Assembly: GCA_026395965.1 (NCBI GenBank)
Contig: JAPLXS010000012.1
Location: 36,116-100,115 of the forward strand
From: Candidatus Nomurabacteria bacterium
GTDB lineage: Bacteria > Patescibacteriota > Minisyncoccia > Phycocordibacterales > UBA9973
Direction of reading: 5' to 3'
DNA: 64,000 bases
Both the position numbers and the translations under genes were made by a program. Positions within the stretch are counted from its first letter, which is position 1, and the number at the start of each line of letters is the position of its first letter. Of the stretch, positions 1 to 64,000 are shown one piece after another. The notes beneath the pieces were generated by a model that had not been told where the DNA came from, did not search any database, and worked only from the letters and a program-made list of their open reading frames with translations.

Positions 1-1
1 T

Positions 2-118
2 ATGTTTTGGTTATATGGTGTATGTTGTTTGATGGTTGCGCTTGCAGGAATAATATCTTTTGCAAGTTTTTTTGAAAAAACAAAAACAGAAACAACAAAA
101 AATGATGTTCCTATTTAG
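2..118 (+). CDS. 3' end of a hydrophobic (membrane) protein, partial at window edge
   Basis: Open frame from the window edge to TAG at 116-118. The translation (..MFWLYGVCCLMVALAGIISFASFFEK..) is hydrophobic, and a terminator hairpin follows directly. Confidence 0.3.
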   Translation: MFWLYGVCCLMVALAGIISFASFFEKTKTETTKNDVPI

Positions 119-146
119 CTATCTTTAAAAAAGAAAAAATCAAAAT

Positions 147-180
147 ACCTAGAAATATAAAATATTTCTAGGTATTTTTT
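147..180. terminator. Bidirectional rho-independent terminator hairpin (acctagaaata..tatttctaggt) plus T-run
   Basis: Perfect 11-bp inverted repeat followed by TTTTTT. Lies between convergent genes. Confidence 0.6.
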
Positions 181-200
181 AATTTCAGATGATTTGAAAA

Positions 201-1136
201 TTATTCAACGATTGCACTCATTTCATGATTGAATGCTTTTGAAGCTTGTACTATATATTGAGCTATATTCTTTTTGAAATATGGTTCATGTTGTTTTTGT
301 ATTTTAGATATTACATAGTATCCTATTGCCATCATGGTTACATAATCTGCGTTTTCTGGTAGTGGTATATAGAGTCTGTTTTGGGGATCACCATAGGTAT
401 CATTTTTATCACCAAAACTTATAAATAGTTCATTTGCAGGAACTACAGTTACTGCATGCTTCATATACTCTGTCGTCTCTACATCGTGAGCTATTATTCT
501 ACCAAATAATTCTATAAATTTAACTTGTAACATTCTAATTATTCCAGAAAATTTTGTAGGAACTATAAGAAAATATTTTTCATATTTTGAAAAAAATGTC
601 ATATCTATGGTATCAATATTTTTTTCTATAAAATTTTGAATATCAGATGTGTTTTCATGTGTTTTACCAAGAATCATCCCCATATAGGTAGATGTATTGT
701 ATGTATATGGTTCTCTATTTTTGGGAAATATAAATACATCTTTACTATCTACAAATTTTATCGCTTCTGCATCTTTGTTGTTTGTAATAAGTACTACACG
801 TTTTCCTAGCTCTTTTGCACGCTTTGCTATAATAGGTGCATGTTTTCCACCTGATGCAGAAATAACTATTACACTATCTATAGTTTTTATGTTTTCTAGT
901 TTTTGTTCATAGTTACTCTCAGAAGCAAATATTGCATCTTTTTCTTCAAATATAATCCTACCAGTAGCTTCTGCATTACCAGATCCTATAATCAGAGGAT
1001 GGTGGTATTCATCTAGATTTATTTTTGGTAATTCTTCTTTTTGGAAAAGTTCCAAAGCTCCTAAAACAACTATATCCAAATCAGGGATATTTTCTAGATC
1101 GAAACTTTTTAATATTTCTATATTTTTTGTATTCAT
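201..1136 (-). CDS. SIS-domain sugar-phosphate isomerase, possibly bifunctional phosphoglucose/phosphomannose isomerase-like
   Basis: SIS-like motif SASGGKHAPIIAKRAKELGKRVVLITNN. Its size and its position next to the Zwf-Gnd fusion fit a PGI-like role. The start was moved to the internal Met (MNTKNIEIL) at 1136 to avoid a 44-nt overlap; the track ORF extends to 1181. Confidence 0.5.
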   Translation of the reverse strand: MNTKNIEILKSFDLENIPDLDIVVLGALELFQKEELPKINLDEYHHPLIIGSGNAEATGRIIFEEKDAIFASESNYEQKLENIKTIDSVIVISASGGKHAPIIAKRAKELGKRVVLITNNKDAEAIKFVDSKDVFIFPKNREPYTYNTSTYMGMILGKTHENTSDIQNFIEKNIDTIDMTFFSKYEKYFLIVPTKFSGIIRMLQVKFIELFGRIIAHDVETTEYMKHAVTVVPANELFISFGDKNDTYGDPQNRLYIPLPENADYVTMMAIGYYVISKIQKQHEPYFKKNIAQYIVQASKAFNHEMSAIVE

Positions 1137-1137
1137 A

Positions 1138-3528
1138 TTATTTATTTTCTTTGTTATTAATATTTGAAATATGTCCTCCAAATTGGTGTCTCATAGCAGA
1201 AAGAACTCGTCCAGTAAATGATGGATTTTCTTTTGATTTTTTTCTAAACTCTAGTGACCCTTCAATGATGGGGACAGATACATTTAATTCTTTTGCTGCA
1301 TCTACTGTCCATTGTCCTTCTCCACTGTGCGCTACTACAGGTGAACAAGATTCTTCATCTTCTAGATTTTCACCAAATTTAGCAAATGCTTCAGACAACC
1401 ATCCAACTAGACTCGATGATACAACTGAACCATGGTTATATATATTGGTTATAGAAAGCATATTTAAAGAAAAAGGGGATTTCTTTAAAACTTCAAATCC
1501 TTCAGCTATAGATTGCATCATTCCGTATTCAATACCATTGTGTACCATTTTAACAAAATGACCTGCACCAGATTTACCCATATATCCATAGCCATCTTTT
1601 ACTGACATATCTCTAAACAGATTCTCGTATTTTTTATATAGCTCTGGTTCACCGCCTACCATAGTACAAGCTCCTTCTAGTGCTCCACCTGGCCCACCAG
1701 ATACACCAACGTCCAAAAAGTTGATTCCAACTTCTGATAGTTTAATTCCTCTTCGTATAGATTCCTTGTAGGGAGAATTTCCTCCGTCTATTATAGTATC
1801 TCCTTTTTCTAGTAGGGGAATAAGTGAGTCGATAACAGCATCTACTGCCTGATGAGGAACCATGAGCCATACACTACGAGGTACAGTGAGCTTGCTTACA
1901 AATTCATTGAGTGAGTATGCTCCTTGTATTCCCTCAGATTCGAGTTGTTTTGTGGCAGATTCTTCTTGATTGTATCCTATTACATTCCAATTTTTTGAAT
2001 GTAATAGTCTAGCAATATTGGCGCCCATTTTACCTAAACCAATGATTCCTATTTCTCCTGCAATTTCTTTTTTTAATTCATTTACTGTTTCTGTTTTTAT
2101 ATTCTTTGATTCTAGTAGTATATTTGGCTCGTATTCTTTTAAGGGAACAAGATTTTCTGCCCAACCTTTTAAGATAGGGTCAGTAAATTTCCATGAAGAT
2201 ATTACCTCATCAGAAGAAATAAATAGTGTTTGGTTTCCTTCCATTGCAGTATAAATAATTTTGGCATATTCTTCTATGTATTGAACTTTTGTTTCTTTTT
2301 CATAAAGGAAAAATGACAAAACACGTTCCTCTATAACTTGGTCGAAACCAGGTTTTTTTGTCCAGAAATTTATAGTGACTTCATCATTTGGTTCAAGTCT
2401 AAAAATTATTCTATTCGGAGTGTGTTTTCCATCTTCACACAAAAGACATACTTGTGGGTTTTTTAGAGTTAAAACTATTTCTTTTTGTGATTTTCCAGTA
2501 GATTTACCAGCTTCCATAAATATTGGAATACCTTTCCATCTAGGATGCAAAAGTTCTGTTTTAAGTAGGAAATATGTTTCAGTTGTAGAATTTGGATTTA
2601 CGCCCTTAACATTTTTGTAACCTTTATATTGTGATCTAAAAGTATTTTTACGTATAGATTCATCTGTCCAACTACTAAGTGCTTTCAAAATCAATGCTCT
2701 GTTTTCACGAACAGAAGAAACTCCCATTTCTATAGGATATTCAGAGGTTATAGCTGCAAGCATTGTCAAAATATGGTTTTGTCCAACATCACGAAGAGCT
2801 CCTACTGAGTCATAGAAGCTACCTCTGTCTTCTACTCCTATAGACTCTAACAGTCTTATATCTATTTTTTCTATCATGGTGTTGTCCCATGTGTTTTCAA
2901 AAAGATTATTTGAAAAACGAAAATTTTCTATTCCTTGAATTATTTCTTTAAAAAGATAGTGATCGATTCTATATATTTGTTCTTCTTTAAAATATAGAGA
3001 AAGAAGAGCTTGAAGTTTCTCAGCACTCGCAAGATCTGTGCCAAAGGGTTTTTCTATTAGTATACGGCTCCATCCTAAATCTCCTCCACATGGAATATTT
3101 AATTTTACAGAAGCAAGATTTTCAAAAATATTGGCATAAGCAGATGGCGGTACCGCTAGGTAGTAGAGTTTGTTTGCACAGATACTCCAATTGTTTTCTA
3201 TTTCTGTTATATGCTTAGAAAGGGAATTGTATGATTCTATGTCTTCAAATGTCCCAGCTTCATAAGAAAAAATTTTGAAAAATGACTCAAAATCTTTCTC
3301 ATCAATTTTCGTATCTATGTGTTTATCCAATGAACTAATGATCAAATGCCTTAATTCATCACTAGTAAGCTCTCTTCTTGAAAATCCTATAATTGCAAGG
3401 TGTGTAGGTAAACGATTATGAATAAAAAGATGCCAAAGAGATGGAATTATTTTTTTTGCTGCTAGGTCTCCAGTTATTCCAAAGATGGTAAATATTGAAG
3501 GTATATTGTTTATGGCTTTTTTATTCAT
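1138..3528 (-). CDS. zwf-gnd: Fusion protein: glucose-6-phosphate 1-dehydrogenase (N-terminal ~480 aa) fused to short-form 6-phosphogluconate dehydrogenase (C-terminal ~310 aa)
   Basis: The N-terminus FGITGDLAAKKIIPSLWHLF matches the G6PD NADP-binding signature. The C-terminal half has a GIIGLGKMGANIARLL Rossmann fold and GAGHFVKMVHNGIEYGMMQ, the 6PGDH signature. The 796-aa frame is continuous. Confidence 0.8.
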   Translation of the reverse strand: MNKKAINNIPSIFTIFGITGDLAAKKIIPSLWHLFIHNRLPTHLAIIGFSRRELTSDELRHLIISSLDKHIDTKIDEKDFESFFKIFSYEAGTFEDIESYNSLSKHITEIENNWSICANKLYYLAVPPSAYANIFENLASVKLNIPCGGDLGWSRILIEKPFGTDLASAEKLQALLSLYFKEEQIYRIDHYLFKEIIQGIENFRFSNNLFENTWDNTMIEKIDIRLLESIGVEDRGSFYDSVGALRDVGQNHILTMLAAITSEYPIEMGVSSVRENRALILKALSSWTDESIRKNTFRSQYKGYKNVKGVNPNSTTETYFLLKTELLHPRWKGIPIFMEAGKSTGKSQKEIVLTLKNPQVCLLCEDGKHTPNRIIFRLEPNDEVTINFWTKKPGFDQVIEERVLSFFLYEKETKVQYIEEYAKIIYTAMEGNQTLFISSDEVISSWKFTDPILKGWAENLVPLKEYEPNILLESKNIKTETVNELKKEIAGEIGIIGLGKMGANIARLLHSKNWNVIGYNQEESATKQLESEGIQGAYSLNEFVSKLTVPRSVWLMVPHQAVDAVIDSLIPLLEKGDTIIDGGNSPYKESIRRGIKLSEVGINFLDVGVSGGPGGALEGACTMVGGEPELYKKYENLFRDMSVKDGYGYMGKSGAGHFVKMVHNGIEYGMMQSIAEGFEVLKKSPFSLNMLSITNIYNHGSVVSSSLVGWLSEAFAKFGENLEDEESCSPVVAHSGEGQWTVDAAKELNVSVPIIEGSLEFRKKSKENPSFTGRVLSAMRHQFGGHISNINNKENK

Positions 3529-3775
3529 TTTTTATAATAAGTTATTTATAATGTTTAATAATTGTATCATTTGCACAAAATTCTACAAAAGAATTATATA
3601 CCATAAAGCATAACATCGATTTATGAACATTTGATGAATGTATTTTTACTTAAAATAGTAATTTTTAAAATTTTATGCTGATTTTTGGGTTTTATTAAAA
3701 GTAATTTGTAATATTTCGTTTATTTAATAAAGCTCCAATAGATGGAGCTTTTTATTTGTATAATTATTTTAATGT

Positions 3776-4291
3776 TTAATATGACATTCCAATTTCAAAG
3801 CCAGGAAGCATATATGTATCTGTAGTTTCTAGACTGGCTACTACTAACATATAATTTGTTGGATCATCTCGTTTTGGGTTATAAACATATTCATATCTAA
3901 AAAGTCGTATGTAAGAACTTCCATCTGGGGATGTTAATTCTGAAGTTTTATTACAAGAACTTCCACATGGGTCTACTGGTAGATTTTTCATATAGGGTTT
4001 AAGTGCTGTTTCCAACTCTGCCCAAGTGTTTGATCCTCCATCATCAGACCAAGCAAAACAAGCATTAGATAACCAATCACATCCATCAAAATCCGGTGCA
4101 TGACCATTAGCAGATACGTACAGAGCTACCGCATTATTGATTTCATTGATATCTCTCATTCTTCTTGCGTCACGAGCTTTAGCACGAGCAGAGTTGAGAG
4201 CTGCCAATATGACTGAGGATAGTATACCAATGATGGCTATGACCACTAGGAGTTCGATGAGGGTGAAGCCTTGGTTTTTCTTATTTATCAT
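3776..4291 (-). CDS. Type IV pilin / pseudopilin with prepilin N-terminal methylation motif
   Basis: MINKKNQG|FTLIELLVVIAIIGIL is a class III signal peptide with a conserved Glu5. Confidence 0.8.
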   Translation of the reverse strand: MINKKNQGFTLIELLVVIAIIGILSSVILAALNSARAKARDARRMRDINEINNAVALYVSANGHAPDFDGCDWLSNACFAWSDDGGSNTWAELETALKPYMKNLPVDPCGSSCNKTSELTSPDGSSYIRLFRYEYVYNPKRDDPTNYMLVVASLETTDTYMLPGFEIGMSY

Positions 4292-4373
4292 ACATTCAAT
4301 TTTAACATTTATTTTTTACACTAACAATTGATATTTGATTATTAATATAATAATAAAAATCGAAAATATGCAA

Positions 4374-5525
4374 TTAATTTTTTGTAGCGGTATTCTCTAC
4401 TAAGTATTTTTTAATATTTAGTTGGTGCTCCTCGTACGTAACGGAGCAATGTGTAATATGATTTTTGTCATGAATGTAATACAAACAATCCGTAGTTTCT
4501 GGGTGAAGTACAGCTTCTATGGCTGGTACACCAGGATTCGAGATAGGGTGAGGAGGAAGACCTTTATATTTATATGTATTAAATGGTGAGTCGGTTTGTT
4601 TGTCAGATATTGAGATAGGGTACCACCATCCTTTACCTGTATCTCCTCGTGTGTATTGCAGTGTTGCATCTACTCCGAGTGCCATGTTTTGGTTTAATCT
4701 ATTCCACAAAATACCAGCTATAAGTGCCATATCTTTATCGCCAGATGCTTCTCTTTGGACAATAGATGCCAGAGTGAGAGCTCTAGTCCATTTTATATTT
4801 TTTGTTGTGAATTGAGGTAAATATGGATAAAAATTTTCATTAAATTTTGCGATGAGACGTTTCGCTACAAGTGCAGGTTCCTCTATAACTGGTATTAGAT
4901 ATGTATCAGGATAATAAACTCCTTCTGTATATTCAGGACTGATCGTTGTATCAATTGTCACCCAATTACTTTTTTGCTTGGAAGTCCATCCTAAGGCATT
5001 TGCTAGTATCGTTGCAATTTCTTCTTTTCTCAATCCTTCTTTTATTACAACCCATTTCATATATGGCTTTGTATGAAGAACTTTATTTATTTGAGATGCG
5101 TTCATTGTTTTAGATAACTTGTATGCACCAGGTGTAACTGCAACTTTTTGTTTTTCAAGTGATGCTAAAAAACCCTTAGTATCAGTTATAAATTCGCCTT
5201 TATTTAGATTTTCTACTATTTTATCATTGGTATCATCGAGAGATACATTGAAGCGGTCAGTTCCTTCGGGTAAAACTTCCTCTGGAGGGGGAATACTAGC
5301 TTCTTTTTTGGGTACTAAAACTACTGGTTCTTTAACATTGGGAATATCTGTTTCTTTTGATATTTGAGTATTTGGCATGCTTTCTTGTTTTATATTTATA
5401 TCTGTTGTTTTGTGTAATTTAGGGTACAAGAAATACCAACCAGCTGAAAAAAGTATTGCAATAATGATTCCTATTAAAATATTTTTTGATAATGTTTGCA
5501 TATATCTAGTATAACAATTAAACAT
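4374..5525 (-). CDS. mltG: Endolytic murein transglycosylase MltG (YceG family)
   Basis: N-terminal TM helix, a YceG-like domain (..YYPDTYLIP.., LASIVQREA), and matching length. Confidence 0.7.
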   Translation of the reverse strand: MFNCYTRYMQTLSKNILIGIIIAILFSAGWYFLYPKLHKTTDINIKQESMPNTQISKETDIPNVKEPVVLVPKKEASIPPPEEVLPEGTDRFNVSLDDTNDKIVENLNKGEFITDTKGFLASLEKQKVAVTPGAYKLSKTMNASQINKVLHTKPYMKWVVIKEGLRKEEIATILANALGWTSKQKSNWVTIDTTISPEYTEGVYYPDTYLIPVIEEPALVAKRLIAKFNENFYPYLPQFTTKNIKWTRALTLASIVQREASGDKDMALIAGILWNRLNQNMALGVDATLQYTRGDTGKGWWYPISISDKQTDSPFNTYKYKGLPPHPISNPGVPAIEAVLHPETTDCLYYIHDKNHITHCSVTYEEHQLNIKKYLVENTATKN

Positions 5526-5583
5526 TTATTATGAAATAATAAAAAACCCCATACATAGTACGGGGTAGAGATTTGTAAAACCT

Positions 5584-6168
5584 CTAAAACTTTTTAGAAC
5601 ACTCTTTAAGTATTGAAAGTTGTTTAAGTATTCCTTTTGTGTGCGTAAGAACAAAATTTCCAGCTTGATAGTCGTTTATACAATGCCAAGTAGAAATATA
5701 ACCTTCTCCAAATTTAGCTTTTCGAGATAGTCCGCTGTTCTCTGCTTCAAATTTTTGTTGATTTTTAAGCCAATATGAAGCTGATTTTGTGTGAATTCCA
5801 TAAATATCTCCAAGAAATACTTTTTTAGGAGTAACTTTTTCTCCTGTCTGTGTACGGTTGAAACCAAAAGGATTTCTGCCGGATTCTTCGAAATGTTTCT
5901 GTAATACCTTAAGTGCATGTATCGTCTGATTAAGTTGGCCATAATTTTTCTTTTCCAATTTCAGTATTATTTTACTGAAACCACTTTTGTCATGAAAAGG
6001 AGAAATGACTTTGAATAATCTAACGATAGCCTCGACCCTGTTTTTCATTTTTGAAATTTCTTCCATTTCTTTTTCTAGAAAAGAAAGATCATTTTGAATA
6101 AGATTAAGGTCGTTTGCTACAGGTTTGAAAATTGAATTAAATATTTTAAATATTTTACTTGCTTTCAT
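5584..6168 (-). CDS. Hypothetical protein
   Basis: Long ORF with a coiled-coil N-terminal half and no recognisable motif. Confidence 0.45.
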   Translation of the reverse strand: MKASKIFKIFNSIFKPVANDLNLIQNDLSFLEKEMEEISKMKNRVEAIVRLFKVISPFHDKSGFSKIILKLEKKNYGQLNQTIHALKVLQKHFEESGRNPFGFNRTQTGEKVTPKKVFLGDIYGIHTKSASYWLKNQQKFEAENSGLSRKAKFGEGYISTWHCINDYQAGNFVLTHTKGILKQLSILKECSKKF

Positions 6169-6194
6169 TTTATTTGGTTTTAATTGTTAAATTG

Positions 6195-6244
6195 TTTATT
6201 GAGTTATCTTAATCTCTATAAAGAAACTAAGATAACTCAATAAA
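6195..6244. promoter_or_regulatory. Perfect 17-bp inverted repeat (TTTATTGAGTTATCTTA-N16-TAAGATAACTCAATAAA) in a divergent promoter region; candidate operator
   Basis: Seen directly in the sequence. AT-rich arms with no flanking T-run argue against a terminator. It lies 27 nt upstream of the minus gene start at 6168 and 119 nt upstream of msrB. Confidence 0.4.
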
Positions 6245-6362
6245 TATATAGCAATATTGCCAAAATGTATTAAAGAACTATCTGTTTAAATGATAGCATA
6301 AATATACCCATTTGTCAATTTTAAAAAAAGATTATATATACAAAATTTGATATAATATAATC

Positions 6363-6722
6363 ATGAATAAAGAACTAACACCAGAAGAAAAGAGAGTAAT
6401 AATAGACAAGGGTACCGAGGCACCTTTTATAGGCGAGTACATAAACAATAAAGCGACGGGCGTGTATGTATGCAAGCAGTGCGGTAACCCTCTATACAAT
6501 TCCAAAGATAAATTTGAGTCAACTTGCGGATGGCCAAGTTTTGATAGTGAAATAGAAGGTGCTGTTTCTAGGAGTATAGATATAGATGGCGCGCGTACAG
6601 AGATAACTTGTGCCAAATGTGGAGGGCACCTAGGGCATGTATTTAAAGGCGAACATTTAACAGATAAAAATATACGACATTGTGTGAATTCCATATCAAT
6701 GAAGTTTATTGAAGGAAAATAA
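6363..6722 (+). CDS. msrB: Peptide methionine sulfoxide reductase MsrB
   Basis: SelR fold with CxxC..CxxC zinc motifs and a catalytic region [10 protein letters not shown]. Confidence 0.9.
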
Positions 6723-6724
6723 TT

Positions 6725-7210
6725 ATGACAAAGAAAATAGTATTGGCAGGTGGATGTTTTTGGGGGCTACAAGAACTCATAAGAACTCAAGAGGGTGTAG
6801 TAGAAACACGAGTGGGATACACTGGTGGTGAAGTAGAGAATCCTACATATGAAAATCACAAAGGCCACGCAGAAGCAGTAGAGATATCTTATGATGACTC
6901 CAAAACCTCATATAAGAAATTATTAGACTTTTTCTTTCAAATACACAATCCGACTACACTAAACCAGCAAGGTAACGACAAAGGCACTTCATATCGATCA
7001 GCTATATTTTATGGTAGTGAGATAGAGTTAAAAGAAGCCAAAGATTTTATTGATATTGTAAATATGTCTAAGCGATGGGGTAATCCTGTAGTCACTACAT
7101 TAGAACCCTTAGGAGTATTTTATCCTGCCGAAGATTATCATCAAGATTATTTACAAAAGAATCCGGGTGGATACACTTGCCACGCTATATACTTTGATAG
7201 CTATTTATAG
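6725..7210 (+). CDS. msrA: Peptide methionine sulfoxide reductase MsrA
   Basis: GCFWG active-site motif near the N-terminus. It follows msrB with a 2-nt gap, forming an operon. Confidence 0.9.
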
Positions 7211-7254
7211 ATAAAAATGGCAAAAATAATTTATAATTAATTTGAAATAAAAAA

Positions 7255-8043
7255 ATGGAAAAAAATTTAATGCCACTTTTGTTTATCGGTCACGGAAGTC
7301 CAATGAATGCAATAGAAGACAATGAATTTACTAAAAACTTTGTTCGAGTAGCAAAAGAGATTGAAAGACCTAAAGCTATTGTATGTATTTCAGCTCATTG
7401 GTTTACAAATGGAACAAAAGTTACAGCTATGGAAAAACCGAAAACAATTCATGATTTTTTTGGTTTTCCGCAAGAACTTTACCATATAGATTATCCCGCA
7501 AACGGAGACATAGAACTTGCAAATGAGATAAAAAATCTATTTTCTCCTGTGAGTGTAGAGCTAAACAATGATTGGGGATTGGATCATGGTACATGGTCAA
7601 TTTTGAGACATATGTATCCAGATGCAGATATCCCTGTAGTACAGATTAGTATAGATTACAATGAGCATACACAGTATCATTTTGATTTATCCAAAAAGTT
7701 ATCTTCTTTGAGGTCAAAAGGTATTCTTATTATCGGTAGTGGAAATATTGTTCACAATTTGGGTAAAATAGATTTCAAAAATATCGAAACCAGCGACTAT
7801 GGGTATGATTGGGCAAAAAGTGCACAAAATAATGTGGATGCCAGTATAGTGAGTGGAGATTTCAATTTTTTAATTGATTACAAAAAAGATGGCAATGATC
7901 TAAACATGGCAATCCCAACACCAGAACATTTTTTACCCCTTATTTATATTTTAGGATTAAAAGAAGAAAATGAAAAAATTGAATTTTTTAATAATGTTTT
8001 AGTTGGTGGTTCTATAAGTATGACTTCATTAAAAATTTCATAA
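7255..8043 (+). CDS. Class III extradiol ring-cleavage dioxygenase (LigB/YgiD family, 4,5-DOPA dioxygenase-like)
   Basis: N-terminal LFIGHGSPMNA..ISAHW motif typical of the YgiD/LigB family; ~260 aa. Confidence 0.7.
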   Translation: MEKNLMPLLFIGHGSPMNAIEDNEFTKNFVRVAKEIERPKAIVCISAHWFTNGTKVTAMEKPKTIHDFFGFPQELYHIDYPANGDIELANEIKNLFSPVSVELNNDWGLDHGTWSILRHMYPDADIPVVQISIDYNEHTQYHFDLSKKLSSLRSKGILIIGSGNIVHNLGKIDFKNIETSDYGYDWAKSAQNNVDASIVSGDFNFLIDYKKDGNDLNMAIPTPEHFLPLIYILGLKEENEKIEFFNNVLVGGSISMTSLKIS

Positions 8044-8118
8044 TATAATACCAATATTAAAATACAAATAAAAAAGGCTTATCATAAATGATAAGCCTTT
8101 AAATGTTTTATGGATAAA

Positions 8119-8523
8119 TTATTTAAACTCAATCAGTAAACCTTTTTTAAATTCATAAAAAAGAGATAGAACAAGATTAAAAAATACACCACATAGTAAA
8201 CCAAAATAAATACCGCTAAGGAAATCAACTTTGTAAATAAAGAATGAAATAACACCAATAGGGATACCCATAATTAATCCAACGATAAGACCATTGGTGA
8301 GACCATTGACTGTCGAGAATACAAGACCTCCTTTATTAAATCTTTTTAACCTTCTTTTTACGCTTATTGCTAGGCATATATCTAGATTGATTAAAATATA
8401 TGAAGCAATAGGTACCCACATCAATTCTAGGTTTTCAAACGTGGTTTTTCCTGGACTGAGTCCTAGTATCTCCTTAAAGGAGGGTAATAGGTAGTCTGTG
8501 CACATCCAGTAAGTGAGCCACAT
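8119..8523 (-). CDS. Small multi-pass membrane protein, paralog of 9288..9764
   Basis: Hydrophobic. The shared N-terminal motif YLLPSFKEILGLSP matches YLLPGFNEILKLKP in 9288..9764. Confidence 0.5.
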   Translation of the reverse strand: MWLTYWMCTDYLLPSFKEILGLSPGKTTFENLELMWVPIASYILINLDICLAISVKRRLKRFNKGGLVFSTVNGLTNGLIVGLIMGIPIGVISFFIYKVDFLSGIYFGLLCGVFFNLVLSLFYEFKKGLLIEFK

Positions 8524-8730
8524 AGCAGCGATAAAAAATATTAATGTTACAATACTTCTTCTTTTTGAAATTGCTACATTGGTAGTAGCTGAAAATTTTT
8601 TTTTTTTTTTTTATTTATTTAAATAAGTTTGTTTAAAGACATAATACATTAAATATTATTAATGTCAATTATATATGAATTAACCACAATAGTTATTTTA
8701 ATATTCACAAAGGTAAATTAAACAAAAGAA

Positions 8731-8751
8731 AGGCCTACAATATGTAGGCCT
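8731..8751. terminator. Hairpin aggcctacaatatgtaggcct, terminator-like
   Basis: Perfect 8-bp GC-containing stem downstream of the minus gene 8792..9052. Confidence 0.45.
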
Positions 8752-8791
8752 AATGGATTTTATTTTTTAATCATAAATTAAGTTAAAAAAT

Positions 8792-9052
8792 TTATTTTAT
8801 TGTTGCCATGCTGGTTAAAAAATAAGCAGCAGTGTAAACAATAGATAAAATTAAAATTGTTTTGACTGTAAATCGTTTTTCTCTTTCTATGTAGAAAATT
8901 ACAAATACTCCTAAAATAAGCGGCACCCAATCAAAGATTTTGAATAGTATAGAGTAGTGACTTTGTGCAAATCCTGGAACATTTTTTAATACTGTAAAGA
9001 TACCAGAAGTAGCAATAAGAAAAAAACCGACTAGAGATAATAAATTTTTCAT
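8792..9052 (-). CDS. Small membrane protein
   Basis: Hydrophobic ORF. The start was chosen at the internal Met (MKNLLSLVG); the track ORF extends to 9109. Confidence 0.4.
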   Translation of the reverse strand: MKNLLSLVGFFLIATSGIFTVLKNVPGFAQSHYSILFKIFDWVPLILGVFVIFYIEREKRFTVKTILILSIVYTAAYFLTSMATIK

Positions 9053-9287
9053 TTTTTGTTTGATTTTAAAATTAATAATATTTATTAGAATTTCTCTATT
9101 CCTCTGCAATAGGGGAACAAAGAAATTCCAATAAATATTTCTAAAATCAAAATATCAAAGAACTAAATAACTGAAAAATAGTATCTCATAATTAAGTAAA
9201 TTTGTCAAGTTATAAAAAGGGTAGGAATTTACTTGCTATACAAATAAAAAAGCTCATCATTTCGATGAGCTTTTGTTGGGTTTGTGA

Positions 9288-9764
9288 TCATTTTCTTTTT
9301 AACAATATATATATGAGCAAAATACTAGCAGCGCATACTTGAGCACATATAAATACTAGACAAAGCAATAAACCATATATTAGACCCAATATGAAACTAA
9401 ATTGACCAAAAAGAAAACAATTAAAGACAACAATCAGAATAATAATTATATTAATATATAGATTCACAATAAATAATTTATATTTAAAAGAATTAATAAA
9501 ATCATATTCTTTATGTTTTTTTAAATTATTTTCTAGTATTTTAATTGTTAAAAATGCATACCATATAATTAAAATATAGGTTGTAATTGGCGTCAATATC
9601 AACCAGACTTGATTAATATTAATGGATTCAGGTTTTAATTTAAGTATTTCATTAAACCCAGGCAATAAATACCCGATGTATAAGTAGTAAGTAAATATAC
9701 TTGTTACCAAAGTATTTATTAACCATAATTGTTTTTTAGTAATTTTTCCGATTTTATTTTCCAT
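9288..9764 (-). CDS. Small multi-pass membrane protein, paralog of 8119..8523
   Basis: Shares an N-terminal motif with 8119..8523 and has several TM helices. A terminator hairpin (aaaaagctcatcatttcgatgagctttt) sits at 9250-9277. Confidence 0.5.
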   Translation of the reverse strand: MENKIGKITKKQLWLINTLVTSIFTYYLYIGYLLPGFNEILKLKPESININQVWLILTPITTYILIIWYAFLTIKILENNLKKHKEYDFINSFKYKLFIVNLYINIIIILIVVFNCFLFGQFSFILGLIYGLLLCLVFICAQVCAASILLIYILLKRK

Positions 9765-9943
9765 TCTTCAGTTATTTAATTGTTATATTTCAAAGTATTT
9801 TTTTTCATACTAACATGAAAAGTACAGCATGTAAATGGTTAGTGGCATGCGCATACACTATAGCAATTCATTGACAAATTGTAAAAATATGCTATTATAA
9901 AAATAAATAAATTGCTCATCGTCATTAATTAAAACTTGAAAAA

Positions 9944-11737
9944 ATGAAAAAAAGACAGATTGCTTTCTCGGTTATGTTCACATTGGTTTGGTATTTCTTA
10001 AGTGAATACCTATTTATGCCCGCTATCTCATTTGATTCCACTACTGGAATTTATTGGAACTTAATTGTTTATCTTACTGTGATGGCTATTATCTTTTTCA
10101 ATATTGATTCTAACAAAAAATCTGATTTTGGAAAGGCATTATGTATCGTATTAGGGATCTCTGCTATTATTTTACTGCTTGGTCTTGGTATTGGTGGATT
10201 CTTTTCCACTTCTACATGGATGAATACTGAAAAGTATAGAGGAATGATTGGTAACATTAAAGAAACTGAATTTACGGCAAATGTTCAACCAATCGCTGTA
10301 AATCAAATGCTAATTGTTGATGAAGAAATTGCGAAAAGAGTTGGAGAAAAAGTTTTAGGATCAGATCCTGGACTTGGAAGCCGCTCAGAAATTGGCGATT
10401 ATACTCTTCAAGCTGTTAATGGTCAGCTCTATTGGATTGCTCCTTTACTCCACAGTGGATTTTGGAAATGGAATTCTTTTGGAGACGAAGGTACTCCAGG
10501 TTATGTACGTGTTTCAGCAACAAATCAAGAAGACTATGCTTTGGTGACAAATGTAAAAGGAAAAAAATTACATATTGTATATCAGCCAGAAGCATATTTT
10601 AGTCAGGATTTAGAGAGACATATCTACACAAACGGGTACCGTTCTATTTTATTCAGCGACTTCACTTTTGAAGTTGATGATAATTGGAATCCTTATTGGA
10701 CTGTAACTGTTCAAAAAACAAAAATTGGTTTTAGTGGAAATGATGCTGTTGGTGTGCTTGTCGTGGATCCTCAGACGGGGGATGTGCGTCAGTATAAAAC
10801 AGAAGAAGCTCCTGCCTGGATCGATCGTATTCAGCCAAAAGATTTTGTTTCTGAACAAGTAGATGACTGGGGAAATTATATTCACGGTTATTGGAATTGG
10901 TCAGGAAAAGATAAAATCAGAGTAGCTGAAGAAAGTTCACTTGTTCTTGGTAATGACGGAAGATCATATTTTTATTTTGGTCTTACTTCAGAAGGAAAAG
11001 ATGAATCAACAGTGGGTTTTGTTATGGTAGATACCAGAACAAAAAAAGCTCATTGGTTTAAACAAGCAGGAGCTACAGAAAAAGCAGCTAGGGTCTCAGC
11101 TGAGGGCAAGGTACAAGAAAAAGGTTTTGTAGGTTCTGATGGTGTGACATACAATATTGATGGTCACCCTACTTATGAATTCCTTTTAAAAGACAAAGGT
11201 GGCTTGATGAAACTTGTAGCCTTGGTAAATGTCCACGATCACACTCTTGTAGGTATTGGTGAAAATCGCCAACAAGCCATAAGAGATTACCGTAATCAAA
11301 TGACTAGTCGTGGAAACACGGTATCGTTAGTTACTAGCGATATGGAATCAACTGTTCTTGTTTCAAAAATTTTAAGGATTGCATCTTTGATTAGCAAAGG
11401 GGAAACTTATTATCAATTTATTTTGGTAAAAGAACCCAAAACTATCTTTACTGCAGGCACTGAAATTTCAGATGAACTTTCTTTAACAAAAGAAGGGGAT
11501 GTTATTAAGATTTATTATGTAAAGCTTAATTCTGAATCAAGTGTGTCTATATCAAAATTTGATAATATCGAATTAATGATAGGCAGTGACTCTATTCAAA
11601 TTAAAAATGAAGAGAGATTAGATACAATTAAAGCAAAAGTAATTCAACAAAAATCAGAAGAAGTTGTTGATAACAAAATCAACAATCTTTCATCTGTTGA
11701 GAAGAAAAAACTTTTGAAATTAATTAAACAAAAGTAA
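9944..11737 (+). CDS. Large membrane-anchored hypothetical protein (3 N-terminal TM helices plus ~500-aa extracytoplasmic region, Lys-rich C-terminus)
   Basis: 597-aa ORF that looks locally more GC-rich than its surroundings (by eye). No known catalytic motif was recognised. Confidence 0.55.
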   Translation: MKKRQIAFSVMFTLVWYFLSEYLFMPAISFDSTTGIYWNLIVYLTVMAIIFFNIDSNKKSDFGKALCIVLGISAIILLLGLGIGGFFSTSTWMNTEKYRGMIGNIKETEFTANVQPIAVNQMLIVDEEIAKRVGEKVLGSDPGLGSRSEIGDYTLQAVNGQLYWIAPLLHSGFWKWNSFGDEGTPGYVRVSATNQEDYALVTNVKGKKLHIVYQPEAYFSQDLERHIYTNGYRSILFSDFTFEVDDNWNPYWTVTVQKTKIGFSGNDAVGVLVVDPQTGDVRQYKTEEAPAWIDRIQPKDFVSEQVDDWGNYIHGYWNWSGKDKIRVAEESSLVLGNDGRSYFYFGLTSEGKDESTVGFVMVDTRTKKAHWFKQAGATEKAARVSAEGKVQEKGFVGSDGVTYNIDGHPTYEFLLKDKGGLMKLVALVNVHDHTLVGIGENRQQAIRDYRNQMTSRGNTVSLVTSDMESTVLVSKILRIASLISKGETYYQFILVKEPKTIFTAGTEISDELSLTKEGDVIKIYYVKLNSESSVSISKFDNIELMIGSDSIQIKNEERLDTIKAKVIQQKSEEVVDNKINNLSSVEKKKLLKLIKQK

Positions 11738-11940
11738 ATTAAATTACAAAAAACCAGATCAAAATGATCTGGTTTTTTTAATTTTTTAAGCTTACAGTAA
11801 ATATAAACTAATATATTCATTTCTCTACAAAACAAAACAGTATCTATTTAATATATCGTTTCGGAGTCTAAATACTTTACAAAACATATATATATGATAT
11901 AATAAGGAAAATAAATTTTGTAACTTAATAATAATTATAT

Positions 11941-12393
11941 ATGAAAAATGAGGCAATAAAACAATGCCGGGCCCGTATTCAAGGATATATTGAAAAAATT
12001 GATTTGATTAAAAAAAGTGCTGATGATGATTTAATTTTTTTAATTGATTTTATAAAAGAATGCCATGAATCAAAAAAAGATTTTACCAATGTGTTTATAT
12101 CTATCGCAGAAGATACAAGAAATGAATTAAATATGGATATCCAAATTGAGTCTCTATTGTCTGATGATGAAAATATGGAGCAAGATGAAGAGATTGAAAT
12201 ATTTCTTTCTTCATTGAAAGAATTTTCAATTAAAACTAAACTATATAAATCAGAAATAGATTCCGAGCTTTCTGGAAAGATAAAAAAAGTAGTAGAGGAT
12301 TTTGACGAAGCTATTCACGAAGAAATTGATTCTATTCTTGAGCTTATCGCTAGGGAACAACGCAAAATTGAAGAAATTCAAAATGAATCTTAA
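11941..12393 (+). CDS. Acidic helical hypothetical protein
   Basis: 150-aa ORF rich in D/E and followed by a hairpin terminator at 12421-12448. Confidence 0.45.
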   Translation: MKNEAIKQCRARIQGYIEKIDLIKKSADDDLIFLIDFIKECHESKKDFTNVFISIAEDTRNELNMDIQIESLLSDDENMEQDEEIEIFLSSLKEFSIKTKLYKSEIDSELSGKIKKVVEDFDEAIHEEIDSILELIAREQRKIEEIQNES

Positions 12394-12499
12394 AGAAACA
12401 AAACCGTATAACCATTAACGCCACTTCGAAAGAGGTGGTTTTTTTTATTGACAAATAAATTGTATATGATATTTTTTTTTAAACAAAAAATCTTATATC

Positions 12500-12856
12500 A
12501 TGCATATAATAAACACTGGTAAAGAACATGTAGTGTTCACTCAAATCTCGGAAGAAACAACAATACTTCCAATAGATACTTGCGAAATACTTTTTAAGCA
12601 AGAAGTTGTATTATCTGAAAATAATCAAAAAGCACATTTGGTTATCATAAAGAAAGACGACCCTTCCAAACTTATTTCCAAAATAGAGAGTATCGCTGTT
12701 CGCCCTGCTAATCGAGCATTCATTCGTACTGTTGATGCAAAATTCGTTCAAGCACAAGAAATTCTTGTTGGATTTATCCAGGACGAACAAGTGAAAGAAA
12801 TAACACTCTTTCCTTGTAGGGTTATTGATATTGTTCCAAATGGATACTTGCAGTAG
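12500..12856 (+). CDS. Hypothetical protein
   Basis: 118-aa ORF with no recognised motif. Confidence 0.4.
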   Translation: MHIINTGKEHVVFTQISEETTILPIDTCEILFKQEVVLSENNQKAHLVIIKKDDPSKLISKIESIAVRPANRAFIRTVDAKFVQAQEILVGFIQDEQVKEITLFPCRVIDIVPNGYLQ

Positions 12857-13041
12857 TATCATGAACCTCACACTCTTGAGGAATTGTCATTGACATGAGT
12901 ATTGATTTTGTCCCCGTTTTATCACAATGAAATGGAGAGCCTTGAGGAAGCAGAGCCTCATATAAAAACCGACTATTTGAAATAGGCGGTTTTATTTTGT
13001 CCGCTCGAGATTAATAATAATTATAATGATATAATGAATTT

Positions 13042-13668
13042 ATGAAAACTATTTTAATCATCTTAGTTGTTTTAATACTATGGTCTATCTGGGGGTATTT
13101 TGGTTCGCGTGTGGAGCAATCAGATTACACGGTTATCGAAAAAAAGAAAGATTATGAAATTCGTAATTATCCAGCACATATTGTAGCAGAAACAGCAATT
13201 TTGAGTTCTACATATAGCAATGCCATGAATTCAGGTTTTTCAATTGTGGCAGGATATATTTTTGGCGGAAATACAAAAAAAGAAAAAATCGCTATGACAG
13301 CACCAGTAGTAGAAAAATCTGGTTCTTCAGAGAAAATCTCTATGACAGCCCCAGTAATAGTGAATACAGAAGGAGATACACATGTAATTTCTTTTGGAAT
13401 GCCTCGCTCTTACTCTTCTATAGAGACCTTACCAATTCCAAATGACTCTCGAGTAAAGCTTCGCGAAGTATCTGCGCAAAAGATGGCTGTACTTCGCTTC
13501 TCATGGTCTAGATCAGAAAGTAGGGTAAAAAAAATGAAAGAAAAACTTTTAAATTATCTTATTCGTGACAAAGTAGAAATTATTAGTACTCCTAGCTATG
13601 CCGGCTACAACGCTCCTTGGACACCACCTTGGATGGTTAGGAATGAAATTTTGGTTGAAATAAAATAA
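13042..13668 (+). CDS. SOUL/HBP family heme-binding protein with N-terminal TM anchor
   Basis: C-terminal YNAPWTPPWMVRNEILVE is typical of the SOUL family (YNPPW..RRNEV). The N-terminus is hydrophobic. Confidence 0.7.
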   Translation: MKTILIILVVLILWSIWGYFGSRVEQSDYTVIEKKKDYEIRNYPAHIVAETAILSSTYSNAMNSGFSIVAGYIFGGNTKKEKIAMTAPVVEKSGSSEKISMTAPVIVNTEGDTHVISFGMPRSYSSIETLPIPNDSRVKLREVSAQKMAVLRFSWSRSESRVKKMKEKLLNYLIRDKVEIISTPSYAGYNAPWTPPWMVRNEILVEIK

Positions 13669-13818
13669 TTTGAGTAGTAAGGATAGTCATTTCGAGTTAA
13701 TAACCACTATTAAGGGCTATTTTATGATTGGAAAATATATAATATTATGAGATAATAAACTTATATTATGTGGAGCTGTGTTGGTTTTATTTAATAAAAA
13801 ATACTATAATATGAATAT

Positions 13819-14037
13819 ATGAGATTAAAATTTAAGGAAGTCTTTGAAGAAAATAATGATGGTTCTTTGACCCCTAAAAGGCAAATTTTTGTTAATGGTA
13901 TTAGTTTTAACCAAGGTGTTACATTCCAGAAGGGTGTATCTTTTGGTGGTGTAGATTTTCATCTTTATAAATATTGGGATATTGAAGCTGAAGAAAAAAA
14001 TGGCATTTTAGATATTAAAGGGTTTTATCAACGATAG
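13819..14037 (+). CDS. Small protein with ~4 tandem pentapeptide-like repeats (ISFNQ GVTFQ KGVSF GGVDF)
   Basis: The repeat periodicity is visible in the translation. 72 aa. Confidence 0.35.
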   Translation: MRLKFKEVFEENNDGSLTPKRQIFVNGISFNQGVTFQKGVSFGGVDFHLYKYWDIEAEEKNGILDIKGFYQR

Positions 14038-14041
14038 AATT

Positions 14042-14389
14042 ATGGTTGATAATATTCCTACAAAAAAAGAAATAGTTAGTCTTGTTGAAGCACAGGCGAA
14101 TTCAATTGATGATGTTTCTAAACGTTTTTATAGGATTGAAAGTTTAGTTAACACACAAGAATTTCGCAACGAAAAACAAGAAGCAAGAAACCATAGTGTT
14201 GCGATAGCTGTTCTTGTCTCATTTGTATTGATTGTTGGTTCAGTTGCAGTATCTGTTATTATTACAAATAAAAAAGATGCACAATTTTATTCTGATTTAC
14301 AAAAAAATATTTATGAACAAGATTTAAAGGTTCAAGATTTAAATAATCAAATTTTAAATATTAAAATTCGTAACCCTTATTTAAAATAA
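14042..14389 (+). CDS. Small single-pass membrane protein with coiled-coil
   Basis: One TM helix (VAIAVLVSFVLIVGSVAVSVII). It follows the previous ORF after a 4-nt gap. Confidence 0.4.
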   Translation: MVDNIPTKKEIVSLVEAQANSIDDVSKRFYRIESLVNTQEFRNEKQEARNHSVAIAVLVSFVLIVGSVAVSVIITNKKDAQFYSDLQKNIYEQDLKVQDLNNQILNIKIRNPYLK

Positions 14390-14398
14390 TTTAATAAA

Positions 14399-15163
14399 AT
14401 GAATTTATCTTTAAATAAAAATTTGGGTAATAAATATTCAAATCAATCGCAAAAAATAAGAGTTATTACTGAAAATTGGGTTCTAAATCAAATATATTGT
14501 CCAAGTTGTGGTGGTATTATAACTAACTATGTAAACAATAAACCTGTTGCAGATTTTTATTGTAAAAAGTGTGTTGAAGATTTTGAATTAAAATCAAAGA
14601 AAGGAAAAATAGGAAAAACTGTACCTGCTGGAGCGTATTCTAAAATGATTGAAAGGATAAATTCCTCGACAAAACCAAATTTCTTTTTTATGGGTTACTT
14701 GGGGACTTTGTGTGTAAATAATTTTTTTGTAATACCAAAACACTTTTTTATTTCAGAAATTATAGAAAAAAGAAAGCCACTTAGTAATAACGCAAGAAGG
14801 GCAGGTTGGGTTGGTTCAAATATTATTTTTTCAAAAATACCAAAAGCAGGGCAAATTTTTTATATTGAAAATGGTAAAGAGATTTCTAAAGAAGAGGTTT
14901 TAGAGAAATGGCAAAAAACAGTCTTTTTAAAGAAAATTAAAAGAGTAGATGCTAAAGGTTGGATTTTAGATATTATGAATTGCATTGATGCTTTAAATAA
15001 AAATGAGTTTACGTTAGTAGATATATATAAGTTTGAATCTGAATTAAAAAACATTCACCCAGAAAATAAGCATATCAAAGATAAAATCCGTCAGCAATTA
15101 CAATTTTTACGAGATAAAAATTATATTGATTTTGTTGGTTCTGGTAAGTATAAATTGAAGTAG
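14399..15163 (+). CDS. dpnI-like: DpnI-family (Dam-replacing family) methylation-dependent type IIM restriction endonuclease, PD-(D/E)XK catalytic domain plus C-terminal winged-helix
   Basis: 254 aa, the same length as S. pneumoniae DpnI, and collinear with it from memory: YSNQSQKIRVITENWV, YCPSCGG, PVADFYCKKCVEDFELKSKKG (D..E-x-K), NPNFFFMGY, RKPLSNNARRAGWVGSNI, IKDKIRQQLQFLRDKNYIDFVGSGKYKL. Confidence 0.85.
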   Translation: MNLSLNKNLGNKYSNQSQKIRVITENWVLNQIYCPSCGGIITNYVNNKPVADFYCKKCVEDFELKSKKGKIGKTVPAGAYSKMIERINSSTKPNFFFMGYLGTLCVNNFFVIPKHFFISEIIEKRKPLSNNARRAGWVGSNIIFSKIPKAGQIFYIENGKEISKEEVLEKWQKTVFLKKIKRVDAKGWILDIMNCIDALNKNEFTLVDIYKFESELKNIHPENKHIKDKIRQQLQFLRDKNYIDFVGSGKYKLK

Positions 15164-15281
15164 TTGACTTTAATTCAAATTCGATCAATGATCAGATCAT
15201 TATTAAGTTAATGGTTATATTTTTATATGTACTCGCAAGGACAGTCTTTGTAAGTCAAAAATGATTCCACTCGTACGCTTA

Positions 15282-15938
15282 CTACTTTCCTTTGATTCTT
15301 ATACCAGCACCAGGATATGATTGGATACCATTAATAGCTTCTAAGTCACTTGAGGAAACCAGCCCAACAACCTCGTCATTTTCTACGAGCATGATAGGTC
15401 CGCCAGAATATCCTTTTGGCGTAGGGAAATTTAGTAATACATGCAGTGATTTAACTTGCATGTTAGTGTCTTTATCTGTTCGAATGATATTTTGAACCTT
15501 AACTATGTTTCCTCTTGAATATGATATTTGAATCCTTGCGGATATTAATTCAAACTTAGTGCTAACCATTTTTAATAAAGGTTTGTTTATTGAGGTTTCC
15601 TGGAGGGGAAAACCTACAGCATACGCCTTAACGCCATTTGTTATATCCGTGCGAGAAGCTCTGAGGAATTCTGAGGAGTGTCGAGATATTCGACAAATTG
15701 TATAATCTTCTGATGGTTTGTAATAGGTAATTGAAGGATTTTTTAAAATTTCACCAGTAGAATTTATCAGGTAGATATCATATGTGTAATTTGGCATTAA
15801 TACATGGGCGGCTGTAACAAATTCTTCTTGGGAAACAAAAAACCCTGTACCAAGTAATTTAGGAAGTACTTTTTCTTTTGGTTGTTTACCATCCATTTCA
15901 ATGATGGCATATATTGCATTTTCAATATTTTGACTCAT
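15282..15938 (-). CDS. Trypsin-like (S1 family) serine protease, cytoplasmic (no signal peptide)
   Basis: His motif GTGFFV..TAAHV, Ser motif GYSGGPIM, and chymotrypsin-fold spacing. Confidence 0.7.
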   Translation of the reverse strand: MSQNIENAIYAIIEMDGKQPKEKVLPKLLGTGFFVSQEEFVTAAHVLMPNYTYDIYLINSTGEILKNPSITYYKPSEDYTICRISRHSSEFLRASRTDITNGVKAYAVGFPLQETSINKPLLKMVSTKFELISARIQISYSRGNIVKVQNIIRTDKDTNMQVKSLHVLLNFPTPKGYSGGPIMLVENDEVVGLVSSSDLEAINGIQSYPGAGIRIKGK

Positions 15939-16197
15939 ATAAAGATATTATAAGTAGTTAATTATTTTTATAATCGGAGCAATTCAGGTTGTTTTAGTAT
16001 GCTTCTCGTACTAGCACGTGATGGCGAGCGTTCAACAGATAGAACCAATTAGATTCCTTACCCCTAACGCTGTTCATTACTTTTTTAGTATAACAGAACG
16101 ACCCTTCTCGTACTATCAAGTATTGTACTAATATTAGAGATTTTTATTCCCCAGAAAATGAGGAATAATCAATTACGAAATAGATATAAAAAGAAAT

Positions 16198-16884
16198 TTA
16201 ATTAACAGGGATAGTTTCAAACATATTATCAAAACTTGAAACCTTCAATGTATTAACTATTTCTTCTGAAGCTTTAACTAGATCTTTCATTATCTGGAAA
16301 GACAAATCTGTTACCTCAATTAATTTACCATGATCAAAAGAATATGTATTTTCATTATATACTATTGGTAAACTAGCTTTTTTTTGCTTATCACAATAAT
16401 AACCATTATTATGAACAAGATTTCTTAAATGTCTTCCAAGATCAAAAACTGAAGAAAGATGTTTGGTTTCTATTTCTTTAAAAAGACATTCGTAAATGTT
16501 TTTAAAGTCGCCGAGCCCGTCATTACATGCACCTGGCTTTACATGTAATAGAATATTTCTAAGTGACCATTCAAGCCGTGAATAGAATATTAGATAGTAG
16601 CCCTTATACATACATACCTCAAATTCTCTCTTAAATTTAGTTATATCTTCTGGAGTTAACAGTTTCTTTTCCTCCCAAAAATCCACTTCTTTAAATTTGG
16701 TTTGAGCCAATTCAATAGCAACAGCATATGAATGTAATACATTGGATAGTTGACCAAAAATTGTCACCCTTAGATCATTCTTATCATCTTTCATTGAAGG
16801 ATATTTCTTTAGATTATCCTCATATAATTTAAAAGATAGTTCAACAGCCTGAGTAAAATTTGTGATATTGCTTGCATTTAACAT
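16198..16884 (-). CDS. Hypothetical protein with two R-x(4-6)-H motifs (possible HEPN-like / Abi-like)
   Basis: RNILLH (R-x4-H) and RHLRNLVH (R-x6-H) in a helical 228-aa protein. The assignment is tentative. Confidence 0.4.
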   Translation of the reverse strand: MLNASNITNFTQAVELSFKLYEDNLKKYPSMKDDKNDLRVTIFGQLSNVLHSYAVAIELAQTKFKEVDFWEEKKLLTPEDITKFKREFEVCMYKGYYLIFYSRLEWSLRNILLHVKPGACNDGLGDFKNIYECLFKEIETKHLSSVFDLGRHLRNLVHNNGYYCDKQKKASLPIVYNENTYSFDHGKLIEVTDLSFQIMKDLVKASEEIVNTLKVSSFDNMFETIPVN

Positions 16885-17065
16885 ATAAAAAATTTATAAA
16901 TTCTTAATTAGGTAATTCAGGAGCATTTTCTGAATAAGTTGTCCTCAATTTTTATAGGCCATTTATTTTATCAATTTCATAATGATATTTTTACTAGCTG
17001 CGGAAATGTAATGGTTTTTATAATAGTTTCATTATAAGTCTTTTTAAAGTAAAAACCAAATCAAA

Positions 17066-17090
17066 AACAGCCCCTTCCGGAGCTGTTTTT
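17066..17090. terminator. Bidirectional terminator hairpin aacagcccc ttcc ggagctgtt plus T-run
   Basis: GC-rich stem followed by TTTTT on the plus strand and an A-run on the other side. Confidence 0.55.
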
Positions 17091-17094
17091 GTAT

Positions 17095-17310
17095 ACTTCT
17101 CATACTAGAACTAATTGGTGAAACTACAGAGACCGCGAGTACGCTTATCGACTACCACGTAGTCAGGTACTTTTCCATCTACGATAAGGAAAAGTCTTTC
17201 GATTCTCTGACGCACGTGACGCAGGTCACGTGCTTAGGGTAACGCAAGAAAAAGGCTTGTCCTAAGACAAGCTCATTTTTCAACGCGTGACCCTACGGGT
17301 AATTTATTGG
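17095..17310 (-). repeat. Copy 1 (no intact tRNA) of a tRNA-trailer structured repeat element family
   Basis: ~70% identical to 17925-18120. It contains the conserved core ..CGATAAGCGTACTCGCGGTCTCTG.. and GTCAGAGAATCGAAAGACTTTTCC. A palindromic hairpin CACGTGAC-CTGC-GTCACGTG is inserted, and an acceptor-like GTAGGGTCAC lies next to a terminator palindrome. Confidence 0.6.
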
Positions 17311-17393
17311 AACTCTATTGTAGAGAATATAAGGGGATATAAGGTATTGAAAGATTGAAAATGTGAAATAAAGTATTATAATAAGGAAATTAT

Positions 17394-17915
17394 ATGAAAA
17401 AATTAACTATAGCAGTAGGAACAACTTCTTTACAAAAAATTAGTTATCTTAAGGAAGTATTAAAAGAGTTAGAGATAAAATCATCTATTAAATCTATTGA
17501 TGTAAAAAGTGGGGTTTCCGAACAACCAATAACATCAAGTGAGACTAAAAAAGGTTCCATAAATAGAGCAAAAAAAGCCTTGAAAGAAATTAAAGACTCC
17601 TATTTTTCTTTAGGTATAGAAGTTGGATATCATAAATATTCAAAAGATAAATATGAAATTTTTTGCTGGGTAACTTTAATTGATGATAGTGGTTATCAAA
17701 TATCTGGTCAGTCTCATAAATTTTTATTACCAGAATATCATCAAAAATTCTTACATAGCGGAAAGTATCTTGGAGATAATTTAGATGGTTATTCTAAAAA
17801 AAATAAAAATTTTGTTGATGTTTATATAGAAGATATGATCAGACATCGCAAACCATTTATTGTTGGTGCATTAAAAGATATTTTAGTTAGATATTTTAAG
17901 AAAGAGGATTTTTAA
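17394..17915 (+). CDS. yjjX-like: Inosine/xanthosine triphosphatase (non-canonical purine NTP phosphatase, YjjX family)
   Basis: VKSGVSEQPITSSETKKGSINRAKKA matches the YjjX VESGVPEQPFGSEETRxGAxNR block; ~170 aa. Confidence 0.65.
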   Translation: MKKLTIAVGTTSLQKISYLKEVLKELEIKSSIKSIDVKSGVSEQPITSSETKKGSINRAKKALKEIKDSYFSLGIEVGYHKYSKDKYEIFCWVTLIDDSGYQISGQSHKFLLPEYHQKFLHSGKYLGDNLDGYSKKNKNFVDVYIEDMIRHRKPFIVGALKDILVRYFKKEDF

Positions 17916-17924
17916 ATTAAATGA

Positions 17925-18120
17925 CGTCCTTAACAAAGGGGACAGAGACCGTGAGTACACTTATCGAACCCTACTGGTTCAGTACACCTTTTCAAAGTAT
18001 TTTTGCATAGCAAAAATACTTAATGAAAAGCTTTTCGATTCTCTGGCGCAAGCAAAGAAGTTTGCTTGCTTAGGGTCACAAATTAAAAAGCACCGACTGA
18101 AAAGTCGGCTTTTTAATTTG
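17925..18120 (-). repeat. Copy 2 of the tRNA-trailer structured repeat element, immediately 3' of tRNA-Glu
   Basis: It contains an inverted imitation of the tRNA-Glu 3' end (GTGACCCTA-[23-nt hairpin]-GCCAGAGAATCGAA) and the conserved core CGATAAGTGTACTCACGGTCTCTG. A terminator hairpin (18085-18115) makes a ~28-bp extended palindrome with the tRNA acceptor end. Confidence 0.6.
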
Positions 18121-18192
18121 TGACCCTACAGAGAATCGAACTCTGATTTTATCCTTGAGAAGGATACGTCCTAACCGTTAGACGATAAGGCC
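18121..18192 (-). tRNA. tRNA-Glu (anticodon CUC)
   Basis: Manual fold gives acceptor GGCCTTA/TAGGGTC (two G-U pairs), D-arm TCGTCTAACGGTTAGGACG, anticodon stem-loop TATCC-TTCTCAA-GGATA, and T-arm CAGAG-TTCGATT-CTCTG. CCA is not encoded. Confidence 0.8.
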
Positions 18193-18482
18193 AATATAAT
18201 TACGAATTAAAATTAAGAATTACAAAATAAATGTAAATAAAAATAATATAATTAATACGTAAATACATATACAAAATAGCAAAAATACAGTATTAATACA
18301 AGCCAAGTATTTACTATGAGTAGGGAATATATGTCTAAATATATGCATATATGTTATTATTTAGTAAATAAGCACACATATTGACAATATATGATGTATA
18401 TGCTATACTATTTTTAAGTGTGATTGATAATTTTGGTTAATTTGGAAAAATGAAAAATTCGTTTTTCTAAATTAACCAAAAT

Positions 18483-18848
18483 TTGAAAATCATGAAAAAA
18501 GTAGTCAGTTATTTTAAAGCGATTTTTACATTAATATTTAGAGCAATCTTTTTATTAATAAGAAAGGTTGATAAATCTATTTTGAAAATTGTGGAAAAAA
18601 ATCCTAATTTTACAAAATTATCTATCATACCTTTGGTTGTGTATTTCTGTATTTGGGGGGTTTATATGTTGTGTATTTGCATGATTATATTTTCATGCGA
18701 AAATCTAGCAACACCAAATTGGATGCATACATGGGAATATTTGAATTTTCATAATTTTTTAAATCCTAGTTTTTTAGGAACCATAGAAATTATGTTATGC
18801 CTTTATATTATTAGGGTATTAAGTTATCTTAGTAATAAATTATTTTAA
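18483..18848 (+). CDS. Hypothetical membrane protein
   Basis: Hydrophobic 121-aa ORF followed by the terminator aaaaaccgtatttatacggttttttt (18846-18872). Confidence 0.45.
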   Translation: MKIMKKVVSYFKAIFTLIFRAIFLLIRKVDKSILKIVEKNPNFTKLSIIPLVVYFCIWGVYMLCICMIIFSCENLATPNWMHTWEYLNFHNFLNPSFLGTIEIMLCLYIIRVLSYLSNKLF

Positions 18849-18944
18849 AAACCGTATTTATACGGTTTTTTTTATTTTTAATTTTAATATATAAATCAGA
18901 ATTATTGAGTATAAAATGCATATTTTTTATGATATAATTCTCAT

Positions 18945-19637
18945 ATGAAAAATGAAACGGGAACTCTATATATAGTAGCAACTCCGATCGGAAATCTAGA
19001 GGATATCACACTTCGGGCACTTCGTGTTCTTAAGGAAGTTGATACTATTTTATGTGAAGATACTCGTACAACTCGAGTTTTGTTAAATAAATACGATATA
19101 CATACCAAAACTATGAGTTACAACGCTCATGCGACTGACAATAAAGAGTCAGTCATTATTAAGATGCTTAAAGAGGGTAAAAACCTGGCTCTAGTTTCCG
19201 ATGCTGGAACCCCATGTATTTCTGATCCGGGGGTTATGCTAGTAGCCAATGTTAAAAGTGAGCTAGGCGATGAATCAAAAGTTGTACCTATCCCTGGGCC
19301 GAGTGCTCTTGTCTCTGCTCTTTCAGCTAGTGGAGTATCATCGGCAGAATTTGTATTTTTGGGTTTTCTTCCTCACAAAAAGGGTAGAGAGACACTTTTT
19401 AAAGAGATAGCAAACAGCAAGAGGGTTATTGTTTTCTACGAGTCTACTCATAGGATTTTGAAAACATTGGCTTCTTTGGTATCTCACTCTCCAGAATTCC
19501 AGATTGTTATCGGAAGAGAAATTACAAAAACATTTGAAGAATTTGTTCACGGTACGCCCTCTGAAGTATTGGAATATTTTACTGTAAATACTGATAAGCA
19601 AAGAGGGGAATTTGTTGTGATTGTAGACCCTAAATAA
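18945..19637 (+). CDS. rsmI: 16S rRNA (cytidine1402-2'-O)-methyltransferase RsmI (tetrapyrrole methylase fold)
   Basis: The N-terminal motif LYIVATPIGNLEDITLRALRVLKEVDTILCEDTR is characteristic of RsmI. Confidence 0.85.
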   Translation: MKNETGTLYIVATPIGNLEDITLRALRVLKEVDTILCEDTRTTRVLLNKYDIHTKTMSYNAHATDNKESVIIKMLKEGKNLALVSDAGTPCISDPGVMLVANVKSELGDESKVVPIPGPSALVSALSASGVSSAEFVFLGFLPHKKGRETLFKEIANSKRVIVFYESTHRILKTLASLVSHSPEFQIVIGREITKTFEEFVHGTPSEVLEYFTVNTDKQRGEFVVIVDPK

Positions 19638-19655
19638 ATAAGATATAATAAAAAG

Positions 19656-19871
19656 ATGAGAAAAGAAAAAACATTATTTATCTTAGGTTTATGGGTGACA
19701 TTTTTATCATTTTTAGGTTTTTCACTTGCTTGGCGTAAATTCTTGTTTTTAATAACAGGTTTGTCTCTTATGTATTTAGCATATTTATTTTATCTAGAAG
19801 TTAAAGCTCGTTCATCAAAGGAAATGAGTCATCACAAAACATTTGTAGATAATGTAGTCGGTGGAGAATAA
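19656..19871 (+). CDS. Small membrane protein
   Basis: 71-aa ORF with two predicted TM helices, tightly packed between rsmI and the next gene. Confidence 0.4.
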   Translation: MRKEKTLFILGLWVTFLSFLGFSLAWRKFLFLITGLSLMYLAYLFYLEVKARSSKEMSHHKTFVDNVVGGE

Positions 19872-19873
19872 AT

Positions 19874-21112
19874 ATGATATTTAAAAAAAATACGACAAAA
19901 TATGTTTTTATCGGCCTCGCAATTTTAATTTGTGGGGTTGTTGTTTATAAATTACTACCAATGGTTTATAGCAACGATCTAGAATACGACATAAATGAAT
20001 CTGTATATAAAAATATAAATGCAGAGAGTGATCCTTTGTCAGAAAATGCAACGACTGATCCAAAAGTAGATGGTACAGTAGCTCAAGCAGCTGATGCTAT
20101 AATCCCTGTGACTCATATAAAAACTCCAGAACACGTCAAAGCACTATATATATCTGGTTGGGTTGCTGGTACTACTGATTTCCTGAAATCTGTTGTTAAA
20201 ATAATAGATGAAACAGAAATAAATGCAGTAGTTATAGATATCAAAGATTCCACAGGGCGAATAAGTTTTGAACTAAATGATCCAGAAATACAAAAAATAG
20301 GAAGTTCTCAAAAGAGAATTAGAAATATAAGAGCACTCACAAATATGTTGCATTCCAAAAATATTTATATTATTGGAAGAATTGCCACATTTCAAGATCC
20401 ATATCTAACAAATCTAAAACCAGAATGGGCAATAAAGAAAATCAGCAATGGGGGAATATGGAAAGACAGAAAAGGTCTATCATTTTTAGATCCTACAAAT
20501 AAAGAAGTCCATAAATACATAGTATCTATTGGGTTGGATTCTTACAAAGAAGGTTTTGATGAATTAAATTTTGATTATATAAGATATCCATCAGATGGAG
20601 ATCTGAAAGATATAAATTACAATCTAGCCAAGGGTGAAACTCGATCAGATAATATGGAAAAATTCTTTAAATATCTATCAGGAGAAATAAAAAAGGATGA
20701 AAACATTCCAATGTCTGCCGATATTTTTGGTCTTACAACTGAAGCAAGTGACGATATGGGTATAGGTCAAGTTTGGGAAAAAGTGATTCCATATTTTGAT
20801 TTCGTTAGTCCTATGGTGTATCCGTCTCACTATCCACCTGGACATGCTGGATATAAAAAACCTGCATTGTATCCTTATGAGATTATAAATAAAGCTCTTA
20901 TTGGTGCAGTAAAAAAGACAAAGGCTGTAAATCAAGATATATTAAAGATCCGTCCATGGTTGCAAGATTTTGATATGGGAGCTGTGTATACTAAAGAGAT
21001 GGTAAGAGCTCAAATGAATGCAGTATATGACAATGGTCTAACATCTTGGATGTTGTGGGACCCAAGCAACAAATACACTCCATCAGCATTAAAACTAGAA
21101 GCAGCAAATTAA
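19874..21112 (+). CDS. TIM-barrel glycoside-hydrolase-like protein (DUF4015-like) with N-terminal TM anchor
   Basis: A YISGWVAG block followed by alternating beta/alpha pattern. The family assignment is from memory and tentative. Confidence 0.45.
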   Translation: MIFKKNTTKYVFIGLAILICGVVVYKLLPMVYSNDLEYDINESVYKNINAESDPLSENATTDPKVDGTVAQAADAIIPVTHIKTPEHVKALYISGWVAGTTDFLKSVVKIIDETEINAVVIDIKDSTGRISFELNDPEIQKIGSSQKRIRNIRALTNMLHSKNIYIIGRIATFQDPYLTNLKPEWAIKKISNGGIWKDRKGLSFLDPTNKEVHKYIVSIGLDSYKEGFDELNFDYIRYPSDGDLKDINYNLAKGETRSDNMEKFFKYLSGEIKKDENIPMSADIFGLTTEASDDMGIGQVWEKVIPYFDFVSPMVYPSHYPPGHAGYKKPALYPYEIINKALIGAVKKTKAVNQDILKIRPWLQDFDMGAVYTKEMVRAQMNAVYDNGLTSWMLWDPSNKYTPSALKLEAAN

Positions 21113-21115
21113 TTT

Positions 21116-22351
21116 ATGAAAATTAAAATAAATAAAAATATTAATTTTAAAAAGATAGGAATTGTAATCGCATCAATTTTATTGGTTCTCGGTGCTATAG
21201 GATTTGGAATATATATCGGATATTCTCGCAGACCTGAAATAGAGAAAATTGCTTCTATCGTAAACAAAGAACCACAAGTAGAAACTTCTGCAGATTTTAG
21301 TTCTTTTTGGAAAGCATGGAATATTCTAAATGAAAAATCTATATATGCAAAGAAAACTAATGACCAAGATCGTGTCTGGGGCGCTATATCAGGGCTTGCA
21401 TCATCTATGGGAGACCCTTATACAGTATTTTTCCCACCAAAAGAGAATAAGTCTTTCAATGAAGAAATATTGGGTTCTTTTGAGGGTATAGGAGCAGAGA
21501 TAGGCATAAAAGACAAGATACTGACCATAGTATCCCCACTAAAAGATACTCCAGCCTTTATAGCTGGAATAAAAGCTGGTGATAAGATATTGAAAATAGA
21601 CAAAACTACTACTATGGGTATGACTATAGATCAAGCTATAGATATGATCCATGGGCCAGGTGGCTCTGTTGTTAAATTGTTGATCTTGCGTCCGGGAGAA
21701 AATGATACAAGAGAATTTTCTATTACTCGTGGTAGAATACAGATTCCAACTTTAGATACAGAACAACGCGCAGATGGTATTTTTGTAATAAAGCTTTATA
21801 ATTTTTCAGAAAAATCTGACACTTTATTTAAAGATGCAATTCTAAAATTTATTGATACTAAATCAAGTAAGCTTGTTATCGATCTAAGAGGTAATCCTGG
21901 TGGATACCTAGAGTCTGCTGTAAATATAGGATCATGGTTTATGGATGAAGGGAAAACAATACTAATCGAAGATTCTGTAAATGGAACAAAACCAAAGGTC
22001 TATAGAAGTCACGGACCAAGACTATTCAATGAAAATCTTTCTCTAGTTGTATTGGTAGATGGTGGTTCAGCTTCTGCTTCTGAGATATTAGCAGGTGCTC
22101 TAAAAGAACAAGGTATTGCAACTTTAGTAGGAGAAAAGACTTTTGGTAAGGGTTCAGTACAAGAACTAGTCAAAATAACCGATGATACATCACTCAAGGT
22201 TACTGTGGCAAACTGGCTCACACCAAATGGAGTTTCTATCTCATTGCAAGGATTAGAACCTGATGTAAAGGTTCCATTTACTGCAAAGGATGCTGAGGCC
22301 AAGGCAGACCCACAGATGGACAGAGCGGTCAAAATATTGAATTCAAAATAG
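21116..22351 (+). CDS. ctpA: Carboxyl-terminal processing protease (S41 family, CtpA-like) with PDZ domain
   Basis: FEGIGAEI, a PDZ region (GIKAGDKILKID), and VLVDGGSASASEILAGALKE..GEKTFGKG. Confidence 0.85.
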   Translation: MKIKINKNINFKKIGIVIASILLVLGAIGFGIYIGYSRRPEIEKIASIVNKEPQVETSADFSSFWKAWNILNEKSIYAKKTNDQDRVWGAISGLASSMGDPYTVFFPPKENKSFNEEILGSFEGIGAEIGIKDKILTIVSPLKDTPAFIAGIKAGDKILKIDKTTTMGMTIDQAIDMIHGPGGSVVKLLILRPGENDTREFSITRGRIQIPTLDTEQRADGIFVIKLYNFSEKSDTLFKDAILKFIDTKSSKLVIDLRGNPGGYLESAVNIGSWFMDEGKTILIEDSVNGTKPKVYRSHGPRLFNENLSLVVLVDGGSASASEILAGALKEQGIATLVGEKTFGKGSVQELVKITDDTSLKVTVANWLTPNGVSISLQGLEPDVKVPFTAKDAEAKADPQMDRAVKILNSK

Positions 22352-22464
22352 TTTAAGAAGTTGAATCCATAAAATTTTTAAAAATAAATTATTATAAATT
22401 AATTATATTTTTCCTAAATAATATATCGTTACGATAATGTTGTTTAGGAAAAAAGTTTAGATGT

Positions 22465-22905
22465 ATGAAAGTAATTTTACTTACAGATATACCCAAAGTT
22501 GGAAATAGATATGATGTAAAAGATTTCAAAGAAGGTTATGCTCAAAATGTACTCTTAGCAAAAGGCTTGGCTGTCCTTGCTACAAAATCAGAATTAGCAA
22601 AAATAGAAGATAGAAAGAAAGCATCTGAAAAGAAAAGACTAGAAGAAGTAGAGTCATTCAATAATCTTATTTCATCTGTTGGTGGAAAGACTATCACAGT
22701 AAAAGCAAAAGCAAATGAAAAAGGCCATCTATTTAAAGCAGTAGGGGCTCATGACGTGGCTTTGGTTATTAAAGAAGCAACAGATATAGAAATAAGCGAA
22801 GATTCTATAAAAATGGATCATGTTAAAAATGTAGGATCCCATAAAGTTTTTATTAAAAAAGGGGATATGAAAGGTGAGTGTGAGATAGTTGTTGTGTCTA
22901 TGTAA
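22465..22905 (+). CDS. rplI: 50S ribosomal protein L9
   Basis: MKVILLTDIPKVGNRYDVKDFKEGYAQNVLLAKGLA is a typical L9 N-domain. Confidence 0.9.
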   Translation: MKVILLTDIPKVGNRYDVKDFKEGYAQNVLLAKGLAVLATKSELAKIEDRKKASEKKRLEEVESFNNLISSVGGKTITVKAKANEKGHLFKAVGAHDVALVIKEATDIEISEDSIKMDHVKNVGSHKVFIKKGDMKGECEIVVVSM

Positions 22906-22947
22906 ATAAAAAACCCCTTAAGCAAAGCCTAGGGGATTTTTTATTTA

Positions 22948-23220
22948 TTATTTAACGTGAACGATTTTCTTAACTGAGGATGTTCTATTGAAATTAATTT
23001 TTCTTTTTGTTCCAAAACTAACTGTTCCTTCTTTAAGTGCAAAGAGAGTGTGATCTTTACCAAGTCCTACATTAGTTCCTGGAAGAATTCTTGTTCCTCG
23101 TTGACGTATGATGATTGATCCAGCTTTTGCTGTCTCTCCAGCGTAAAGTTTAGTACCGAGGTACTTTGGATTTGAATCTTTTAAGTTTTTAGCCGAACCT
23201 CCGGCTTTCCTATGTGCCAT
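22948..23220 (-). CDS. rpmA: 50S ribosomal protein L27
   Basis: [38 protein letters not shown]. Confidence 0.9.
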
Positions 23221-23270
23221 ATATTGTTATGCTAGTCAGTAGCCAATTTATTAATTATAATCAAGTACAT

Positions 23271-23666
23271 ATGAGTATACCTAATATTATCCATAAAATC
23301 AAGAGCAATAGTGGTATTGACAGTACGACTATTATGTTTCTATTAATAATAGTGGGGGTGGGGATAGGGTCATTCAGTTTAGGCAGAATATCTACTAATA
23401 ATAGCTCAAATGAAGATGCCTTAAATAATAAGGCTATTTATGCTGTAAAAACAGCTAATTTAGGTGATTTCACTGAAAGTAATGACAATACAGATAAAAC
23501 AACAAACTCCAAAGAAAAAATGTATGTTGCGTCAAAAAATGGTAAAATATACTATAGTATTGGATGTAGTGGTGCAAAGCGCATTAAGCCAATAAATGAA
23601 GTATGGTTCAGTAGTGCACAAGATGCAGAAAAATCTGGATTTAAAGCATCGGCTTCATGCAAATAA
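23271..23666 (+). CDS. Membrane-anchored protein with C-terminal Ada-like zinc-binding domain
   Basis: The C-terminus IYYSIGCSGAKRIKPINEVWFSSAQDAEKSGFKASASC matches the Ada_Zn_binding pattern Y..C.....K..N.V.F.S...A...GF...C. The start was moved to an internal Met to avoid overlapping the rpmA start; this is uncertain. Confidence 0.5.
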   Translation: MSIPNIIHKIKSNSGIDSTTIMFLLIIVGVGIGSFSLGRISTNNSSNEDALNNKAIYAVKTANLGDFTESNDNTDKTTNSKEKMYVASKNGKIYYSIGCSGAKRIKPINEVWFSSAQDAEKSGFKASASCK

Positions 23667-23667
23667 T

Positions 23668-24567
23668 ATGAAATCAATTTATAAAATCTTAATAGTTTTT
23701 TCATTTATACTATCTTTATATGCTGCAAGAGGCGATATTATGATGGTTATAAATAAAATACCTTCAGTCAATAGAGTGATAAGTTATAACAAAAGCCAGT
23801 TTATTAAATTGGTAGAAACAGAGGTAGTACCAATAGTAAAAAAATCTGAGATACCAGGACCCTTGCGTGTTGTTAGTGATTATCTAAAAGGCAATACTTC
23901 ACTAGACAAAAATAATGTAATAAAGATTACAAATAAATACAGAAAAGAAAATGGTAATCTTGGTGCATTGGTAGATAGTCCAAAACTGGATTTATCAGCA
24001 CAGAAAAAATTAAAAGACATGTTTGATGGTCAATATTTCGAACATGTATCACCAAGTGGTTTGAGTGTTGGAGATCTTGGAGGTCAGGTTGGGTATGAAT
24101 ACATCTTGATAGGAGAAAACCTAGCTCTTGGTAACTTCAAGAATGACTTGGGCTTAGTCGACGCATGGATGGCTAGTCCAGGTCATAGAGCCAATATTCT
24201 TAATACACACTACACTGAAATCGGAGTTGCTGTCGGTAAAGGCAAATATGAAGGCAAAAATGTTTGGATCGCTGTACAGCATTTTGGTACACCAAAGAGT
24301 ATATGCCCAGAGATAGATCAGTCTCTTCGAAATACCATAGAAATGAATAGAATAAAAATAAAAAATATGGAGAATGATTTTAATATAAGAAAGTCTAATT
24401 TGGACCTAAAATCTATTATTGAAGGGAATACTTATTTTGAACAAATAAATAAATATAATAATCTAATTGAAGTTTATAATAAATTATCAGCAGATACAAA
24501 ACAAGAAGTTGATGATTACAATGTACAGATTGCAGAGTTTAATCTCTGCCTAGCAAACAATCAGTAG
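23668..24567 (+). CDS. Secreted/membrane-anchored CAP (SCP/PR-1-like) domain protein
   Basis: Signal/TM sequence followed by GYEYILIGENLALGN..WMASPGHRANILNTHYTEIGVAV..VWIAVQHFG, which is the CAP signature. The start was set at the Met right after the upstream stop. Confidence 0.7.
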   Translation: MKSIYKILIVFSFILSLYAARGDIMMVINKIPSVNRVISYNKSQFIKLVETEVVPIVKKSEIPGPLRVVSDYLKGNTSLDKNNVIKITNKYRKENGNLGALVDSPKLDLSAQKKLKDMFDGQYFEHVSPSGLSVGDLGGQVGYEYILIGENLALGNFKNDLGLVDAWMASPGHRANILNTHYTEIGVAVGKGKYEGKNVWIAVQHFGTPKSICPEIDQSLRNTIEMNRIKIKNMENDFNIRKSNLDLKSIIEGNTYFEQINKYNNLIEVYNKLSADTKQEVDDYNVQIAEFNLCLANNQ

Positions 24568-24915
24568 TTTTGCCCATATATGTAGAGAGGGGTATGACTT
24601 TTGGAGTCATCTAAAGGCTATGTAAAAATGAATAACAGTGTCGCACAATATATCTTTTACGACACTAATATATAAAATTAAGCTATATTTTTAAACATAT
24701 TATATATCAATACAAATTTTCATTTATTATATCTTGATCCGGGTATTTTTATACTTATTTAATTGGGCTGGTACCCTGTCTTTGAGTCTAGTGTCCCCTA
24801 ATTATTTATATTCAAAATATTTTTAAATTTTAAAATAAAAAAACTTCAGAAAATAAATAAATTTTCTGAAGTTTAAATTGTTGACAGTAATATTAAATAT
24901 GTTGTAATAATGAAA

Positions 24916-25233
24916 TTATAAATAATATCCTAAAAAAGGAAAAACACATGATGGTCTATAATTACTTTCTTGAGTCTGATCTATACTAGTATCGATTGCA
25001 TTGTTTTTGTTTAGATAGACTTCTTTATGATCATCATTGTTGTTTTTAGTAATATTCTTCATATTTGTATTTTTTGTATTACTACAAATTACCATGTCTT
25101 TTTTAGATACAATACTATTTTTATTTGTAGTATTTGTATCTGTTTTTTTTCTTTTTACCGTTATTTTTTCTGGTTGCTTTTCTACAGAATTTTTTCTGTG
25201 AGCACTCCGAGGAGGTTTTGTTCTATTTTTCAT
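24916..25233 (-). CDS. Basic, low-complexity (K/N/T-rich) small protein
   Basis: 105-aa disordered-looking ORF with a perfect terminator hairpin downstream (24841-24874). Confidence 0.35.
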   Translation of the reverse strand: MKNRTKPPRSAHRKNSVEKQPEKITVKRKKTDTNTTNKNSIVSKKDMVICSNTKNTNMKNITKNNNDDHKEVYLNKNNAIDTSIDQTQESNYRPSCVFPFLGYYL

Positions 25234-25316
25234 ATTATAAAGAATTAAAGTTTTTATTATAATATCAGATATCTTATATAATGTACATTAAACAACTTAC
25301 AATAATCTACTGTAGA

Positions 25317-25550
25317 TTATTGTAAGTTGTTTATACTTCCAGCGTCTGTAATTTGTTTAAATCCTGCTTTTTCCATAAGAGTTTTAGCCATCATAGATCT
25401 ATTGCCAGATTCGCAGTACAGTGATATCTCTGTATTTTTATCTATATTGGGATAAATACCTTCCAACATATCCATAATATCGTGAAGAATAGCATCCTTT
25501 ATGTGACCTTGTTCGTATTCACCTTTTGTTCTTACATCAATTAAAATCAT
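25317..25550 (-). CDS. Single-domain rhodanese-like sulfurtransferase
   Basis: ILIDVRTKGEYEQGHIKDA ... YCESGNRS is the active-site Cys loop. Confidence 0.7.
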   Translation of the reverse strand: MILIDVRTKGEYEQGHIKDAILHDIMDMLEGIYPNIDKNTEISLYCESGNRSMMAKTLMEKAGFKQITDAGSINNLQ

Positions 25551-25639
25551 ATATGATATTATAACTTAATATTTGGTATATTTCTATATTAAAAAACACC
25601 TTCAGGACCTAAATCCTAAAGGTGTTTATATTTTATAGA

Positions 25640-25903
25640 TTAAAGTGTTTTTAAATCACTATCTATAGTTTTTAAATCTTGAGTGCTTGTATCAGTTAAA
25701 TCAATTTTATTTAAGCTGTTGTTTATATCAGTTGTAGTATCTGAAGATATGGCTTGGTTAAAATCAATCTCGGCTTGTGTTGTTGTAGGTGTGTCAGATA
25801 TTTTTTTATCTTCCTCTTTATACTTTTTTAAAAAGACAATTACAACAGCTGATATGATTACAATGATTATAGCTACTAGCATTAGTTTATTATTTTTCTT
25901 CAT
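25640..25903 (-). CDS. Small secreted/TM protein, Thr/Asp-rich
   Basis: N-terminal TM helix followed by a low-complexity region. Confidence 0.3.
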   Translation of the reverse strand: MKKNNKLMLVAIIIVIISAVVIVFLKKYKEEDKKISDTPTTTQAEIDFNQAISSDTTTDINNSLNKIDLTDTSTQDLKTIDSDLKTL

Positions 25904-25909
25904 AAATAT

Positions 25910-26794
25910 TTAGTTAGTACTTGTAGTGTTTGTATTGTCGACCGCATTAGAAATTGTATTTTCATCTACATTTGGTACTTTAGCGAGTATTTTTGCTAGA
26001 TCTTTTACGGTTGTATGCGCTGATTTAACTTTAACATTTAAACTTTTCATATCAGTATTAAATAAATCACGGAGTTTTTTCATTTCTGCTTTTAGTGTAA
26101 CCTCATCATTTATTGTAGTTGATATTGTATATTGTTTTGATATTTGAATTTTTATAGCATTTTCTGCTGATAGTATTGCATTGTCTACCTCAGCTTGTTT
26201 TGCTGATAATGTAGATATATCTATTATCTTATTTTCAGCTTTAGAAATACGAGACTTAATACTAATCAAAACATTTTTTATTTTATTCAATTTTTCTGTA
26301 AGTTGGTTTGTTCTATTTAAATTTAATTCATTTAAATTATTTACAATTTTTTCTGCAGAAGCTTTTTTCTTTTCATCCTTAATTTTAGAAATATTTTCTT
26401 TGAAAGCTGTTTTCATTTCTGCTGTTTTCAATTTTATTTCCTCCTTATTATTTTCTATTTGTTTCTTGAATTCATTTCGTGTATTTTTTATCTGCTGTAA
26501 TTCTTGTTCCATTTTAACCCTGTATTCTGCATTTTTTGCCTTTTGTTCTACTCTTAAATTTTTTAGTACATTTTCTCTTTTTGGCTTTTCAGGACCTTTT
26601 TCTATCTCTCCTGGGCATTTTGCAAATTCACAATTTGGACCTGTACGGCCAACACCAGAACCATCTGGACATATTTTGGCTTCTGCTGTACAAGCTATTG
26701 CAGGTTCTATATCTTCAGCATGAGCTACAAAAGCAGCAAAGACTGACATAAGTATAATAAAAGAAGAAACACTATATTTTATATTTTTTTTCAT
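25910..26794 (-). CDS. Secreted coiled-coil protein with N-terminal Cys-rich module
   Basis: Signal peptide, CTAEAKICPDGSGVGRTGPNCEFAKCPGE, then ~200 aa of heptad-like K/E-rich sequence. Confidence 0.5.
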   Translation of the reverse strand: MKKNIKYSVSSFIILMSVFAAFVAHAEDIEPAIACTAEAKICPDGSGVGRTGPNCEFAKCPGEIEKGPEKPKRENVLKNLRVEQKAKNAEYRVKMEQELQQIKNTRNEFKKQIENNKEEIKLKTAEMKTAFKENISKIKDEKKKASAEKIVNNLNELNLNRTNQLTEKLNKIKNVLISIKSRISKAENKIIDISTLSAKQAEVDNAILSAENAIKIQISKQYTISTTINDEVTLKAEMKKLRDLFNTDMKSLNVKVKSAHTTVKDLAKILAKVPNVDENTISNAVDNTNTTSTN

Positions 26795-26979
26795 CCAATT
26801 TTTATTGTATATATTATATTTTTTATAAAAACAATATATATTAATTAAATTATAATAAACTTTTAATTTTGCACAGATTTTATTGTAAACTGCGACCGCT
26901 GTTTACAATCTAATAATTATAAACATATTTAATACGTAAAGCAAAATAAAAAATCCCTATATTTATAAGGACTTTTTAT

Positions 26980-27951
26980 TTAGTTTATAACACTATTTAT
27001 AACTTTCCCTGTTTCAAATGCAGATATTATGTTTTTGGCAGCTATTTCTGCCATCATATCACGAGCTGATTGACGTGCAGAAGCAATATGTGGTGTAAGT
27101 ATTACATTTGATAATCTATTCAAGCCCAGAGTAAGTTTTGGTTCAAATTCATATACATCCAAAGCTGCTCCACAAATAATCTTATTTTTTAAGGCAAATA
27201 CCAATGCTTTTTCATCTACGACAGGTCCTCTTGATGTATTAATCAAAAATGCAGTTTTTTTCATTGAAGCTAGAGATTTTTTGTCTATAAGATGATGAGT
27301 TGAGTTGATGAGTGGAACATGTAGAGATATGATATCTGCTTCTTTTAAAACTTCTGATTTTTCTTTTTTTATTGAGTTAGTTGCCTTTTCGAGTTCAAAG
27401 TTTTGCACTAAGTCACTATATATAACATTCAAACCAAATCCATAATGAAGCATTTTTGCAACTTCTGTTCCTATTTGTCCAACTCCTATTAATCCAATAG
27501 TTTTATTTTTTAAATCTGTTCCTATGAGCAAATCTGGATCCCATCCTTTGTATTTGCCTTTGCGCATAAATCTATCGCCTTCTGTTATTCTTGTAGTAAG
27601 TGCCATTATCAGTGCTACAGTATGCTCTGCTACTGCAGTAGAAGATATTCCTGGTGTATTTGAAACGCAGATATTTCTAGCTTTAACTTCAGAAATATCT
27701 ACGTTGTTGTAACCGACAGAAAAATTTGCACATACTTTTATGGTTGGACAAGCATTAAAAATATCTTTATCGAGTGGATCAGTCAAAAAAGAAATAATAC
27801 CATCGTATGGTTTTTTCTTTAATGCTTTAACTATCTCTTTTTTTGTTGGAGGAAATTTTGATTTACCAATATCAAAGCTAATCCCCTTTTCTCTAAGTAG
27901 ATTAAGTCCTGCCTCTGGTATTTTTCTAGTTATGTATATTTTTTTATCCAT
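26980..27951 (-). CDS. D-isomer-specific 2-hydroxyacid dehydrogenase (glycerate/hydroxypyruvate reductase-like)
   Basis: NAD-binding GLIGVGQIGTEVAKML and catalytic region ..SRGPVVDEKALV..; 323 aa. Confidence 0.8.
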   Translation of the reverse strand: MDKKIYITRKIPEAGLNLLREKGISFDIGKSKFPPTKKEIVKALKKKPYDGIISFLTDPLDKDIFNACPTIKVCANFSVGYNNVDISEVKARNICVSNTPGISSTAVAEHTVALIMALTTRITEGDRFMRKGKYKGWDPDLLIGTDLKNKTIGLIGVGQIGTEVAKMLHYGFGLNVIYSDLVQNFELEKATNSIKKEKSEVLKEADIISLHVPLINSTHHLIDKKSLASMKKTAFLINTSRGPVVDEKALVFALKNKIICGAALDVYEFEPKLTLGLNRLSNVILTPHIASARQSARDMMAEIAAKNIISAFETGKVINSVIN

Positions 27952-27959
27952 TGTTTGTA

Positions 27960-28757
27960 TTATCCAATATGAGTTATATTTTTATGTTTTTCAGCCTCTA
28001 GTGCTATTTTTTCCATTATAGATACTGCTTCTATTGGGTATTTACCTTTTGCAGACTCTTCTGAGAGCATTACACCGTCGGCTCCATCTAGTATTGCATA
28101 AGCAACATCTGAGACTTCTGCTCTTGTAGGTTTTGGATTTTCTACCATAGACAAAAGCATTTGAGTAGCAACTATAACCATTTTACCAGATTTTTTACAT
28201 TCTTGAATTATTTTATGTTGTATAAATGGTATTTCTTCAAGTGGAAATTCATTGCCTAGATCTCCTCTTGCTACCATTATGGCATCTGTACATTCTAAAA
28301 TTTCAGAAAGATTTTGGACTGCTAATTTTCTTTCTATTTTTGCTATAACTTTTTGGTTGCCACCTCTTTCTTTTATTAATTCTTTTAATTTGATTATATC
28401 AGATGCAGTTCCAACAAAAGACAAGGCAATATAATCTACACCTTGCTCAATTCCGAAAGTTAAATCAGATATATCTTTTTCTGTTATTACTTCTTGGTCT
28501 TTTTCTCCTCCAAAGTGATGTTCAGATCCTTCTTGTACTCTTGGACCAGATAAATCCTGTATTATTGGGATGTATTTGTTGTATTCATTTTTTGATATTT
28601 CACGAATATTTTTAATGAGTTCTGTGTGCCATTCGTGTGTGCCCCATGAGAAATTTAAACGGACTATATCCATACGGTGTGAAATAAGAGCAGAAATTAT
28701 TTCTCTACTATTACTTGCTGGACCTATCGTAGCTACTATTTTTGTTGCTGATTCCAT
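27960..28757 (-). CDS. pyk: Miniature pyruvate kinase: catalytic A-domain barrel only, with the B (lid) and C (regulatory) domains absent
   Basis: [84 protein letters not shown] are all PK signatures, yet the protein is only 266 aa. Start set at MESATK (28757) with an AAGGA SD-like element 8 nt upstream. Confidence 0.7.
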
Positions 28758-29018
28758 AAATATATCCTTAATTATTAGTACTTTTTTAGTATACAATAAA
28801 AAAATTATGTTTTCAATATTTGTATTTTATAATTAAGAAATAATAATTTAAAAACACCCACAAATGGGTGTTTTTAAATTATTATTTCTTTGGTGTAACT
28901 TTTTTTGGTTTCTTTACTTCCTTACGAGCACCTGTACCTTTTGCCATATATTTAAAAATTTAATTTATTAATAATGCATTTATTGTACCACTAATAATCT
29001 ATTTTAAAAAATACGAAA

Positions 29019-29204
29019 ATGAATTATACTATACAAATGGATAATGAAAATGATGAAAAAGAAAAAATAGAAGCAAAAGATCCAGTATGTCCTCGTTGTG
29101 GCCTACGTTCTTACGACGATATGTGTAAAAATTGTGGAACTCCCATCGTTGATAAAAGTGACGATGAAGATGAGGATTATAATTGGAGAGAAAAATACAG
29201 ATAA
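29019..29204 (+). CDS. Small acidic zinc-ribbon protein (CPRCG..CKNCG)
   Basis: Two CxxC pairs in a 61-aa ORF. Confidence 0.4.
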   Translation: MNYTIQMDNENDEKEKIEAKDPVCPRCGLRSYDDMCKNCGTPIVDKSDDEDEDYNWREKYR

Positions 29205-29218
29205 TTATCTGTATTTTT

Positions 29219-29923
29219 TTATTTTAATTTTAGATAATATAATCTTTTGTTTTCAGGTAGTCTTTCTATTGCATAACGTAGCATAGTCCTCGGCATTTTA
29301 TTGTAGTTGGTATCTAGATATGACATTAATTCTTTTTCAGAAACTCTTTTACCCGATTCTCTTAACATCCAACCACATGCCTTTTGGATGAGATCATGTT
29401 CGTCAGACATTAATACATTTACAATTTTGAAAGTCCATTTATTCTCACTATTGTATATGAAAGCAAAGGTTGAGATTATAGAAATCCTACGCTCCCAAAT
29501 ATTTTTTGATTTTGATAGTTTTTCTAATATTTTTTTATCTTTGTTAATCAAATAATCACCGAGTATATAGTGAGCAGATAGATCAACTAAATCCCAATTA
29601 TTTATATATCGGGTATTTTTTAGGTAAAAATTTACAATTATTTTCTTCTCTGAATCATTTTTTGATTGTTTGTATTTATAGACCAATATTAATATAGCTA
29701 TCAAGCGTACTTCATGATATTTATTTTTGATCAGTTTTTCTACTTCAATCAATTTAATATCTCCATACTTATGAGCTATCTTGCGTGATATTGGAACAGT
29801 TATTCCTAAAAACATATCTCCTTCACCATACTGTCCGGGACCAGTTTTAAAAAACCTAGAAAGAATAGCATCCTTTTCTATATTTTTAAATGAAAGTATT
29901 TCTTTTAAAATTTTATCATGCAT
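29219..29923 (-). CDS. DNA alkylation repair protein (AlkD/AlkC-like HEAT-repeat DNA glycosylase family)
   Basis: FFKTGPGQYGEGDMFLGITVPISRKIAHKY matches the DNA_alkylation family core. Confidence 0.7.
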   Translation of the reverse strand: MHDKILKEILSFKNIEKDAILSRFFKTGPGQYGEGDMFLGITVPISRKIAHKYGDIKLIEVEKLIKNKYHEVRLIAILILVYKYKQSKNDSEKKIIVNFYLKNTRYINNWDLVDLSAHYILGDYLINKDKKILEKLSKSKNIWERRISIISTFAFIYNSENKWTFKIVNVLMSDEHDLIQKACGWMLRESGKRVSEKELMSYLDTNYNKMPRTMLRYAIERLPENKRLYYLKLK

Positions 29924-29934
29924 TTTATTTTAAA

Positions 29935-31617
29935 TTATATAAATAATTTTGCTATTCTGATATCTTCAAATGATAAATCAATACCTGATTTATCTAGGAT
30001 ATTTTTTATAGGGCTTAGTTTTCCTACCTCATCGTCTTTTAGTTTTTCATTTGCTTTTCTGACTGAAACTATATTTTTACTATTTGGTTTTATATGATTA
30101 ATCTTTACATCAGGATATTTTTTGACTATGTCTTCTAGATGCTGGATGATTGTACTTCTTACTAATCCTCTTGCTGCAGATATTTCATTTATATCCTTAC
30201 CTTGCTCTAGTAGTTCTTTTGTAATTTCTATTGAAGGGATTTTTGTATCTTTTATTGTTTTTACTTTTATTTTTTTATTTCCCTTTTTTATGCTTCCTCC
30301 CATTCTGTTTATAAAATCTTCTTCCAATTTTATTTGTTCTTCATTTTTTAATTTTCGGAAAAGAAGTTCATTGCTGAAACTTTGATTTTTTAAATCTTGA
30401 TCAAATTCAAAAACTTTGGGGTCTACTCTAAGAGATTCATTGTTGAAACCAACCAAACTGATGCCTTCTAGTGTGCGTACGCGAGAAAGTGCCACGTATC
30501 CCATTCCATAAGAAAAAGTGCGTGAAAGGTCAATTTCTGCGTTATCTAGGGACATTCCCTGGCTCTTGTGTATGGTTATAGCCCATGCAAGTCGCAAAGG
30601 TATTTGAGATACAGATGCTTTTACTTTCCCGTCTTCTTCTATGGCCCATTGTTCTGGTTTTAGAAGTATTTTTTTGCCATTATATAACTCTACAATAGGG
30701 TTACCTGTTTCTTTGTTGAATTCTATTATTTTACCTCGAGAACCATTTACATACCCTTCTTCGAAATTATTTTTAATACACATTACCTCAGCACCTATTT
30801 TAAGTTTTAATTTATCGTGAGCAAGGCATCCTTTTTTTAATATGTCTGTAAGCATTTCAGGACCTATAGATGTCATATGAGAAACTCTCTCCTCCTTTTC
30901 TATAAGAGAAAGTTCAATATTGTTTATATCATCTACGTTTACATTGTGTGTGTAAAGTTTAGTTGCTTTTATGTCACTTTTTAATTTTGCACCAATACGA
31001 CTACGCAATAACTCGTAGTGTTTTTCATCTATAGAGTTTGTACGAATAGAATTTAATATTTCTGTAAGAGTGTCGTCTTCCTGACGGTGCTGCTCTTCTA
31101 TATAACAAACTGCAGGATTTAATATATCCCATGCTTTACTATCAAAAATCATCCCACTTTCATTTTCATCTCCACTTTTGTTTATTGGTGGTAGTTGAAA
31201 AAAATCACCAGATAATATGATCTGTAATCCTCCAAATGGCTTGTCATTTCTTTTGAATCTACGACATACACGCTCTACCATATCTAGTTGGCTAGCATGG
31301 AGCATGGATACCTCGTCTATGATAAGTACACGAGCTTTATCAAATCTTTTCCATAAATACTTTTTTTCTTCTAATTGTTCTAAGTCTTTTTCTTCTAATA
31401 AGCTTCTGATACCTATTCCAGACCATGAATGTATTGTCATGCCATTCATATGAGTTGCTGCGATTCCAGTAGAAGCAGTAATAGCCACTGATATATCATG
31501 GCTTTCTAGATATGATATGTATTTATTTAGAAGATAAGTTTTTCCACTACCGGCACTACCAGTTAAATAAATATTTACTCCAGTTTTCATTATTAAAAAA
31601 GCCTGTTCCTGTGTCAT
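29935..31617 (-). CDS. PIF1/RecD-family ATP-dependent DNA helicase with C-terminal HTH-like domain
   Basis: Walker A GSAGSGKTYLL, Walker B LIIDEVSM, and motifs like the PIF1 signature. The C-terminal ~120 aa resemble the HTH_40 tail of bacterial Pif1-like helicases. Confidence 0.8.
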   Translation of the reverse strand: MTQEQAFLIMKTGVNIYLTGSAGSGKTYLLNKYISYLESHDISVAITASTGIAATHMNGMTIHSWSGIGIRSLLEEKDLEQLEEKKYLWKRFDKARVLIIDEVSMLHASQLDMVERVCRRFKRNDKPFGGLQIILSGDFFQLPPINKSGDENESGMIFDSKAWDILNPAVCYIEEQHRQEDDTLTEILNSIRTNSIDEKHYELLRSRIGAKLKSDIKATKLYTHNVNVDDINNIELSLIEKEERVSHMTSIGPEMLTDILKKGCLAHDKLKLKIGAEVMCIKNNFEEGYVNGSRGKIIEFNKETGNPIVELYNGKKILLKPEQWAIEEDGKVKASVSQIPLRLAWAITIHKSQGMSLDNAEIDLSRTFSYGMGYVALSRVRTLEGISLVGFNNESLRVDPKVFEFDQDLKNQSFSNELLFRKLKNEEQIKLEEDFINRMGGSIKKGNKKIKVKTIKDTKIPSIEITKELLEQGKDINEISAARGLVRSTIIQHLEDIVKKYPDVKINHIKPNSKNIVSVRKANEKLKDDEVGKLSPIKNILDKSGIDLSFEDIRIAKLFI

Positions 31618-31647
31618 AAGATTTATTGTATCAGATTATCAGTATTT

Positions 31648-32184
31648 TTATTTAATAAAGAAAGAAATCAAATCCCATGGTAATCCCATGCTGAAAATCA
31701 CAGCATAAAGAACAATAAAAATTATAGGAATATTTTTTTCAATCGATGAAAGTTTTCTGTATTTTGTATAATCATTTCCTTTTCCCAATAACTCCCATTC
31801 TGTTTTGAAAAGTGAAAGTGGTAGTTTTTCTTCTATATTGTGAATAACTTTAAATTTTGCTTTATTGAGTTGCTTGTAAGATATTATAATTTCATACCAA
31901 CAATAACAGATTGCTATTCCTACAAGAGGAGCAAATAAAAAAATTACTGAGGTATTATTTGATACACTTTTTGTTTCTAAGTATCCAAGTACTCCAATAA
32001 TCGCTGTGTTTAAACCAAGGAAAAATTCATTTGATTTATTTCTTCTGTCGCTAGTACTTTTGAATATATGAAGATACATTCGGTATTGTTCTAAGTAATG
32101 ATCTTTAAAATTTTCATTTGAATCATTATCATTTTTTGAACTTACTCTTGAGTATAGTAGGCTATCTAATTTGTCTTTGTCCAT
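31648..32184 (-). CDS. Small 3-TM membrane protein co-oriented directly upstream of the PIF1-like helicase
   Basis: 178 aa with ~50 aa of hydrophilic N-terminus followed by TM helices. The gap to the helicase start is 30 nt. Confidence 0.45.
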   Translation of the reverse strand: MDKDKLDSLLYSRVSSKNDNDSNENFKDHYLEQYRMYLHIFKSTSDRRNKSNEFFLGLNTAIIGVLGYLETKSVSNNTSVIFLFAPLVGIAICYCWYEIIISYKQLNKAKFKVIHNIEEKLPLSLFKTEWELLGKGNDYTKYRKLSSIEKNIPIIFIVLYAVIFSMGLPWDLISFFIK

Positions 32185-32327
32185 AAGATATATTTTTTAA
32201 TATTATAGTTTAAATTTTATCATATTTTGAATATAAAGAATATGTCTAATGGCATTTTTATTTTAAATTTATAATAAAAACGCCATAAATTATAATAATT
32301 TATGGCGTTTGTTTTGTTTTCCTAATT

Positions 32328-32618
32328 TTATTTAGGAGATTCATTATTTTCATCAGTATCATGATACACCCTTGTTGGTGTTGGTGGTCCTGATGGGTTT
32401 TCATCCTTCTTTATAAAGGGATGATGTTTTTTGTGTAATCTGTATGCAAATATTGCGCATATAAAGCTAATGGCACTAGACCATTTAATAACGGTCCAAT
32501 TGTTATCTATTTGTTGAATATTTGGCAAATAGATATTTCCTAGAGCGTTTAGAGCTGTAAGTGCACTTACTACACATAAAAGTAAAAAGAACTGTTCTGG
32601 AAAATTAGTTGTTTTCAT
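32328..32618 (-). CDS. Small membrane protein
   Basis: 96-aa hydrophobic ORF, monocistronic between two hairpin terminators (32279-32305 and 32680-32706). Confidence 0.4.
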   Translation of the reverse strand: MKTTNFPEQFFLLLCVVSALTALNALGNIYLPNIQQIDNNWTVIKWSSAISFICAIFAYRLHKKHHPFIKKDENPSGPPTPTRVYHDTDENNESPK

Positions 32619-32679
32619 AACTTATCGTTTTTAGATTTTTTATTATTATAGCATAAAAATTGACTTTGTGCAACATATA

Positions 32680-32706
32680 AAATACCCCTATTAATAGGGG
32701 TATTTT
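32680..32706. terminator. Terminator hairpin aaatacccc-tattaata-ggggtattt downstream of atpC
   Basis: Perfect 9-bp stem that closes the atp operon on the minus strand. Confidence 0.6.
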
Positions 32707-32716
32707 ATAATTTTTA

Positions 32717-33160
32717 TTACTTTCTATATTTCTTTGTTCTCCATTTGTCAGCGATTTTGATTCTATTTAGAGAGCGTTCAAGCTCTGTTTCAAAGTGTTC
32801 AAAATCAACAATTTCATTATTTTCTGCTTGTTTACGGAGTTGTTCAGCTTTTGCTTTTGCTTTCTCTATCTCACTATCAGAGATATTTGAAACATGTTCA
32901 GCAAAGTCAGCTAAAATGGTAACAGTGGTTACATCATTTTCTTTTTTTGTTTCCACAAATCCACCAACTATAGCCATAGGAACATGTTCGCCATTTGACA
33001 CTGCGACTATGTCTCCAGATGCAATAGAAGCAATAAGAGGCACGTGGTCAGGTAATATTGTGATCTCCCCTTCTGTTGTTGGTATTGTAACTTGCTCAAC
33101 CAATTCTTCTAGAATTAGTTTTTCTGGGGTAACGATTTTTAATTGTAATTTTTTAATCAT
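32717..33160 (-). CDS. atpC: F0F1 ATP synthase epsilon subunit
   Basis: MIKKLQLKIVTPEKLI..ILPDHVPLIA; position after atpD. Confidence 0.85.
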   Translation of the reverse strand: MIKKLQLKIVTPEKLILEELVEQVTIPTTEGEITILPDHVPLIASIASGDIVAVSNGEHVPMAIVGGFVETKKENDVTTVTILADFAEHVSNISDSEIEKAKAKAEQLRKQAENNEIVDFEHFETELERSLNRIKIADKWRTKKYRK

Positions 33161-33194
33161 TCTTAATTCGTAATTATTAATTCTTAATTATAAA

Positions 33195-34574
<1,380 letters not shown>

Positions 34575-34630
34575 TTAATAATGTTTTTAATTTTTTTGAG
34601 CCTAAATTCTTAATTCGTAATTATTAATTC

Positions 34631-35536
34631 TTAATTAATCGAGGCCATTCCTGCACTTATCTCTGATATCTCTCTAGTGATATTTGCTTGACGAGCTTTG
34701 TTAAATACTAGAGTCAAGTCATCTATCATTTCTCCGGCAGCTTCGTTTGCATTTTTCATCGCGACCATTCTTGATGATTGTTCGGAAGCTTTGGATTCAA
34801 GCATCATTTGATATATTTGCATTCTGACCAATTTCTCTGCGAGTGTATCTAATAGTGTACTCGTATCTCCTTCTATTAAATATGGAATTTCTGACGAAGC
34901 ATGACTATTTTTTAATTTCTCCTCTGCATTTGCGTCTAGTATTTTTTTGAATTTATCTTTTGATATTGGTAGTATTTTCTTTACTACTGGTTTTTGATTT
35001 AATGCTGAAAGGAAATGAGTATAAGCTATATAGACTTTTGAATACTTTTCATTTTTAAATTCATTTGTAACATAAGTAGAAAGTGAAGTTATATCTCTCA
35101 TACTTACATTGTCTGGAATATCTGTAAATGTAGCTATTATATTTTGATCAGTACGGCGCATTGCCCCGTCACCTTTTTTGCCTACAGATATAATATCTAC
35201 ACTTTGTTCTGTGTTTTTATTTTTTATTTGAGCAATAACTCTTTTTATTACTTGAGAATTATACCCTCCACATAGACCGCGATTTGAAGTGATAAGAACT
35301 ATCAAGTATTTTTCGTTGTTGGTATTCTTAACAAAAAACTTATGAGACAAATTTTCTATTCTCTCTGAAAGTGAAGTTAAGATTTCCCAAGAATAAGAAG
35401 AGTAAATACGAGAAGCCAATGTCTGAGATACTGCACGTTTCATCTTTGAAGCAGCAACAAGCTCCATCGCTTTAGTGATTTTCTTTGTACTTTTTACAGA
35501 CTGTATTCTTCTTTTTATTTCTTTTGTGGATGCCAT
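34631..35536 (-). CDS. atpG: F0F1 ATP synthase gamma subunit
   Basis: MASTKEIKRRIQSVKSTKKITKAMELVAASKMKRA. Confidence 0.9.
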   Translation of the reverse strand: MASTKEIKRRIQSVKSTKKITKAMELVAASKMKRAVSQTLASRIYSSYSWEILTSLSERIENLSHKFFVKNTNNEKYLIVLITSNRGLCGGYNSQVIKRVIAQIKNKNTEQSVDIISVGKKGDGAMRRTDQNIIATFTDIPDNVSMRDITSLSTYVTNEFKNEKYSKVYIAYTHFLSALNQKPVVKKILPISKDKFKKILDANAEEKLKNSHASSEIPYLIEGDTSTLLDTLAEKLVRMQIYQMMLESKASEQSSRMVAMKNANEAAGEMIDDLTLVFNKARQANITREISEISAGMASIN

Positions 35537-35549
35537 AATTTTGTAGCAA

Positions 35550-35632
35550 AATTTAAATGTTCTTTTGTGAATGGTCTGGCCCCTCGTCCTGCATCAATCG
35601 AGGACCTGAATAAAAGAATATTTAAATGAAGC
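35550..35632. repeat. ~83-nt palindromic intergenic element A (atpA-atpG spacer), near-identical to element B at 38098-38184
   Basis: The shared core reads gaatggtctggcYcctcgtcct..cgaggacctgaataaaagaatattt and is flanked by an inverted aatRttctttt/aaaagaatatt pair. Confidence 0.6.
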
Positions 35633-35636
35633 GATT

Positions 35637-37139
35637 TTACTTTTGTATTGATTGTTTAAACTCAGTAATTGTTTTTACCAATTCAGCCTCACCTTCATCT
35701 GACCACATTTTTGTATCGATGACTTCTTTGTAGAAAGTTTTTGCATTTCTTCGTGCGTATTCAGTAAGACCTTCTTCAAAAGATTTGATAGAATCTACAG
35801 CTATATCATCCATGTGTCCTTTTGTAAGAGCATACAAAACTACAACCTGGTCTTCTGTTTTCACAGGAGCATATTGAGGTTGCTTTAGAACTTCAACAGC
35901 GCGTTTACCGCGTTCTAGCTGACTTTTTGTACCTTCATCTAGATCAGAACCAAATTGTGAGAAAGCTTCAAGTTCACGAAATTGAGCAAGGTCAAGCTTA
36001 AGAGTTCCAGAAACTTTTTTCATAGCTTTGATCTGAGCAGATGAACCCACACGTGATACAGAAAGACCTACGTTTACAGCTGGACGGATTCCCTTATAAA
36101 ACAAATCTGTTTCAAGGAATATTTGTCCATCAGTAATAGAGATAACGTTTGTAGGAATATAAGCAGAAACGTCACCTGATTGAGTTTCGATTATTGGTAA
36201 TGCTGTTATAGAACCACCACCGTATTCTTTATTTCTTCGGCAAGCACGTTCTAGTAAACGAGAGTGCAAATAGAAAACATCTCCAGGGAAAGCTTCGCGT
36301 CCTGGTGGGCGACGTAATAATAGAGAAATTTCGCGGTACGCTACAGCATGTTTTGAAAGATCATCGTAAATAATTAAAACATCTTTTCCTTGATCCATAA
36401 AATATTCAGCGATAGATACTCCTGTATATGGAGCGATATATGAAAGAGCTGAAGATTCAGATGAACCAGCTGAAACTATGATCGTATAATCCATAGCACC
36501 ACCTTCTTCTAAACGAGTTTGAAGTTTGCGTAGTTTGGAATCTTTTTGACCGATAGAAACATAAACACAAATCATGTCTTGTCCTTTTTGGTTCAAGATT
36601 GCATCGATAGCAATAGCTGTCTTGCCTGTCTGACGGTCACCAATGATAAGCTCACGTTGTCCACGTCCAATAGGGATAAGAGTATCAATAGCTTTGATAC
36701 CAGTTTGAACAGCTTGGTTTACTGACTGACGTGTGATAACTCCAGGAGCTACTTTTTCAATAGGATTGGACTTATCTGTCTTTATTTTACCTTTTCCATC
36801 TATAGGCTCTCCGAGGGCGTTTAATACACGACCTATTTGAAGATCTGATACAGGGACTGAAAGAATCTGACCTATAGCTTTTACTTCATCCCCTTCACGA
36901 ATTTTTGAGAAGTCTCCAAGAATGATAACTCCAACAGAATCTTCTTCTAGGTTTAAGGCTACTCCAGTTTCTCCATTTGGAAATGAGACCATTTCTGATG
37001 CTTTGATATCAGAAAGACCAGATATTTTTGCAATACCATCAAATACTTCAATAACATGACCTACTTTTTCAGCCTTTGCTTCATCTTTGAAGTTTTCTAT
37101 TTGTTTTTTTAAGTTTTCTACAATGTAATTTTTAGTCAT
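35637..37139 (-). CDS. atpA: F0F1 ATP synthase alpha subunit
   Basis: [20 protein letters not shown] Walker A; 500 aa. Confidence 0.95.
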
Positions 37140-37143
37140 ATGT

Positions 37144-37551
37144 TTATTTGGTTATAAGATAATTTTGTAATTTTTTGATTTTATTCTTTAGGGTAGTATC
37201 TATTATCTCATCTCCGATTTCTATTTTTATACCTCCCAACAATTTTTCATTTATTTGAAATTCTAGAACTGTATTTTGTGCTTTGTATCTTTTTTTTATA
37301 AAATCCTCAATCTCTGTTATAGCTTTTTGTTCTAATTTTATTTTAGAGCTTATTTTTGCTCTGATAACACCATTATTTTTGTCTGCAATTTTTTCTAGCT
37401 GATTTATGATTTCTTTAGATTTACTAAGTAAATGTTTTTTAGAAATTATATTTACAGCATTTTTCATTACAGCATCGAGTTCTGCCTCATCTTTATCATG
37501 AGATGATTCATATATTGCTCGTGCTAAATTGTTAATCGAAATTGTTGCCAT
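37144..37551 (-). CDS. atpH: F0F1 ATP synthase delta subunit (short form)
   Basis: Position between atpF and atpA, helical, 135 aa. Confidence 0.7.
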
Positions 37552-37552
37552 A

Positions 37553-38044
37553 TTATATATTCTTTAATTGGTCTATTGATTTACTCTCAAATTTTTCATT
37601 TGGATGAGATTCAAGTAGTTTTTCTGTGGCTAAAACAACAAGAGAAACTATTTCTTGTTTTGCTTCTTCTATTATTTTAGCCTTTTCTGATTCAAGAACT
37701 TTTTTACCATTTAGTATCATAGTATCAACTTCATTTTTTGCAGCTTCAATCATTTCAGCTTTTTTTGTTTCAGCTTCTTTTTTGCCTTCTTGAAATATAG
37801 TATGAGCTTCAGTACGAGCACTTGAAACTATCTCGTCGTATTCTTTCTTTGTGTTTGCAAGCAATATAGCATTCGTCTTTGCATCATTAAGCCCACCTTC
37901 TATATTTGCAGAACGCTCTTTCATTAATTGCTTTAGTGGTTTTACTATTAAGAAGTATAAAACACCAAGAACTATAATAAAGTTTATAGTTTGAGCTACT
38001 ATTATTTTCCAGTCTATATGAAATGTTGTTATAAATGAATCCAT
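37553..38044 (-). CDS. atpF: F0F1 ATP synthase subunit b
   Basis: Single N-terminal TM helix plus a long charged helix; position in the operon. Confidence 0.8.
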   Translation of the reverse strand: MDSFITTFHIDWKIIVAQTINFIIVLGVLYFLIVKPLKQLMKERSANIEGGLNDAKTNAILLANTKKEYDEIVSSARTEAHTIFQEGKKEAETKKAEMIEAAKNEVDTMILNGKKVLESEKAKIIEEAKQEIVSLVVLATEKLLESHPNEKFESKSIDQLKNI

Positions 38045-38097
38045 GTTTGAATAATTAAGAATTAATAATTTAGAATGAGTTAAGTAAATTTGTGTGG

Positions 38098-38184
38098 AAT
38101 TGAAATATTCTTTTCTGAATGGTCTGGCTCCTCGTCCTCCCTCGTCCGAGGACCTGAATAAAAGAATATTTCAATGCAACACTT
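38098..38184. repeat. ~87-nt palindromic intergenic element B (atpE-atpF spacer), copy of element A
   Basis: Same conserved core and the same orientation as element A. Confidence 0.6.
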
Positions 38185-38325
38185 TTGTAATTATAATTTG
38201 TGAAGCCTTTGTGAATAAAGAAGTTTTGGCTCCTTACTCCTAGTCATTTGTGATATCCTCATCTGAATGAACGATAGAAATTCAGACGGACAAGGAACCA
38301 AGTGACTAGATGTAAATAGCAAAAA

Positions 38326-38556
<231 letters not shown>

Positions 38557-38578
38557 TTAATAATGATTGACCTTTAAA

Positions 38579-39502
38579 CTAATGCGAACTTACTAACTCT
38601 CCTTTTTTACTATGCTCTTCATTCTCATCATGTTCGTGGTCCATGTTTGAAATAGTATAGTAAACAAGAGTCAAAATGGCAAAAATAAATGCCTGTATAA
38701 CACCCACTAATACTTCTAAAAGTAAAAATGGTGTAGGAAGAATATAAGCCATAAGTGCTCCCATGGAAGCAAGTAGAACTTCTCCAGCAAATACATTACC
38801 AAAGAGACGGAAAGAAAGAGATGCTATTTTTGCAAATTCTCCAACAAGTTCAAGGAGCCCAACAGCAAACATTATAGGGGCTGTCATTAAAATCATTGGA
38901 TCCTTTTTAACCTTGGTAAACATGCCACCAAGAGCATTCAGATTAACATATTTGTTTATTGTTTTCCATAGCCCGATAGATATAACTCCAAAAATATTTG
39001 CACCTATAACAGAAAGTACTGCTAGTGGTAATGTTCCATTTATATCTGCAGTACCACTTCTAAAAAGAGGTATAAAAGCTTTGCTGTGTTCTCCTATTTC
39101 AATAAATCCTAAACCTCCAAGTGGAAGAATTCCCATCCAATTATTTAAAAGTACAAACATAAAAACAGCAAATACTATTGGAAAAGCTTTGTTTGTTATG
39201 GTACGGCTATTTGTAACTTGGTCACACAAAAGCTCGGCTTCTTCTATTACTATTTCAAATAGATTTTGAATTCCTTTTGGTATTTTTTTTATACTTATTT
39301 TAACTATTATTGAAATGATTATAAGTATAAAAACAACTACCCAACTAGTAAAAAGTGCATTTGTAACAGTAAAAGAACCAAAGTGAGCAATAGGCTCAGC
39401 ATATAAAGTAGACTCGTGAGATATTTCCTCAGGTGCATTGCTTATAGCTGGTACTAAAGCTGTAGTTTCGATTGTTGTATTTTCTGTATTTACTATGCTC
39501 AT
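38579..39502 (-). CDS. atpB: F0F1 ATP synthase subunit a
   Basis: Multi-TM protein with a conserved Arg-containing helix (LSFRLFGNVFAGE). Confidence 0.9.
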   Translation of the reverse strand: MSIVNTENTTIETTALVPAISNAPEEISHESTLYAEPIAHFGSFTVTNALFTSWVVVFILIIISIIVKISIKKIPKGIQNLFEIVIEEAELLCDQVTNSRTITNKAFPIVFAVFMFVLLNNWMGILPLGGLGFIEIGEHSKAFIPLFRSGTADINGTLPLAVLSVIGANIFGVISIGLWKTINKYVNLNALGGMFTKVKKDPMILMTAPIMFAVGLLELVGEFAKIASLSFRLFGNVFAGEVLLASMGALMAYILPTPFLLLEVLVGVIQAFIFAILTLVYYTISNMDHEHDENEEHSKKGELVSSH

Positions 39503-39505
39503 AAA

Positions 39506-39772
39506 TTAATTTTCTCTTTTTTCTTTTATGTCCAATTTCTTTTTATAAATTCTTGCTTCTTTCCATATTAGATAAATAGTTATTAGGAAAGCAATTGCAG
39601 TTAAACCAAAGAAAAATAAATTATTCTTATTATATTTATTATCTAAATAATTTCCAAAGTAAGATGATATTATAATAGGAAATACAATATATGCAGATAC
39701 TTTTGTAAAAATTATAACTCCATCTTTCCACCAAGGTGGATTGATTAAACTTGGATTTTCTTGATTATTCAT
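39506..39772 (-). CDS. AtpI/AtpZ-like small membrane protein leading the atp operon
   Basis: 88-aa 2-TM protein immediately upstream of atpB. Confidence 0.5.
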   Translation of the reverse strand: MNNQENPSLINPPWWKDGVIIFTKVSAYIVFPIIISSYFGNYLDNKYNKNNLFFFGLTAIAFLITIYLIWKEARIYKKKLDIKEKREN

Positions 39773-39797
39773 AAAGAAAAGGCATAAAAGCCTTATG

Positions 39798-39841
39798 CGT
39801 GTGCTTGGAATCGGACCAAGGACTTCTGTCTTTTAAATGGC
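39798..39841 (-). repeat. Direct partial duplicate of the 3' half of tRNA-Ile (anticodon-stem 3' strand through acceptor end), 40 nt downstream of the intact tRNA
   Basis: GACAGAAGTCCTTGGTCCGATTCCAAGCACACGCA versus GACAGAGGTCCTTGGTCCGATTCCAAGCACACGCA in the tRNA, one mismatch. Confidence 0.65.
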
Positions 39842-39877
39842 AGAGAGTTATAAAATGAAAGAGATTACCGCCCTGTG

Positions 39878-39949
39878 TGCGTGTGCTTGGAATCGGACCA
39901 AGGACCTCTGTCTTATCAGGACAGCGTTCTACCACTGAACTACACACGC
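39878..39949 (-). tRNA. tRNA-Ile (anticodon GAU)
   Basis: Manual fold gives acceptor GCGTGTG/CACACGC (perfect), D-arm GTTC-AGTGGTA-GAAC, anticodon stem-loop CTGTC-CTGATAA-GACAG, and T-arm CTTGG-TCCGATT-CCAAG; 72 nt. Confidence 0.85.
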
Positions 39950-40177
39950 ACGCAACGTACTAATCTATTTCATTTTTAACGAGCGAACCATTTATTTACC
40001 AAGGGTTACCTCAGGACAGCGTTCTACCAACAACTACACACACGCTATTTAAGTACTTCAAAAAAATAAATTCATACTTATCTTTAAAAGATACTGTTAG
40101 ACTATATCAAAAAATAGGTTCATTTGCAATCAAAAAGACCCCCATAAGGGGTCTTTTTGATAACGATAGTATATTTA

Positions 40178-40471
40178 TTATCTTCCTCCGAAACTACCAC
40201 CTTGTGGGCGAGCTTCCATAGGACGAGCTTCGTTTACTGTAAGGTTTCTTCCTTCGAAGTCCTTTCCATCAAACATTGAGATTGCTGAAGTTGCATCGGC
40301 ATCGTTTTCCATTTCAACGAAACCAAAACCCTTTGAGCGACCTGTCATCTTATCCATAATAATTGTTGCTGAGCTAACTGCTCCAGCTGTACTAAAATGA
40401 GCTTTTAACTCATCGTTTGTAGTCTTGTAAGGAAGACCACCAACATATAACTTTTTTGCCATATATGACAC
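40178..40471 (-). CDS. RRM-domain RNA-binding protein with Gly-rich tail
   Basis: RNP2 LYVGGL and RNP1 KGFGFVEM. Confidence 0.8.
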   Translation of the reverse strand: MSYMAKKLYVGGLPYKTTNDELKAHFSTAGAVSSATIIMDKMTGRSKGFGFVEMENDADATSAISMFDGKDFEGRNLTVNEARPMEARPQGGSFGGR

Positions 40472-40699
40472 TATACTTCTCTTAGCGATACCTGCATATC
40501 TACTATTTGAAGAAAACTAATTTATAAATGTAATCGCAAAGCCCGATTTCATTTACATACCTCAATGTTTAACACAACGAAGGATGAAACTAATACCAAA
40601 ACAAGTGGCAACTACTGGACGGAATTATAACAGACATATAAAAATTAAGCAAACAAGAAAATGCAATTACGAATTAATAATTAAGAATTAGGAATTAAA

Positions 40700-40736
40700 A
40701 CAATAGCCCAAAATTACGCAGTAATTTTGGGCTATT
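40700..40736. terminator. Bidirectional terminator hairpin caatagcccaaaattac-gca-gtaattttgggctattg
   Basis: Perfect 17-bp palindrome between the RRM gene and prfA, flanked on both sides by inverted AT-rich 31-mers. Confidence 0.6.
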
Positions 40737-40779
40737 GTTAGAGCTATGAAATTCCTAATTATTAATTCGTAATTTTTAA

Positions 40780-41754
40780 TTAATCCCCCTCTTCCACTTC
40801 ACCTACTACACCAGATGAAAGAGCTTCAATAATCTTATTTATATTCCCTTCCATGATTCCTGGAATATTTGACCAAGATTGTTTAATACGATGGTCTGTA
40901 ACTCTATCTTGTGGAAAGTTGTATGTACGGATTTTTTCACTTCTATCGTTTGTACCAATCTGAGCTTTGCGATCTCCTGAATATTTTTTTGCATCTTCTT
41001 CATCTTTAATCATTTGAAGTTTTGAAGTCAGCATCATCATAGCTTTTTCTCTGTTGCCTAGCTGTGTTCTTTCTGTTGTACAACGCACATCCTCACCTGT
41101 TGGTTTGTGTATTAGTCTTACTGCTGTTTCTACCTTGTTAACATTTTGACCACCAGCACCACCAGAACGAGAATATTCTATTTCAATATCACCTGGATTT
41201 ATTACTATAGTAGTTTTTTTCTTGAGCGGAAGAACTGCAACAGAAGCAGTGGAAGTATGAATACGTCCATTTTTTTCAGTTGCCGGAATTCTTTGTACTC
41301 TATGAACTCCAGTTTCGTAGCGTAAAAGTTTATATACATCTTTTCCGCGTACTTCTATGGAAGCTTCTTTGTACCCACCAGCACTACTTAGAGATTCATT
41401 TAAAATCTTCCAATTCCATTTATTTATTTCAGAAAATCTTTCATACATGTGAGCGAGCTCCCATGCGAAAAGAGAAGCTTCATCTCCACCTGCTCCTGCA
41501 CGAACTTCAAGAATTATTTCATTTGGAAATTCTTCCTCTTCTTGTTCTCTTTTTGCCATTTCATCTAGTTGTCTTTCTATCGCATCTTTTTGAAATTTAA
41601 TATTTAAAATTTCTTCATCAGCTAAATCACGAAGACTCACATCTTCTTTTACCATTTCATTTACTTTTTCTTCTTCATTCAAAAGACGCTCGTACTCAAG
41701 GGCAAAGTAACTAGTTTTATGGTCTTTCTTTAATTGTTCTAAATCAAATTTCAT
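40780..41754 (-). CDS. prfA: Peptide chain release factor 1
   Basis: GGQ motif ([11 protein letters not shown]) and the RF1-specific PAT tripeptide ([25 protein letters not shown]). Confidence 0.85.
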
Positions 41755-41791
41755 GTTTAAAAATTATATCATATTTAAGTTAATATAAGGG

Positions 41792-41934
41792 TAAAGGTTT
41801 GAAATAGTCTTTCCAGAGGGGCTTGTGAGCGCGTCGGCGCGAACACTGAACGAATTTCTACCAAGAAATTGTGATTCAGTAGAATCACCCCCCCCCCTGG
41901 GTTGTACCCTCTGGGGAGAGCTATTTAAAACCTT
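41792..41934. ncRNA. Candidate structured RNA: GC-rich ~143-nt element with nested helices, 38 nt upstream of prfA (if on the minus strand)
   Basis: Closing stems TAAAGGTTT/AAACCTTTA, AAATAG/CTATTT and CCAGAGGG/CCCTCTGG enclose inner hairpins GTGATTC-AGTA-GAATCAC, AATTTCT-ACCA-AGAAATT and CGCG-TCGG-CGCG. An 8-nt C-run is also present. There is no ORF, and the GC content is far above the local background. Confidence 0.4.
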
Positions 41935-42038
41935 TAGTAAGGTAATATTTCTAGATAATACTTACATAAATATCAAGTAAAAAGCAAAAAAAATAAAAAG
42001 CTCCAGAGAATAGAGCTTTTTATCTTTTTTTGTATAAG

Positions 42039-42260
42039 TTACTTCTTTGTTTTTGCTGATGATGCGGCTGCGCGCTTCTTAAAGCGGTCAACACGTCCTG
42101 CAGTATCTAGAACTTTTTCATTACCTGTATAAAATGGATGACACTGACTACAAATTTCAACATTTATCTTTTCCATAGTAGAACCTACTGGAAAAGTAAC
42201 TCCACATGCACAAGTGACTTCTGATTTATTACTATATTTTGGATGTATATCTTTTTTCAT
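42039..42260 (-). CDS. rpmE: 50S ribosomal protein L31
   Basis: [33 protein letters not shown]. Confidence 0.9.
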
Positions 42261-42287
42261 ATGTTATGTGATATTATCACGATTTTG

Positions 42288-43658
42288 TTAATCTTGCAAT
42301 AGGTCTATATTATTTTGAATATTTTTAGCACGTGCCATAACCTGGTCCCCGTAGAAGCTATTTGCTGGTTTTTTGGAATCACATGATCTTCCAGAATAAT
42401 ATTTGCAGGCAGCATTTCTCTCATTTGTATAGCTATTATTGCCTGCTCCTAAGTCTGTTAAGTATATAGATGATGCCATAAATGCGTCTTTTGGAGACCA
42501 TGGATCAGCAGCTTTTACTCCCAAAGCTTGAGCAATTCTATTTTTGAGCAGTTGCCATGTAGAAGGAATAAATTGTGATGGTCCCATCGCTCCTCCGTAA
42601 CCCGAACTACCAAATGGACATGAAATCAATGTTTTGTAGGGATCACGGCCGACCATAGATGTTATTTCAATAAATGGTTTTATATCACGAGTAGGCTTCA
42701 TTACATTTGAGAAAATTTTACCCTTTGAACTTACTCCTGCTCCAGTATCCATATTTGTCACATAACAAGAACCTTGGTTGGCTCCTAGATTACTTTCTTG
42801 AGTAAGAATAGACAAAAGGAAAGCTGGACGTATACCAGTTTGCTTCGATGCAAAGTTTGCAAACTCGAGAGCTTTTGAGAATGGGATAGCAGAAGTATCA
42901 CGAAGACTAAATAAAGCAGCGAGAATCTCACTTTTTCTTTTTGCTTTTTCTGCAAGAACTTTTGAATATTCTAATTCTTTATTTTTACTGATTGAAAGAA
43001 GTTGTTGTTTTTGAACTTCATTTAATTCAACCTGTGCCTTTGCATTTTCAAGTTCTACTTTTGTATCAATTTCTTGATTCTTCTTATTTTCTAAGTTCTT
43101 TTTTTCTGATTCAGTTAATACTCTTACACCACGAATCTCATCTACAGAATTTTTGATACTTTGTTTTATTGAAGCAAAAGTATCTATGTCACTATATGCA
43201 TCAGAAATACTATCTTGTGACAATATTAATGAAATAATAGATTTGTCATCTATCTCTCTTTCTTTTCTTATAAGTTGAGCCAGGGATTCTTTTTCACTGT
43301 CTATCTTGGTAGATAAGGCTTCTATTTTTTTATTTTTTGTATTTATCTCACCTCCCAATTTTTGAATCAATAAATTTTTGGCTTTTATATTTAACTTTGA
43401 TTTTAAAATTTGTGTTTTAAGTATAGAAATATCCCTATCGATAGAAACGGATTTACCTTTTTGTCCTTCCAATTCTTTTTGTTTGGCAGCAATTTCTTGT
43501 TCTAGGTTTGCTAATTCGGATTCAAGTCTAGCTTTGTCAGCTTGGGCATTTTCTAGTACTACATCAGCTTTAATTACAGGAACATGGTATACCATAGAAC
43601 CAATAATAAATATCATAATTAGCACAAACGAAAAACGTTTTTTGAAATAAAAACTCAT
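42288..43658 (-). CDS. Secreted coiled-coil protein with C-terminal lytic-transglycosylase (SLT)-like domain
   Basis: Signal/TM sequence, ~250 aa of coiled-coil, and a C-terminal ..AFLLSILTQESNLG.. catalytic E-S motif typical of SLT. Confidence 0.55.
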   Translation of the reverse strand: MSFYFKKRFSFVLIMIFIIGSMVYHVPVIKADVVLENAQADKARLESELANLEQEIAAKQKELEGQKGKSVSIDRDISILKTQILKSKLNIKAKNLLIQKLGGEINTKNKKIEALSTKIDSEKESLAQLIRKEREIDDKSIISLILSQDSISDAYSDIDTFASIKQSIKNSVDEIRGVRVLTESEKKNLENKKNQEIDTKVELENAKAQVELNEVQKQQLLSISKNKELEYSKVLAEKAKRKSEILAALFSLRDTSAIPFSKALEFANFASKQTGIRPAFLLSILTQESNLGANQGSCYVTNMDTGAGVSSKGKIFSNVMKPTRDIKPFIEITSMVGRDPYKTLISCPFGSSGYGGAMGPSQFIPSTWQLLKNRIAQALGVKAADPWSPKDAFMASSIYLTDLGAGNNSYTNERNAACKYYSGRSCDSKKPANSFYGDQVMARAKNIQNNIDLLQD

Positions 43659-43740
43659 GTATGTAAGTATATCATAAAAATCCCCAAGGAGTAGTACTCA
43701 TTGGGGATTTTTATTTATAAAATAAAAATATTATTTATTT

Positions 43741-44391
43741 TTAAGCTACATCTTCTTCTTTCTTTCCTCTTTTTTCAACTTCGATTGAAGCTAAATCTAC
43801 AGGACCTGAATCTGCAACTTCTTCTTTTATAGTAGTTATAAGAGCTACTACTTCGTTTGCATCTGTAATCATTTTAACACCCTTTGGAAGAACTATATCT
43901 TTTATGTGAATTTGATCATCAAGTGCTACTAGTGTAGATACATTTACAGTAACATTGTGAGGTAAATCTTTTGGAAGAGCCTCTACTTCTACTTCGTGTA
44001 TAACTTTTACTAGAACACCAAGATTATTCTTTTCAGCGGGAGCAGCTCCTGTAAATTCTACAGGTATAGTTACTTCAACTTCTTTGTTCATATCAATAGC
44101 AAGAAAATCTACGTGTATAGGAAATCCTTTAACTGGATCAACTTGCATATCGTGGATAAGAACGTCTATATTTTGAACAGCTTCTTTTTTTGTAGCATCA
44201 CCTTGTAATTCAAGAACGATAGTACTTGACTCACCTGCTACCTTCAATATTTTAGTGAAGTCGATGCTCGAAACGGAAATCATAGTGTTTTCCACACGAG
44301 CGCCATAGACAACAGCTGGTACCATACCGTTAGTTCGTATAGTTGCTAGCTTATCTGTCTTACTTCGCTTTGTTGCGGTTAATTTATTCAT
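43741..44391 (-). CDS. rplY: 50S ribosomal protein L25 / general stress protein Ctc
   Basis: MNKLTATKRSKTDKLATIRTNGMVPAVVYG; start set at MNKL. Confidence 0.8.
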   Translation of the reverse strand: MNKLTATKRSKTDKLATIRTNGMVPAVVYGARVENTMISVSSIDFTKILKVAGESSTIVLELQGDATKKEAVQNIDVLIHDMQVDPVKGFPIHVDFLAIDMNKEVEVTIPVEFTGAAPAEKNNLGVLVKVIHEVEVEALPKDLPHNVTVNVSTLVALDDQIHIKDIVLPKGVKMITDANEVVALITTIKEEVADSGPVDLASIEVEKRGKKEEDVA

Positions 44392-44489
44392 AAAGGCAAT
44401 AATAACATCAAAAAAGCATATTTGCAAGTTGTAATTAAAATATAAACAACACTTATTTTTAGATAAGTGTTGTTTATATAATTTACTTT

Positions 44490-45359
44490 TTATAAATTAT
44501 TAAATAATTTTAGTCTTTCCTCTACTACCTTTTCTATTGCTTCTACTGCGGGTTTAAGTATCTTGTATGGTGCTATTTCATTTGGATTTTCATTTAGGTA
44601 TTTGACCAGAGCCTCTTTATAAGCAACACGGATTTCTGTATTTATGTGAATTACAGATATACCAGCCTTGATAGCATTTGTAAAATCTTCATCTGCGATT
44701 CCTGATCCACCATGAAGTACCAATGGTATGCCACATGTTGTACGAATTTCTTTTATTCTGTTTATATCGAGTTTTGGATTACCTCCTTTTACCATTCCGT
44801 GAATATTGCCTACTGAAGGTGCGAGCAAGTCCACACCAGTTTCTTTTACAAAAATTAAAGCATCTTCGGGTTTAGTCATTGTTGCTTCTGTTATACCTTC
44901 TGGAACTGCATCAAGAAGCTTGGAAGACTGACCGATAAACCCAAGTTCTGCTTCTATGAGAATATCTCTTCCCTCTTTTTGGTTTAATTCTTTTGCGTAG
45001 TCAACACATTTTTTTGTAAGAGCAATGTTTTCTTCAAGTGGTAATTTAACAGCATCTATAATTGCTGAATCGTAGCCGGCATCGAGTGCAGCTTTAACTG
45101 ATTCAAATGTATAATGGTGATCTGCATTTAAGAAAATAGGATAGTTATCGTTTGTACGTATTTCTTTGATAAGAGCTGCAACTTCACTTCTTCCTATAAA
45201 TTCTTCTTCTCCCTCTGATACTCCTATAATAACTGGAAGGTTTAATTTACGAGATGCATTGTAGATCCCATGAAGAGCTTCAATATTTGAAATATTGAAA
45301 TGTCCTATTGCAACACCTTTTTCTTCTGCTTCTTTTATGTATTCTCTTAAATTTTTCAT
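44490..45359 (-). CDS. fba: Class II fructose-bisphosphate aldolase
   Basis: VAIGHFNISNIE, LNADHH, VLHGGSGI. Confidence 0.85.
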   Translation of the reverse strand: MKNLREYIKEAEEKGVAIGHFNISNIEALHGIYNASRKLNLPVIIGVSEGEEEFIGRSEVAALIKEIRTNDNYPIFLNADHHYTFESVKAALDAGYDSAIIDAVKLPLEENIALTKKCVDYAKELNQKEGRDILIEAELGFIGQSSKLLDAVPEGITEATMTKPEDALIFVKETGVDLLAPSVGNIHGMVKGGNPKLDINRIKEIRTTCGIPLVLHGGSGIADEDFTNAIKAGISVIHINTEIRVAYKEALVKYLNENPNEIAPYKILKPAVEAIEKVVEERLKLFNNL

Positions 45360-45395
45360 ATATAAAATTATATCACAATATGTTACAATTAGAAC

Positions 45396-46388
45396 ATGAA
45401 TAACATAGATTTTTTAGCCATTGGAGATATTGCTACTGAGCCTTTTATAAAGATTAAAGATGCTGAGGCCAATTGTGACCCCGATGGTAATAACTGTAAA
45501 CTATGCCTCAATTATGGTGGCAAAATCCCTTATGAATCAGCTACTGTATGTCATGCAGTAGGAAATAGTTCAAATGTAGCAATTGGTGCAAGTAGATTAG
45601 GGCTTAATTCATGTTTAATTTCATATATAGGTAATGATTATTCTGGAAAGAAAAATATAGAACAACTTAATTCTGAAAAAGTTAATACTGACTATATAAG
45701 TACCACTGATGGACTTGAATCAAACTATCATTATGTTCTTTGGTATGGATCTGAGCACACTATACTCGTTAAACATACAGAGTTCCCGTATTCATTTCCA
45801 AAAGACTTACCTGAACCAAAATGGATTTATTTGTCTTCGTTAGCCGAAAATTCTGTCTCTTATCATAGAGAGATAAGCCAATACCTTGATAGTCACCCAG
45901 AAGTATTTTTGGCATTTTCCCCTGGAACATTACAGATTAAATTGGGAATAGAAATATTGAAAAATATATATAAAAATACAAATGTATTTTTGTGTAATCG
46001 TAGCGAGGCACAGACTCTTTTGAAAATAAATGAAAATGATATTCCAAAATTATTAATTAAAATGCATGAACTTGGTCCAAAGATTGTAGTTATTACAGAT
46101 GGTATCAATGGTTCATATTCATATGACGGCACTGATATACTTTTTATGAAAGCTTTTCCAGATGAAAATTTTGTAGAGAGTACTGGAGCTGGAGATTCTT
46201 TTTCTGGTGCTTTTGTTGTTGCATTATTTTTAGAAAAAGATATACCCACTGCTCTTATGTGGGGTGCTGCAAATGCTAAATCAGTTGTTAAACATGTTGG
46301 ACCTCATAAGGGTTTACTCAGTAGAGATGAGATAGCAGAATATCTAAAAAATGCTCCAAAAGAGTATACTCCAGTTAAAATAAATTAG
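45396..46388 (+). CDS. PfkB-family carbohydrate kinase (ribokinase-like fold)
   Basis: C-terminal TGAGDSFSGAFVVAL is the PfkB signature 2. Confidence 0.75.
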   Translation: MNNIDFLAIGDIATEPFIKIKDAEANCDPDGNNCKLCLNYGGKIPYESATVCHAVGNSSNVAIGASRLGLNSCLISYIGNDYSGKKNIEQLNSEKVNTDYISTTDGLESNYHYVLWYGSEHTILVKHTEFPYSFPKDLPEPKWIYLSSLAENSVSYHREISQYLDSHPEVFLAFSPGTLQIKLGIEILKNIYKNTNVFLCNRSEAQTLLKINENDIPKLLIKMHELGPKIVVITDGINGSYSYDGTDILFMKAFPDENFVESTGAGDSFSGAFVVALFLEKDIPTALMWGAANAKSVVKHVGPHKGLLSRDEIAEYLKNAPKEYTPVKIN

Positions 46389-47383
46389 ATTTTTCTTTTT
46401 AATATTTTTTCAACTTTTTCTATAATATGAGATGTGTCTATTTCATAATATTTTTCAAGTTCTAGTGGTGTACCTGATTGACCAAATACATCTTTTACTC
46501 CTACAAGCTCAATAGGTACTGGATAGTTTTGAGCTAGACACTCTGCTACAGCACTCCCCATACCACCAGTTATTTGATGGTCTTCTACTGTTACTATTGC
46601 TTTAGTTTCTTTTGCTAAAGATATTATTGATTCAGTATCTAATGGTTTTATTGTGGATAGATTTAAAACTTTTACTTTTATCCCCTTTTTTTCTAATTCA
46701 TGTGCTGCAATAATAGCATTATATAAAATAGGACCTGTGGCTATTATTCCTACATGTGCTAAACCAATTTCAGGAACAAAATATAAATGCGCTTTACCTA
46801 TTTCAAAAGGAGTTTCTTCTGTTGTGATTGTCGGTGTATTGTTTCGAGCTAAGCGAATATATGTAGGATTTTTTGTATTGGAACACGCAATTGTTGCTTT
46901 CTTTGCTTCTATAGAGTCACATGGAGAAATAACAACCATGTTTGGTATTACACGTGTTATTGCAATATCTTCTAATGCCTGATGAGATCCCCCGTCAGGT
47001 CCTACAGATAATCCTGCATGTGAGCCTACTATTTTTACAGGTTGGTTATTGTAGCAAATACTTGTGCGTATTTGTTCCCAGTTTCTTCCTGGGCTAAACA
47101 TTGCATATGAAGTTATAAAAGGTATTTTGCCCATGGCAGCTATTCCACTTGCAACTGTTGCGAGATTTTGTTCAGCGACTCCAACTTCTATATATCTTTT
47201 TGGGTATCTTTCTGCAAAAAGATTAGCTTTTGTAGATTCAGAAAGATCTGCACTTAATACTACAATGTTTTCATTGTCGTATCCTGCTTGTAAAAGTCCA
47301 CTACCAAAACCATCACGAGAGGAAATCTTTTCTACATCATCGTTAAATATTTTTGTATTTATTTTTATAGATTGATTAAGCAT
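46385..47383 (-). CDS. tktB-half: Transketolase, C-terminal subunit (pyrimidine-binding plus C-terminal domains)
   Basis: Split transketolase arrangement, 4-nt overlap with the N-terminal subunit gene. Confidence 0.85.
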   Translation of the reverse strand: MLNQSIKINTKIFNDDVEKISSRDGFGSGLLQAGYDNENIVVLSADLSESTKANLFAERYPKRYIEVGVAEQNLATVASGIAAMGKIPFITSYAMFSPGRNWEQIRTSICYNNQPVKIVGSHAGLSVGPDGGSHQALEDIAITRVIPNMVVISPCDSIEAKKATIACSNTKNPTYIRLARNNTPTITTEETPFEIGKAHLYFVPEIGLAHVGIIATGPILYNAIIAAHELEKKGIKVKVLNLSTIKPLDTESIISLAKETKAIVTVEDHQITGGMGSAVAECLAQNYPVPIELVGVKDVFGQSGTPLELEKYYEIDTSHIIEKVEKILKRKI

Positions 47384-48215
47384 ATAGACTGTCTAGTTCA
47401 TTGAGAGCCATATCGGCTTCATTTATATTTGGAGCTTTTCCGTGCCATTTATAATCATTTTCCCATTCTTTTACTCCTTTTCCTGGTACAGTATTTGCTA
47501 TTATTACAGAGGGACCGCCTTTATGATTTTTGGCTTTATAAATAGCCTTGTATATTTCTTGTAGATCATTTCCGTCTACATTTTGAGAAAACCAACCAAA
47601 TGATTTGTATTTTTCACTCATATCACCAAGTGGCATAATTTGTTCTGTATTTCCACTTATTTGAATATTATTTCTATCAACTATAACGATGAGATTTGAA
47701 AGTTTTTCTTTGGATGCGAGCATTACAGCTTCCCATGTATTTCCTTCGTCGTGTTCACCATCAGAAAGTAATGCGTATATAGTTTTATCTCCAGCATATA
47801 TGCGATCTGCAATAGCCATACCTACTGCTTGAGATAGACCTAGACCAAGTGGTCCTGATGAATTTTCAACCCATGGCATAAACTCACGATGAGGATGTCC
47901 TTGTAATCTAGAACCAAACTTACGTAATGTTTCGAGTTCTTCCAAGGGGAAATATCCAGCATGAGCCATAGATGCATATAGTACAGGACAAATATGCCCA
48001 TTTGATAGCACTAGTCTATCTCTGCCTTCCCATAGAGGGTTTTTGGGGTCGTGTCTGAGTACATGAAAATAAAGTAATGCAAAAATATCAGCCATACCGA
48101 GAGCACCTGCTGGGTGACCTGAACCTGCCTTAAAAAGCATCTCAATAATACTCTTGCGAATTTTATTTGCGATTATTTTTAACTCTTTTATTTTTTCATC
48201 ATTTAAAGTATCCAT
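47376..48215 (-). CDS. tktA-half: Transketolase, N-terminal (TPP-binding) subunit
   Basis: GSGHPAGALGMADIF..GHPHREF..GPLGLGLSQAVGMA..SDGEHDEGNTWEA. Confidence 0.85.
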   Translation of the reverse strand: MDTLNDEKIKELKIIANKIRKSIIEMLFKAGSGHPAGALGMADIFALLYFHVLRHDPKNPLWEGRDRLVLSNGHICPVLYASMAHAGYFPLEELETLRKFGSRLQGHPHREFMPWVENSSGPLGLGLSQAVGMAIADRIYAGDKTIYALLSDGEHDEGNTWEAVMLASKEKLSNLIVIVDRNNIQISGNTEQIMPLGDMSEKYKSFGWFSQNVDGNDLQEIYKAIYKAKNHKGGPSVIIANTVPGKGVKEWENDYKWHGKAPNINEADMALNELDSLYA

Positions 48216-48238
48216 CTATATTTATTTTAACAAAATAA

Positions 48239-48925
48239 TTACAAACTCTCAAAATATCTGTATGTTTCTCTGATATCAAAACTCTGAAGTAATGCTGAAC
48301 CGATCACCAATCTATCTGCTCCTGCTTCAATAAGTAGAGGTGCTGTGTTTTCATTGACTGAACCATCTACACTTATTTTTAGTTCAGGGTATTTATTTTT
48401 TAAATTTTTAATTTGCTCCAATGCTTTTTCATCAAATGGTTCACCTTGGAATCCTATTTTTTCAATCCCCATACATTGTACAAAATCGATATGATTTATA
48501 AATGGGTCTAATTTATTTATATCTGTAGTTGTGTTTATTGCTAGTCCAATACTAATATTATCTTTAAAATATGGGTCTAGGGATTCTAAAAATTCTTTAA
48601 AATCTGTTTCTGTTTCAGCTTCTAAATGAAATACAATTTTCTTTGCACCAAGACGCGCAAAGAAATCAAATTGCTTATGTGCATTTAAAACCATAAGATC
48701 AAACTCAAAATCCAAACTATTCCAATATGGAAGTCCGTCTTCTTCGTCGAGAACTCTTTCAATACTAGATTTGTCGCCTTGCTGCATAGGCCATGATATA
48801 GATGATACAAATTTACCATCACAAATATCTATTTGAACCATATTTGTTATATTTACAAATTTAGCCAATTTCTCATCTAATTCACTGAAACTATCTACTA
48901 GTATAGCTGGTGTTATTTCTGTCAT
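48239..48925 (-). CDS. rpe: Ribulose-phosphate 3-epimerase-like (divergent)
   Basis: ITPAILVDSFSEL, QIDICDGKFV, VDGS, AGADRLVIGSAL are collinear with Rpe motifs. Confidence 0.65.
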   Translation of the reverse strand: MTEITPAILVDSFSELDEKLAKFVNITNMVQIDICDGKFVSSISWPMQQGDKSSIERVLDEEDGLPYWNSLDFEFDLMVLNAHKQFDFFARLGAKKIVFHLEAETETDFKEFLESLDPYFKDNISIGLAINTTTDINKLDPFINHIDFVQCMGIEKIGFQGEPFDEKALEQIKNLKNKYPELKISVDGSVNENTAPLLIEAGADRLVIGSALLQSFDIRETYRYFESL

Positions 48926-48928
48926 ATA

Positions 48929-49369
48929 TTAATTTGATTCTAATTTATTAATTCTTCTAACGTGACGTTCCTCATTTTTGAACTCTGTTTCAAGAAAAAG
49001 CTTAACAGCTTCTTTTGCTTCTTCTTCTTTTATAAACCTAGCCCCGAGTGAAAGAATATTTGCATCGTTGTGCTCTCTACCAAGTTTTACTATTTCTATA
49101 TTACCACCATAGTATTCTATTGCACGAATACCCTCTACTTTATTTGCAGAAATTTGTTCCCCTTCTCCACTACCACCGAGAACTATGCCTAGAGAATTTA
49201 CATCTAAAGCAACAGCTTCTGCAACTGGTTTTATAAAATCAGGATAATCGTCATTGTTGTCTAGTGAAAAAGCTCCTTTATCTTCTATTTCATATCCGAG
49301 TTCTTTTATAATTATTTTAAGTTTTTCTTTTAATTCGTAACCAGCATGGTCACTTCCTATGTATATCAT
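48929..49369 (-). CDS. rpiB: Ribose-5-phosphate isomerase B
   Basis: MIYIGSDHAGYELKEKL. Confidence 0.85.
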   Translation of the reverse strand: MIYIGSDHAGYELKEKLKIIIKELGYEIEDKGAFSLDNNDDYPDFIKPVAEAVALDVNSLGIVLGGSGEGEQISANKVEGIRAIEYYGGNIEIVKLGREHNDANILSLGARFIKEEEAKEAVKLFLETEFKNEERHVRRINKLESN

Positions 49370-49525
49370 ATGCTGTATATTGTAACATTTTATTTAAACA
49401 TATAGTAATAATTCGGAAATAAAAAAAGGAGGTCTATGTTAGACTTCCTTTAAATTAATTACTGTTAAGTTAAGCAATATGGATTTTCAAATTATATAAT
49501 GATGAAATACCAATAAATTTATGTG

Positions 49526-49879
49526 CTAACTTTTCAATACGCTCTTATAGTAAGCAACCGATTGATCAAATAATTGCTTATTAAATTCAAGAGACATATC
49601 AAGAAATTTTTTAGCTGAGCTTTCTATATGCCCAGCAACAATATTTGAACCACTTACTCTCATATCTTCTGCTTGTTTTTTTGAAGCAAGAAATTTTTTA
49701 AAGCAAGTTTCATTTGAATTTTCAAATAGAGCTTTTGCGTGCTCGCAAGCTTCAGCTATTACGGCTGACAAATAGTTATTATTCGCATCTTTGAATTTCT
49801 GAAGCTCAGACTCAAGGTATGCCCTGTACTCTTCTTGCCTCTGGTTATAAAATAATTGTAATTGATTAATTGTATCCAT
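49526..49879 (-). CDS. Hypothetical helical protein
   Basis: 117-aa ORF. Confidence 0.4.
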   Translation of the reverse strand: MDTINQLQLFYNQRQEEYRAYLESELQKFKDANNNYLSAVIAEACEHAKALFENSNETCFKKFLASKKQAEDMRVSGSNIVAGHIESSAKKFLDMSLEFNKQLFDQSVAYYKSVLKS

Positions 49880-50072
49880 TTTATTAAATTTTGAAAGTTA
49901 TAAAACAAACCAAATAATTTGGTTATTTTTATAACTTTCAAAATTTCCTTTCCTTAGAAATCAATATTTTTCAAAGCAACTAACTTAAATATAGTATATC
50001 ATTATTATTACTCTTTGTCAATAGCATATAAAAAGCCCTATTTTAGGGCTTTTTATATGCTATATACCAATA

Positions 50073-51104
50073 TTAAATAGTTTTACCTGTTTTAAGAACA
50101 TGATCTACAAGTGTATATGTATACCCCATTTCATTGTCATACCACCCCATTACTTTTACTAGATTTCCTCCTACAACACGAGTCATCTCTAGGTCAGCTA
50201 TACAAGCATGACTTTCTCCGAGGATGTCTGAAGAAACTAGATGGTCTTCAGTGATAGTAAATAGCTTTTCCCATTTAGGGTCATTTGCAGCTTTTTTTAG
50301 AATATCATTTACCTCTTCTTTTGTAGTATTTCTTTTTGAAATAAATGTAATATCTACAATAGAACCGGCTGGAACTGGTACGCGGATAGATATACCGTCA
50401 AAGAGTTCTTTGAGTTCAGGGAATGCTTCTGTGACCGCTATGGCTGCGCCAGTAGAGCTAGGAACTATATTTTGAGCTGCAGCACGCCCTTCACGAAGGT
50501 CTTTTTTGCTTGGACCGTCTACTAGGGCTTGTGATGCTGTATATCCGTGAACTGTGTTTAATATCGCTTTTTCTACACCAAGAGCAGAGTGGAGTATTCC
50601 AATGAGTGGTGAAGCTGCATTTGTAGTACAAGATGCATTTGAAGTGATATCGCATGTGCCAAATTTTTCTTCATTTATTCCTAGAAGTATAGTCTCACCT
50701 GCTACTGTGCCATCGGAACCTTTTGAAGGAGCACTAATAACTACTTTTTTAGCACCACAATCTAAGTGAAATTTTGCTTTTTCATATGCAGTGAAAAGTC
50801 CAGTACATTCTACAACAACATCTATTTCTAAAGTACCCCAAGGAAGTTTTGTTGTGTCTTTTTCTGAGATAAATTTAACAACTTTTCCATCTATAAGAAA
50901 ATCTGTTCCTGAAGTCTCTACTTTATGATTCCAGTTGCGGTATACAGTGTCGTGACGAAGTAGATACGAAAGACTTTCGATAGAACCAAGATCATTTATA
51001 GCTACAACTTCTATATCATTTCTTTCTTGTGCGATTTTCAAAAATGCACGACCTATTCTTCCAAAACCATTGATAGCAACTTTTAATTTTTTTGTATTTT
51101 CCAT
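50073..51104 (-). CDS. gap: Glyceraldehyde-3-phosphate dehydrogenase
   Basis: VAINGFGRIGR, ASCTTNA. Confidence 0.9.
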   Translation of the reverse strand: MENTKKLKVAINGFGRIGRAFLKIAQERNDIEVVAINDLGSIESLSYLLRHDTVYRNWNHKVETSGTDFLIDGKVVKFISEKDTTKLPWGTLEIDVVVECTGLFTAYEKAKFHLDCGAKKVVISAPSKGSDGTVAGETILLGINEEKFGTCDITSNASCTTNAASPLIGILHSALGVEKAILNTVHGYTASQALVDGPSKKDLREGRAAAQNIVPSSTGAAIAVTEAFPELKELFDGISIRVPVPAGSIVDITFISKRNTTKEEVNDILKKAANDPKWEKLFTITEDHLVSSDILGESHACIADLEMTRVVGGNLVKVMGWYDNEMGYTYTLVDHVLKTGKTI

Positions 51105-51125
51105 ATATTTTTATTATATAATTTA

Positions 51126-51350
51126 TTAATTTAAGTACTCAAACCTTGGACCTTTATAATTATCTGTATCAATATTTTCTTGGAACATTTCGAGTGGTCT
51201 TGCCCAAAGATCATCTATACCATTTTCATCTGTGCGGGTATAAATAACAAGTTTTTGATTCAAATCTTCACTATTACGAGCTACACCAATTACTTGGTAA
51301 ATATGTCCTTTGTAATGCTTGTATTTACCCAATTTTATTTCTTCGCTCAT
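51126..51350 (-). CDS. DUF1653-family small protein
   Basis: YKHYKGHIYQVIGVARNSEDLNQKLVIYT. Confidence 0.55.
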   Translation of the reverse strand: MSEEIKLGKYKHYKGHIYQVIGVARNSEDLNQKLVIYTRTDENGIDDLWARPLEMFQENIDTDNYKGPRFEYLN

Positions 51351-51351
51351 C

Positions 51352-52767
51352 TTATGACAATAATTCTTTTAATATTTTCTGAACTAAACCTGGGTTTGCA
51401 CTACCCTTGCTTTCTTTCATAACTTGGCCCACTAGAGACATTATCGCATTTTCTTTACCACCCTTGTAGGTAGCGACAACTTCTGGGTTTGCATTAATTA
51501 TTTTCTGTACAATTTCTTTAAGAGCACCTTCATCATGGTTTTGTATCAATCCTTTGTCTTCAGCTATTTTGCGTGGAGATTCATCTTTTAGAACTATCAT
51601 AGCTAGTATGTCTTTTGCTCCACGAGATGATATTTCACTATCACTTACCATCACTATCAACTCTGCAAAGTTTTTACTATTGGGTAGTGTTACATCTTGG
51701 TTTATTTTCTTCATTCCTAAATAATCAGAAGTGATATAATTGGAAGCTATTTTTATCTTGTCTTTATTTGCTAAAATATTTGATACTTCTTCAAACCAGA
51801 TTCCCAAGTCTTGATCTGTAATATAACTTTCTATGTCTTCGTTTTTGATACCAAAATCATTTATGTATCTTATTCTTTTTGCTTCAGGAAGTTCTGGTAA
51901 CTCACTTCTCATTTTTTCATTATCAAAAACTTTACTCAAAAATAATTTTGGTAAATCTGGGTCTGGAAAATATCTATAATCGTTAGCATTTTCTTTTGAA
52001 CGCTGTGAAAATGTAGCCTGCTTGTTTTCATCCCAACCACGAGTTTCTTGAACTATCTCATGAGCACGGCCACTATCTAAAAGTTCAGTCATTCTTTTTA
52101 TTTCGTATTCAGCTGCTCTCTCTACTGCTTTAAATGAATTTATGTTTTTGACCTCACATTTTGTTCCGAGTTTATCCTTATCTTCTGAAATAGAAATATT
52201 TAATTCAACTCGCATTTGACCTTTGTCCATGTTGGCTTCTGAAACTCCAAGGTATTTTAGAAGTAGTTGGAGTTCTCTCCCAAAATCTCCTGCTTCTTTT
52301 GATGAATGTATAACAGGTTCTGTAACTAATTCCATAAGAGGTACTCCGCCGCGATTGAAATCAACAAGAGAAAAGTCCCCCTTGTCGTGCTTAGATGTAG
52401 CAGTATCTTCTTCTAAATGTACACGAGTAATATCTATACCGTGCAATTTACCTCCTGAAACTATCGGAAATTTGTATTGAGATATCTGGTACGCTTTTGG
52501 TATATCAGGGTAGAAATAATTTTTGCGATCAAATTCTGTGAAATCAGCAATATCGGCACCAAGAGCGAGTCCTACTCGTATAACGCTTTCAACTGCCTTT
52601 TTGTTGATAACAGGAAGACTTCCAGGGTGAGCCATACATACAGGACAAATATTTACATTTGGAGTTTTTTCATCTGGATTATTGATACATCCACAAAACA
52701 TTTTTGATTTGGTATTTAGTTCAGCGTGTACCTCGAGACCTATTGTTGTATAATACTGTTTAGACAT
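51352..52767 (-). CDS. gatB: Asp-tRNA(Asn)/Glu-tRNA(Gln) amidotransferase subunit B
   Basis: TIGLEVHAELNTKSKMFCGC. Confidence 0.9.
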   Translation of the reverse strand: MSKQYYTTIGLEVHAELNTKSKMFCGCINNPDEKTPNVNICPVCMAHPGSLPVINKKAVESVIRVGLALGADIADFTEFDRKNYFYPDIPKAYQISQYKFPIVSGGKLHGIDITRVHLEEDTATSKHDKGDFSLVDFNRGGVPLMELVTEPVIHSSKEAGDFGRELQLLLKYLGVSEANMDKGQMRVELNISISEDKDKLGTKCEVKNINSFKAVERAAEYEIKRMTELLDSGRAHEIVQETRGWDENKQATFSQRSKENANDYRYFPDPDLPKLFLSKVFDNEKMRSELPELPEAKRIRYINDFGIKNEDIESYITDQDLGIWFEEVSNILANKDKIKIASNYITSDYLGMKKINQDVTLPNSKNFAELIVMVSDSEISSRGAKDILAMIVLKDESPRKIAEDKGLIQNHDEGALKEIVQKIINANPEVVATYKGGKENAIMSLVGQVMKESKGSANPGLVQKILKELLS

Positions 52768-52846
52768 ATAAAGAGTATATCAAAATTTGTAAAATTTTGA
52801 AAATTATGTAATTATATGAAGGTGTTTTAGTGTTAAAAGATGAATT

Positions 52847-52928
52847 GCCCGAGTGGCGGAACTGGTATACGCGCACGACTTAAAATCGTGTCTCGTAAGG
52901 GATGTGGGTTCGATTCCCACCTCGGGCA
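52847..52928 (+). tRNA. tRNA-Leu (anticodon UAA), type II with long variable arm
   Basis: Acceptor GCCCGAG/CTCGGGC, anticodon stem-loop CACGA-CTTAAAA-TCGTG, variable arm TCTCGTAAGGGAT, and T-arm GTGGG-TTCGATT-CCCAC. Confidence 0.85.
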
Positions 52929-52938
52929 CAATAAAAAA

Positions 52939-52964
52939 ATCACAGTGAAAGCTGTGATTTTTTT
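52939..52964. terminator. Terminator hairpin atcacagtgaaagctgtgat plus T-run, embedded in a 56-bp palindrome that includes the tRNA-Leu 3' end
   Basis: ctcgggcacaataaaaaaatcacag..ctgtgatttttttattgtgcccgag. Confidence 0.6.
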
Positions 52965-52965
52965 A

Positions 52966-53280
52966 TTGTGCCCGAGAGTAAGCCAACTGCTTGGCTTGCG
53001 TGTGGGAATCGAAAGACTTTTCGTTCTCTGGCATTGGCCAGAGCGAAAAGTACCTGGCTAAGTAGTAGCCGATAAGTGTACTCACGGTCCCACTTTGCTT
53101 CACTCGTGAGGTGGGAATCGAAAACCTTTTCCTTATGAGTGTACTCACGATTCCACCGATGCAAAAGGTATACTGTTCCTGTAAGGAAAGATATCCCACT
53201 TGTGCTATTCGATATATGTACTCACGGTCCCAATGCTTCACTCGTGTGCGTCGATTAGTATACTCACTCTCCCACTCACC
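52966..53280 (+). repeat. Copy 3 of the tRNA-trailer structured repeat element plus two further tandem degenerate core repeats, immediately 3' of tRNA-Leu
   Basis: Inverted imitation of the tRNA-Leu 3' end (TGTGCCCGAG-[23-nt hairpin]-GTGTGGGAATCGAA), then GACTTTTCG..GAAAAGTACCTGGCT..GCCGATAAGTGTACTCACGGTCCCAC. CGATA(A/T)(G/A)TGTACTCACGGTCCCA..GCTTCACTCGTG recurs at 53208-53250, with a partial copy at 53253-53280. Confidence 0.6.
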
Positions 53281-53299
53281 TATTCAAAAAAAATACTCC

Positions 53300-53632
53300 C
53301 TATTGAGGAGTATTTCCATTTGAAATATTTTGAATATCTTTCTCTGTCGTAGTTTTTAAAACATTGTTAGATAAATTGTCTTGTATTTTTTTTAATTCTG
53401 AATTTGTTGTATCTATAAATATACCTACTACTTTCGATTTTATTGGTTTCAGGATATAATTTTCCCAAATATTTTTTGATTGCTCTTCAATATATGAAAT
53501 ATTTTTCTGAAATTGAACTGATTTTATGTTTGAAACTATATCTACTTTAAATAAAATTAAAATAACAATTATCAAGATGATTAATCCTCCTGTGTGTATT
53601 TGTAATCTTGGTTTTCTTTCGTCTTCGTTCAT
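53300..53632 (-). CDS. Hypothetical membrane protein
   Basis: 110 aa with an N-terminal TM helix. A terminator hairpin overlaps the stop codon (53292-53314). Confidence 0.4.
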   Translation of the reverse strand: MNEDERKPRLQIHTGGLIILIIVILILFKVDIVSNIKSVQFQKNISYIEEQSKNIWENYILKPIKSKVVGIFIDTTNSELKKIQDNLSNNVLKTTTEKDIQNISNGNTPQ

Positions 53633-53669
53633 AATTATATCTGTATTATATCATCTTAAATAAAATAAA

Positions 53670-54938
53670 CTACTTTTTTACCATAAGAGAAGTTATTTTT
53701 GGTAGATACAACCCAGGGTTGAGATATGCACTTAATGCCGCTATTGGTTGTGTAAATATTTTACCATTACAACTCTTACTTGGAACGGTATCTACTTTTA
53801 CACCATCTGATGCATATACCGCGACATGAAGATGCGGTCCTGTAGATGACCCTGTGTTACCCGAAAGAGCAACAACATCTCCTGCTTTAACAACTTGTCC
53901 TACGGTAGCATTTATCAATGATAAGTGCCCGTACGTGCTAGACAAACCATTGTTGTATCTTATAAAGACCCATTTACCAAAGGACGCTCCCCTACAAGCG
54001 ATATCTGTATCTCCTATTCCTTCTACAACACCTCCTGCCATTGCCATAACTTGAGTTCCGACAGATGCTCTAAAATCGAGTCCGTAATGGAATTTACCCC
54101 ATCTAGAACCATATGGCGATGTAATCAATACTAGATTTAGAGGCCAAGATAAAACTCCTGAACCTTCTTTTGGTAAAAGTTTTGGATTTAATATAAATTT
54201 AAGTTGAGCCTCGTAGTCTTCTAATGCTTTATCAAAAGCATCTCTCTTTTTTATTTTGTCAGCCAATAACTTTTGATATTCTGCTTCTTTGTTTTTAGTT
54301 TGATTTAGTAATGTATCTTTTTCTTTTTTTGCAATAACTACTACTTTTTCTTTTTCGATTAGATTATTTTTGAGTGTATTTAGGTTTTGTTGCTCACCTT
54401 CTTTTAGTGTTTTCGATGTTAGTAATTCTTTCTTTTTTAATGATACATTTACAATATTTTTCCCAATTTGTTCATTTAAAGTCATAACATCATTGTATTC
54501 ACGACTAAATTCTGTAAAATTACCAACAGTAAGCAATCTCTCAATCATGGGAGTATCATCACTTTGGTTTAAATCTTTAATCATCACATTTATTGATTTT
54601 TTAGAAAGATCTATGGATTTTTGCTTTTCTATTATACCTCCAGATATAGTTTGGATTACTAAACCAGTAGCTGTAATTTTTTTTTGTATTTGCTCTTTTT
54701 CCTTTATTAATTTATTTCTAGTAAGAGTTAACTCTTTGATGGTATTAGATAAGGTATTTGATTTTTGGCTTGTATCTGATATTTGAGCTTGGTATTGTTT
54801 TATCTCTTTATCAAGTGCATCTATCTGTGCATTTGTAGCACTTATTTGCATTTGCACTTCATCTACCGTCAAAGCATTGGCCTGAAAGGAAATAAAATAT
54901 GATATTAAAATAATAAAAATAATTAGTTTTTTCATCAA
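53670..54938 (-). CDS. M23-family (LytM) peptidase with N-terminal coiled-coil (EnvC-like)
   Basis: C-terminal GLDFRA..YGHLS..GNTGSSTGPHLH. Confidence 0.8.
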   Translation of the reverse strand: MMKKLIIFIILISYFISFQANALTVDEVQMQISATNAQIDALDKEIKQYQAQISDTSQKSNTLSNTIKELTLTRNKLIKEKEQIQKKITATGLVIQTISGGIIEKQKSIDLSKKSINVMIKDLNQSDDTPMIERLLTVGNFTEFSREYNDVMTLNEQIGKNIVNVSLKKKELLTSKTLKEGEQQNLNTLKNNLIEKEKVVVIAKKEKDTLLNQTKNKEAEYQKLLADKIKKRDAFDKALEDYEAQLKFILNPKLLPKEGSGVLSWPLNLVLITSPYGSRWGKFHYGLDFRASVGTQVMAMAGGVVEGIGDTDIACRGASFGKWVFIRYNNGLSSTYGHLSLINATVGQVVKAGDVVALSGNTGSSTGPHLHVAVYASDGVKVDTVPSKSCNGKIFTQPIAALSAYLNPGLYLPKITSLMVKK

Positions 54939-54947
54939 TGCTTTGTT

Positions 54948-56429
54948 CTATATTTTTAAAGTAGCTATAGCGTTGTTTAGACGATTAATAGTTTCATCTT
55001 TACCAAGAATTTCGGCCAAAATAAATGGATCTGGAGATTTATCTTGTCCAGACAAAGCAAAACGCATTGGCCATAGGATATCACCTCTTCCAACTTTTTC
55101 AGCATATTCCCATATTTTATTTTTAATATTTTCCTTATTGAAATCTGAGTTTGAAATATCTTCAAATAAAGACACAGCATCTATAATATACTTAGATAAT
55201 ATCTCATACTTATTTTCTTGTGGTATTTTTGATGATTTGAAAAAAAGTGAATCTTTCTTGTAGATTGGCTGACTGAAATAATAAGCAAGATCACCATTTT
55301 TCACCATTTCAATTAAATCTTTTGCGTTTCGGATCCTCTCTAAGATAATAGGTGTAATATTTTCAACTATTTTTGTTGAAAAATTGGGCAAATTTTTGAT
55401 ATTTTCTGGGAGATATTTTGAAATATATTCTATTTGTTTATCAATGGAAAGTAGTTTCAAGTGTTCATGATTTATCCAATCCAATTTTTCTTCGTTGAAC
55501 TGACCTCCACTGATATGTATCTGTTTTATATCAAAAATATTTACGAACTGTTCTGGTGTAATGATCTCTTTATCACCTCCAGGATTCCATCCAATAAAAG
55601 CTAGGAAATTCATCATTGCTTCAGGTAAATATCCTTCATTTTCATATTCTAAAAAATCTTTTGCTCCATCTCTTTTGCCTAGCTTTTTTTTACCACCTTG
55701 CCCCATTATAGGAGGAAGCATCACAAACTCAGGCCTTTCTATTTCTAGGGCTTCATATAGTGAAAGGAATTTTGGTGTTGAAGATATAAATTCATCACCA
55801 CGCATTATGTGAGTTACTCCCATTTCAAAATCATCTATAATATGCGCAAAATTATAAGTTGGATATCCATCCCCTTTGATTAATATAAAATCATCAAGAG
55901 CTTCAGGTCCGGCTTTTAAATGACCACGAACCATATCTTCCCATTCATAACTTTTTATGTTTGGAACTTTAAATCTAAGTGGTTTCTTTCCATCCCAAAT
56001 TGGAGGGTTTTCTGGTCTATGGTCTCTATATAAAAATGGTCTTTTTTCTTCATCAGCTTTATTTCTAAAAGCCTCAACCTCCTCTTCTGTATAAGGATCA
56101 GAATATGCTAAACCTTTATCTATTAAGATTTTTGCATATTTAATATACGATTCCAATCTTTCAGATTGCTTGTAGGATGCATTGGGACCTCCAATGTCAG
56201 GACCTTCATTCCATTCTATTCCAATCCATTTCAATGAAGCAATAACATGTTCTATAGAACCTTCTACTTCACGAGCTTTATCTGTATCTTCGATTCGTAA
56301 TATAAAAGTACCATTATTTTTCTTTGCAAAAGCCCATGCATACAAAGCAGTACGAATATTGCCTACATGTACAAATCCTGTTGGTGAAGGAGCAAAACGA
56401 GTAATAATTTTTTTATTTGGATTATTCAT
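54948..56429 (-). CDS. gltX: Glutamate--tRNA ligase
   Basis: FAPSPTGFVHVGNIRTALYAWAFAK (HIGH-type motif) and KLGKRDGA (KMSKS-like). Confidence 0.9.
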   Translation of the reverse strand: MNNPNKKIITRFAPSPTGFVHVGNIRTALYAWAFAKKNNGTFILRIEDTDKAREVEGSIEHVIASLKWIGIEWNEGPDIGGPNASYKQSERLESYIKYAKILIDKGLAYSDPYTEEEVEAFRNKADEEKRPFLYRDHRPENPPIWDGKKPLRFKVPNIKSYEWEDMVRGHLKAGPEALDDFILIKGDGYPTYNFAHIIDDFEMGVTHIMRGDEFISSTPKFLSLYEALEIERPEFVMLPPIMGQGGKKKLGKRDGAKDFLEYENEGYLPEAMMNFLAFIGWNPGGDKEIITPEQFVNIFDIKQIHISGGQFNEEKLDWINHEHLKLLSIDKQIEYISKYLPENIKNLPNFSTKIVENITPIILERIRNAKDLIEMVKNGDLAYYFSQPIYKKDSLFFKSSKIPQENKYEILSKYIIDAVSLFEDISNSDFNKENIKNKIWEYAEKVGRGDILWPMRFALSGQDKSPDPFILAEILGKDETINRLNNAIATLKI

Positions 56430-57549
56430 AGTGAGTCAATGCTATATTTATGGCTGATTGGGCTATTTTTTCTGCTGCTGTAGGTATGGCAAATGCTAAT
56501 GCATTTTCTTTCATAGAAGAAAGTTTTTGTGGTGAAGACAAGAGTTTGTCTATCTCTGAAATAAATAAATGTGAAGTTAGATTTGATTCCTCTACAACTT
56601 CACAAGCTCCATTTCTTGCATAGTTAAAAGCATTTTTTCTCTGGTGGTTTCCGTTAGAATTTGTGATAGGAATTATTATAGAAGGAGTACCCCAAGATGC
56701 TATTTCAAAAATAGCTGATCCAGCACGTGATATGACAAGATCTGCACACCCTGCTGCCATTCTTGTTGATAAATTATTTAAATATGGCATTGGAACATAT
56801 TTTTCAATATTCGGATTATTTTCCATTGTTAGTTTTGAACGAGCCAATACATCATTTATGTTGTTAACTCCTGTTTGGTGAATAATTTGATATCTATTTA
56901 ATAATTCAGGGATAGTATCTATTATTATATTGTTGATAATTTCAGCACCTTGAGAGCCACCCAAAACTAGAATTGTGGGTATGTTTGGACTAAGTTTAAA
57001 AAATTCATGAGCTCCGTTTTTGTCGCCATGCAAAATTTCTTTACGAATTGGTTGTCCTGTAAGAGCAGTTTTTTCTTGTGGTAAATACTCTGCTGCTTCA
57101 GGCCAAGATATAGCAATCTCTTTAGCAAATTTTGCAGTCCAAATATTTAGTCTTCCTGGATATGAATCTGACTCGTGTACTATAACAGGTATTCGAAGTA
57201 ATTTGGCTGCAAAAACTGCTGGAAATGCAGCATATCCACCTTTGGATATGACAATATCTGGATATATAAAAAACATACTAAGTAAACCAAAAAATGCTCC
57301 TGTTGCTGTTTTGAATATATCAAAAAAATTTTGGATAGAAAAATAAGTACGCATTTTGCCAGATGGAATCTGCACAAAGGTAATTTTATTTTCAAATAGC
57401 ATACGTTTATCGTATGGTTTATCTGCCATATAGTAAATTTTAATATCTACTATCTTTTGTTTATCTGCAACTTCAACAAGTTTTTCTGCAATAGCAATAA
57501 GAGGATAAAAATGTCCACCCGTGCCACCACCCGTAAGTAATATTTTCAT
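56422..57549 (-). CDS. murG: UDP-GlcNAc:MurNAc-pentapeptide-PP-undecaprenol GlcNAc transferase MurG
   Basis: MKILLTGGGTGGHFYPLIAIAEKL. Confidence 0.85.
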   Translation of the reverse strand: MKILLTGGGTGGHFYPLIAIAEKLVEVADKQKIVDIKIYYMADKPYDKRMLFENKITFVQIPSGKMRTYFSIQNFFDIFKTATGAFFGLLSMFFIYPDIVISKGGYAAFPAVFAAKLLRIPVIVHESDSYPGRLNIWTAKFAKEIAISWPEAAEYLPQEKTALTGQPIRKEILHGDKNGAHEFFKLSPNIPTILVLGGSQGAEIINNIIIDTIPELLNRYQIIHQTGVNNINDVLARSKLTMENNPNIEKYVPMPYLNNLSTRMAAGCADLVISRAGSAIFEIASWGTPSIIIPITNSNGNHQRKNAFNYARNGACEVVEESNLTSHLFISEIDKLLSSPQKLSSMKENALAFAIPTAAEKIAQSAINIALTHYE

Positions 57550-57576
57550 ATATTTTATATTGTAGCTTATTTTCTC

Positions 57577-58695
57577 TTATCTTTCTAGACCCTGTTTGCT
57601 TTGAAAGCGTGAAATATTTAAAACAATACCCATCATTCCTAGTGATAAAAGCAAAGCCGTTCCTCCGTGTGAGATAAAAACAAGTGGAACTCCTGTAAGT
57701 GGAAAAACTCCAATAATAGAAGCTATATTCATAAATGATTGAGCTGTGATTATCGTTATGAATCCTATTACAACAAGTTTACTAAAAGAATCTGGTGCAT
57801 TCCTAAGTGCAATACGAAATCCTCTCATTGCAAAAGCTATATACAAACATATTAAAACTGTTACTCCGACAAATCCAAGTTCTTCTCCTATAACTGCAAA
57901 TATTGAATCCCCTTGAGGTTCAGGTAAATAATTGAATTTTTGAATACTTTGACCTAATCCTCTTCCAAATAATCCACCTGAACCAACAGCAATAAGTGAT
58001 TGCTGTAACTGATACGATGATCCTCTGCTGTTTTCACTTGGGTTTAAAAATGTATTAACTCTTTCTTTTAGATATGGCTGAAAAGAAACTAATATAGCAA
58101 AACCTACAATTGCGACAAAGAAAAATCCTAGAATATGTTTTATTGGTGTACCTGATACAAACAACATAGTTAGAGATGTAATAGTTATCAGTATCAAACT
58201 TTTTGTATCTGGTTGTTTAAGTAAAACAGTAGCTATAATACCTATAAATATTATCAGAGGTAATATACTAAAAAGCGGATCTTTTACTTTTCCTTTTACC
58301 CATGATAGCCAAGCAGCAAAGTAAATAATAAATCCAATTTTTAAAAACTCAACAGGCTGAAAAGAAAAACCCATGATGTCTACCCATCTACGAGCACCAC
58401 CATGAGACTGGCCCAATCCTGGTATAAAAACAAGCCCTGTCAATACGATAGAGGTGATAAATAAAACTAGTGAATATTCTTTAAAGAATTTATATGGTAT
58501 TTTGAGTCCTATAAATAAAGCAATTAATCCGCCCAAAAAACCTAAAACAAATTGGCCGAAAATAACCCCATAAAACTTTGTTTCATTTTTGGCTAGGATC
58601 CCCAAAGAAGCGGAGGTAAAAGTAATAAGCCCTATTATTACCAAAGCAATAACTATTCCAAAAAATATTTTATCTATTTTGTTTTTTTTCTTCAT
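57577..58695 (-). CDS. ftsW: SEDS-family peptidoglycan glycosyltransferase FtsW/RodA
   Basis: 10-TM SEDS topology and position in the mraY-ftsW-murG cluster. Confidence 0.8.
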   Translation of the reverse strand: MKKKNKIDKIFFGIVIALVIIGLITFTSASLGILAKNETKFYGVIFGQFVLGFLGGLIALFIGLKIPYKFFKEYSLVLFITSIVLTGLVFIPGLGQSHGGARRWVDIMGFSFQPVEFLKIGFIIYFAAWLSWVKGKVKDPLFSILPLIIFIGIIATVLLKQPDTKSLILITITSLTMLFVSGTPIKHILGFFFVAIVGFAILVSFQPYLKERVNTFLNPSENSRGSSYQLQQSLIAVGSGGLFGRGLGQSIQKFNYLPEPQGDSIFAVIGEELGFVGVTVLICLYIAFAMRGFRIALRNAPDSFSKLVVIGFITIITAQSFMNIASIIGVFPLTGVPLVFISHGGTALLLSLGMMGIVLNISRFQSKQGLER

Positions 58696-58722
58696 TATAT
58701 TCTTGGTAAAAATTTAAATTGA

Positions 58723-59781
58723 TTAATCAATAAAAGAAATAATGACTCCTAATATAGATGTCATGATACCTACAATCCAATAACGCATAGTTACTTTGTA
58801 TTTAGGCCAACCAAGTGCTTCAAAGTGATGATGTAATGGTGCAAATAAAAATACCTTTTTACCATTTCTAAATTTACGAGATGTCATTTGAATAACATTT
58901 GAGAGTGATGTTATAAAAAGTGGAAATGCAATTATAGGTAGAAGTAGCACTGTATTTGTCATAAATGCTATTACAGAAAGAGTCACAGTGAGCCCTATCA
59001 TACCTGACTCTCCCATATAAAAACGTGCTGGAGGTATGTTGAACCACAAAAATGCCATTATTCCACCTGTTATTACAGCACAAAAAGCAGCTATATCTAA
59101 TTGATTGTTAAAATACGCTATGAGCGTGTAAGACATGAAAATAGAAGCCAGAACCCCACCAGAAAGACCATCTATTCCATCTATTACACTAGATGACCAA
59201 AGTGATAACATTATAAAAATAAAAAATGGAATAAATAAATAACCTAAGTGTACAAATCCATACCATGGAATATATAAATCAGAAACACCCAATTTGATAT
59301 AAAACCAATAACCGATTATTGTACCCAATAATAAAATAATTCCAACTTTTATATATCTAAGTACAATCGGATCTGAAGACCATTTACCTCTACCAAAAAT
59401 TTGCAGAAAATCATCTCCAAGTCCAACCAGTGATGCAAGTATTAAAGTAAAAAAAGGGAGCAGTGTTTGATTGCGACTAATAAAATATAATTTGTTGGTT
59501 AGTTTATTGCTAAATATTGTATCAATGATCCAAATAATAGCTATCGTTAATATTACAGAAATCCAAATAATCATTCCTCCTGTGCGAGGTGTAGATATTT
59601 CAGCTTTATCGTCATGAATTTTAGCAAACCCACCTATCTCTGATGTTGCGATATTTTTGCTTCTTGAAGTATGACGCCACATTTTATACTTATAAAAATA
59701 ATGAGTAGCTAGAGGTGTAAGAATTATACCAACGATAAAACTTACTATGGCTGGAAGGAAAATTTTTAATGCATTAGTCAT
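58723..59781 (-). CDS. mraY: Phospho-N-acetylmuramoyl-pentapeptide transferase MraY
   Basis: Polytopic with a GLGDDF loop and an ..HHHFE.. motif; cluster context. Confidence 0.75.
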   Translation of the reverse strand: MTNALKIFLPAIVSFIVGIILTPLATHYFYKYKMWRHTSRSKNIATSEIGGFAKIHDDKAEISTPRTGGMIIWISVILTIAIIWIIDTIFSNKLTNKLYFISRNQTLLPFFTLILASLVGLGDDFLQIFGRGKWSSDPIVLRYIKVGIILLLGTIIGYWFYIKLGVSDLYIPWYGFVHLGYLFIPFFIFIMLSLWSSSVIDGIDGLSGGVLASIFMSYTLIAYFNNQLDIAAFCAVITGGIMAFLWFNIPPARFYMGESGMIGLTVTLSVIAFMTNTVLLLPIIAFPLFITSLSNVIQMTSRKFRNGKKVFLFAPLHHHFEALGWPKYKVTMRYWIVGIMTSILGVIISFID

Positions 59782-60313
59782 TTGTTTCTTCTTGTTTAAT
59801 AACTTCTTGTAATTGTGTTCTTACTTCATTGTATTTAGGTAATTGTTCAATAGAAGTTATGCCCATAAATGACAATGTATCAAAAGTTGGTCTATAAAGT
59901 ATACGTCGAGTATCTTTAGGATCCATAATCTTTTCAACAAGACCACGAACAAGTAGGTTTCGTAATATAAAACTAGAATTAACTCCGCGTATATAGTCTA
60001 TTTCACTACGTGATACTCCGTTTTTGTATAAAACGATAGAAAGTGTTTCAAGTGATGATTTTGTAAGTTCTTTTGTAATCTCATCTTTGCGTATTGATTC
60101 TATAAGAGGGCTTAACTCACTCGTGATACCAAGAACAACACAATCATCTTTTCTAACAAGTACTAGCCCACGACCAGATAAAGATAATTCAAGCTTTTTT
60201 AAAGATTCTTCTATTTCTTCTGTACTCACCTTCAAAAGTTCTGCCAATTTTTTGATTTGAACATCTTCCCCTTTATAAAAAAGTAATCCTTCTATTTTTG
60301 ATTCTAATTGCAT
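59774..60313 (-). CDS. scpB: Segregation and condensation protein B
   Basis: Two winged-helix repeats: LLFYKGEDVQIKKLAELL.. and ..YIRGVNSSFILRNLLVRGLVEK. Confidence 0.8.
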   Translation of the reverse strand: MQLESKIEGLLFYKGEDVQIKKLAELLKVSTEEIEESLKKLELSLSGRGLVLVRKDDCVVLGITSELSPLIESIRKDEITKELTKSSLETLSIVLYKNGVSRSEIDYIRGVNSSFILRNLLVRGLVEKIMDPKDTRRILYRPTFDTLSFMGITSIEQLPKYNEVRTQLQEVIKQEETND

Positions 60314-60318
60314 ATAAT

Positions 60319-61095
60319 TTAAATTTGTTGAGGTATAGCCTCTGTAGTATTTTGCTTATTAATTTCTATATCTCCAAATGATGTATTTTGAATTACATCT
60401 ATTATTCCCTCTCTTACCAATTCTAACATAGCAAGAAATGAAATAATAACATGAACTTTTGCTTCTTCTTGATTTTCTGCTCCACTACCTTCTGTAAATT
60501 TTTTAAACGACAAATTTATAGCATTTTGTATTCTGTCTGTTAAACTATTTATTATCTCATCTATGTTTATTATCTTTCTAACTTCGATTTCTGGCAGTTT
60601 TTCAGTCTTTTTAGGTGTATGAGCCAATACTTCAGATATCGAGACAAATATACTATCTTGAGTTATTAGTGGGTCAGGAGAAAAAAGAGATTCGCTCCAG
60701 ATACGTTCATTGGGCATGAATATTATTTTAGTACCAAAATTATTACTTACCTCTATACTTGCTTCTTTAATTATTTTAAATAATTTAAGTCTAGCTTCTA
60801 AGTCTACTATTTTTTCTTCTTCGTCTTCTGTTAGAGATAAGTTTGGTAAAAGAGATTTTGATTTTATGAGTATAAGAGTTGCAGCTATTAGTATAAAGTA
60901 CGAGACATCTTCAATGTGTTTTTCTGTTGGTATATCAGAAAATGATTTTATGTAGTTTATATAATCATTTGTAACTTCTGCCAAAGATATTTCGTTTACG
61001 AAAAGTTTCCTAGTCTCTATAAGTGAAAGTAGCAATTCGAGCGGTCCCTCAAATGTACCTTGTTTTATTTGATATGGTGAATAAATATCAGGCAT
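60319..61095 (-). CDS. scpA: Segregation and condensation protein A
   Basis: FEGPLELLLSLIETRKL is the ScpA N-motif. Confidence 0.8.
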   Translation of the reverse strand: MPDIYSPYQIKQGTFEGPLELLLSLIETRKLFVNEISLAEVTNDYINYIKSFSDIPTEKHIEDVSYFILIAATLILIKSKSLLPNLSLTEDEEEKIVDLEARLKLFKIIKEASIEVSNNFGTKIIFMPNERIWSESLFSPDPLITQDSIFVSISEVLAHTPKKTEKLPEIEVRKIINIDEIINSLTDRIQNAINLSFKKFTEGSGAENQEEAKVHVIISFLAMLELVREGIIDVIQNTSFGDIEINKQNTTEAIPQQI

Positions 61096-61104
61096 TATTT
61101 ATGA

Positions 61105-62499
61105 TTAATTGTTTTTAATTATCTCAATACCTAATTCTTTTAATTGTTTGCTAGAAACTGTAGATGGTGCTCCCATCATTAGATCTTTGCCTTCTCCTGT
61201 TTTAGGGAAAGCCATAACTTCACGAATATTTGGTTCGTTTTCAAGAAGCATAACGATTCTATCTATTCCTTGTGCGCATCCTCCGTGTGGTGGCGCACCA
61301 TATTCAAATGCTTCTAACATATGCCCAAAACGAGCCTCGATATCTTCTTGTTTTAGTCCAAGTAATTCAAATATTTTATTTTGTAATTCGCGTTGGTGGA
61401 TTCTTATAGAACCTCCTCCCAACTCATAACCATTGAGAACTATGTCATATGCATTGGCTAATGCTTTCAGTGGGTCAGTATTTAATAAATCCTCATCTCC
61501 TGCTTTGGGTGAAGTAAATGGATGGTGAACAGCTTGAATTCCACCTTCTTTATCTTTTTCAAACATAGGAAAATCTACAATCCAACAAAAGGCTAGCAAG
61601 TTTTGGTCGTTTTTATCTGTGCGTAGATCTGGTTTATCGTTGCCGTATTTTTCCATCGATTCAGCATATGTTAAACGAGGGAATGGTATTTCTTGTATTT
61701 TTTTATTTGGGTAAATTTTTTGTACCATTTTTATAAACATATCTTCTGTATAGTTTATAATTTCTTCTTGATTAGTAAATGAAATCTCGTAGTCTAGTTG
61801 AGTAAATTCTGGCTGACGGTCACCACGAGTATCTTCATCTCTCATACATTTTGCAACTTGGAAATATTTTTCAAAACCAGCAACCATACAAAGCTGTTTA
61901 AATTGTTGAGGTGATTGTGGTAGTACATAAAAATTACCTGGCTCAGTTCTTGATGGTACTAAATACTCACGAGAACCTTCTGGAGTTCCCTTTGTCATTA
62001 TAGGAGTTTCGATTTCAATAAAATCATTGTTATGCATATGATCACGAAAGAATGAAATAATTTTATCTCTCATTCGTATATTTTTCTGCATTCTTTCTGT
62101 ACGAAGATCTAGGTATTTATATTTCATTCGAAGGTCTTCGTTGATACCTATTGTATTTTCATTTACTGAAAATGGTGTAGTTTTTGATTTATTTAATATC
62201 TCAATTGCAGTAATTTCTAACTCAATATCACCATTTAGTACTCCTTCTTTTATGTTTCTTTCTGGGCGTTTGTTTACTATACCTGTAACTTTAAGAACCC
62301 ATTCAGTTCTAACTTCTTTTACAGCTTCTATGGCTTCAGTATGGTTTGGTAAAACAACACACTGAGTTATGCCTGTCATATCTCGCATGTCCATAAAAAC
62401 AAGCTTTCCTTGGTCTCGACGTATGTCTACCCAGCCTGCTATTACAACCTCTTCTCCTATAAAATTATTTAAATCCTTTATGTATTTTCTATCAGTCAT
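61105..62499 (-). CDS. aspS: Aspartate--tRNA ligase, compact archaeal/eukaryal-like type (likely non-discriminating given gatB)
   Basis: Class II motifs FYVLPQSPQQFKQLCMVAGFEKYFQVAKCMRDED and GGCAQGIDRIVMLL..IREVMAFPK; 464 aa. Confidence 0.8.
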   Translation of the reverse strand: MTDRKYIKDLNNFIGEEVVIAGWVDIRRDQGKLVFMDMRDMTGITQCVVLPNHTEAIEAVKEVRTEWVLKVTGIVNKRPERNIKEGVLNGDIELEITAIEILNKSKTTPFSVNENTIGINEDLRMKYKYLDLRTERMQKNIRMRDKIISFFRDHMHNNDFIEIETPIMTKGTPEGSREYLVPSRTEPGNFYVLPQSPQQFKQLCMVAGFEKYFQVAKCMRDEDTRGDRQPEFTQLDYEISFTNQEEIINYTEDMFIKMVQKIYPNKKIQEIPFPRLTYAESMEKYGNDKPDLRTDKNDQNLLAFCWIVDFPMFEKDKEGGIQAVHHPFTSPKAGDEDLLNTDPLKALANAYDIVLNGYELGGGSIRIHQRELQNKIFELLGLKQEDIEARFGHMLEAFEYGAPPHGGCAQGIDRIVMLLENEPNIREVMAFPKTGEGKDLMMGAPSTVSSKQLKELGIEIIKNN

Positions 62500-62521
62500 A
62501 TTTTGATTAAAATGTTAAATA

Positions 62522-62734
62522 TTAATGTGCCAATCTTGCTAATATATCGCACGGATAACTAAACACAGATGTAAGTACAAACAAAATCCAATAAAATGGT
62601 GCGAATGCAAAATACATAACTTTATCTTTTTTCCACATAGGTAAATACCATTTTTGGACTTTCATAAAAATTATATTTAAAGGGATAGCAATCAAGTTTA
62701 AAATCAAAAGAAGTAGTGCAGCAATATATTTCAT
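62522..62734 (-). CDS. Small membrane protein
   Basis: Hydrophobic ORF. The start was set at the internal Met so it does not overlap the trpS stop; the track ORF extends to 62791. Confidence 0.3.
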   Translation of the reverse strand: MKYIAALLLLILNLIAIPLNIIFMKVQKWYLPMWKKDKVMYFAFAPFYWILFVLTSVFSYPCDILARLAH

Positions 62735-62738
62735 AAAT

Positions 62739-63710
62739 TTAAATATTCGTTCCGATATTATCTCTAATAATTTTAATCTTTGATTCAGCAATAATTTTAG
62801 CTTTTTTTGCTCCTTCTTTTAATATCAATCTAACTTTGTCGAGATCTTTCTCATATAACTCTCTTTTATTTCTCATTGGTGTTATAAAATCAATAATTTC
62901 TTTGTATAACATATCTTTTGATTCTTTGTAACCAAGACCACCCTTGATGTATCTATCACGAAGTAAATTTAACTCATTTTCGTTTAAAAAAAGTTTATGT
63001 AATGCGAAAATATTACAAACATCGGGGTTTTTGGACTCTTCAGGTAATTTTGAATCTGTAACTATTTTCATTACGCATTTTTTTATTTCTTCATCTGTAC
63101 CAAATAGCGGAATAGTATTTTTGTAACTTTTACTCATTTTTCTTCCGTCTACACCTGGTACTATTGAAACTTCTTTCAGAATAAGTGGCTCTGGTAATTT
63201 AAAAGTATCGCCATATATGTTATTAAATTTTAGAGCAATATCTCGTGCGTATTCTACATGTTGTTTTTGATCTGCTCCAACTGGAACTATATCTGCATCT
63301 TGAATCAATATATCTGCGGCCATAAGTATAGGATAATCAAATAATCCAACAGTTACTTCTTTGGCTTTCATATGAGCATCTTTGTATGAAGTAGCTCTCT
63401 CTAAAAATGGCATAGTTGTAATACAGTTAAAATACCATGCGAGTTCAGTTACTTCTGGTACATCTGATTGTTTAAATAAACAGACTTTATTTGGATTGAG
63501 TCCACAAGCAAGGTAATCAAGAGCAACATTTAAAATATTTGCAGACAATTCTTCCTTGTTTTGTATAGTTGTAATAGCATGTAAATCAGCGATAAATATA
63601 GTTGAATCATAATTATCTTGCATATCAACAAATTGCTTGATAGCCCCGAAATAGTTGCCTATATGAATAGTTCCAGACGGTTGTATTCCTGATAATAATC
63701 TTTTGTTCAT
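62739..63710 (-). CDS. trpS: Tryptophan--tRNA ligase
   Basis: SGIQPSGTIHIGNYFGA (HIGH) and KMSKS. Confidence 0.9.
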   Translation of the reverse strand: MNKRLLSGIQPSGTIHIGNYFGAIKQFVDMQDNYDSTIFIADLHAITTIQNKEELSANILNVALDYLACGLNPNKVCLFKQSDVPEVTELAWYFNCITTMPFLERATSYKDAHMKAKEVTVGLFDYPILMAADILIQDADIVPVGADQKQHVEYARDIALKFNNIYGDTFKLPEPLILKEVSIVPGVDGRKMSKSYKNTIPLFGTDEEIKKCVMKIVTDSKLPEESKNPDVCNIFALHKLFLNENELNLLRDRYIKGGLGYKESKDMLYKEIIDFITPMRNKRELYEKDLDKVRLILKEGAKKAKIIAESKIKIIRDNIGTNI

Positions 63711-63804
63711 ATTGTATATAGTATCAAAAAACTAATAGTTTTGCACATTTTACACACACATTTGTTAGATAAATCAAGTTTTTATAATCTATAATTGGTG
63801 CTAC

Positions 63805-64000
63805 AATACTTTTTATGACAGATAAAAAAACAAAACTTAGAATTCCACCACAAAATATTGATGCTGAAAAAGCAATATTGGGATCTATAATGCTTAGACC
63901 AGGTGCCATACATGAAATCAATGACATTATAAGCATGGAGACATTTTATGCTTCAAAACATGCACAAATATACAAAATCATGTTGGAGCTTTCTAGTAAA
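63805..64000 (+). CDS. dnaB: Replicative DNA helicase DnaB, N-terminal fragment (runs off the window)
   Basis: MTDKKTKLRIPPQNIDAEKAILGSIMLRPGAIHEINDII is the DnaB N-terminal signature. It is absent from the ORF track because no stop lies in the window. Confidence 0.7.

Follow-up and report, generated by a model that had tools for sequence, protein, structure and literature searches.

A fused glucose-6-phosphate and 6-phosphogluconate dehydrogenase in Candidatus Nomurabacteria and its double-SIS partner gene

[quoted passage not shown] Is this frame genuine, do both halves look like working enzymes, and what could a cell gain by joining two steps that do not follow one another? Altogether our results support a reading to which we assign a probability of roughly 85%: the protein would be a genuine bifunctional enzyme of Patescibacteria (of the Nomurabacteria type), belonging to a widespread Zwf-Gnd family that arose by stop-codon loss, with independent modules that benefit from being expressed together.

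One uninterrupted frame for two dehydrogenases

The zwf::gnd fusion ORF occupies positions 1138..3528 of the minus strand, an orientation that the preliminary description left unstated. In the ORF listing it begins with ATG and runs as a single unbroken frame of 796 aa followed by a stop codon; at ~32% GC, an open frame of 2.4 kb far exceeds chance expectation. Pfam resolves the chain into G6PD_N (PF00479; aa 15-198, E 2e-54, 185 bits), G6PD_C (PF02781; aa 203-467, E 2e-70, 238 bits), NAD_binding_2 (aa 492-642, E 1e-39) and 6PGD (aa 656-766, E 9e-22). These domains, together with two NCBIfam models that both score above cut-off (see below), bear out the initial claim of a true single polypeptide of Zwf and short-form Gnd, and all three motifs quoted in its favor are present in the translation: FGITGDLAAKK at aa 16-26, GIIGLGKMGANIARLL at aa 494-509 and GAGHFVKMVHNGIEYGMMQ at aa 654-672. 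The absence of a lactonase from the chain likewise stands, as the Pfam scan returned neither PF01182 (no match at E <= 0.01) nor PF10282. The same scan detected PF01182 in our positive control P0258, a bacterial G6PD-6PGL protein found among the search matches. Judged by the presence of PF01182 in the same chain, the fusion falls outside the G6PD-6PGL bifunctional class (GluPho / H6PD type).

Could a sequencing or assembly frameshift, or a lost stop, have merged two separate genes? Other CPR genomes have unfused zwf>gnd neighbors and one locus, L010, is a single stop codon away from the fused state, so a one-base error could in principle make a fusion. Against this, the identical protein is encoded by the independent Logan assembly SRR20698642; all 120 listed homologs (57-82% identity, from NCBI, JGI, ENA and Logan) are one ORF of ~790-800 aa with the junction in frame; and 14 of the best 80 GTDB loci are fused. 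These three observations rule out the frameshift that had been a concern from the outset. An artefact is already effectively refuted, and we give it next to no weight.

Two conserved modules on a variable linker

The G6PD (Zwf) module (aa 1-468; 2125..3528, minus strand) scores 441.9 bits against TIGR00871 zwf (cut-off 400.6; aa 11-467, model positions 3-463 of 486) and, by this curated cut-off and by PF00479 and PF02781, is a member of the G6PD family. It aligns lengthwise with the solved enzymes 9emm, 1qki and 1dpg. Its motifs are invariant or nearly so among the 120 homologs: the dinucleotide fingerprint G17ITGDL22 (G17xxGDLxxKK26), E159KPFG163, the substrate motif R187IDHYLFKE195, in which F replaces the G of RIDHYLGKE as it does in 117 of the 120 family members, and Q250-N251-H252 (RDVGQNH), with H252 at the position of the catalytic His. 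In characterized G6PDs the 2'-phosphate of NADP+ is bound by an Arg (E. coli R50, L. mesenteroides R46) and at the K18 equivalent (PMC4807051). The fusion has R51 at this 2'-phosphate site, kept in 118/120 sequences, and T19 aligns with the E. coli K18 position, like T14 of the dual-specificity L. mesenteroides enzyme. These residues suggest that the N-terminal module converts glucose-6-phosphate and NADP+ to 6-phosphoglucono-delta-lactone.

The short-chain 6PGDH (Gnd) module (aa 492-796; 1138..2055, minus strand) reaches 357.6 bits with TIGR00872 gnd_rel (cut-off 297.2; aa 493-789, model positions 3-296 of 299) and falls far under the cut-offs of the long-form models TIGR00873 and NF006765. 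Since it passes the curated cut-off, is ~300 aa long and has only one C-terminal hemi-domain, it is a short-chain 6PGDH. Its best PDB matches are all of this kind (4e21, 6vpb, 10gw/6xeq, 8ihe), and it matches end to end (E 1e-55 to 1e-63) the enzymes of G. oxydans (6XEQ/10GW), G. diazotrophicus (6VPB) and G. metallireducens (4E21) and M. tuberculosis Gnd2 (8IHE/9IJB). These tetrameric short-chain enzymes share with it the single hemi-domain and the RX2FGXH tail, but they are free-standing whereas the Gnd half is fused. The module carries the dinucleotide fingerprint G494xxGLGKMG502, and the catalytic Lys, Asn and Glu of GHFVKMVHNGIEYG (K660, N664 and E667) are each found in 120/120 homologs. 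In the substrate-binding DGGNS585 the Asn is likewise universal and S585 is present in 114/120; in the C-terminal tail R780-H-Q-F-G-G-H786 the R, F and first G are kept in all 120, the second G in 118 and the H in 119. The RX2FGXH tail sits 10 residues from the C-terminus of the fusion. In short-chain tetrameric 6PGDHs it is a free C-terminal tail that completes the active site of the neighboring subunit (PMC12871650), and because of this arrangement Gnd must be the C-terminal partner, provided that the fusion assembles in the same way. [quoted passage not shown]

For fused paralog-like Rossmann enzymes in general, one can imagine that one half is catalytically dead and acts only as a scaffold or regulator. 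Nothing specific favors such a role in this case, and it is opposed by the (near-)invariance, across 120 homologs, of all catalytic and substrate-binding motifs in both halves and by the fact that both exceed equivalog cut-offs; we regard it as very improbable.

The pathway was initially described as having two NADPH-producing steps in one protein. For the Zwf half this fits the retained R51/T19 site. For the Gnd half NADPH is unproven: the cofactor triad at the end of beta-2 is N520-Q521-E522. Two NADPH are not secure for the present copy because N-Q-E replaces the NADP-type N-(R/K)-(S/T), which occurs in 85/120 family members; NQE occurs in only 3/120. The present copy thus departs from the N-R-(S/T) triad of NADP+-specific 6PGDHs, and the Arg is likewise missing from its closest relatives (P0002-P0004). 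In the T. maritima 6PGDH, N32/R33/T34 make three hydrogen bonds to the 2'-phosphate, and replacing the triad reverses specificity ~6e4-fold (PMC5090862). The name of the TIGR00872 model, too, says NAD(+)-dependent. A Gnd module that has come to prefer NAD+ or to accept both cofactors, so that each G6P yields one NADPH and one NADH, is therefore a serious candidate. However, the present copy keeps the Asn at a position occupied by Asp in the closest solved short-chain enzymes, and Gln could still donate a hydrogen bond. We place this shift somewhat short of even odds, and the second step may accordingly be written as yielding NADH or as having relaxed specificity.

The modules are joined by a linker (~aa 469-491; 2056..2124, minus strand) that, in column statistics over the 120 homologs, is variable in sequence and has small indels that are always in frame. 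The AlphaFold (AF2) monomer model (mean pLDDT 87.5, pTM 0.59) consists of two confident modules tethered by a disordered stretch (pLDDT < 50 at residues 478-489), with no confident inter-module packing, which suggests two independently folding units on a flexible linker of ~20 residues. This bears on the idea, raised in the preliminary description, that the fusion permits channeling: the tether would hold the labile delta-lactone and 6PG by the Gnd site, or the complex would speed lactone hydrolysis, and a separate lactonase would be dispensable. In line with this idea, no lactonase adjoins the fusion in the window or at four distant fused loci (L002-L005), and fusions of G6PD with PPP enzymes have arisen independently and repeatedly (PMC3148214). 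Yet we consider channeling unlikely, because another step separates the two activities and because the modules of the monomer model are independent and joined by a disordered linker. It is further disfavored by the lack of conservation in the linker, by the interconversion of fused and unfused states inside the clade, and by a canonical PF01182 lactonase at the related unfused locus L088. The modeled fold favors co-expression and co-assembly instead: since the modules appear to fold independently on a flexible linker, the benefit of fusion would most likely lie in an enforced 1:1 ratio of the two enzymes, expressed and assembled together, in a minimal genome. Hydrolysis of the lactone would then take place away from the protein, spontaneously or with the help of an unlinked lactonase.

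A known family derived from adjacent genes

How far does this architecture extend? Our homolog set comprises at least 120 representatives of 90% identity clusters, with 57-82% identity and full coverage. At 90% identity the fused architecture is found in >120 clusters and at 50% identity in ~15, the latter aligning in a single stretch over residues ~7-787. One uninterrupted ORF in independent genomes defines a patescibacterial Zwf-Gnd fusion family to which the present protein belongs. Full-length homologs occur in Nomura-, Magasanik-, Levy-, Uhr-, Roizman-, Wolfe- and Liptonbacteria and in Paceibacterota, and the fusion is also found in a few high-GC Actinomycetota MAGs. Long "fusion" ORFs at three other loci (L055, L065 and L080) proved to be spurious frames in high-GC DNA, in which only the G6PD part aligns in frame.

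The best 80 GTDB loci comprise, besides the 14 that are fused, 24 with adjacent zwf>gnd, 31 with adjacent gnd>zwf, 10 with gnd only and one with the genes on opposite strands. In a neighbor-joining tree, drawn without support values, every fusion belongs to a single clade of CPR-type zwf>gnd sequences, where fused and unfused forms are interleaved. The parcubacterial locus L010 differs from a fusion only by a single in-frame TAG, which lies in the linker. In the unfused zwf>gnd operons of other Patescibacteria, Bacillales and Mycobacterium, gene order and Gnd type (short-chain) match those of the fusion, but the enzymes are encoded by two ORFs, which abut or are separated by no more than a few codons. 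The fusion derives from this widespread arrangement of neighboring zwf->gnd genes, and we envision that the family originated through loss of the stop codon that separated zwf from short-chain gnd. In the distant lineages at L002-L005 the immediate neighborhood of the fusion is not conserved. A loose thiol-redox theme (Grx, Trx, Pyr_redox_2, MsrA, AhpC) recurs near fusions and is suggestive only.

Fusions of G6PD with the lactonase are well established: Plasmodium GluPho, the G6PD-6PGL of Giardia and Trichomonas, and metazoan H6PD. They likewise join G6PD to another oxidative-PPP enzyme, but their partner is the lactonase (PF01182), which catalyzes the consecutive step, whereas the window fusion has no such domain. 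In the diatom Phaeodactylum tricornutum, Stover et al. 2011 (PMC3148214) described a G6PD::6PGD fusion that, like the window fusion, joins steps one and three in one frame and skips the lactonase. That fusion is eukaryotic, was known from a single species as of 2011 and rests on a disputed gene model (PMC3148214); it is presumably an event independent of the bacterial one. Fused G6pd-Pgd was also mentioned in passing, in 60 candidate-phyla assemblies and one DPANN (Diapherotrites) archaeon, in a 2024 mSystems paper entitled Fusion/fission protein family identification in Archaea (PMC11237513). There, too, one polypeptide holds both domains, and the window protein belongs to that bacterial set. 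That paper lists the fusion only, whereas residues, linker, origin, cofactor and operon partner are considered here. Some homologs carry the JGI/IMG label [quoted passage not shown].

With these clusters and loci, JGI/IMG names and papers in hand, the architecture is both common in Patescibacteria and already annotated, so the preliminary description of it as unusual does not hold. The Zwf-Gnd fusion is genuine but already known, an ordinary member of a known family, and in itself adds little. Our literature search found no biochemical study of a G6PD-6PGDH fusion occurring naturally in bacteria.

A double-SIS partner and the wider pathway

The fusion gene is co-transcribed with a downstream partner gene (201..1136, minus strand; 311 aa), whose ATG lies 2 nt past the TAA of the fusion. 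Directly after the partner, a terminator-like hairpin of 17 bp with a T-run behind it (142..178, minus strand) is likely the 3' end of the operon. At the other end, an AT-rich intergenic region of 247 nt (3529..3775, minus strand) lies upstream of the fusion ATG, after a hairpin behind a pilin gene, and is the presumed promoter region; a promoter scan there gave consensus matches at no more than shuffled-sequence frequency.

The partner belongs to a highly conserved, Pfam-less orphan family, and a test of its three-dimensional fold identified it as a double-SIS phosphosugar-isomerase fold. By curated models (PF01380, PF00342, NCBIfam) it is not a SIS/PGI member: PF01380 gives 17.1 bits where 25 are required, the NCBIfam scan of the partner returned only sub-threshold HxlB and GlmS matches, and NCBIfam scans of 56 members of the partner family gave no SIS match above threshold, only weaker ones. 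A profile search against PDB sequences yielded nothing significant (best E 0.42).

One candidate role, that of the missing 6-phosphogluconolactonase, was rejected: the fold is that of a double-SIS isomerase, not of a NagB/DevB or beta-propeller lactonase, and at L088 the partner co-occurs with a canonical PF01182 lactonase. The partner is probably a hexose-6-phosphate isomerase, which would supply G6P from F6P. Elsewhere in the 64-kb window, no lactonase or PGI was found in the ~46 ORFs scanned. The window does hold non-oxidative PPP genes at 46385..49369 (minus strand) that can use the product of the fusion: a split transketolase (C part 46385-47383, N part 47376-48215), ribulose-phosphate 3-epimerase (48239-48925) and RpiB (48929-49369). 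We picture ribulose-5-P being taken up by Rpe, RpiB and this transketolase.

These genes raise a broader scheme, which we put forward as tentative and, taken as a whole, rather doubtful. The fusion and its double-SIS partner could form a two-gene module leading from F6P/G6P to ribulose-5-P without a dedicated lactonase, in which the partner represents an unrecognized family of hexose-6-phosphate isomerases, a non-orthologous replacement of PGI in Patescibacteria, and the Gnd half of this lineage has drifted from NADP+ so that the module gives NADPH and NADH.

The family provides a natural case of fusion between non-consecutive enzymes, with a rationale for domain order built in through the free C-terminal tail of Gnd. 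The present protein and P0001 are 100% identical, and the NCBI name of P0001 reads [quoted passage not shown]; because NCBI names only the G6PD for it and for several homologs, others being called "hypothetical protein", name-based pathway reconstructions would miss the 6PGDH. The tightly linked double-SIS protein, in turn, is a good candidate for a missing sugar-phosphate isomerase in the central metabolism of CPR bacteria.

An intact-looking Zwf-Gnd enzyme

The 796-amino-acid ORF at 1138..3528, which begins with ATG and which we assign to the minus strand, encodes four Pfam domains in a single polypeptide: G6PD_N (amino acids 15-198), G6PD_C (203-467), NAD_binding_2 (492-642) and 6PGD (656-766). 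In an NCBIfam scan, the protein exceeds the equivalog cut-offs for zwf (TIGR00871, 441.9 bits against 400.6, amino acids 11-467) and short-form gnd (TIGR00872, gnd_rel, 357.6 against 297.2, amino acids 493-789) and lies far under those of the long-form gnd models; neither scan detects a lactonase domain. These data confirm the fusion proposed in the preliminary description, and each motif quoted there is present in the translation. The description had also raised the concern of a frameshift in the linker. An identical protein is encoded by an independently assembled Logan contig (run SRR20698642), and 120 representatives listed by a search across 5.8 billion clustered proteins, drawn from NCBI, JGI, ENA and Logan, show 57-100% identity at 97-100% coverage. 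All 120 have the same four domains and nearly all are 770-830 amino acids long, the exceptions being 856 and 876. When they are aligned with MAFFT, the junction (amino acids ~469-491) varies in sequence and carries small indels, in frame throughout. The identical protein, the homologs and the junction together rule out a frameshift or assembly artefact, and the fusion is real.

Both halves of this bifunctional enzyme look catalytically intact. The G6PD half aligns with 9emm, human 1qki and Leuconostoc mesenteroides 1dpg, and retains G17xxGDLxxKK, E159KPFG163, RIDHYLFKE (187-195) and the catalytic His252 in RDVGQNH, motifs that are invariant or nearly so among the 120 sequences. R51 matches the residue that contributes most to 2'-phosphate binding, R50 in the Escherichia coli enzyme and R46 in that of L. 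mesenteroides; T19 occupies the position of K18 and T14, respectively (PMC4807051). These correspondences make NADP+ use by this half plausible; dual cofactor specificity is possible. The structures nearest to the Gnd half are the short-chain 6PGDHs 4e21, 6vpb, 10gw/6xeq and 8ihe, and it keeps GxxGLGKMG, DGGNS, K660/N664/E667 and a C-terminal R780xxFGGH786. In short-chain 6PGDH tetramers this RX2FGXH tail enters the active site of the neighbouring subunit (PMC12871650), and a requirement that it stay free would account for Gnd always being the C-terminal module.

The cofactor triad of the Gnd half is atypical. An NADP-type N-(R/K)-(S/T) triad is found in 85 of the 120 family members, with Asn at a position where the closest free-standing short-chain structures have Asp. 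In the family alignment the window protein instead has N520-Q521-E522 (1963..1971, minus strand), a variant present in 3 of the 120 sequences, and its nearest relatives carry NQE or NQS. That the non-consensus triad is common only to these relatives suggests that the Gnd half has lost its NADP+ specificity in this lineage. We consider it possible, at somewhat under even odds, that the second step prefers NAD+ or accepts both cofactors. Accordingly, the earlier view that both steps produce NADPH is plausible for G6PD and insecure for Gnd.

An AlphaFold2 model built from a 72-sequence alignment has a mean pLDDT of 87.5 and a pTM of 0.59, with residues 478-489 below a pLDDT of 50, and predicts that the two modules fold separately and are connected by a flexible linker. 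Channeling and genome streamlining had both been offered as explanations for the fusion. The two reactions are non-consecutive, the linker sequence is not conserved, and fused forms interconvert with unfused ones; we therefore favor a model in which a streamlined genome benefits from expressing and assembling both activities in fixed proportion, rather than from substrate channeling. Hydrolysis of the lactone intermediate would be either spontaneous or catalysed by a lactonase encoded elsewhere; no lactonase is present among the ~46 ORFs scanned in the 64-kb window.

Distribution and origin of the fusion

The architecture had been described as unusual. Several homologs are already named [quoted passage not shown] in JGI/IMG, and a G6PD::6PGD fusion has been on record for the diatom Phaeodactylum since 2011 (PMC3148214). 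These annotations and reports, together with the 120 homologs, argue against that description: the window protein belongs to a widespread, already recorded Patescibacterial family and is not novel. Our literature search found no biochemical characterisation of a natural bacterial G6PD-6PGDH fusion. Source names of the listed homologs extend across Patescibacteria/CPR (Nomura-, Magasanik-, Levy-, Uhr-, Roizman-, Wolfe- and Liptonbacteria and Paceibacterota), and one NCBI entry from "Candidatus Nomurabacteria" is 100% identical. About 15 full-length fused clusters (P0121-P0133, P0148) of 730-808 amino acids emerged from an exhaustive HMMER search across 1.84 billion representatives clustered at 50% identity; each aligns in a single stretch over residues ~7-787, and unfused G6PDs of ~470 amino acids rank below them. 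Other fusion architectures among the hits of this search include PGI plus short 6PGDH (P0197, 735 amino acids), G6PD plus 6PGL (P0258, 768), a lactonase remnant plus G6PD (P0226, 652) and G6PD with an unassigned C-terminal extension of ~420 amino acids (P0139, 868 in total).

A GTDB scan of one genome per species gave at least 593 loci, and we sorted the best 80 by ORF structure. True single-ORF fusions account for 14 of these. Separate, adjacent genes occur in the order zwf>gnd at 24 loci (other CPR lineages, Bacillales, Mycobacterium) and in the order gnd>zwf at 31 (Chloroflexota, Chlorobi, Nitrosomonas and others); a further 10 contain gnd alone, and at one locus the genes lie on opposite strands. 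In a neighbor-joining tree of the concatenated halves, which lacks bootstrap and is indicative only, all fusions fall within one CPR-type zwf>gnd clade, intermixed with unfused forms. The Parcubacteria pair L010 lies among the fusions and is unfused solely by an in-frame TAG in the linker (L010 4948..4950, …ASVIV*RRTMQKTIGIIGLGKMG); recent fission, sequencing error and read-through are all possible explanations. The tree and this single stop codon indicate that the fusion derives from an adjacent zwf>gnd pair; it is gained, and probably lost again, through one-nucleotide changes. Fused loci also occur in MAGs of 64-69% GC labelled Coriobacteriia, Slackia and Actinomycetes (L011, L012, L014; match ~8001..10350), where the gene has the GC content of its flanks and is thus native to the contigs. 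These actinobacterial fusions nest inside the CPR-type clade, suggesting transfer out of Patescibacteria and pointing to occasional horizontal transfer of the fusion. The zwf-gnd genes of MAGs titled "uncultured Gammaproteobacteria bacterium" (L009, L018, L019, L036) also lie inside the CPR clade of this tree, and these binned assemblies may have been assigned to the wrong taxon.

Metabolic neighbourhood

Ribulose-5-phosphate has a downstream route in the window, since Rpe, RpiB, a split transketolase, class II FBP aldolase, a PfkB kinase and GAPDH adjoin one another at 44.5-51.1 kb. The transketolase consists of two overlapping ORFs (46385..48215, minus strand), a TPP-binding N part of 279 amino acids and a pyrimidine-binding plus C-terminal part of 332. 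In relatives, the fusion is often close to glutaredoxin, thioredoxin, a Pyr_redox_2 disulfide reductase, AhpC or MsrA, and in the window an msrB-msrA pair, with a LigB-type extradiol dioxygenase-like gene after it, lies ~3 kb away (6363..8043, plus strand). This context suggests that a main role of the fusion may be to supply reductant for thiol-based oxidative-stress defence. In loci L005 and L087, MsrA/MsrB are again encoded close to the fusion or to its partner gene.

Other features of the window include a "mini" pyruvate kinase of ~265-278 amino acids (27960..28796, minus strand) with a canonical N-terminus and barrel domain, a much shortened B-domain region and no C-terminal domain; no ORF fragment in its flanks suggests a frameshift. 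A full-length DpnI-type (methyl-directed) restriction endonuclease with a C-terminal HTH domain lies at 14399..15163 (plus strand). The ORFs at 13042..13668 (plus) and 5584..6168, 16198..16884 and 25910..26794 (all minus) comprise a SOUL haem-binding-domain protein, unexpected in a CPR genome, and three of 194-294 amino acids with no Pfam match. GC content is lowest (25%) at 8001..10000, which contains a gap at 8523-9288 free of ORFs of at least 110 amino acids.

A conserved partner gene

The ATG of a 311-amino-acid partner gene (201..1136, minus strand) lies 2 nt after the TAA of the fusion, and a 17-bp hairpin with a T-run follows it (178..142, minus strand); the two genes form an operon. 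Although it belongs to no Pfam or NCBIfam family, the partner has 2,546 homologs, the best 120 clusters being 61-86% identical at 94-100% coverage. Cross-comparison of the two cluster tables matched 23 of the 120 fusion clusters to a partner cluster whose longest contig has exactly the same length, and adjoining locus tags also link the genes (for example COV04_02345/02350 and COW99_06265/06260). Locus L006 also has the partner after the fused gene, and the Saccharibacteria locus L034 has it after an unfused zwf>gnd pair. Its AlphaFold2 model (pLDDT 92.6, pTM 0.92) has a predicted double-SIS fold. Elsewhere the partner shows translational coupling to other genes of sugar metabolism: with a ROK kinase in L087, where GH15/GH57/GT5 genes lie upstream, and with a transaldolase in L088. 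The partner could have been the missing lactonase; the predicted double-SIS fold and the canonical PF01182 lactonase also carried by L088 lead us to reject this. From the fold and the coupling to sugar metabolism, we favor a model in which the partner would act as a hexose-6-phosphate aldose/ketose isomerase, an analogue of PGI. The PGI-Gnd fusion P0197 is consistent with such a linkage. The remaining interest of this fusion family lies in its biochemistry, in the atypical cofactor triad of the window copy and, above all, in the conserved orphan double-SIS partner.

Follow-up and report, generated by a model that had tools for sequence, protein, structure and literature searches.

The gene studied here, which encodes a DpnI-like enzyme and stands directly behind two very small genes on the same strand, raises the question of whether the enzyme is intact and of what its small neighbours have to do with it. 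DpnI is a monomeric Type IIM enzyme, made up of a PD-(D/E)XK nuclease domain and a winged helix, that requires N6-methylation of the adenines in order to cleave GATC. A preliminary description of the locus had read the three genes as a pentapeptide-repeat miniprotein, a 1-TM protein and a DpnI-family restriction endonuclease, and had raised the idea that the first might act as a built-in regulator or DNA-mimic partner of the third. We analyzed the locus within a 64-kb stretch of DNA, hereafter the window, which has a G+C content of ~31%. The three co-directional ORFs that had been called are indeed present on the + strand and are separated by gaps of 4 nt (orf72 to orf115) and 9 nt (orf115 to dpnI) (Table 1). 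Because the homologue search for orf115 retrieved an identical protein in a Candidatus Nomurabacteria MAG, and because, among the 80 closest species-representative genomes that encode DpnI, most have Patescibacteria/CPR names, the attribution of the locus to a reduced genome was correct. An Rfam scan of positions 12800-16200 gave no match.

Table 1 Features of the dpnI locus, in coordinates of the window.
Feature	Position	Strand	Description
orf72	13819..14037	+	72 aa; small soluble protein; first gene of conserved pair
orf115	14042..14389	+	115 aa; single-pass membrane protein; second gene of conserved pair
dpnI	14399..15163	+	254 aa; intact DpnI-family Type IIM endonuclease; predicted G(m6A)TC cutter
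mobile dpnI cassette	~14385..15229	.	nucleotide homology block common to DpnI loci without the upstream pair
promoter-like element	15164..15198	+	right after the dpnI stop codon; conserved; GATC-bearing
accessory-gene start relic	15227..15253	+	ATG, 7 codons, then stop

Identity and integrity of the DpnI enzyme

The dpnI product has the same length as Streptococcus pneumoniae DpnI, both proteins being 254 aa long, and matches the two Pfam domains of the family far over their cut-offs. PF06044 (DpnI) covers residues 1-179 and profile positions 1-182 of 183 with an E-value of 3.6e-73 and a score of 245.6 bits (cut-off 26.7), and PF17726 (DpnI_C winged helix) covers residues 184-252 with an E-value of 1.8e-33 and 114.9 bits (cut-off 23). 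The solved structure of S. pneumoniae DpnI (PDB 4ESJ/4KYW) aligns collinearly to residues 1-252 (E 7.4e-82), and the PADLOC model mREase_II, defined as "Type II methyl-directed restriction enzyme", matches the ORF at 7.7e-105. The papers describing the DpnI structures assign roles to individual residues (PMC3424567, PMC4117772), and these can be followed in the window enzyme, whose numbering is off by one from that of S. pneumoniae DpnI past residue 40. The catalytic residues are E25, D52, E63 and K65 (DpnI E25/D53/E64/K66) and the Cys4 zinc site is formed by C34/C37/C55/C58. The guanine contacts N47, R125 and R134 (DpnI N48/R126/R135) are kept, as is the methyl-binding cleft of L128, R134, W137 and G139 (DpnI L129/R135/W138/G140). 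All of these functional residues are essentially invariant across the 83 DpnI homologues compared. In addition the ORF is full length, with no frameshift or premature stop. Since the Pfam, PDB and PADLOC matches are strong and every functionally assigned residue is kept, we take the ORF to be an intact orthologue of DpnI whose specificity is expected to be unchanged, and the enzyme is probably active as an endonuclease. As far as the sequence goes, the D..ExK catalytic block, the C-terminal winged helix and the modification-dependent (Type IIM) character that had been ascribed to it are all recovered in these comparisons.

The enzyme is an unexceptional representative of a known and very large family. 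At least 6681 clusters match pneumococcal DpnI at E<=1e-60, and DpnI-type genes, of which there are thousands, are already listed in defence-gene catalogues. In phage and plasmid collections the only DpnI matches were lone winged-helix fragments and Neisseria drg, the latter from a chromosomal record deposited among the plasmids.

A solitary dpnI without a cognate methylase would restrict incoming Dam-methylated DNA, and its host would have to keep its own GATC sites unmethylated. The 64-kb window contains no D12-class or N6/N4 methyltransferase and no dam remnant next to dpnI. The Dam probe used did detect D12-class ORFs in two related loci, L036 and L051, and Pfam confirms both Dam-like ORFs as MethyltransfD12. 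In three relatives (L036, L038 and L068) the dam ORF stops 16 codons past its DPPY motif and 3 nt before the ATG of dpnI; in L036 the truncated dam matches PF02086 over profile positions 1-198 of 253, which confirms it, and in L038 and L068 it was detected by tblastn alone. The frequency of GATC in the window (129 sites, observed/expected 0.72) is no different from that of ACGT, CCGG and TCGA, and its under-representation is therefore uninformative as a Dam signal. A Dam-negative host, which had been presented as an implication of the enzyme, is plausible: the truncated dam of the three relatives supports the idea in general terms, and for this particular genome the search covered the 64 kb of the window, within which no dam was found.

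The small-gene pair and the dpnI cassette

Both small ORFs are real, conserved genes. Homologues fall into 83 clusters for orf72 and 54 for orf115, and an orf72 homologue lies directly before the orf115 homologue in every fetched locus that covers the sequence upstream of orf115. A profile search of 1.84 billion representatives gave 448 relatives of orf72, nearly all of them stand-alone proteins of ~72 aa, and the few longer ones carry no informative Pfam domain. The preliminary description had seen in orf72 four pentapeptide-like repeats, and hence a fold used by DNA mimics such as Qnr and MfpA, which is not borne out. The G[IV]xF motifs of orf72 start at residues 27, 33, 39 and 44, with a spacing of 6-6-5, and no Pfam family, Pentapeptide (PF00805) included, is matched even at E<=10. 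Modelled confidently by AF2 (pLDDT 94), orf72 adopts a small beta fold and not a beta-helix; compared with the PDB, this model has no structural neighbour, and no pentapeptide-repeat protein is among the matches. The assignment of orf72 as a pentapeptide-repeat DNA mimic was rejected on these grounds, and all that it shares with the Qnr/MfpA mimics is a short run of G-hydrophobic-x-F motifs.

The orf115 product is a 1-TM protein, as had been noted; its single strongly hydrophobic stretch covers residues 55-73 (mean Kyte-Doolittle 2.85). Its AF2 model is a single long helix spanning residues 8-110. The regions on both sides of the TM segment are helical, and the last 35 residues of the protein show strong conservation in the homologue alignment. 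One source labels a homologue 'FtsB', but an FtsB/DivIC-like identity was rejected, as no DivIC/FtsB match was obtained at E<=10 and the TM segment is central (55-73 out of 115 residues). Searches of NCBIfam, PHROGs and PADLOC with orf72 and orf115 gave no matches, and neither protein matches a defence, DNA-binding or DNA-mimic family.

The distribution of the two small genes was compared with that of dpnI. In the 80 DpnI loci taken from other genomes neither orf72 nor orf115 occurs within 6 kb and, out of ~20 informative loci carrying the pair, ~15 are without DpnI and 5 have it directly downstream (the window, L086/L087, L088, L099 and one ENA contig). This indicates that the small ORFs are not partners of DpnI, and leaves the proposal of a built-in regulator unsupported. 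In three relatives (L083, L110 and L085) the pair comes after the ATP synthase operon and rsmI, both of which are also carried by the window (at 29.9-39.5 kb and 18.9-19.6 kb, respectively), and the pair is therefore a module of the chromosomal backbone. One of the loci with all three genes, L086, has the upstream pair and also the usual downstream accessory genes of dpnI described below, so the pair is no substitute for those. We conclude that orf72 and orf115 are a conserved Paceibacteria/Nomurabacteria backbone pair and not regulators, DNA mimics or partners of DpnI. As this case shows, the side-by-side position of genes in a compact genome argues only weakly for partnership.

Nucleotide comparisons delimit the segment to which dpnI belongs. 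With four loci that have DpnI only (L003, L002, L012 and L029), blastn homology to the window extends from 14377-14393 to 15188-15228, and with L086 and L088, which have all three genes, from 13772/13788 to 15228/15229. The start of homology at ~14385 is the stop codon of orf115, and the upstream regions of the DpnI-only loci are unrelated. Apart from this, the loci show no conservation 5' of the dpnI ATG, and the downstream sequence is conserved. We propose that a dpnI cassette of ~0.85 kb was inserted right behind the orf115 stop codon of a pre-existing pair and that, in the simplest history, this would have happened once, in one Paceibacteria/Nomurabacteria sub-lineage. The cassette brings no conserved promoter of its own, and dpnI would most likely be transcribed by read-through from the pair, a suggestion drawn solely from the 4-nt and 9-nt gaps and from a terminator scan that found none.

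The recurrent partners of the DpnI family are small genes located downstream, of DpnD-like, AF_1447-like and Zn-ribbon types. In most related loci small co-directional genes of a few families directly follow dpnI. One of these families matches DpnD-PcfM (PF14207, 1e-8), and in Streptococcus a gene encoding DpnD_N plus DpnD-PcfM overlaps the dpnI stop codon. In Flavobacterium an AF_1447 miniprotein is encoded downstream of dpnI, and one database protein is a fusion of DpnI and AF_1447; Zn-ribbon miniproteins are also found among the recurrent downstream partners. The window has no co-directional small gene after dpnI, where the 8-codon relic alone is found, followed by a convergent gene. Homology to L003, L086 and L088 ends at the ATG at 15227-15229, which in these loci opens a gene of 142-162 aa. 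The comparison indicates that the accessory gene has been lost from the window, where the deletion of this usual component of the cassette would have left behind the GATC-bearing element described below and the start-codon relic.

Taken together, it is very likely that the locus carries an intact, probably active DpnI on a ~0.85-kb cassette inserted behind a backbone pair, and that the small ORFs are not its partners. Two other readings have to be weighed. The three genes could form a true module in this sub-lineage, in which DpnI is anchored, gated or regulated by the membrane protein and its small partner, perhaps at the site of DNA entry. Five independent contigs, each with different outer flanks, carry the trio intact with gaps of 1-9 nt. 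The DpnI alleles of the trio share 64-85% identity, are spread over the DpnI tree and are not mutual closest relatives (64% vs 85%), which could mean repeated capture of dpnI at one position. The persistence of the trio and the scatter of its alleles leave a slim chance of a lineage-specific functional link. However the orf72 tree places the DpnI-linked pair loci in a single clade, for which one insertion followed by allele exchange suffices (both trees are neighbour-joining trees without support values). The homology block of the DpnI-only loci stops at the orf115 stop codon, pair and DpnI each occur without the other in the numbers given above, with the pair beside ATP synthase and rsmI in three relatives, and neither small protein matches a family linked to defence or DNA binding or mimicry. 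We thus find such a module quite unlikely. It is less probable still that the DpnI homologue has lost its function in restriction, either as part of a decaying cassette or because it is retained for a non-defence role like that of Neisseria drg, which is reported to affect viability and biofilm in N. gonorrhoeae (PMC4269198). The cassette is partly degraded, with the downstream accessory gene gone and its start-codon relic all that is left. Nevertheless the ORF is full length and uninterrupted, every functionally assigned residue is kept as in all 83 homologues compared, and unrelated sequence or a convergent gene, with no co-directional ORF, also follows dpnI in several other loci, such as L115, L041 and L058.

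A GATC-bearing promoter-like element behind dpnI

The identification of DpnI is thus correct but ordinary, and the sole unexpected feature of the locus is a GATC-bearing element that follows the dpnI stop codon. In the window this element has TTGACT (15164-15169) and AATGAT (15187-15192) separated by 17 nt, and contains GATC sites at 15183, 15190 and 15195 that make up the tightest three-GATC cluster in the 64 kb. The pattern TTGAY-N14-GATCAANGATC has a single match in the window versus 0.01 expected. The geometry is that of a sigma-70 promoter, with a -35 hexamer, 17 nt and a -10 hexamer AAnGAT, and the same geometry follows dpnI in ~35 out of the 80 related loci. The clade consensus right after the stop codon, built from mostly Patescibacteria loci, is TTGACttt-N10-ATTyGATCAAnGATCAg.

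In 33 of the 80 loci the stop codon is immediately followed by TTGAC (TTGAT in three). The first GATC lies at offset 19 in 31 of these 33, and the other two carry an extra, earlier GATC. In some other loci the spacing is maintained and TTGACA is displaced by 6 nt into the coding sequence, and most loci with the element have just two GATC sites. Pairwise identity reaches 0.90 for TTGACT and 0.86 for GATCAAnGATCA, versus 0.47 for third codon positions and 0.37 for sequence farther downstream; across the 33 loci the conservation of the element equals that of second codon positions while the flanking bases drift. The density of GATC is 0.5/kb inside dpnI genes, 8.8/kb just after them and 2.25/kb overall. 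In 18 out of 31 loci the ATG of the downstream ORF lies 6-10 nt after the -10 hexamer, which suggests leaderless transcripts in many loci. The element was not found after dpnI in the Neisseria, Streptococcus and Flavobacterium loci. An exact-pattern scan of the IMG/VR viral contigs gave five matches, which we attribute to chance because none of them adjoins a DpnI gene. Our literature search found no paper describing such an element.

We tentatively consider it possible, though doubtful, that the element is a methylation-sensing (or DpnI-bound) promoter coupling the expression of the variable downstream accessory genes to the appearance of the Dam mark, the one that DpnI attacks. If this is true, the orphan promoter of the window would drive transcription antisense to the adjacent gene for a trypsin-like protease, since the accessory gene has been lost. 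That the GATC cluster is due to chance, or is purely structural (a weak terminator hairpin, for instance) and not a functional promoter or operator, appears unlikely. In the window AATGATCaGATCATT is a 15-nt palindrome, a 111-nt region folds slightly better than its shuffles (z = -2.2) and sigma-70-like hexamer matches are no commoner than in shuffled AT-rich sequence, all of which would fit this explanation. The palindrome, however, is not conserved, as the prevalence of loci with just two GATC sites shows, and no GC-rich stem with a T-run is present. Moreover TTGAC-N14-GATCAAnGAT is kept at a fixed spacing even where TTGACA lies 6 nt into the coding sequence. Conservation at the level of second codon positions between drifting flanks, the recurrent position of the downstream ATG relative to the -10 hexamer, and the depletion of GATC within dpnI together with its enrichment just after also argue against chance or structure. 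The promoter-like element is the only part of the locus that might repay experiment.

Comparison with known systems

R.DpnI of S. pneumoniae (dpnC; 4ESJ/4KYW; Type IIM) has, like the window enzyme, a PD-(D/E)XK fold, a Cys4 zinc site and a C-terminal winged helix. The hosts differ, a Patescibacterium for the window enzyme and Streptococcus for R.DpnI, and so does the downstream region: Streptococcus dpnC overlaps dpnD and has no intergenic element, whereas in the window the downstream gene has been deleted and a GATC-bearing element follows the stop codon. Neisseria drg/NmeBII (PF06044 'Dam-replacing family') belongs to the same family and is 44.5% identical to the window DpnI over the full length. 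It is likewise a solitary G(m6A)TC-specific endonuclease in a Dam-negative host, the specificity being predicted and the Dam-negative state plausible in the case of the window. The 'dam-replacing' arrangement of drg has been described in Neisseria (PMC516771, PMC4269198) and is matched by the relatives L036, L038 and L068, in which dam is truncated right at the dpnI insertion. In contrast, the window has no dam remnant beside dpnI, and its cassette lies behind an unrelated small-gene pair. Neisseria drg also differs from the window in that it lacks the GATC element.

Patescibacteria commonly have DpnI cassettes, in some cases placed on a truncated dam, the same event as the Neisseria 'dam-replacing' one. 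Such an arrangement bears on how these episymbionts distinguish self DNA from the DNA of neighbours or hosts that are Dam-positive. In one clade the partners of dpnI are preceded by a promoter-like element containing the enzyme's own target, which offers a testable route to the role of dpnD-type genes. Promoters that contain the system's own recognition site occur in some R-M systems, and the transposase promoter pIN of IS10 is a Dam-methylation-sensitive promoter with GATC in its -10 region. Like such Dam-sensitive promoters, the element described here has two or three GATC sites over its -10 region, at ~-16..-13 and -9..-6 from the inferred start. Its sites, in contrast, are the target of a methyl-dependent nuclease encoded just upstream, in a host that is expected to be without Dam.

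GATC sites and a promoter-like element just behind dpnI

GATC is strongly depleted within the coding sequences of the DpnI-family endonuclease genes (dpnI, loci L001-L099), with 0.5 sites per kb against 2.25 per kb across the whole loci, and in the window there is none at all between 13511 and 15183. Immediately after the dpnI stop codon lies a conserved promoter-like element that carries two or three GATC sites, both in the window and in related loci. It is present in about 35 of the 80 related loci compared and is as conserved as second codon positions. The element was also looked for at the dpnI loci of Neisseria, Streptococcus and Flavobacterium and was not found there. In many loci the next ATG is only 6-10 nt past the -10 box, which suggests that a transcript initiated at the element would be leaderless. 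An inverted repeat, ATCATTA...TAATGGT, occurs in the window and likewise in L003, L086, L029, L042 and L014; it accompanies the three-GATC variants of the element and falls within the downstream gene's leader, 3' of the promoter-like boxes.

Features at the dpnI loci (L, related locus with its own coordinates; others, window)
Feature	Position	Strand	Placement or occurrence
orf72-orf115 module	13819-14389	+	also L082-L111
TTGACT-17 nt-AAnGAT element	15164-15198		directly 3' of dpnI stop codon; equivalents after dpnI in L002-L088
Inverted repeat	15195-15216
Relic ATG of accessory gene	15227-15229
Trypsin-like peptidase	15282-15938	-	convergent to dpnI
228-aa ORF	16198-16884	-	adjoins peptidase gene
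tRNA-Glu	18120-18192
rsmI	18945-19637
60-170-aa family			downstream of dpnI; 32 members, ~30/80 loci
Zn-ribbon family, 67 aa			downstream of dpnI; 12 loci
DpnD-PcfM-like proteins		co-directional	downstream of dpnI
AF_1447-like proteins		co-directional	downstream of dpnI
Truncated D12-class Dam-like gene	L036 5260-5997; also L038, L068		ends 3 nt before dpnI start codon
Nearly complete dam-like ORF	L051 4054-4923		1 kb upstream of dpnI
Pol-beta-type nucleotidyltransferase domain-N6_N4 DNA methylase fusion, 331 aa	L026 1988-2980; L036 6773-7765		just downstream of dpnI
Fragments of this fusion	L015, L017, L032, L034, L038, L040, L044, L050-L052, L072, L086
Reverse transcriptase RVT_1, 434 aa	ENA contig of ERZ1426827	convergent	downstream of orf72-orf115-dpnI, just after dpnI and a 67-aa ORF

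Neighbouring genes

Small co-directional genes belonging to a few families usually follow dpnI (for example in L003, L006, L004, L008, L050, L086, L113 and L114), and in protein P0188 DpnI is fused to AF_1447. The window copy of this accessory gene has been lost, leaving a relic ATG. Among defence models, RT-Protease_XI (4e-13), LmuA and HamA have protease domains that the convergent peptidase matches. A search for a family match to the 228-aa ORF found none. Upstream, orf72 is paired with orf115 (a 115-aa single-pass membrane protein) in a two-gene module that is tightly conserved in Paceibacteria/Nomurabacteria; in three relatives rsmI and the ATP synthase operon lie beside this module. The predicted structure of orf72 is confident (pLDDT 94) and has no structural neighbour in the PDB; orf115 varies hardly at all over its C-terminal 35 residues. 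Together, dpnI, the peptidase, the 228-aa ORF and tRNA-Glu resemble a small islet of variable or defence genes separating this backbone pair from rsmI. The reverse-transcriptase gene on the ERZ1426827 contig hints at mobile-element activity around dpnI cassettes.

Methylase genes beside dpnI

The nucleotidyltransferase-methylase fusion, entire or fragmentary, lies just 3' of dpnI in many loci. It should presumably have a specificity other than GATC adenine methylation, since DpnI would cut DNA modified in that way. The Dam-like gene (Pfam-confirmed in L036, assigned by tblastn alone in L038 and L068) is cut off 16 codons past its DPPY motif in all three loci. This arrangement is a 'dam-replacing' insertion in Patescibacteria MAGs, as with the DpnI-family 'dam-replacing gene' (drg) of Neisseria.

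Follow-up and report, generated by a model that had tools for sequence, protein, structure and literature searches.

The window, i.e., the whole 64-kb stretch of Candidatus Nomurabacteria DNA analyzed here, carries three tRNA genes, and copies of a short, hairpin-rich repeat follow the genes for tRNA-Glu(CUC) and tRNA-Leu(UAA) (Table 1). The three copies, named c1, c2 and c3, score 100-126 bits (E ~1e-21 to 1e-27) with a covariance model built from 56 members of the repeat family, and over the 64-kb window the model gives no further match beyond these copies and a degenerate array at 53112-53232. With Rfam 15 at the gathering threshold, the window matches only the three tRNAs and there is no family for the repeat. 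A permissive Rfam scan of 16900-18300 returned nothing above E = 0.04, with all matches below the gathering score.

Table 1. Features of the window at the tRNA-Glu and tRNA-Leu loci, with the remaining tRNA gene.
Feature	Position	Strand	Basis or remark
Oldest terminator	17064-17091		27 nt outward from the c1 direct repeat
Copy c1, older insertion	17118-17243	+	Covariance model, 124.2 bits
Older terminator, of the first insertion (c1)	17244-17286		Hairpin and T run
Direct repeat of tRNA-Glu positions 65-74 (GTAGGGTCAC, tRNA strand)	17287-17296	-	Exact 10-mer
Conserved ~55-nt segment, promoter-like hexamers TTGGAA ... TATAAG	17297-17350	+	Alignment; directly after the tRNA-end repeat
NTPase_I-T (YjjX-like) gene	17394-17915	+	Pfam PF01931, E = 4e-20
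Copy c2	17943-18079	+	Covariance model, 100.7 bits
c2, T-stem partner CAGAG	17943-17947		Sequence read
c2, three-hairpin core	17948-18033		
c2, T-loop copy	18034-18040		
c2, T-stem 3' copy	18041-18045		
c2, hairpin P4	18048-18069		22 nt
c2, acceptor 3' strand, discriminator and C	18071-18079		
Palindromic trailer and bidirectional terminator between tRNA-Glu 3' end and c2	18080-18119		Sequence read
tRNA-Glu(CUC)	18120-18192	-	ARAGORN; Rfam tRNA model, 59.9 bits; target gene of the Glu-locus insertions
tRNA-Ile(GAU)	39877-39949	-	ARAGORN, Rfam
tRNA-Leu(UAA)	52847-52929	+	ARAGORN, Rfam; target gene of the Leu-locus insertions
Palindromic trailer and bidirectional terminator between tRNA-Leu and c3	52930-52967		Sequence read
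Copy c3	52968-53093	-	Covariance model, 125.8 bits
Stack of four truncated, decayed older copies	53094-53275	-	Covariance model, 39 bits at 53112-53232

Copies at the tRNA-Glu and tRNA-Leu genes

The order at the tRNA-Glu locus, as given by the first-pass annotation and borne out by reading the sequence, is the tRNA, a terminator, an inverted copy of the tRNA's acceptor 3' strand and T-arm, a core, and CAGAG. The hairpin that was said to interrupt the inverted copy is indeed found at the acceptor/T-stem junction, and its length of 23 nt is revised to 22 nt plus linkers. The core, first put at ~60 nt, measures about 85-100 nt and contains three hairpins. All 21 positions of the c2 inverted arm match tRNA-Glu (21/21), and the DNA fold of c2 has a z-score of -8.7. 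We infer that the trailer and terminator between tRNA-Glu and c2 were brought in along with the element. The same arrangement of tRNA, terminator and element is seen in 40 tRNA/element pairs, and in loci L085 and L062 the terminator next to the tRNA is unlike the displaced older one.

Copy c1 has the same architecture and no intact tRNA, as had been claimed; beside it, only 10 nt of a tRNA-Glu 3' end are left. The acceptor arm of c1 (TAGGGTAAC) contains a single mismatch, and the 14 nt at its distal side (17118-17131) repeat tRNA-Glu positions 61-74 directly, with 12/14 identical. The remnant lies 824 nt from the end of tRNA-Glu and shows where the tRNA ended before the newer insertion displaced it; the terminator beyond c1 is presumably the original one of tRNA-Glu. 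Between the c2 core and the remnant sits the NTPase_I-T gene, bracketed by the tRNA-Glu 3'-end repeats, and it is apparently cargo of the newer insertion. The promoter-like segment preceding this gene is also found before two different genes in locus L118. Judging from the layout, c1 would have arrived first, and a unit of c2, NTPase gene and promoter-like segment later.

At the tRNA-Leu locus, c3 carries Leu-specific arms (GTGGG/CCCAC and CTCGGGCAC) that match tRNA-Leu at 21/21 positions. Positions 61-65 alone are left of its direct repeat before the next, older copy begins. Every truncated copy in the stack behind it ends in CCCAC (tRNA-Leu 61-65) or in a one-base variant (TCCAC, CCCA), a layout by which at least five insertions would have occurred at this gene, c3 being the last. 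The array is partly kept in the close relative L039. The terminator stem between tRNA-Leu and c3 is wholly unlike that of L039 and the flanks are identical; the comparison as a whole gives a mosaic, in which the core is 97% identical and the P4 and terminator stems are entirely different. In a metagenome scan with GatB, synteny was not conserved among tRNA-Leu loci. A DpnI gene, i.e., a defence-type gene, is located near the window copies, and the element itself produces spurious ORFs such as 52963-53241.

Family, targets and architecture

The family was searched with a pattern scan and the covariance model, the latter a check suggested by the first-pass annotation, and the model recovered a family that extends beyond the window. 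Assemblies of Paceibacteria, Nomurabacteria and Saccharibacteria yielded about 90 copies (89 in 64 loci). In 56 cases the copy and a tRNA or tmRNA gene are directly convergent, the copy facing the gene's 3' end, and another 13 copies are more distant members of arrays; the targets comprise 13 tRNA species and tmRNA. In the loci sampled, which had been selected for containing the element, 56/90 tRNA and tmRNA genes carry it. A copy usually has its closest relatives at other tRNA species in other genomes. The search pattern required GAGTAC, TTTTC and GAAAAG, so the conservation of these motifs is partly ascertainment; variants of them are present among the covariance-model hits. Scans of viral contigs with three patterns gave chance matches alone, all failing the covariance model. 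No description was found in the literature searched, and the claim of an undescribed structured repeat family 3' of tRNA genes is supported.

The element is ~125-150 nt long, or ~190 nt with the terminator that it brings, and it is non-coding, with no credible ORF. On the tRNA strand, the tRNA is followed by a palindromic trailer with its terminator, both new, and then by target positions 74-66 in inverted form, hairpin P4, positions 65-54 (likewise inverted), the three-hairpin core with its conserved loops, a direct repeat of 61-74 and, last, the displaced old trailer and terminator. The inverted copy of the neighbour's positions 54-74 is thus split by P4 at the 65/66 junction, and the core is followed by the T-stem complement. 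The ends consist of an A-rich trailer on one side and ...CRCGGT on the other, with no terminal inverted repeats.

The arms match the neighbouring gene in T-loop variant, T-stem, acceptor, discriminator and the following base, and CCA is found in them only where the gene encodes it. They reproduce the gene together with its trailer rather than the mature tRNA, and on these grounds we rejected both tRNA-primed reverse transcription and a retro-copy of mature tRNA. The 5' arm complements the 3' strand exactly and differs from the tRNA's own 5' strand in 5/5 tRNAs with G.U, and in 13/14 cases it pairs with the discriminator and N74.

The two target-derived segments behave differently. The inverted arm is element-borne and its variants are found across genomes, e.g., the variant CGCC--CGC is common to L006, L017, L035 and L100, whereas the direct repeat matches the local target. 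An imperfect inverted arm together with a perfect direct repeat occurs in 9-11 loci, and in L108 the inverted arm is of a foreign type and the repeat of the local type. The 14-nt repeat of positions 61-74 is perfect in 15/40 copies, many of which are then followed by an older trailer and terminator. It is missing from another 15/40 in which the inverted arm is perfect, and secondary deletions or cargo insertion are needed to explain these cases. New copies land beside the tRNA, and older copies are pushed outward, truncated and decaying. Locus L062 illustrates this with the order tRNA, terminator 1, element 1, repeat, terminator 2, element 2, degenerate repeat.

Several other identities were considered and rejected. 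ARAGORN and Rfam were negative for tmRNA and for split, permuted or intron-containing tRNA, the tRNA 5' half is absent, and the 5' arm complements the 3' strand and is not the tRNA 5' strand. The recurring array junction might have reflected precise recombination at the P4 loop, but junction positions vary, which makes secondary deletions the better explanation. The group I tRNA introns of Patescibacteria sit in the anticodon loop and are unrelated (PMC13011429).

Base pairing, genomic context and rival explanations

The covariation noted between the window copies is real, with 541 double-change cells across the family vs 178 in shuffled alignments and ~100 in slid controls. Complete copies have DNA-fold z-scores of -9 to -11, and the 3-bp P1 stem is conserved along with the hairpin loops (AGTA, YAC, GCAG). 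A conserved multi-helix architecture with conserved loops is also typical of structured RNA. Among 1008 pairs in P1, P2 and P4, 981 are Watson-Crick, 3 are G.U and 11 are A.C. Overall, G.U pairs make up 0.3-1.1% in the element hairpins vs 4.9% (52/1068) in the tRNA stems of the same loci.

These properties bear on whether the element is a structured ncRNA gene or a cis-acting RNA, in which an acceptor/T-arm minihelix with expansion hairpins co-evolves with the adjacent tRNA and serves in tRNA processing, as a decoy, or as a 3'-UTR/terminator module. Such an RNA would agree with the six-helix architecture and its strong covariation, the stable folds, the conserved loops and the tRNA-like topology on the tRNA strand, where would-be G.U pairs are in slight excess (11 vs 3). 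In its favour, too, the element always adjoins a terminator, and c2 and c3 are located in the 3' region of co-oriented genes. However, in several complete copies the direct repeat runs straight into the older terminator, so that space for a promoter is apparently lacking, and the upstream genes (21 co-oriented, 31 opposed) have no orientation bias. Together with the scarcity of G.U, this speaks against a functional RNA, and the tRNA-trailer RNA that the first-pass annotation had listed is counted against for the same reasons. Acceptor pairing, which none of the three window copies has, is dispensable, and the arrays of decaying copies, the target-duplication signature and the lack of an Rfam match likewise argue against an RNA gene. 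The tRNA-like domain of tmRNA and the bacterial Y RNA YrlA (PMC4201824) resemble the element in having an acceptor/T-arm minihelix without an anticodon arm. Unlike them, the element is G.U depleted and without an Rfam match, has its T-loop displaced by an insert of ~90 nt, and copies the neighbouring gene including its trailer. We regard an RNA function as unlikely.

The genes neighbouring the copies are housekeeping or unknown, and exact-protein look-ups matched the source genome alone. Apparent cargo genes occur at the Glu loci, and HNH and methylase genes lie nearby in L006. An integrase or reverse transcriptase, which had been suggested as something to look for, was not seen near the copies, and no integrase was present in any of the 64 loci. 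No recombinase or transposase was detected next to any copy, among the ~30 window ORFs tested or among recurrent neighbours; specifically, IntI integrase was not found among the ORFs tested in the 64-kb window, and related IS were not seen among the neighbours. Clustering of 603 neighbouring ORFs, with Pfam searches of the recurrent ones, gave no linked recombinase. Any mobilising enzyme is therefore hypothetical. Neither a pair of filled and empty orthologous sites nor an excised form was observed.

The copies might instead be attL/attR scars of integrase-driven islands or prophages in tRNA genes that have since been deleted. tRNA and tmRNA genes are classic integrase targets, and such an origin could explain the displaced terminators that accompany direct repeats of the tRNA 3' end, the apparent cargo genes at Glu loci and the nearby defence-type genes (DpnI in the window, HNH and methylases in L006). 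Elements of tyrosine integrases likewise insert at the 3' part of tRNA/tmRNA genes, regenerate the end of the gene and build up in tandem, with the tRNA 3' segment left as a direct repeat. An integrase family normally has one target, though, while a single core serves 13 tRNA species and tmRNA here. The element also differs in having no integrase gene (0/64 loci) and a size of only ~190 nt, and complete units of this size recur intact across genomes. Its inverted target copy and hairpin core are foreign to integrase att sites. Deleted islands are thus a very unlikely origin.

Mobility without a dedicated recombinase is another alternative, which we consider quite improbable. The element would spread by DNA uptake and homologous recombination with the tRNA gene and the repeat of 61-74 as homology arms, and its hairpins would be kept by palindrome-templated correction. 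This would account for the failure to find an enzyme and for the mosaic structure and module swapping between close relatives; one-sided homology would give stacked copies, and templated correction would give perfect Watson-Crick stems. It leaves unexplained why the same core is found at many tRNA species with matched arms, and why the 3-bp P1 stem and the loops are conserved. In addition, the inverted arms of L108 and L085 differ from the intact local tRNA, which is not easily obtained by replacement.

Proposed mechanism and comparison with known systems

The direct repeats with displaced terminators, the stacked insertions and the element-borne arm variants favour the readings as a mobile element or recombination module, both of which the first-pass annotation had raised as a MITE-like element and an att-like module. 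The likely explanation is that the copies belong to a non-coding, non-autonomous, site-specific insertion element at tRNA/tmRNA 3' ends, probably acting as folded single-stranded DNA. In this form the two arms would rebuild the duplex of the tRNA-gene end, by which the element might mimic or guide to its target, and P4 would branch off exactly opposite the 65/66 junction. A hypothetical enzyme encoded elsewhere would recognise the hairpins and exchange strands at the tRNA end.

A more far-reaching proposal, which we put forward as doubtful, is that of a programmable recombination system guided by base pairing, with the element as its DNA part. The inverted 21-nt arm would pair with the sense strand at the end of any tRNA/tmRNA gene, P4 would mark the 65/66 junction and a structure-specific enzyme encoded elsewhere would exchange the strands, building integron-like stacks of elements and single-gene cassettes behind the tRNA genes of the tiny CPR genomes. 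The matching might alternatively arise by co-evolution, through gene conversion of the inverted arm with the tRNA beside it, rather than by guidance.

Each known system shares some of these features. Like the element, MITE, REP and Correia elements are short and non-coding, occur in many copies, form hairpins, are non-autonomous and can provide terminators; as in MITEs, there is a target-site duplication (the 14-nt repeat of 61-74). The element differs from them in lacking terminal inverted repeats, in its strict specificity for tRNA-like ends and in its target-matched arms. Casposons, which are transposons with a Cas1 integrase, also duplicate 14-15 bp of the tRNA gene 3' end and insert in tandem, but are mostly archaeal, whereas the element is found in bacterial CPR genomes and has neither terminal inverted repeats nor a Cas1 or PolB gene. 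A target-complementary segment beside a protein-binding hairpin recalls the DNA guide of IS608 and the bridge RNA of IS110. In the element a hairpin divides the 21 nt of complementarity, no transposase lies alongside, and guidance is proposed from the arrangement. Palindromic elements of IS200/IS605 use a fixed tetranucleotide without target duplication, unlike the 14-nt repeat and tRNA-dependent target seen here.

There are also parallels with integron attC sites and the attP(+) hairpin of CTX-phi (CTX-phi integration: PMC3442271), where structure is conserved with no constraint on stem sequence and nearly all pairs are Watson-Crick. As in these systems, the hairpin rebuilds a target-like duplex, the newest unit lies beside the attachment site, the units form stacks, some with an apparent single cargo gene, and no recombinase is found inside the unit. 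Single-strand folding of an imperfect inverted repeat is common to attC sites and the element. Unlike these systems, the consensus of 56 copies has no R''/L''-L'/R' boxes and no GTTRRRY core, and there is no dif-like site. The element further differs from both in its three-hairpin core and its own terminator, and its stem mimics whichever tRNA/tmRNA end adjoins, which gives it many targets.

Collectively, our results describe what is apparently an undescribed family of small, gene-less, hairpin-rich elements of Patescibacteria (CPR) at the ends of tRNA/tmRNA genes. Genomes of this group are very small and thought to be poor in mobile DNA. The element replaces the terminator of the tRNA gene and marks a hotspot for other DNA, including single genes, restriction-modification genes and transposon-like ends. 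Genome annotation is affected as well, as the elements yield tRNA-like fragments and spurious ORFs. If it is true that the tRNA-matched arm selects the target, the family would be a natural case of re-addressable recognition for many related sites, which would be of interest for recombination mechanisms and genome engineering.

Copies of the element in the window

ARAGORN and Rfam identified three tRNA genes in the window, for Glu, Ile and Leu. The first-pass annotation had described structured repeats 3' of tRNA genes, and our reading of 16800-18500 and 52700-53300 bore out its layout at tRNA-Glu and tRNA-Leu. In c2, the full copy at tRNA-Glu, an inverted arm (a mirror copy of the tRNA end) is split by the hairpin P4, and a core of ~90 nt with three hairpins (P1-P3) lies between the T-loop copy and CAGAG. 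The full copy c1 has no intact tRNA beside it, only 10 nt left over from the tRNA-Glu end (17287-17296), while the arms of the third, c3, are of tRNA-Leu type (GTGGG/CCCAC, CTCGGGCAC).

The tRNA-Ile gene is without any element copy in the window. It is flanked by partial direct copies of its own 3' half (39796-39835, ~45 nt downstream, beside a terminator-like hairpin) and 5' half (40010-40045, ~60 nt upstream), a scar unlike the element and resembling the usual integrase-crossover signature in the anticodon region. A listed 92-aa ORF (52963-53241, minus strand) spans the array of element copies, has no Pfam match and is almost certainly spurious. Three genes border the tRNA-Glu locus immediately past its oldest terminator (14399-15163, 15282-15938 and 16198-16884) and encode, in this order, a DpnI-like restriction endonuclease, a trypsin-like peptidase and a 228-aa protein without Pfam match; they possibly represent an earlier island at this hotspot.

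Features of the tRNA and element loci (window positions unless a locus from another assembly, L, is named)
Feature	Location	Strand	Basis
tRNA-Glu(CUC)	18120-18192	-	ARAGORN, Rfam
Palindromic trailer and terminator beyond tRNA-Glu 3' end	18080-18119		sequence reading
c2, acceptor 3' strand, discriminator and next base of tRNA-Glu, inverted	18071-18079
c2, P4 (22-nt hairpin)	18048-18069
c2, T-stem 3' strand and T-loop, inverted	18034-18045
c2, CAGAG, partner of T-stem strand	17943-17947
NTPase_I-T gene	17394-17915
Conserved promoter-like segment, ~55 nt	17297-17350
Exact repeat GTAGGGTCAC, bounding the later tRNA-Glu unit	17287-17296
Terminator of c1	17244-17286
c1, same plan as c2	17118-17243
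tRNA-Glu repeat of c1, 12/14 match	17118-17131
tRNA-Ile(GAU)	39877-39949	-	ARAGORN, Rfam
tRNA-Leu(UAA)	52847-52929	+	ARAGORN, Rfam
c3, adjoining tRNA-Leu	52968-53093
Four older truncated copies beyond c3	53094-53275
"Orphan" copies with foreign DNA beyond the tRNA end	L006 3400-4930; L025 7600-8000; L042 1-200; L048 1150-1248; L057 3870-3962; L046 1020-1100; L059 7690-7760

Distribution and folded structure

No Rfam family matched the element, even in a permissive search, and full-text literature searching found no description of it. Scanning one genome per species with a gapped pattern from c1-c3 gave at least 118 matching stretches. About 65 of the matches listed proved to be true copies; almost all of them come from Paceibacteria, Nomurabacteria or Parcubacteria assemblies and two from Saccharibacteria. 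Among these assemblies, the one nearest to the window is from Paceibacterota (GatB 91% identical). Within the window, a covariance model built from 56 copies matched only c1, c2, c3 and the degenerate array; among the matches listed it found 89 copies in 64 loci. Of these copies, 56 are directly convergent to a tRNA or tmRNA 3' end, 13 are second or later in an array, 4 lie at a locus edge and 16 are "orphans" without an adjacent tRNA. Targets among the loci listed are the Ser, Glu, Arg, Gly, His, Tyr, Ile, Lys, Leu, Gln, Met, Pro and Asn tRNAs and tmRNA. In the sampled loci 56 of 90 tRNA/tmRNA genes are occupied, a rate biased by the choice of loci for containing the element. Occupied tmRNA genes occur at L049 4792-5184, L073 1620-2013 and L112 3108-3534, where the arms match the tmRNA 3' end (CATCTCCAC). 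A shorter subfamily has a single hairpin (CGCCG ATACTG CGGCG) in place of P1 and P2; its copies (L017 7352-7466, L100 3486-3601, L069 4178-4292) adjoin tRNA-Ser genes, with a longer copy farther from the tRNA.

Six helices are supported: an acceptor-like stem, a T-like stem, P1, P2, P3 and P4. In the named structure 86.8% of cells are paired, against 65% in shuffles and 34-45% with slid partners, and cells with changes on both sides number 541, compared with 178 after shuffling and 82-112 after sliding. Fold stability greatly exceeds that of shuffles, above all for DNA (RNA z = -2.6 to -5.1; DNA z = -9 to -11 for complete copies). The scan pattern skews the apparent sequence conservation of the element; in model hits not pre-selected by it, P1, P3 and the P4 loop can vary in sequence while the architecture is kept. 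Nearly all pairing is Watson-Crick: the pairs of P1, P2 and P4 comprise 981 Watson-Crick, 3 G.T, 11 A.C and 13 other, and G.U makes up 52 of 1068 pairs (4.9%) in the tRNA acceptor and T stems of the same loci. The 3-versus-11 asymmetry weakly hints that the folding strand, if one folds, is the tRNA-sense strand. Several complete copies have their repeat directly against the old terminator, so that a promoter would not fit; of the nearest upstream ORFs, 21 are co-oriented and 31 opposed. Although covariation and conserved loops would suit a structured RNA, such a product fits neither the G.U depletion and missing promoter space nor the target repeats and stacks described below, and we consider it unlikely.

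Arms, repeats and stacking

In 40 element/tRNA pairs, the inverted arm equals the neighbour's T-loop variant (e.g., TTCAAAT for His, TTCGATC for Asn), as well as its T-stem 3' strand, acceptor 3' strand, discriminator and next base. The arm contains CCA only where this is gene-encoded and otherwise runs on into the gene's A-rich trailer; copying from mature tRNA is therefore ruled out. The other arm, where intact, exactly complements the 3' strand: it is unlike the tRNA's own 5' strand in 5/5 cases with a tRNA G.U pair and pairs with the discriminator and N74 in 13/14. Thus, on the tRNA strand it is a direct repeat of tRNA positions 61-74. This 14-nt repeat is perfect in 15 of the 40 copies, two of them shifted by one column.

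Complete copies often have a second trailer and terminator beyond the repeat (L062, L054, L025, L016, L092, L006 and L083); in c1 the second terminator lies 27 nt beyond it. The order in L062 is tRNA-Gly, terminator 1, element 1, CTCGTATCCCGCAC, terminator 2, element 2 and a degenerate repeat. In L085 the displaced terminator resembles the tRNA-Glu-adjacent one of other genomes, and the proximal terminator is different. These repeats and second terminators indicate that every unit, consisting of a terminator with inverted arm and core, was inserted at the tRNA end, with the newest unit evidently tRNA-proximal and older units displaced outward. Stacked copies join at variable points around P4, which we read as later deletions of the long palindrome of repeat, old terminator and old arm.

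Some heritable inverted-arm variants are unlike the local tRNA, for example CGCC--CGC, found at tRNA-Ser in four genomes, TAGGCCCAC in L085, and CTCCCGC in L108 against CGACCGC in the adjacent tRNA-Gly acceptor. The direct repeat equals the local tRNA in every one of these examples, and the simplest reading is that the element brings its inverted arm along, whereas the repeat derives from the target. The reverse pattern, a perfect inverted arm with the repeat lost (15/40 copies), needs later deletion or other DNA inserted at the 65/66 junction.

Collectively, sequence comparison argues strongly that insertion of the element is site-specific, at the ends of tRNA and tmRNA genes, and gives a target repeat of 14 nt (possibly 9-15 nt). 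Each insertion evidently brings a fresh terminator and carries an inverted target copy split at 65/66 by P4, and copies evidently stack and then decay. Ordinary integrase scars would also leave repeats, but one core at 14 targets without an integrase does not fit them, and this explanation is very improbable. At tRNA-Glu, c1 with its terminator and imperfect repeat appears to be the older insertion, and the adjacent terminator, c2, the NTPase_I-T gene and the promoter-like segment the later one; c3 appears to be the most recent of at least five tRNA-Leu insertions.

Turnover, mechanism and relation to known systems

Among the matches listed, a copy usually has its closest relatives beside different tRNA species of other genomes. 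When the window is compared with its 91%-GatB relative (52930-52999 vs L039 643-722), the tRNA-Leu genes are identical and the core ~97% identical, yet the P4 and terminator stems are wholly different while perfectly paired, with identical A/T-run flanks. Such relationships and stem differences point to turnover and mosaic recombination, not to undisturbed vertical inheritance. Spread solely by DNA uptake and homologous recombination would explain the mosaicism but not the matched arms at many tRNA species, and we find it quite unlikely. No protein family was recurrent beside the element, and such neighbours as recur are RuvA, Fpg, RecG, ParB, a sigma factor and similar; those ORFs of the window that were tested encode housekeeping functions.

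Because the stems are Watson-Crick-only, the loops conserved, no promoter space visible and the DNA folds very stable, we infer that the active form would be a folded DNA single strand whose two arms re-form the duplex found at the end of the tRNA gene. The 21-nt arm might be a target mimic or guide the element to its target, P4 would lie directly across from the junction at which apparent cargo and truncations occur, and a putative enzyme encoded elsewhere would perform the chemistry. The 14-nt repeat would be either a staggered-cut duplication or the identity segment of a recombination site.

At seven loci with "orphan" copies, nothing but the final 3-4 nt of the tRNA separates the terminator from foreign DNA, which starts with TG (TGT or TGA) in 5/7, like DDE or Tn7-like transposon ends. 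Another type of mobile element thus appears to enter between the tRNA end and the terminator of the studied element. About 100 nt of conserved end sequence is common to L025 and L042, and to L048 and L057; the foreign DNA of L006 encodes an HNH_5 endonuclease and two N6_N4 DNA methylases.

The ~55-nt segment (GTGACCCTAsGGGTTAATAATTGGGGAC..ATTGTAGAGAATATAAGGG; also L118 1719-1850 and 2758-2880) links a tRNA-Glu end remnant to three unrelated genes, encoding NTPase_I-T and 122-aa and 254-aa proteins, and looks like a portable promoter-plus-attachment module. Since segment, repeat and terminator also stand ahead of two other genes behind tRNA-Glu in L118, we hold with moderate confidence that single-gene cargo travels with the element system.

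In working, the element is closest to folded single-strand recombination sites such as integron attC and CTX-phi attP, but it lacks attC boxes. It shares target choice with tRNA-integrating islands but has no integrase. Casposons have a repeat of the same length and position; the element is without their terminal inverted repeats and Cas1. Nor does it have the fixed tetranucleotide target of palindromic elements derived from IS200/IS605. As it fails a defining feature of each, we do not file it as a member of any; set apart by these features from attC, islands and casposons, it would be new among site-specific non-autonomous mobile elements, and we file it as such.

Follow-up and report, generated by a model that had tools for sequence, protein, structure and literature searches.

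Introduction

The 3′ ends of tRNA genes are used as integration sites by temperate phages, ICEs and genomic islands equipped with tyrosine integrases, which include a class with the T-loop as sublocation. Casposons also integrate at tRNA 3′ ends, where they give rise to target duplications of 14-15 bp; these elements measure 8-20 kb, encode a Cas1 integrase together with a polymerase and are bounded by fixed terminal inverted repeats. MITEs and REP/REPIN sequences are small palindromic, non-autonomous repeats, the REPINs being mobilized by a single-copy RAYT transposase. A further group is formed by recombination sites that act as a folded single strand, such as integron attC and the attP site of the CTX phage, which is used by the XerCD recombinase of the host.

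In this study, we compare these systems with the trailer of a tRNA-Leu(UAA) gene of a Candidatus Nomurabacteria bacterium, located in a stretch of 64,000 nucleotides that was analyzed as a whole (hereafter the window). The trailer is one member of a family of non-coding insertions that lie behind many tRNA genes of Paceibacteria. Each copy contains the final 13-20 bases of its tRNA gene in both inverted and direct orientation. To our knowledge this family is undescribed so far, as it has no match in Rfam and the literature that we searched contains no description of such a tRNA-trailer family. We propose that it is probably a non-autonomous, palindromic DNA insertion element that homes to tRNA genes and also supplies the tRNA with a bidirectional terminator.

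Results

The window has a GC content of ~31% and corresponds to a bacterial chromosome with an ordinary housekeeping gene content, including gatB, gltX, GAPDH, RF, atpB, rsmI, L9, a G6PD-6PGD fusion and a DpnI-like enzyme. Related loci assign the organism to Paceibacteria/Nomurabacteria, with Minisyncoccota as the current phylum name at NCBI. ARAGORN and Rfam concur on the identities given in the initial annotation to tRNA-Leu(UAA) (52847-52929, plus strand; RF00005, 61.7 bits) and tRNA-Glu(CUC) (18120-18192, minus strand; 59.9 bits), and both programs recognize tRNA-Ile(GAU) (39877-39949, minus strand; 71.1 bits). Within the window the element is present at tRNA-Glu and tRNA-Leu and absent from tRNA-Ile. 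The tRNA-Leu gene does not encode CCA, and its final 13 nucleotides (CCCAC CTCGGGC A) are the segment that is copied into the element. As a separate observation, tRNA-Ile is accompanied by classical direct partial duplicates.

At the 3′ end of tRNA-Leu, an inverted-repeat search recovered the 56-bp perfect palindrome that had been noticed before (52921-52976), with two arms of 25 nt (52921-52945 and 52952-52976) that are 100% complementary and enclose a loop of 6 nt. From the tRNA outward, the acceptor 3′ strand passes into an A-rich trailer, which is followed by a GC stem-loop, a trailer rich in T and the inverted acceptor. At its end, the descending arm reverse-complements the acceptor 3′ strand and the discriminator. 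The inverted arm is then split by a hairpin of 22 nt (52978-52999) and resumes thereafter with GTGGGAATCGAA (53002-53013). This segment is complementary to the T-loop and T-stem 3′ strand of tRNA-Leu at 12 of 12 positions, in agreement with the earlier proposal that the inverted arm mimics the Leu T-arm. Beyond it lie two more hairpins, followed by a 20-nt core, CGATAAGTGTACTCACGGTC (53070-53089), and by CCCAC, a repetition of the T-stem 3′ strand. Allowing up to three mismatches, a 14-nt core has seven matches in the window vs 1.1 expected by chance.

On the strand opposite to the tRNA, these parts assemble into one intact copy, Leu-1 (52969-53095, minus strand), which was delineated by alignment and RNAalifold and scores 118.7 bits (E 2e-25) with a covariance model built from 51 relatives. 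Along the minus strand, it consists of the T-stem copy GTGGG (53093-53089), the core GACCGTGAGTACACTTATCG (53089-53070), the hairpins P1 (53070-53056) and P2 (53051-53016), the T-loop-like heptamer TTCGATT (53013-53007), CCCAC (53006-53002), the P3 hairpin (52999-52978) and the acceptor 3′ strand with discriminator, CTCGGGCA (52976-52969). As single-stranded DNA, Leu-1 is predicted to fold with -67.9 kcal/mol (z -13.7).

Farther from the tRNA lies Leu-2 (53101-53235, minus strand), an older copy found by the same model (47.2 bits, E 4.5e-9) and by direct repeats, from which P3, the acceptor arm and the terminator have all been deleted. It is followed by Leu-3 (53252-53275, minus strand), a third remnant of the core with its T-stem copy (CGATTAGTATACTCACTCTC CCAC on the plus strand), detected as a direct repeat (83%) and, at three mismatches, in the search for the core. 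Both junctions are marked by the same 13 nucleotides, which read CACGAGTGAAGCA on the element (minus) strand and match each other at 13 of 13 positions: one copy (53096-53108) lies between Leu-2 and Leu-1, the other (53234-53246) between Leu-3 and Leu-2. This GCTTCACTCGTG repeat is the remaining half of an old P3 hairpin, and CACGAGTGAAGCA matches the 5′ half of a P3 type, ACGCGAGTGAAGCAGTTCACTCGCT, that is found in locus L010. The two further degenerate units that had been described in tandem are not autonomous units: 53133-53155 is the P2 apex and 53210-53232 the core of Leu-2, and 53252-53274 is what remains of the core of Leu-3. They represent older, partly deleted copies of the element. 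A resemblance of the P2-apex unit ('unit 2') to the variable arm of tRNA-Leu is accounted for by its composition, a P2 apex plus T-loop copy.

The Glu locus contains two copies. GluA (17941-18078, plus strand; covariance model, 134.5 bits) is intact and comprises, all on the plus strand, the core (17947-17966), TTCGATT (18034-18040), CTCTG (18041-18045), P3 (18048-18069) and TAGGGTCA (18071-18078). Past TAGGGTCA follow a bidirectional terminator (stem 18092-18109) and the 3′ end of tRNA-Glu, with which the arms of GluA share every position (0 mismatches). GluB (17125-17299, plus strand; 106.9 bits) is located ~800 bp away, with a protein gene (17394-17915) in between, and combines a complete copy (17125-17242) with a terminator of its own (17254-17273). 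Its end, GTGACCCTACGGG (17287-17299), resembles what a lost tRNA-Glu gene would leave as a decayed 3′ end in reverse complement. P1, P2 and P3 differ between the Leu and Glu copies, which have the conserved modules alone in common, and the 20-nt core is conserved at Leu and at both Glu copies, as had been proposed. Since the core is shared while the arms follow the adjacent tRNA, the view that this is not the simple transposition of one fixed sequence is upheld.

The family extends far beyond the window. The core (written GACCGYGAGTACRCTTATCG for the strand opposite to the tRNA) was found in at least 118 stretches of at least 78 species-level genomes of Patescibacteria, with all 20 nucleotides identical across those genomes; nearly all of these stretches, among the matches listed, are labeled Paceibacterota, Nomurabacteria or Parcubacteria. 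In the core-bearing loci listed plus the window, a profile from 51 aligned copies detected 179 copies in 79 genomes. The element is non-coding and ~130-200 bp long, and its neighbors in the core-bearing loci are housekeeping genes. For 93 of the 179 copies a convergent tRNA lies within 150 nt, vs none with a tRNA in the same orientation, and the gap between tRNA and element, typically 30-50 nt, is the terminator. Copies are found beside tRNAs of ~24 anticodon species in the core-bearing loci and the window. In the core-bearing loci, 94 of the 172 tRNAs carry a copy, a share that is not an unbiased frequency because the loci were chosen for containing the core. Copies are rare at Val-GAC (1/12), Ser-CGA (1/11) and Phe (0/4). 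A survey of tRNA genes thus extends the trailer to ~24 species, but leaves tRNA-Ile of the window without it and Val-GAC, Ser-CGA and Phe rarely with it; we do not regard these gaps as refuting the association.

Window and both loci were searched against Rfam at gathering and permissive thresholds (E up to 10), and tRNAs were the only families found. The element itself has no tRNA or tmRNA match at E up to 10 in ARAGORN and Rfam, the best permissive Rfam match being a chance-level one to permuted tmRNA (13.3 bits vs a gathering threshold of 47; E up to 10). T-box riboswitch, tmRNA and group I intron were considered as candidates and have no Rfam match at the gathering threshold.

Across the family, the same layout recurs on the tRNA strand: the tRNA with T-stem 3′ strand, acceptor 3′ strand and discriminator, then the A-rich trailer, GC stem-loop and T-rich trailer, then the inverted acceptor, the P3 hairpin, the inverted T-stem and T-loop, P2 and P1, and finally the 20-nt core, behind which the tRNA 3′ end is directly repeated. 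The internal arm consists of the T-stem 3′ strand, the P3 hairpin and the acceptor 3′ strand with discriminator. In 44 of 68 parsed copies it is identical to the adjacent tRNA at 13 of 13 positions; over the 68 copies, the mean number of mismatches in these 13 nt is 0.76 to the own tRNA vs 7.0 to other species, and the own tRNA is the strict best match for 59. An alignment of the copies thereby supports the initial claim that the mimicking part is specific to the neighboring tRNA.

At its distal edge, the core invariably abuts the T-stem 3′ strand of the tRNA in reverse complement. In 19 solo copies, direct repeats of 13-21 nt abut the core at one constant base, and the distal match covers the acceptor strand in full, extends over the discriminator and ends 0-8 nt into the trailer; in other copies it amounts to 4-8 nt only. 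Most copies have kept only the 5-nt T-stem part of the distal repeat next to an intact element. In GluA and Leu-1, for instance, the acceptor part of the distal repeat is randomized and the inverted arm is still perfect. The duplicated segment, 14-21 bp in length, spans T-loop position 60 to just past the discriminator. As the direct repeat carries the trailer of the gene (0-8 nt, untranscribed-looking) and usually lacks CCA, it is a copy of DNA and not of mature tRNA. A retro-element that takes its distal repeat from mature tRNA with CCA was rejected, CCA being present in 5 of 34 intact repeats vs ~5% of tRNA genes, which is not significant.

A filled and an empty site can be compared in one orthologous pair. 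The tRNA-Glu(CUC) genes of locus L092 (filled) and locus L207 (empty) are identical at 70 of 73 positions. L092 contains an insert of 164 bp plus a 14-bp duplicate, CCCAGTAGGGTCAC; in L207, CATCAAGTGCTAGCACGAGAAGCATA lies directly 3′ of the tRNA, and the flank that directly follows this tRNA is identical at 29 of 34 positions to the distal flank of L092. The pair implies that element and terminator were inserted with a 14-bp target duplication, or that they were precisely lost between the repeats. An empty site together with direct repeats of the tRNA 3′ end is what an att-type insertion displays. Orthologues of the tRNA-Glu(CUC) locus of the window were collected via rsmI homologues 84-91% identical to that of the window. 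In the following loci, all upstream of rsmI, the latter is 84-89% identical. The 3′ half of tRNA-Glu in L201 and L202 is that of the window gene, and L204 has a tRNA-Glu(CUC) with a different T-arm; all three are followed only by AT-rich DNA with neither a GC hairpin nor an element. The tRNA-Glu(CUC) loci L206 and L203 carry an element array and a related element with a 17-nt direct repeat, respectively. A search for an empty tRNA-Leu site by gatB synteny found no tRNA beside gatB in closer relatives (80 metagenome loci), and exact-protein matches to the neighbors of the window led to the same organism only (100% identical).

In the window, decay increases with distance from the tRNA, from Leu-1 (118.7 bits) via Leu-2 (47.2 bits) to the remnant Leu-3. 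Tandem units are also present in L001, L010, L028 and L031, and other genomes have either full tandem units or units that became fused after deletion of the palindromic part. Arrays with such graded decay fit repeated insertion beside the tRNA and show that each new copy arrives at the tRNA and displaces its predecessors outward, where their palindromic parts are deleted.

The copies also appear to be mosaics. In L115 (Glu) and L017 (Pro), two near-identical copies share ~85 identical nt, and their P2 apex and P3 differ as fully compensated blocks; L083 and L090 have a similar pattern. Internal modules have apparently been exchanged between copies. Near-identical copies occur at different tRNAs within one genome, and the internal element shows no overall grouping by genome or tRNA species (mean identity 0.62, 0.63 and 0.60), so that simple vertical inheritance and bursts within a genome are both too simple. 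An element that stays intact despite a decayed distal repeat indicates selection in place or repeated refreshment, unlike a purely selfish element that decays. Candidates for the upkeep of palindrome and element in place are selection, conversion within the palindrome and refreshment by recombination.

RNAalifold on 51 copies yielded a closing stem formed by the two T-stem copies, a mini-hairpin in the core, P1, P2 and P3. The core mini-hairpin has 3 bp, with C:G in 37 copies and U:A in 14. Compensatory double changes affect 29 of the 34 pairs in these copies. Over 134 copies, 93.1% of the cells are paired vs 64.9% in shuffles, and 1119 cells have double changes; the covariation score of 0.589 vs 0.150 when shuffled was not reached in any of 500 shuffles. 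The helices can thus be considered conserved, and the question is in which nucleic acid. The 134 copies contain 97 G.T mismatches (23 from one column) and 83 A.C mismatches in 4200 cells, a symmetry based on ~180 non-Watson-Crick cells, and the 51 copies contain 33 and 24, respectively. By comparison, in 157 tRNAs of these loci the acceptor and T stems contain 103 G.U and 8 A.C. The strand-specific tolerance of G.U over A.C by which an RNA gene is recognized was therefore not seen (97 vs 83). Upstream of 82 copies, sigma-70-like scores equal the background (patescibacterial promoters may differ), and no sigma-70-like promoter was found inside the window copies. The symmetry of G.T and A.C, the lack of promoter enrichment and the position of the terminator before the element lead us to assign the hairpins to DNA in a single-stranded or cruciform state. 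Their conservation as Watson-Crick pairs on both strands points to DNA hairpins, not to an RNA of one strand.

Terminator-like sites are predicted on both strands of the Glu copies (18092-18109 and 17254-17273). At the Leu copy, runs of A7 and T7 are visible within the 25-nt arms; because they belong to these arms, a simple terminator scan missed this copy. The Leu palindrome looks like a bidirectional intrinsic terminator, as predicted from its sequence, that is common to tRNA and element. Since the empty orthologous tRNA-Glu sites have no GC hairpin, the terminator arrives with the element, and the comparison shows that the tRNA is left intact while gaining a strong predicted bidirectional terminator. 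A read-through RNA in which the element sequesters the 3′ half of the tRNA, as suggested before, is indeed predicted to fold (z -11.1). However, with the bidirectional terminator lying between tRNA and element, such a fold would require read-through, and the bias of G.U over A.C is absent; we see no support for this suggestion.

Several approaches were directed at a mobilizing enzyme or an autonomous parent. Clustering of 611 neighboring ORFs for a recurrent recombinase yielded housekeeping families only, and no recombinase family recurs within 2.5 kb of the at least 130 copies considered; a 5′-truncated serine recombinase in L007 is the single recombinase near copies. Among 30 window ORFs, which are less than half of the window ORFs of at least 100 aa, Pfam revealed no transposase or recombinase. 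The element is non-coding and contains no cognate integrase. The core has 0 matches in the viral contigs of IMG/VR, the Leu copy, compared by blastn with phage and plasmid records, has no match there, and neither a coding relative nor an autonomous IS with the same ends was found in the 118 loci, the viral contigs and the phage and plasmid records. Compared with MITEs, size, copy number and duplication fit, but the terminal inverted repeats are target copies split by P3 and the duplication is variable (13-21 nt); compared with REP/REPIN sequences, hairpins are present and a GTAG-type head is lacking.

Discussion

The combination of tRNA-specific arms with a common core, recognized by the initial annotation, stands; RNA sequestration is without support. 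Templating by the neighboring tRNA would be a reasonable mechanism, for which neither an enzyme nor an intermediate was found. In the model that we consider probable, an insertion element that homes to tRNA genes, the hairpins would serve, once the DNA is single-stranded or forms a cruciform, as a folded site for recombination; as in integron attC or CTX-phage attP, its stem would be a double-stranded copy of the target. This folded site would be acted on by a recombinase or transposase whose gene lies elsewhere. Gene conversion within the palindrome could keep the inverted arm identical to the tRNA gene, and retention of the element may be aided by the terminator that it supplies to the tRNA. 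Several points stand against the insertion-element model: the copies have no transposase or recombinase beside them, the core was not found in viral, phage and plasmid records and no autonomous parent is known, the intact elements beside decayed distal repeats do not suit a purely selfish element, the symmetry of G.T and A.C is based on ~180 cells, the L092/L207 pair could equally represent a precise loss by recombination between the repeats, and the existence of one core with arms for ~24 tRNA species is unaccounted for. A miniature mobile element whose arms are rewritten from the adjacent tRNA gene, and whose DNA hairpin mimic homes to the same tRNA gene in other genomes by means of a trans-acting or host recombinase, is conceivable, but we hold this version with tentative confidence; it would amount to an integration site that is guided by structure and reprograms itself.

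The element might instead be a domesticated cis part of the tRNA gene, kept as a terminator or insulator or for tRNA 3′-end formation, with mobility being ancient or incidental. This is unlikely in our opinion, albeit it overlaps with the insertion-element reading and is compatible with an origin by insertion. A role in place would agree with an element that always has the same location and direction with respect to the tRNA 3′ end, with a GC-rich terminator that is absent at empty orthologous sites, with an inverted arm that is perfect (44/68) even beside a decayed distal repeat, with old copies such as GluA that retain a full-score structure, and with a 20-nt core identical across at least 78 genomes. 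Yet P1, P2, P3 and the core are superfluous for a terminator, the element is missing from about half of the tRNAs in these loci and, in close relatives, from the very tRNA concerned, arrays occur as well as solo copies by decayed tRNAs, and the G.U bias of RNA is missing. The latter also weighs on an independent gene for a structured small RNA, e.g., a tRNA-minihelix-like one, expressed as a convergent transcript or by read-through on the tRNA strand: G.T and A.C amount to 97 vs 83, as opposed to 103 vs 8 in tRNAs of the same loci. The five covarying helices with conserved loops, a TTCGATT that on the element strand immediately precedes the T-stem 3′ strand, a terminator located 3′ and the very low folding energy (z -13.7 as DNA, -11.1 as read-through RNA) would suit such a gene. 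Given the lack of an Rfam family at E up to 10 and of sigma-70-like promoter enrichment upstream, the acceptor-like 5′ strand that most copies miss, a T-loop-like heptamer that is often TTCGCTT and thus without A58, and the truncated copies in arrays, we regard it as improbable.

Slightly less probable still are passive attL/attR scars of large phages or genomic islands that once integrated at the tRNA genes and were later deleted. Such scars would account for the tRNA 3′ end in the direct repeats, and their plausibility gains from the classical direct partial duplicates of the window tRNA-Ile and from other mobile elements at the same spot (L020, L019, L007). They do not account for a uniform size and architecture, strong covariation, a 20-nt core that is identical in at least 78 genomes or an inverted arm, which is superfluous for the att sites of large elements; moreover, no integrase is nearby and viral, phage and plasmid collections contain no match. 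A single recent segmental duplication including the tRNA, the scenario that the initial annotation had set against its own reading, could be suspected from the two window copies near tRNA-Glu. It deserves practically no credence, as P1, P2 and P3 are not the same in the Glu and Leu copies and the 179 copies are spread over ~24 tRNA species and 79 genomes.

If the insertion element is mobile, bacteria of the candidate phyla radiation would host, in reduced genomes, an abundant family of mobile DNA without a recognizable transposase; ends that copy the target would point to an unrecognized recombination activity and to a simple, possibly re-targetable recognition of integration sites. If it is domesticated, it would represent an unusual case in which tRNA genes obtain transcription terminators from an insertion element. 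For annotation, the family accounts for many tRNA fragments, pseudo-tRNA signals and strong terminators in genomes of Paceibacteria. Since copies appear, accumulate and decay at tRNA loci, they are also a marker of recent genome change.

How the element relates to known systems depends on the feature that is compared. TIGR arrays, the guide RNA arrays of TIGR-Tas, are known in Parcubacteria (PMC12045711); by the definition given there the element is not such an array, having units of 130-200 nt, no 36-nt periodicity and no Nop-domain gene nearby. The group I introns in tRNAs of Patescibacteria were compared on the basis of literature and do not apply to the element. With tRNA-like RNA domains (tmRNA, viral tRNA-like structures, YrlA) it shares, on paper, a coaxial helix of acceptor-like and T-like parts and TTCGATT. 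Unlike those domains, it has no match in Rfam or ARAGORN and no G.U bias, most copies miss the acceptor-like 5′ strand, and the arms copy the neighboring gene including its trailer. The target duplication of ~14-15 bp at the 3′ end of a tRNA gene is reminiscent of casposons, from which the element is distinguished by the lack of Cas1, polymerase, fixed terminal inverted repeats and a length on the kb scale.

The likeness to MITEs and REP/REPIN sequences is broader. The element is small, non-coding and rich in hairpins, reaches many copies per clade, lies at gene 3′ ends where it is predicted to be able to act as a terminator, keeps its hairpins by compensatory changes and is built of mosaic modules as in BIMEs. 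It differs in its strict location at tRNA 3′ ends in a single orientation, in terminal repeats that copy the target instead of being the fixed ends of a transposon, in the lack of the conserved GTAG-type head of REP sequences and in that no parent IS or RAYT was identified. With integron attC and CTX attP it has in common a conserved structure with variable stem sequences, arrays of integrated copies, an imperfect hairpin with an extruded part (here P3) and a stem that reproduces the double-stranded target. The target, however, is a tRNA gene and not attI or dif, and the Watson-Crick symmetry of the two strands gives no clue to the strand that folds. As in tRNA-integrating elements, insertion takes place at the segment from T-loop to 3′ end and restores the tRNA, 14-21 bp of the tRNA 3′ end are directly repeated, and successive insertions accrete beside the tRNA. 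In contrast to those elements, the present one is ~130-200 bp long, non-coding and devoid of an integrase, and it carries an extra, inverted copy of the target that is split by a conserved hairpin. Whereas one integrase serves one tRNA in the classical systems, a single conserved core is here associated with ~24 tRNA species.

Related Elements Behind tRNA Genes

A second, sister family ('b') of elements is likewise located behind tRNA genes, at about 2075-2235 in L203, a locus from a relative, and also in L115, L036, L061, L087, L112 and others; it is absent from the window. Its layout runs from GCCGAG through TGGGGTCGC and a hairpin to GTGACC, followed by a diverged core (GAAAGYGTAATCRCGGT). 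Since the L203 copy has a 17-nt direct repeat of the 3' end of tRNA-Glu at its borders, the superfamily extends beyond what the exact core would suggest.

In alignments A2 and A5 of the element copies, the hairpin loops are conserved whereas the stems vary. The conserved loops, TTACA in P1, GCAG in P3 and AGTA in the core mini-hairpin, are candidate recognition or cleavage sites for a protein acting on the element.

The spot used by the element is also taken by other mobile DNA (L020, L019, L014, L044). Beside an element in L020 lies a 6.4-kb insertion (about 400-6870) with inverted ends TGTCTCCTGAACAAAATCCG, which splits the terminator and the tRNA-Gln 3' copy. The sequence ATCCTTTGCACGAAC, right behind a truncated inverted acceptor, is common to L019 (2550-2590), L014 and L044. 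In L007 (35-4726) a core copy adjoins a 5'-truncated large serine recombinase ORF, past which follow genes for a DNA methyltransferase and a restriction enzyme-like protein; the region is a small defence island, located at a site of the tRNA-Gln type. Assignment of the contig to a Rhizobiaceae bin is probably a mis-binning.

Flanking Sequences and Neighboring Genes

At the empty tRNA-Glu site L207, the CCA-encoding tRNA-Glu is followed by the flank CCATCAAGTGCTAGCACGAGAAGCATA. This 'native flank' (L207, 645-719; filled orthologue L092, 1080-1131) may itself be a repeated motif, since GTGCTAGCACGAGAAG is seen again in L028 (about 5140-5179), where it follows a tRNA-Arg element's distal repeat.

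In the window (region 17254-17394), GTGACCCTACGGG (17287-17299) lies beyond the element copy GluB and its terminator and is apparently the decayed end of a second, lost tRNA-Glu. Farther on comes a near-consensus promoter-like site (TTGAAA, 16 nt, TATAAT; 17355-17382; 11/12) for the NTPase gene that now parts GluB from the other copy, GluA. The window also carries a gene for a DpnI-like methyl-directed restriction enzyme (14399-15163) and a 796-aa glucose-6-phosphate dehydrogenase/6-phosphogluconate dehydrogenase fusion ORF (1138-3528).

The window tRNA-Ile(GAU) (region 39796-40029) lacks the core element. This tRNA gene is flanked by partial direct copies of its 3' part (37 nt, 97%; 39796-39832, followed by a terminator) and of its 5' part (19 nt, exact; 40011-40029), which look like footprints left by another, classical kind of integration at a tRNA site.
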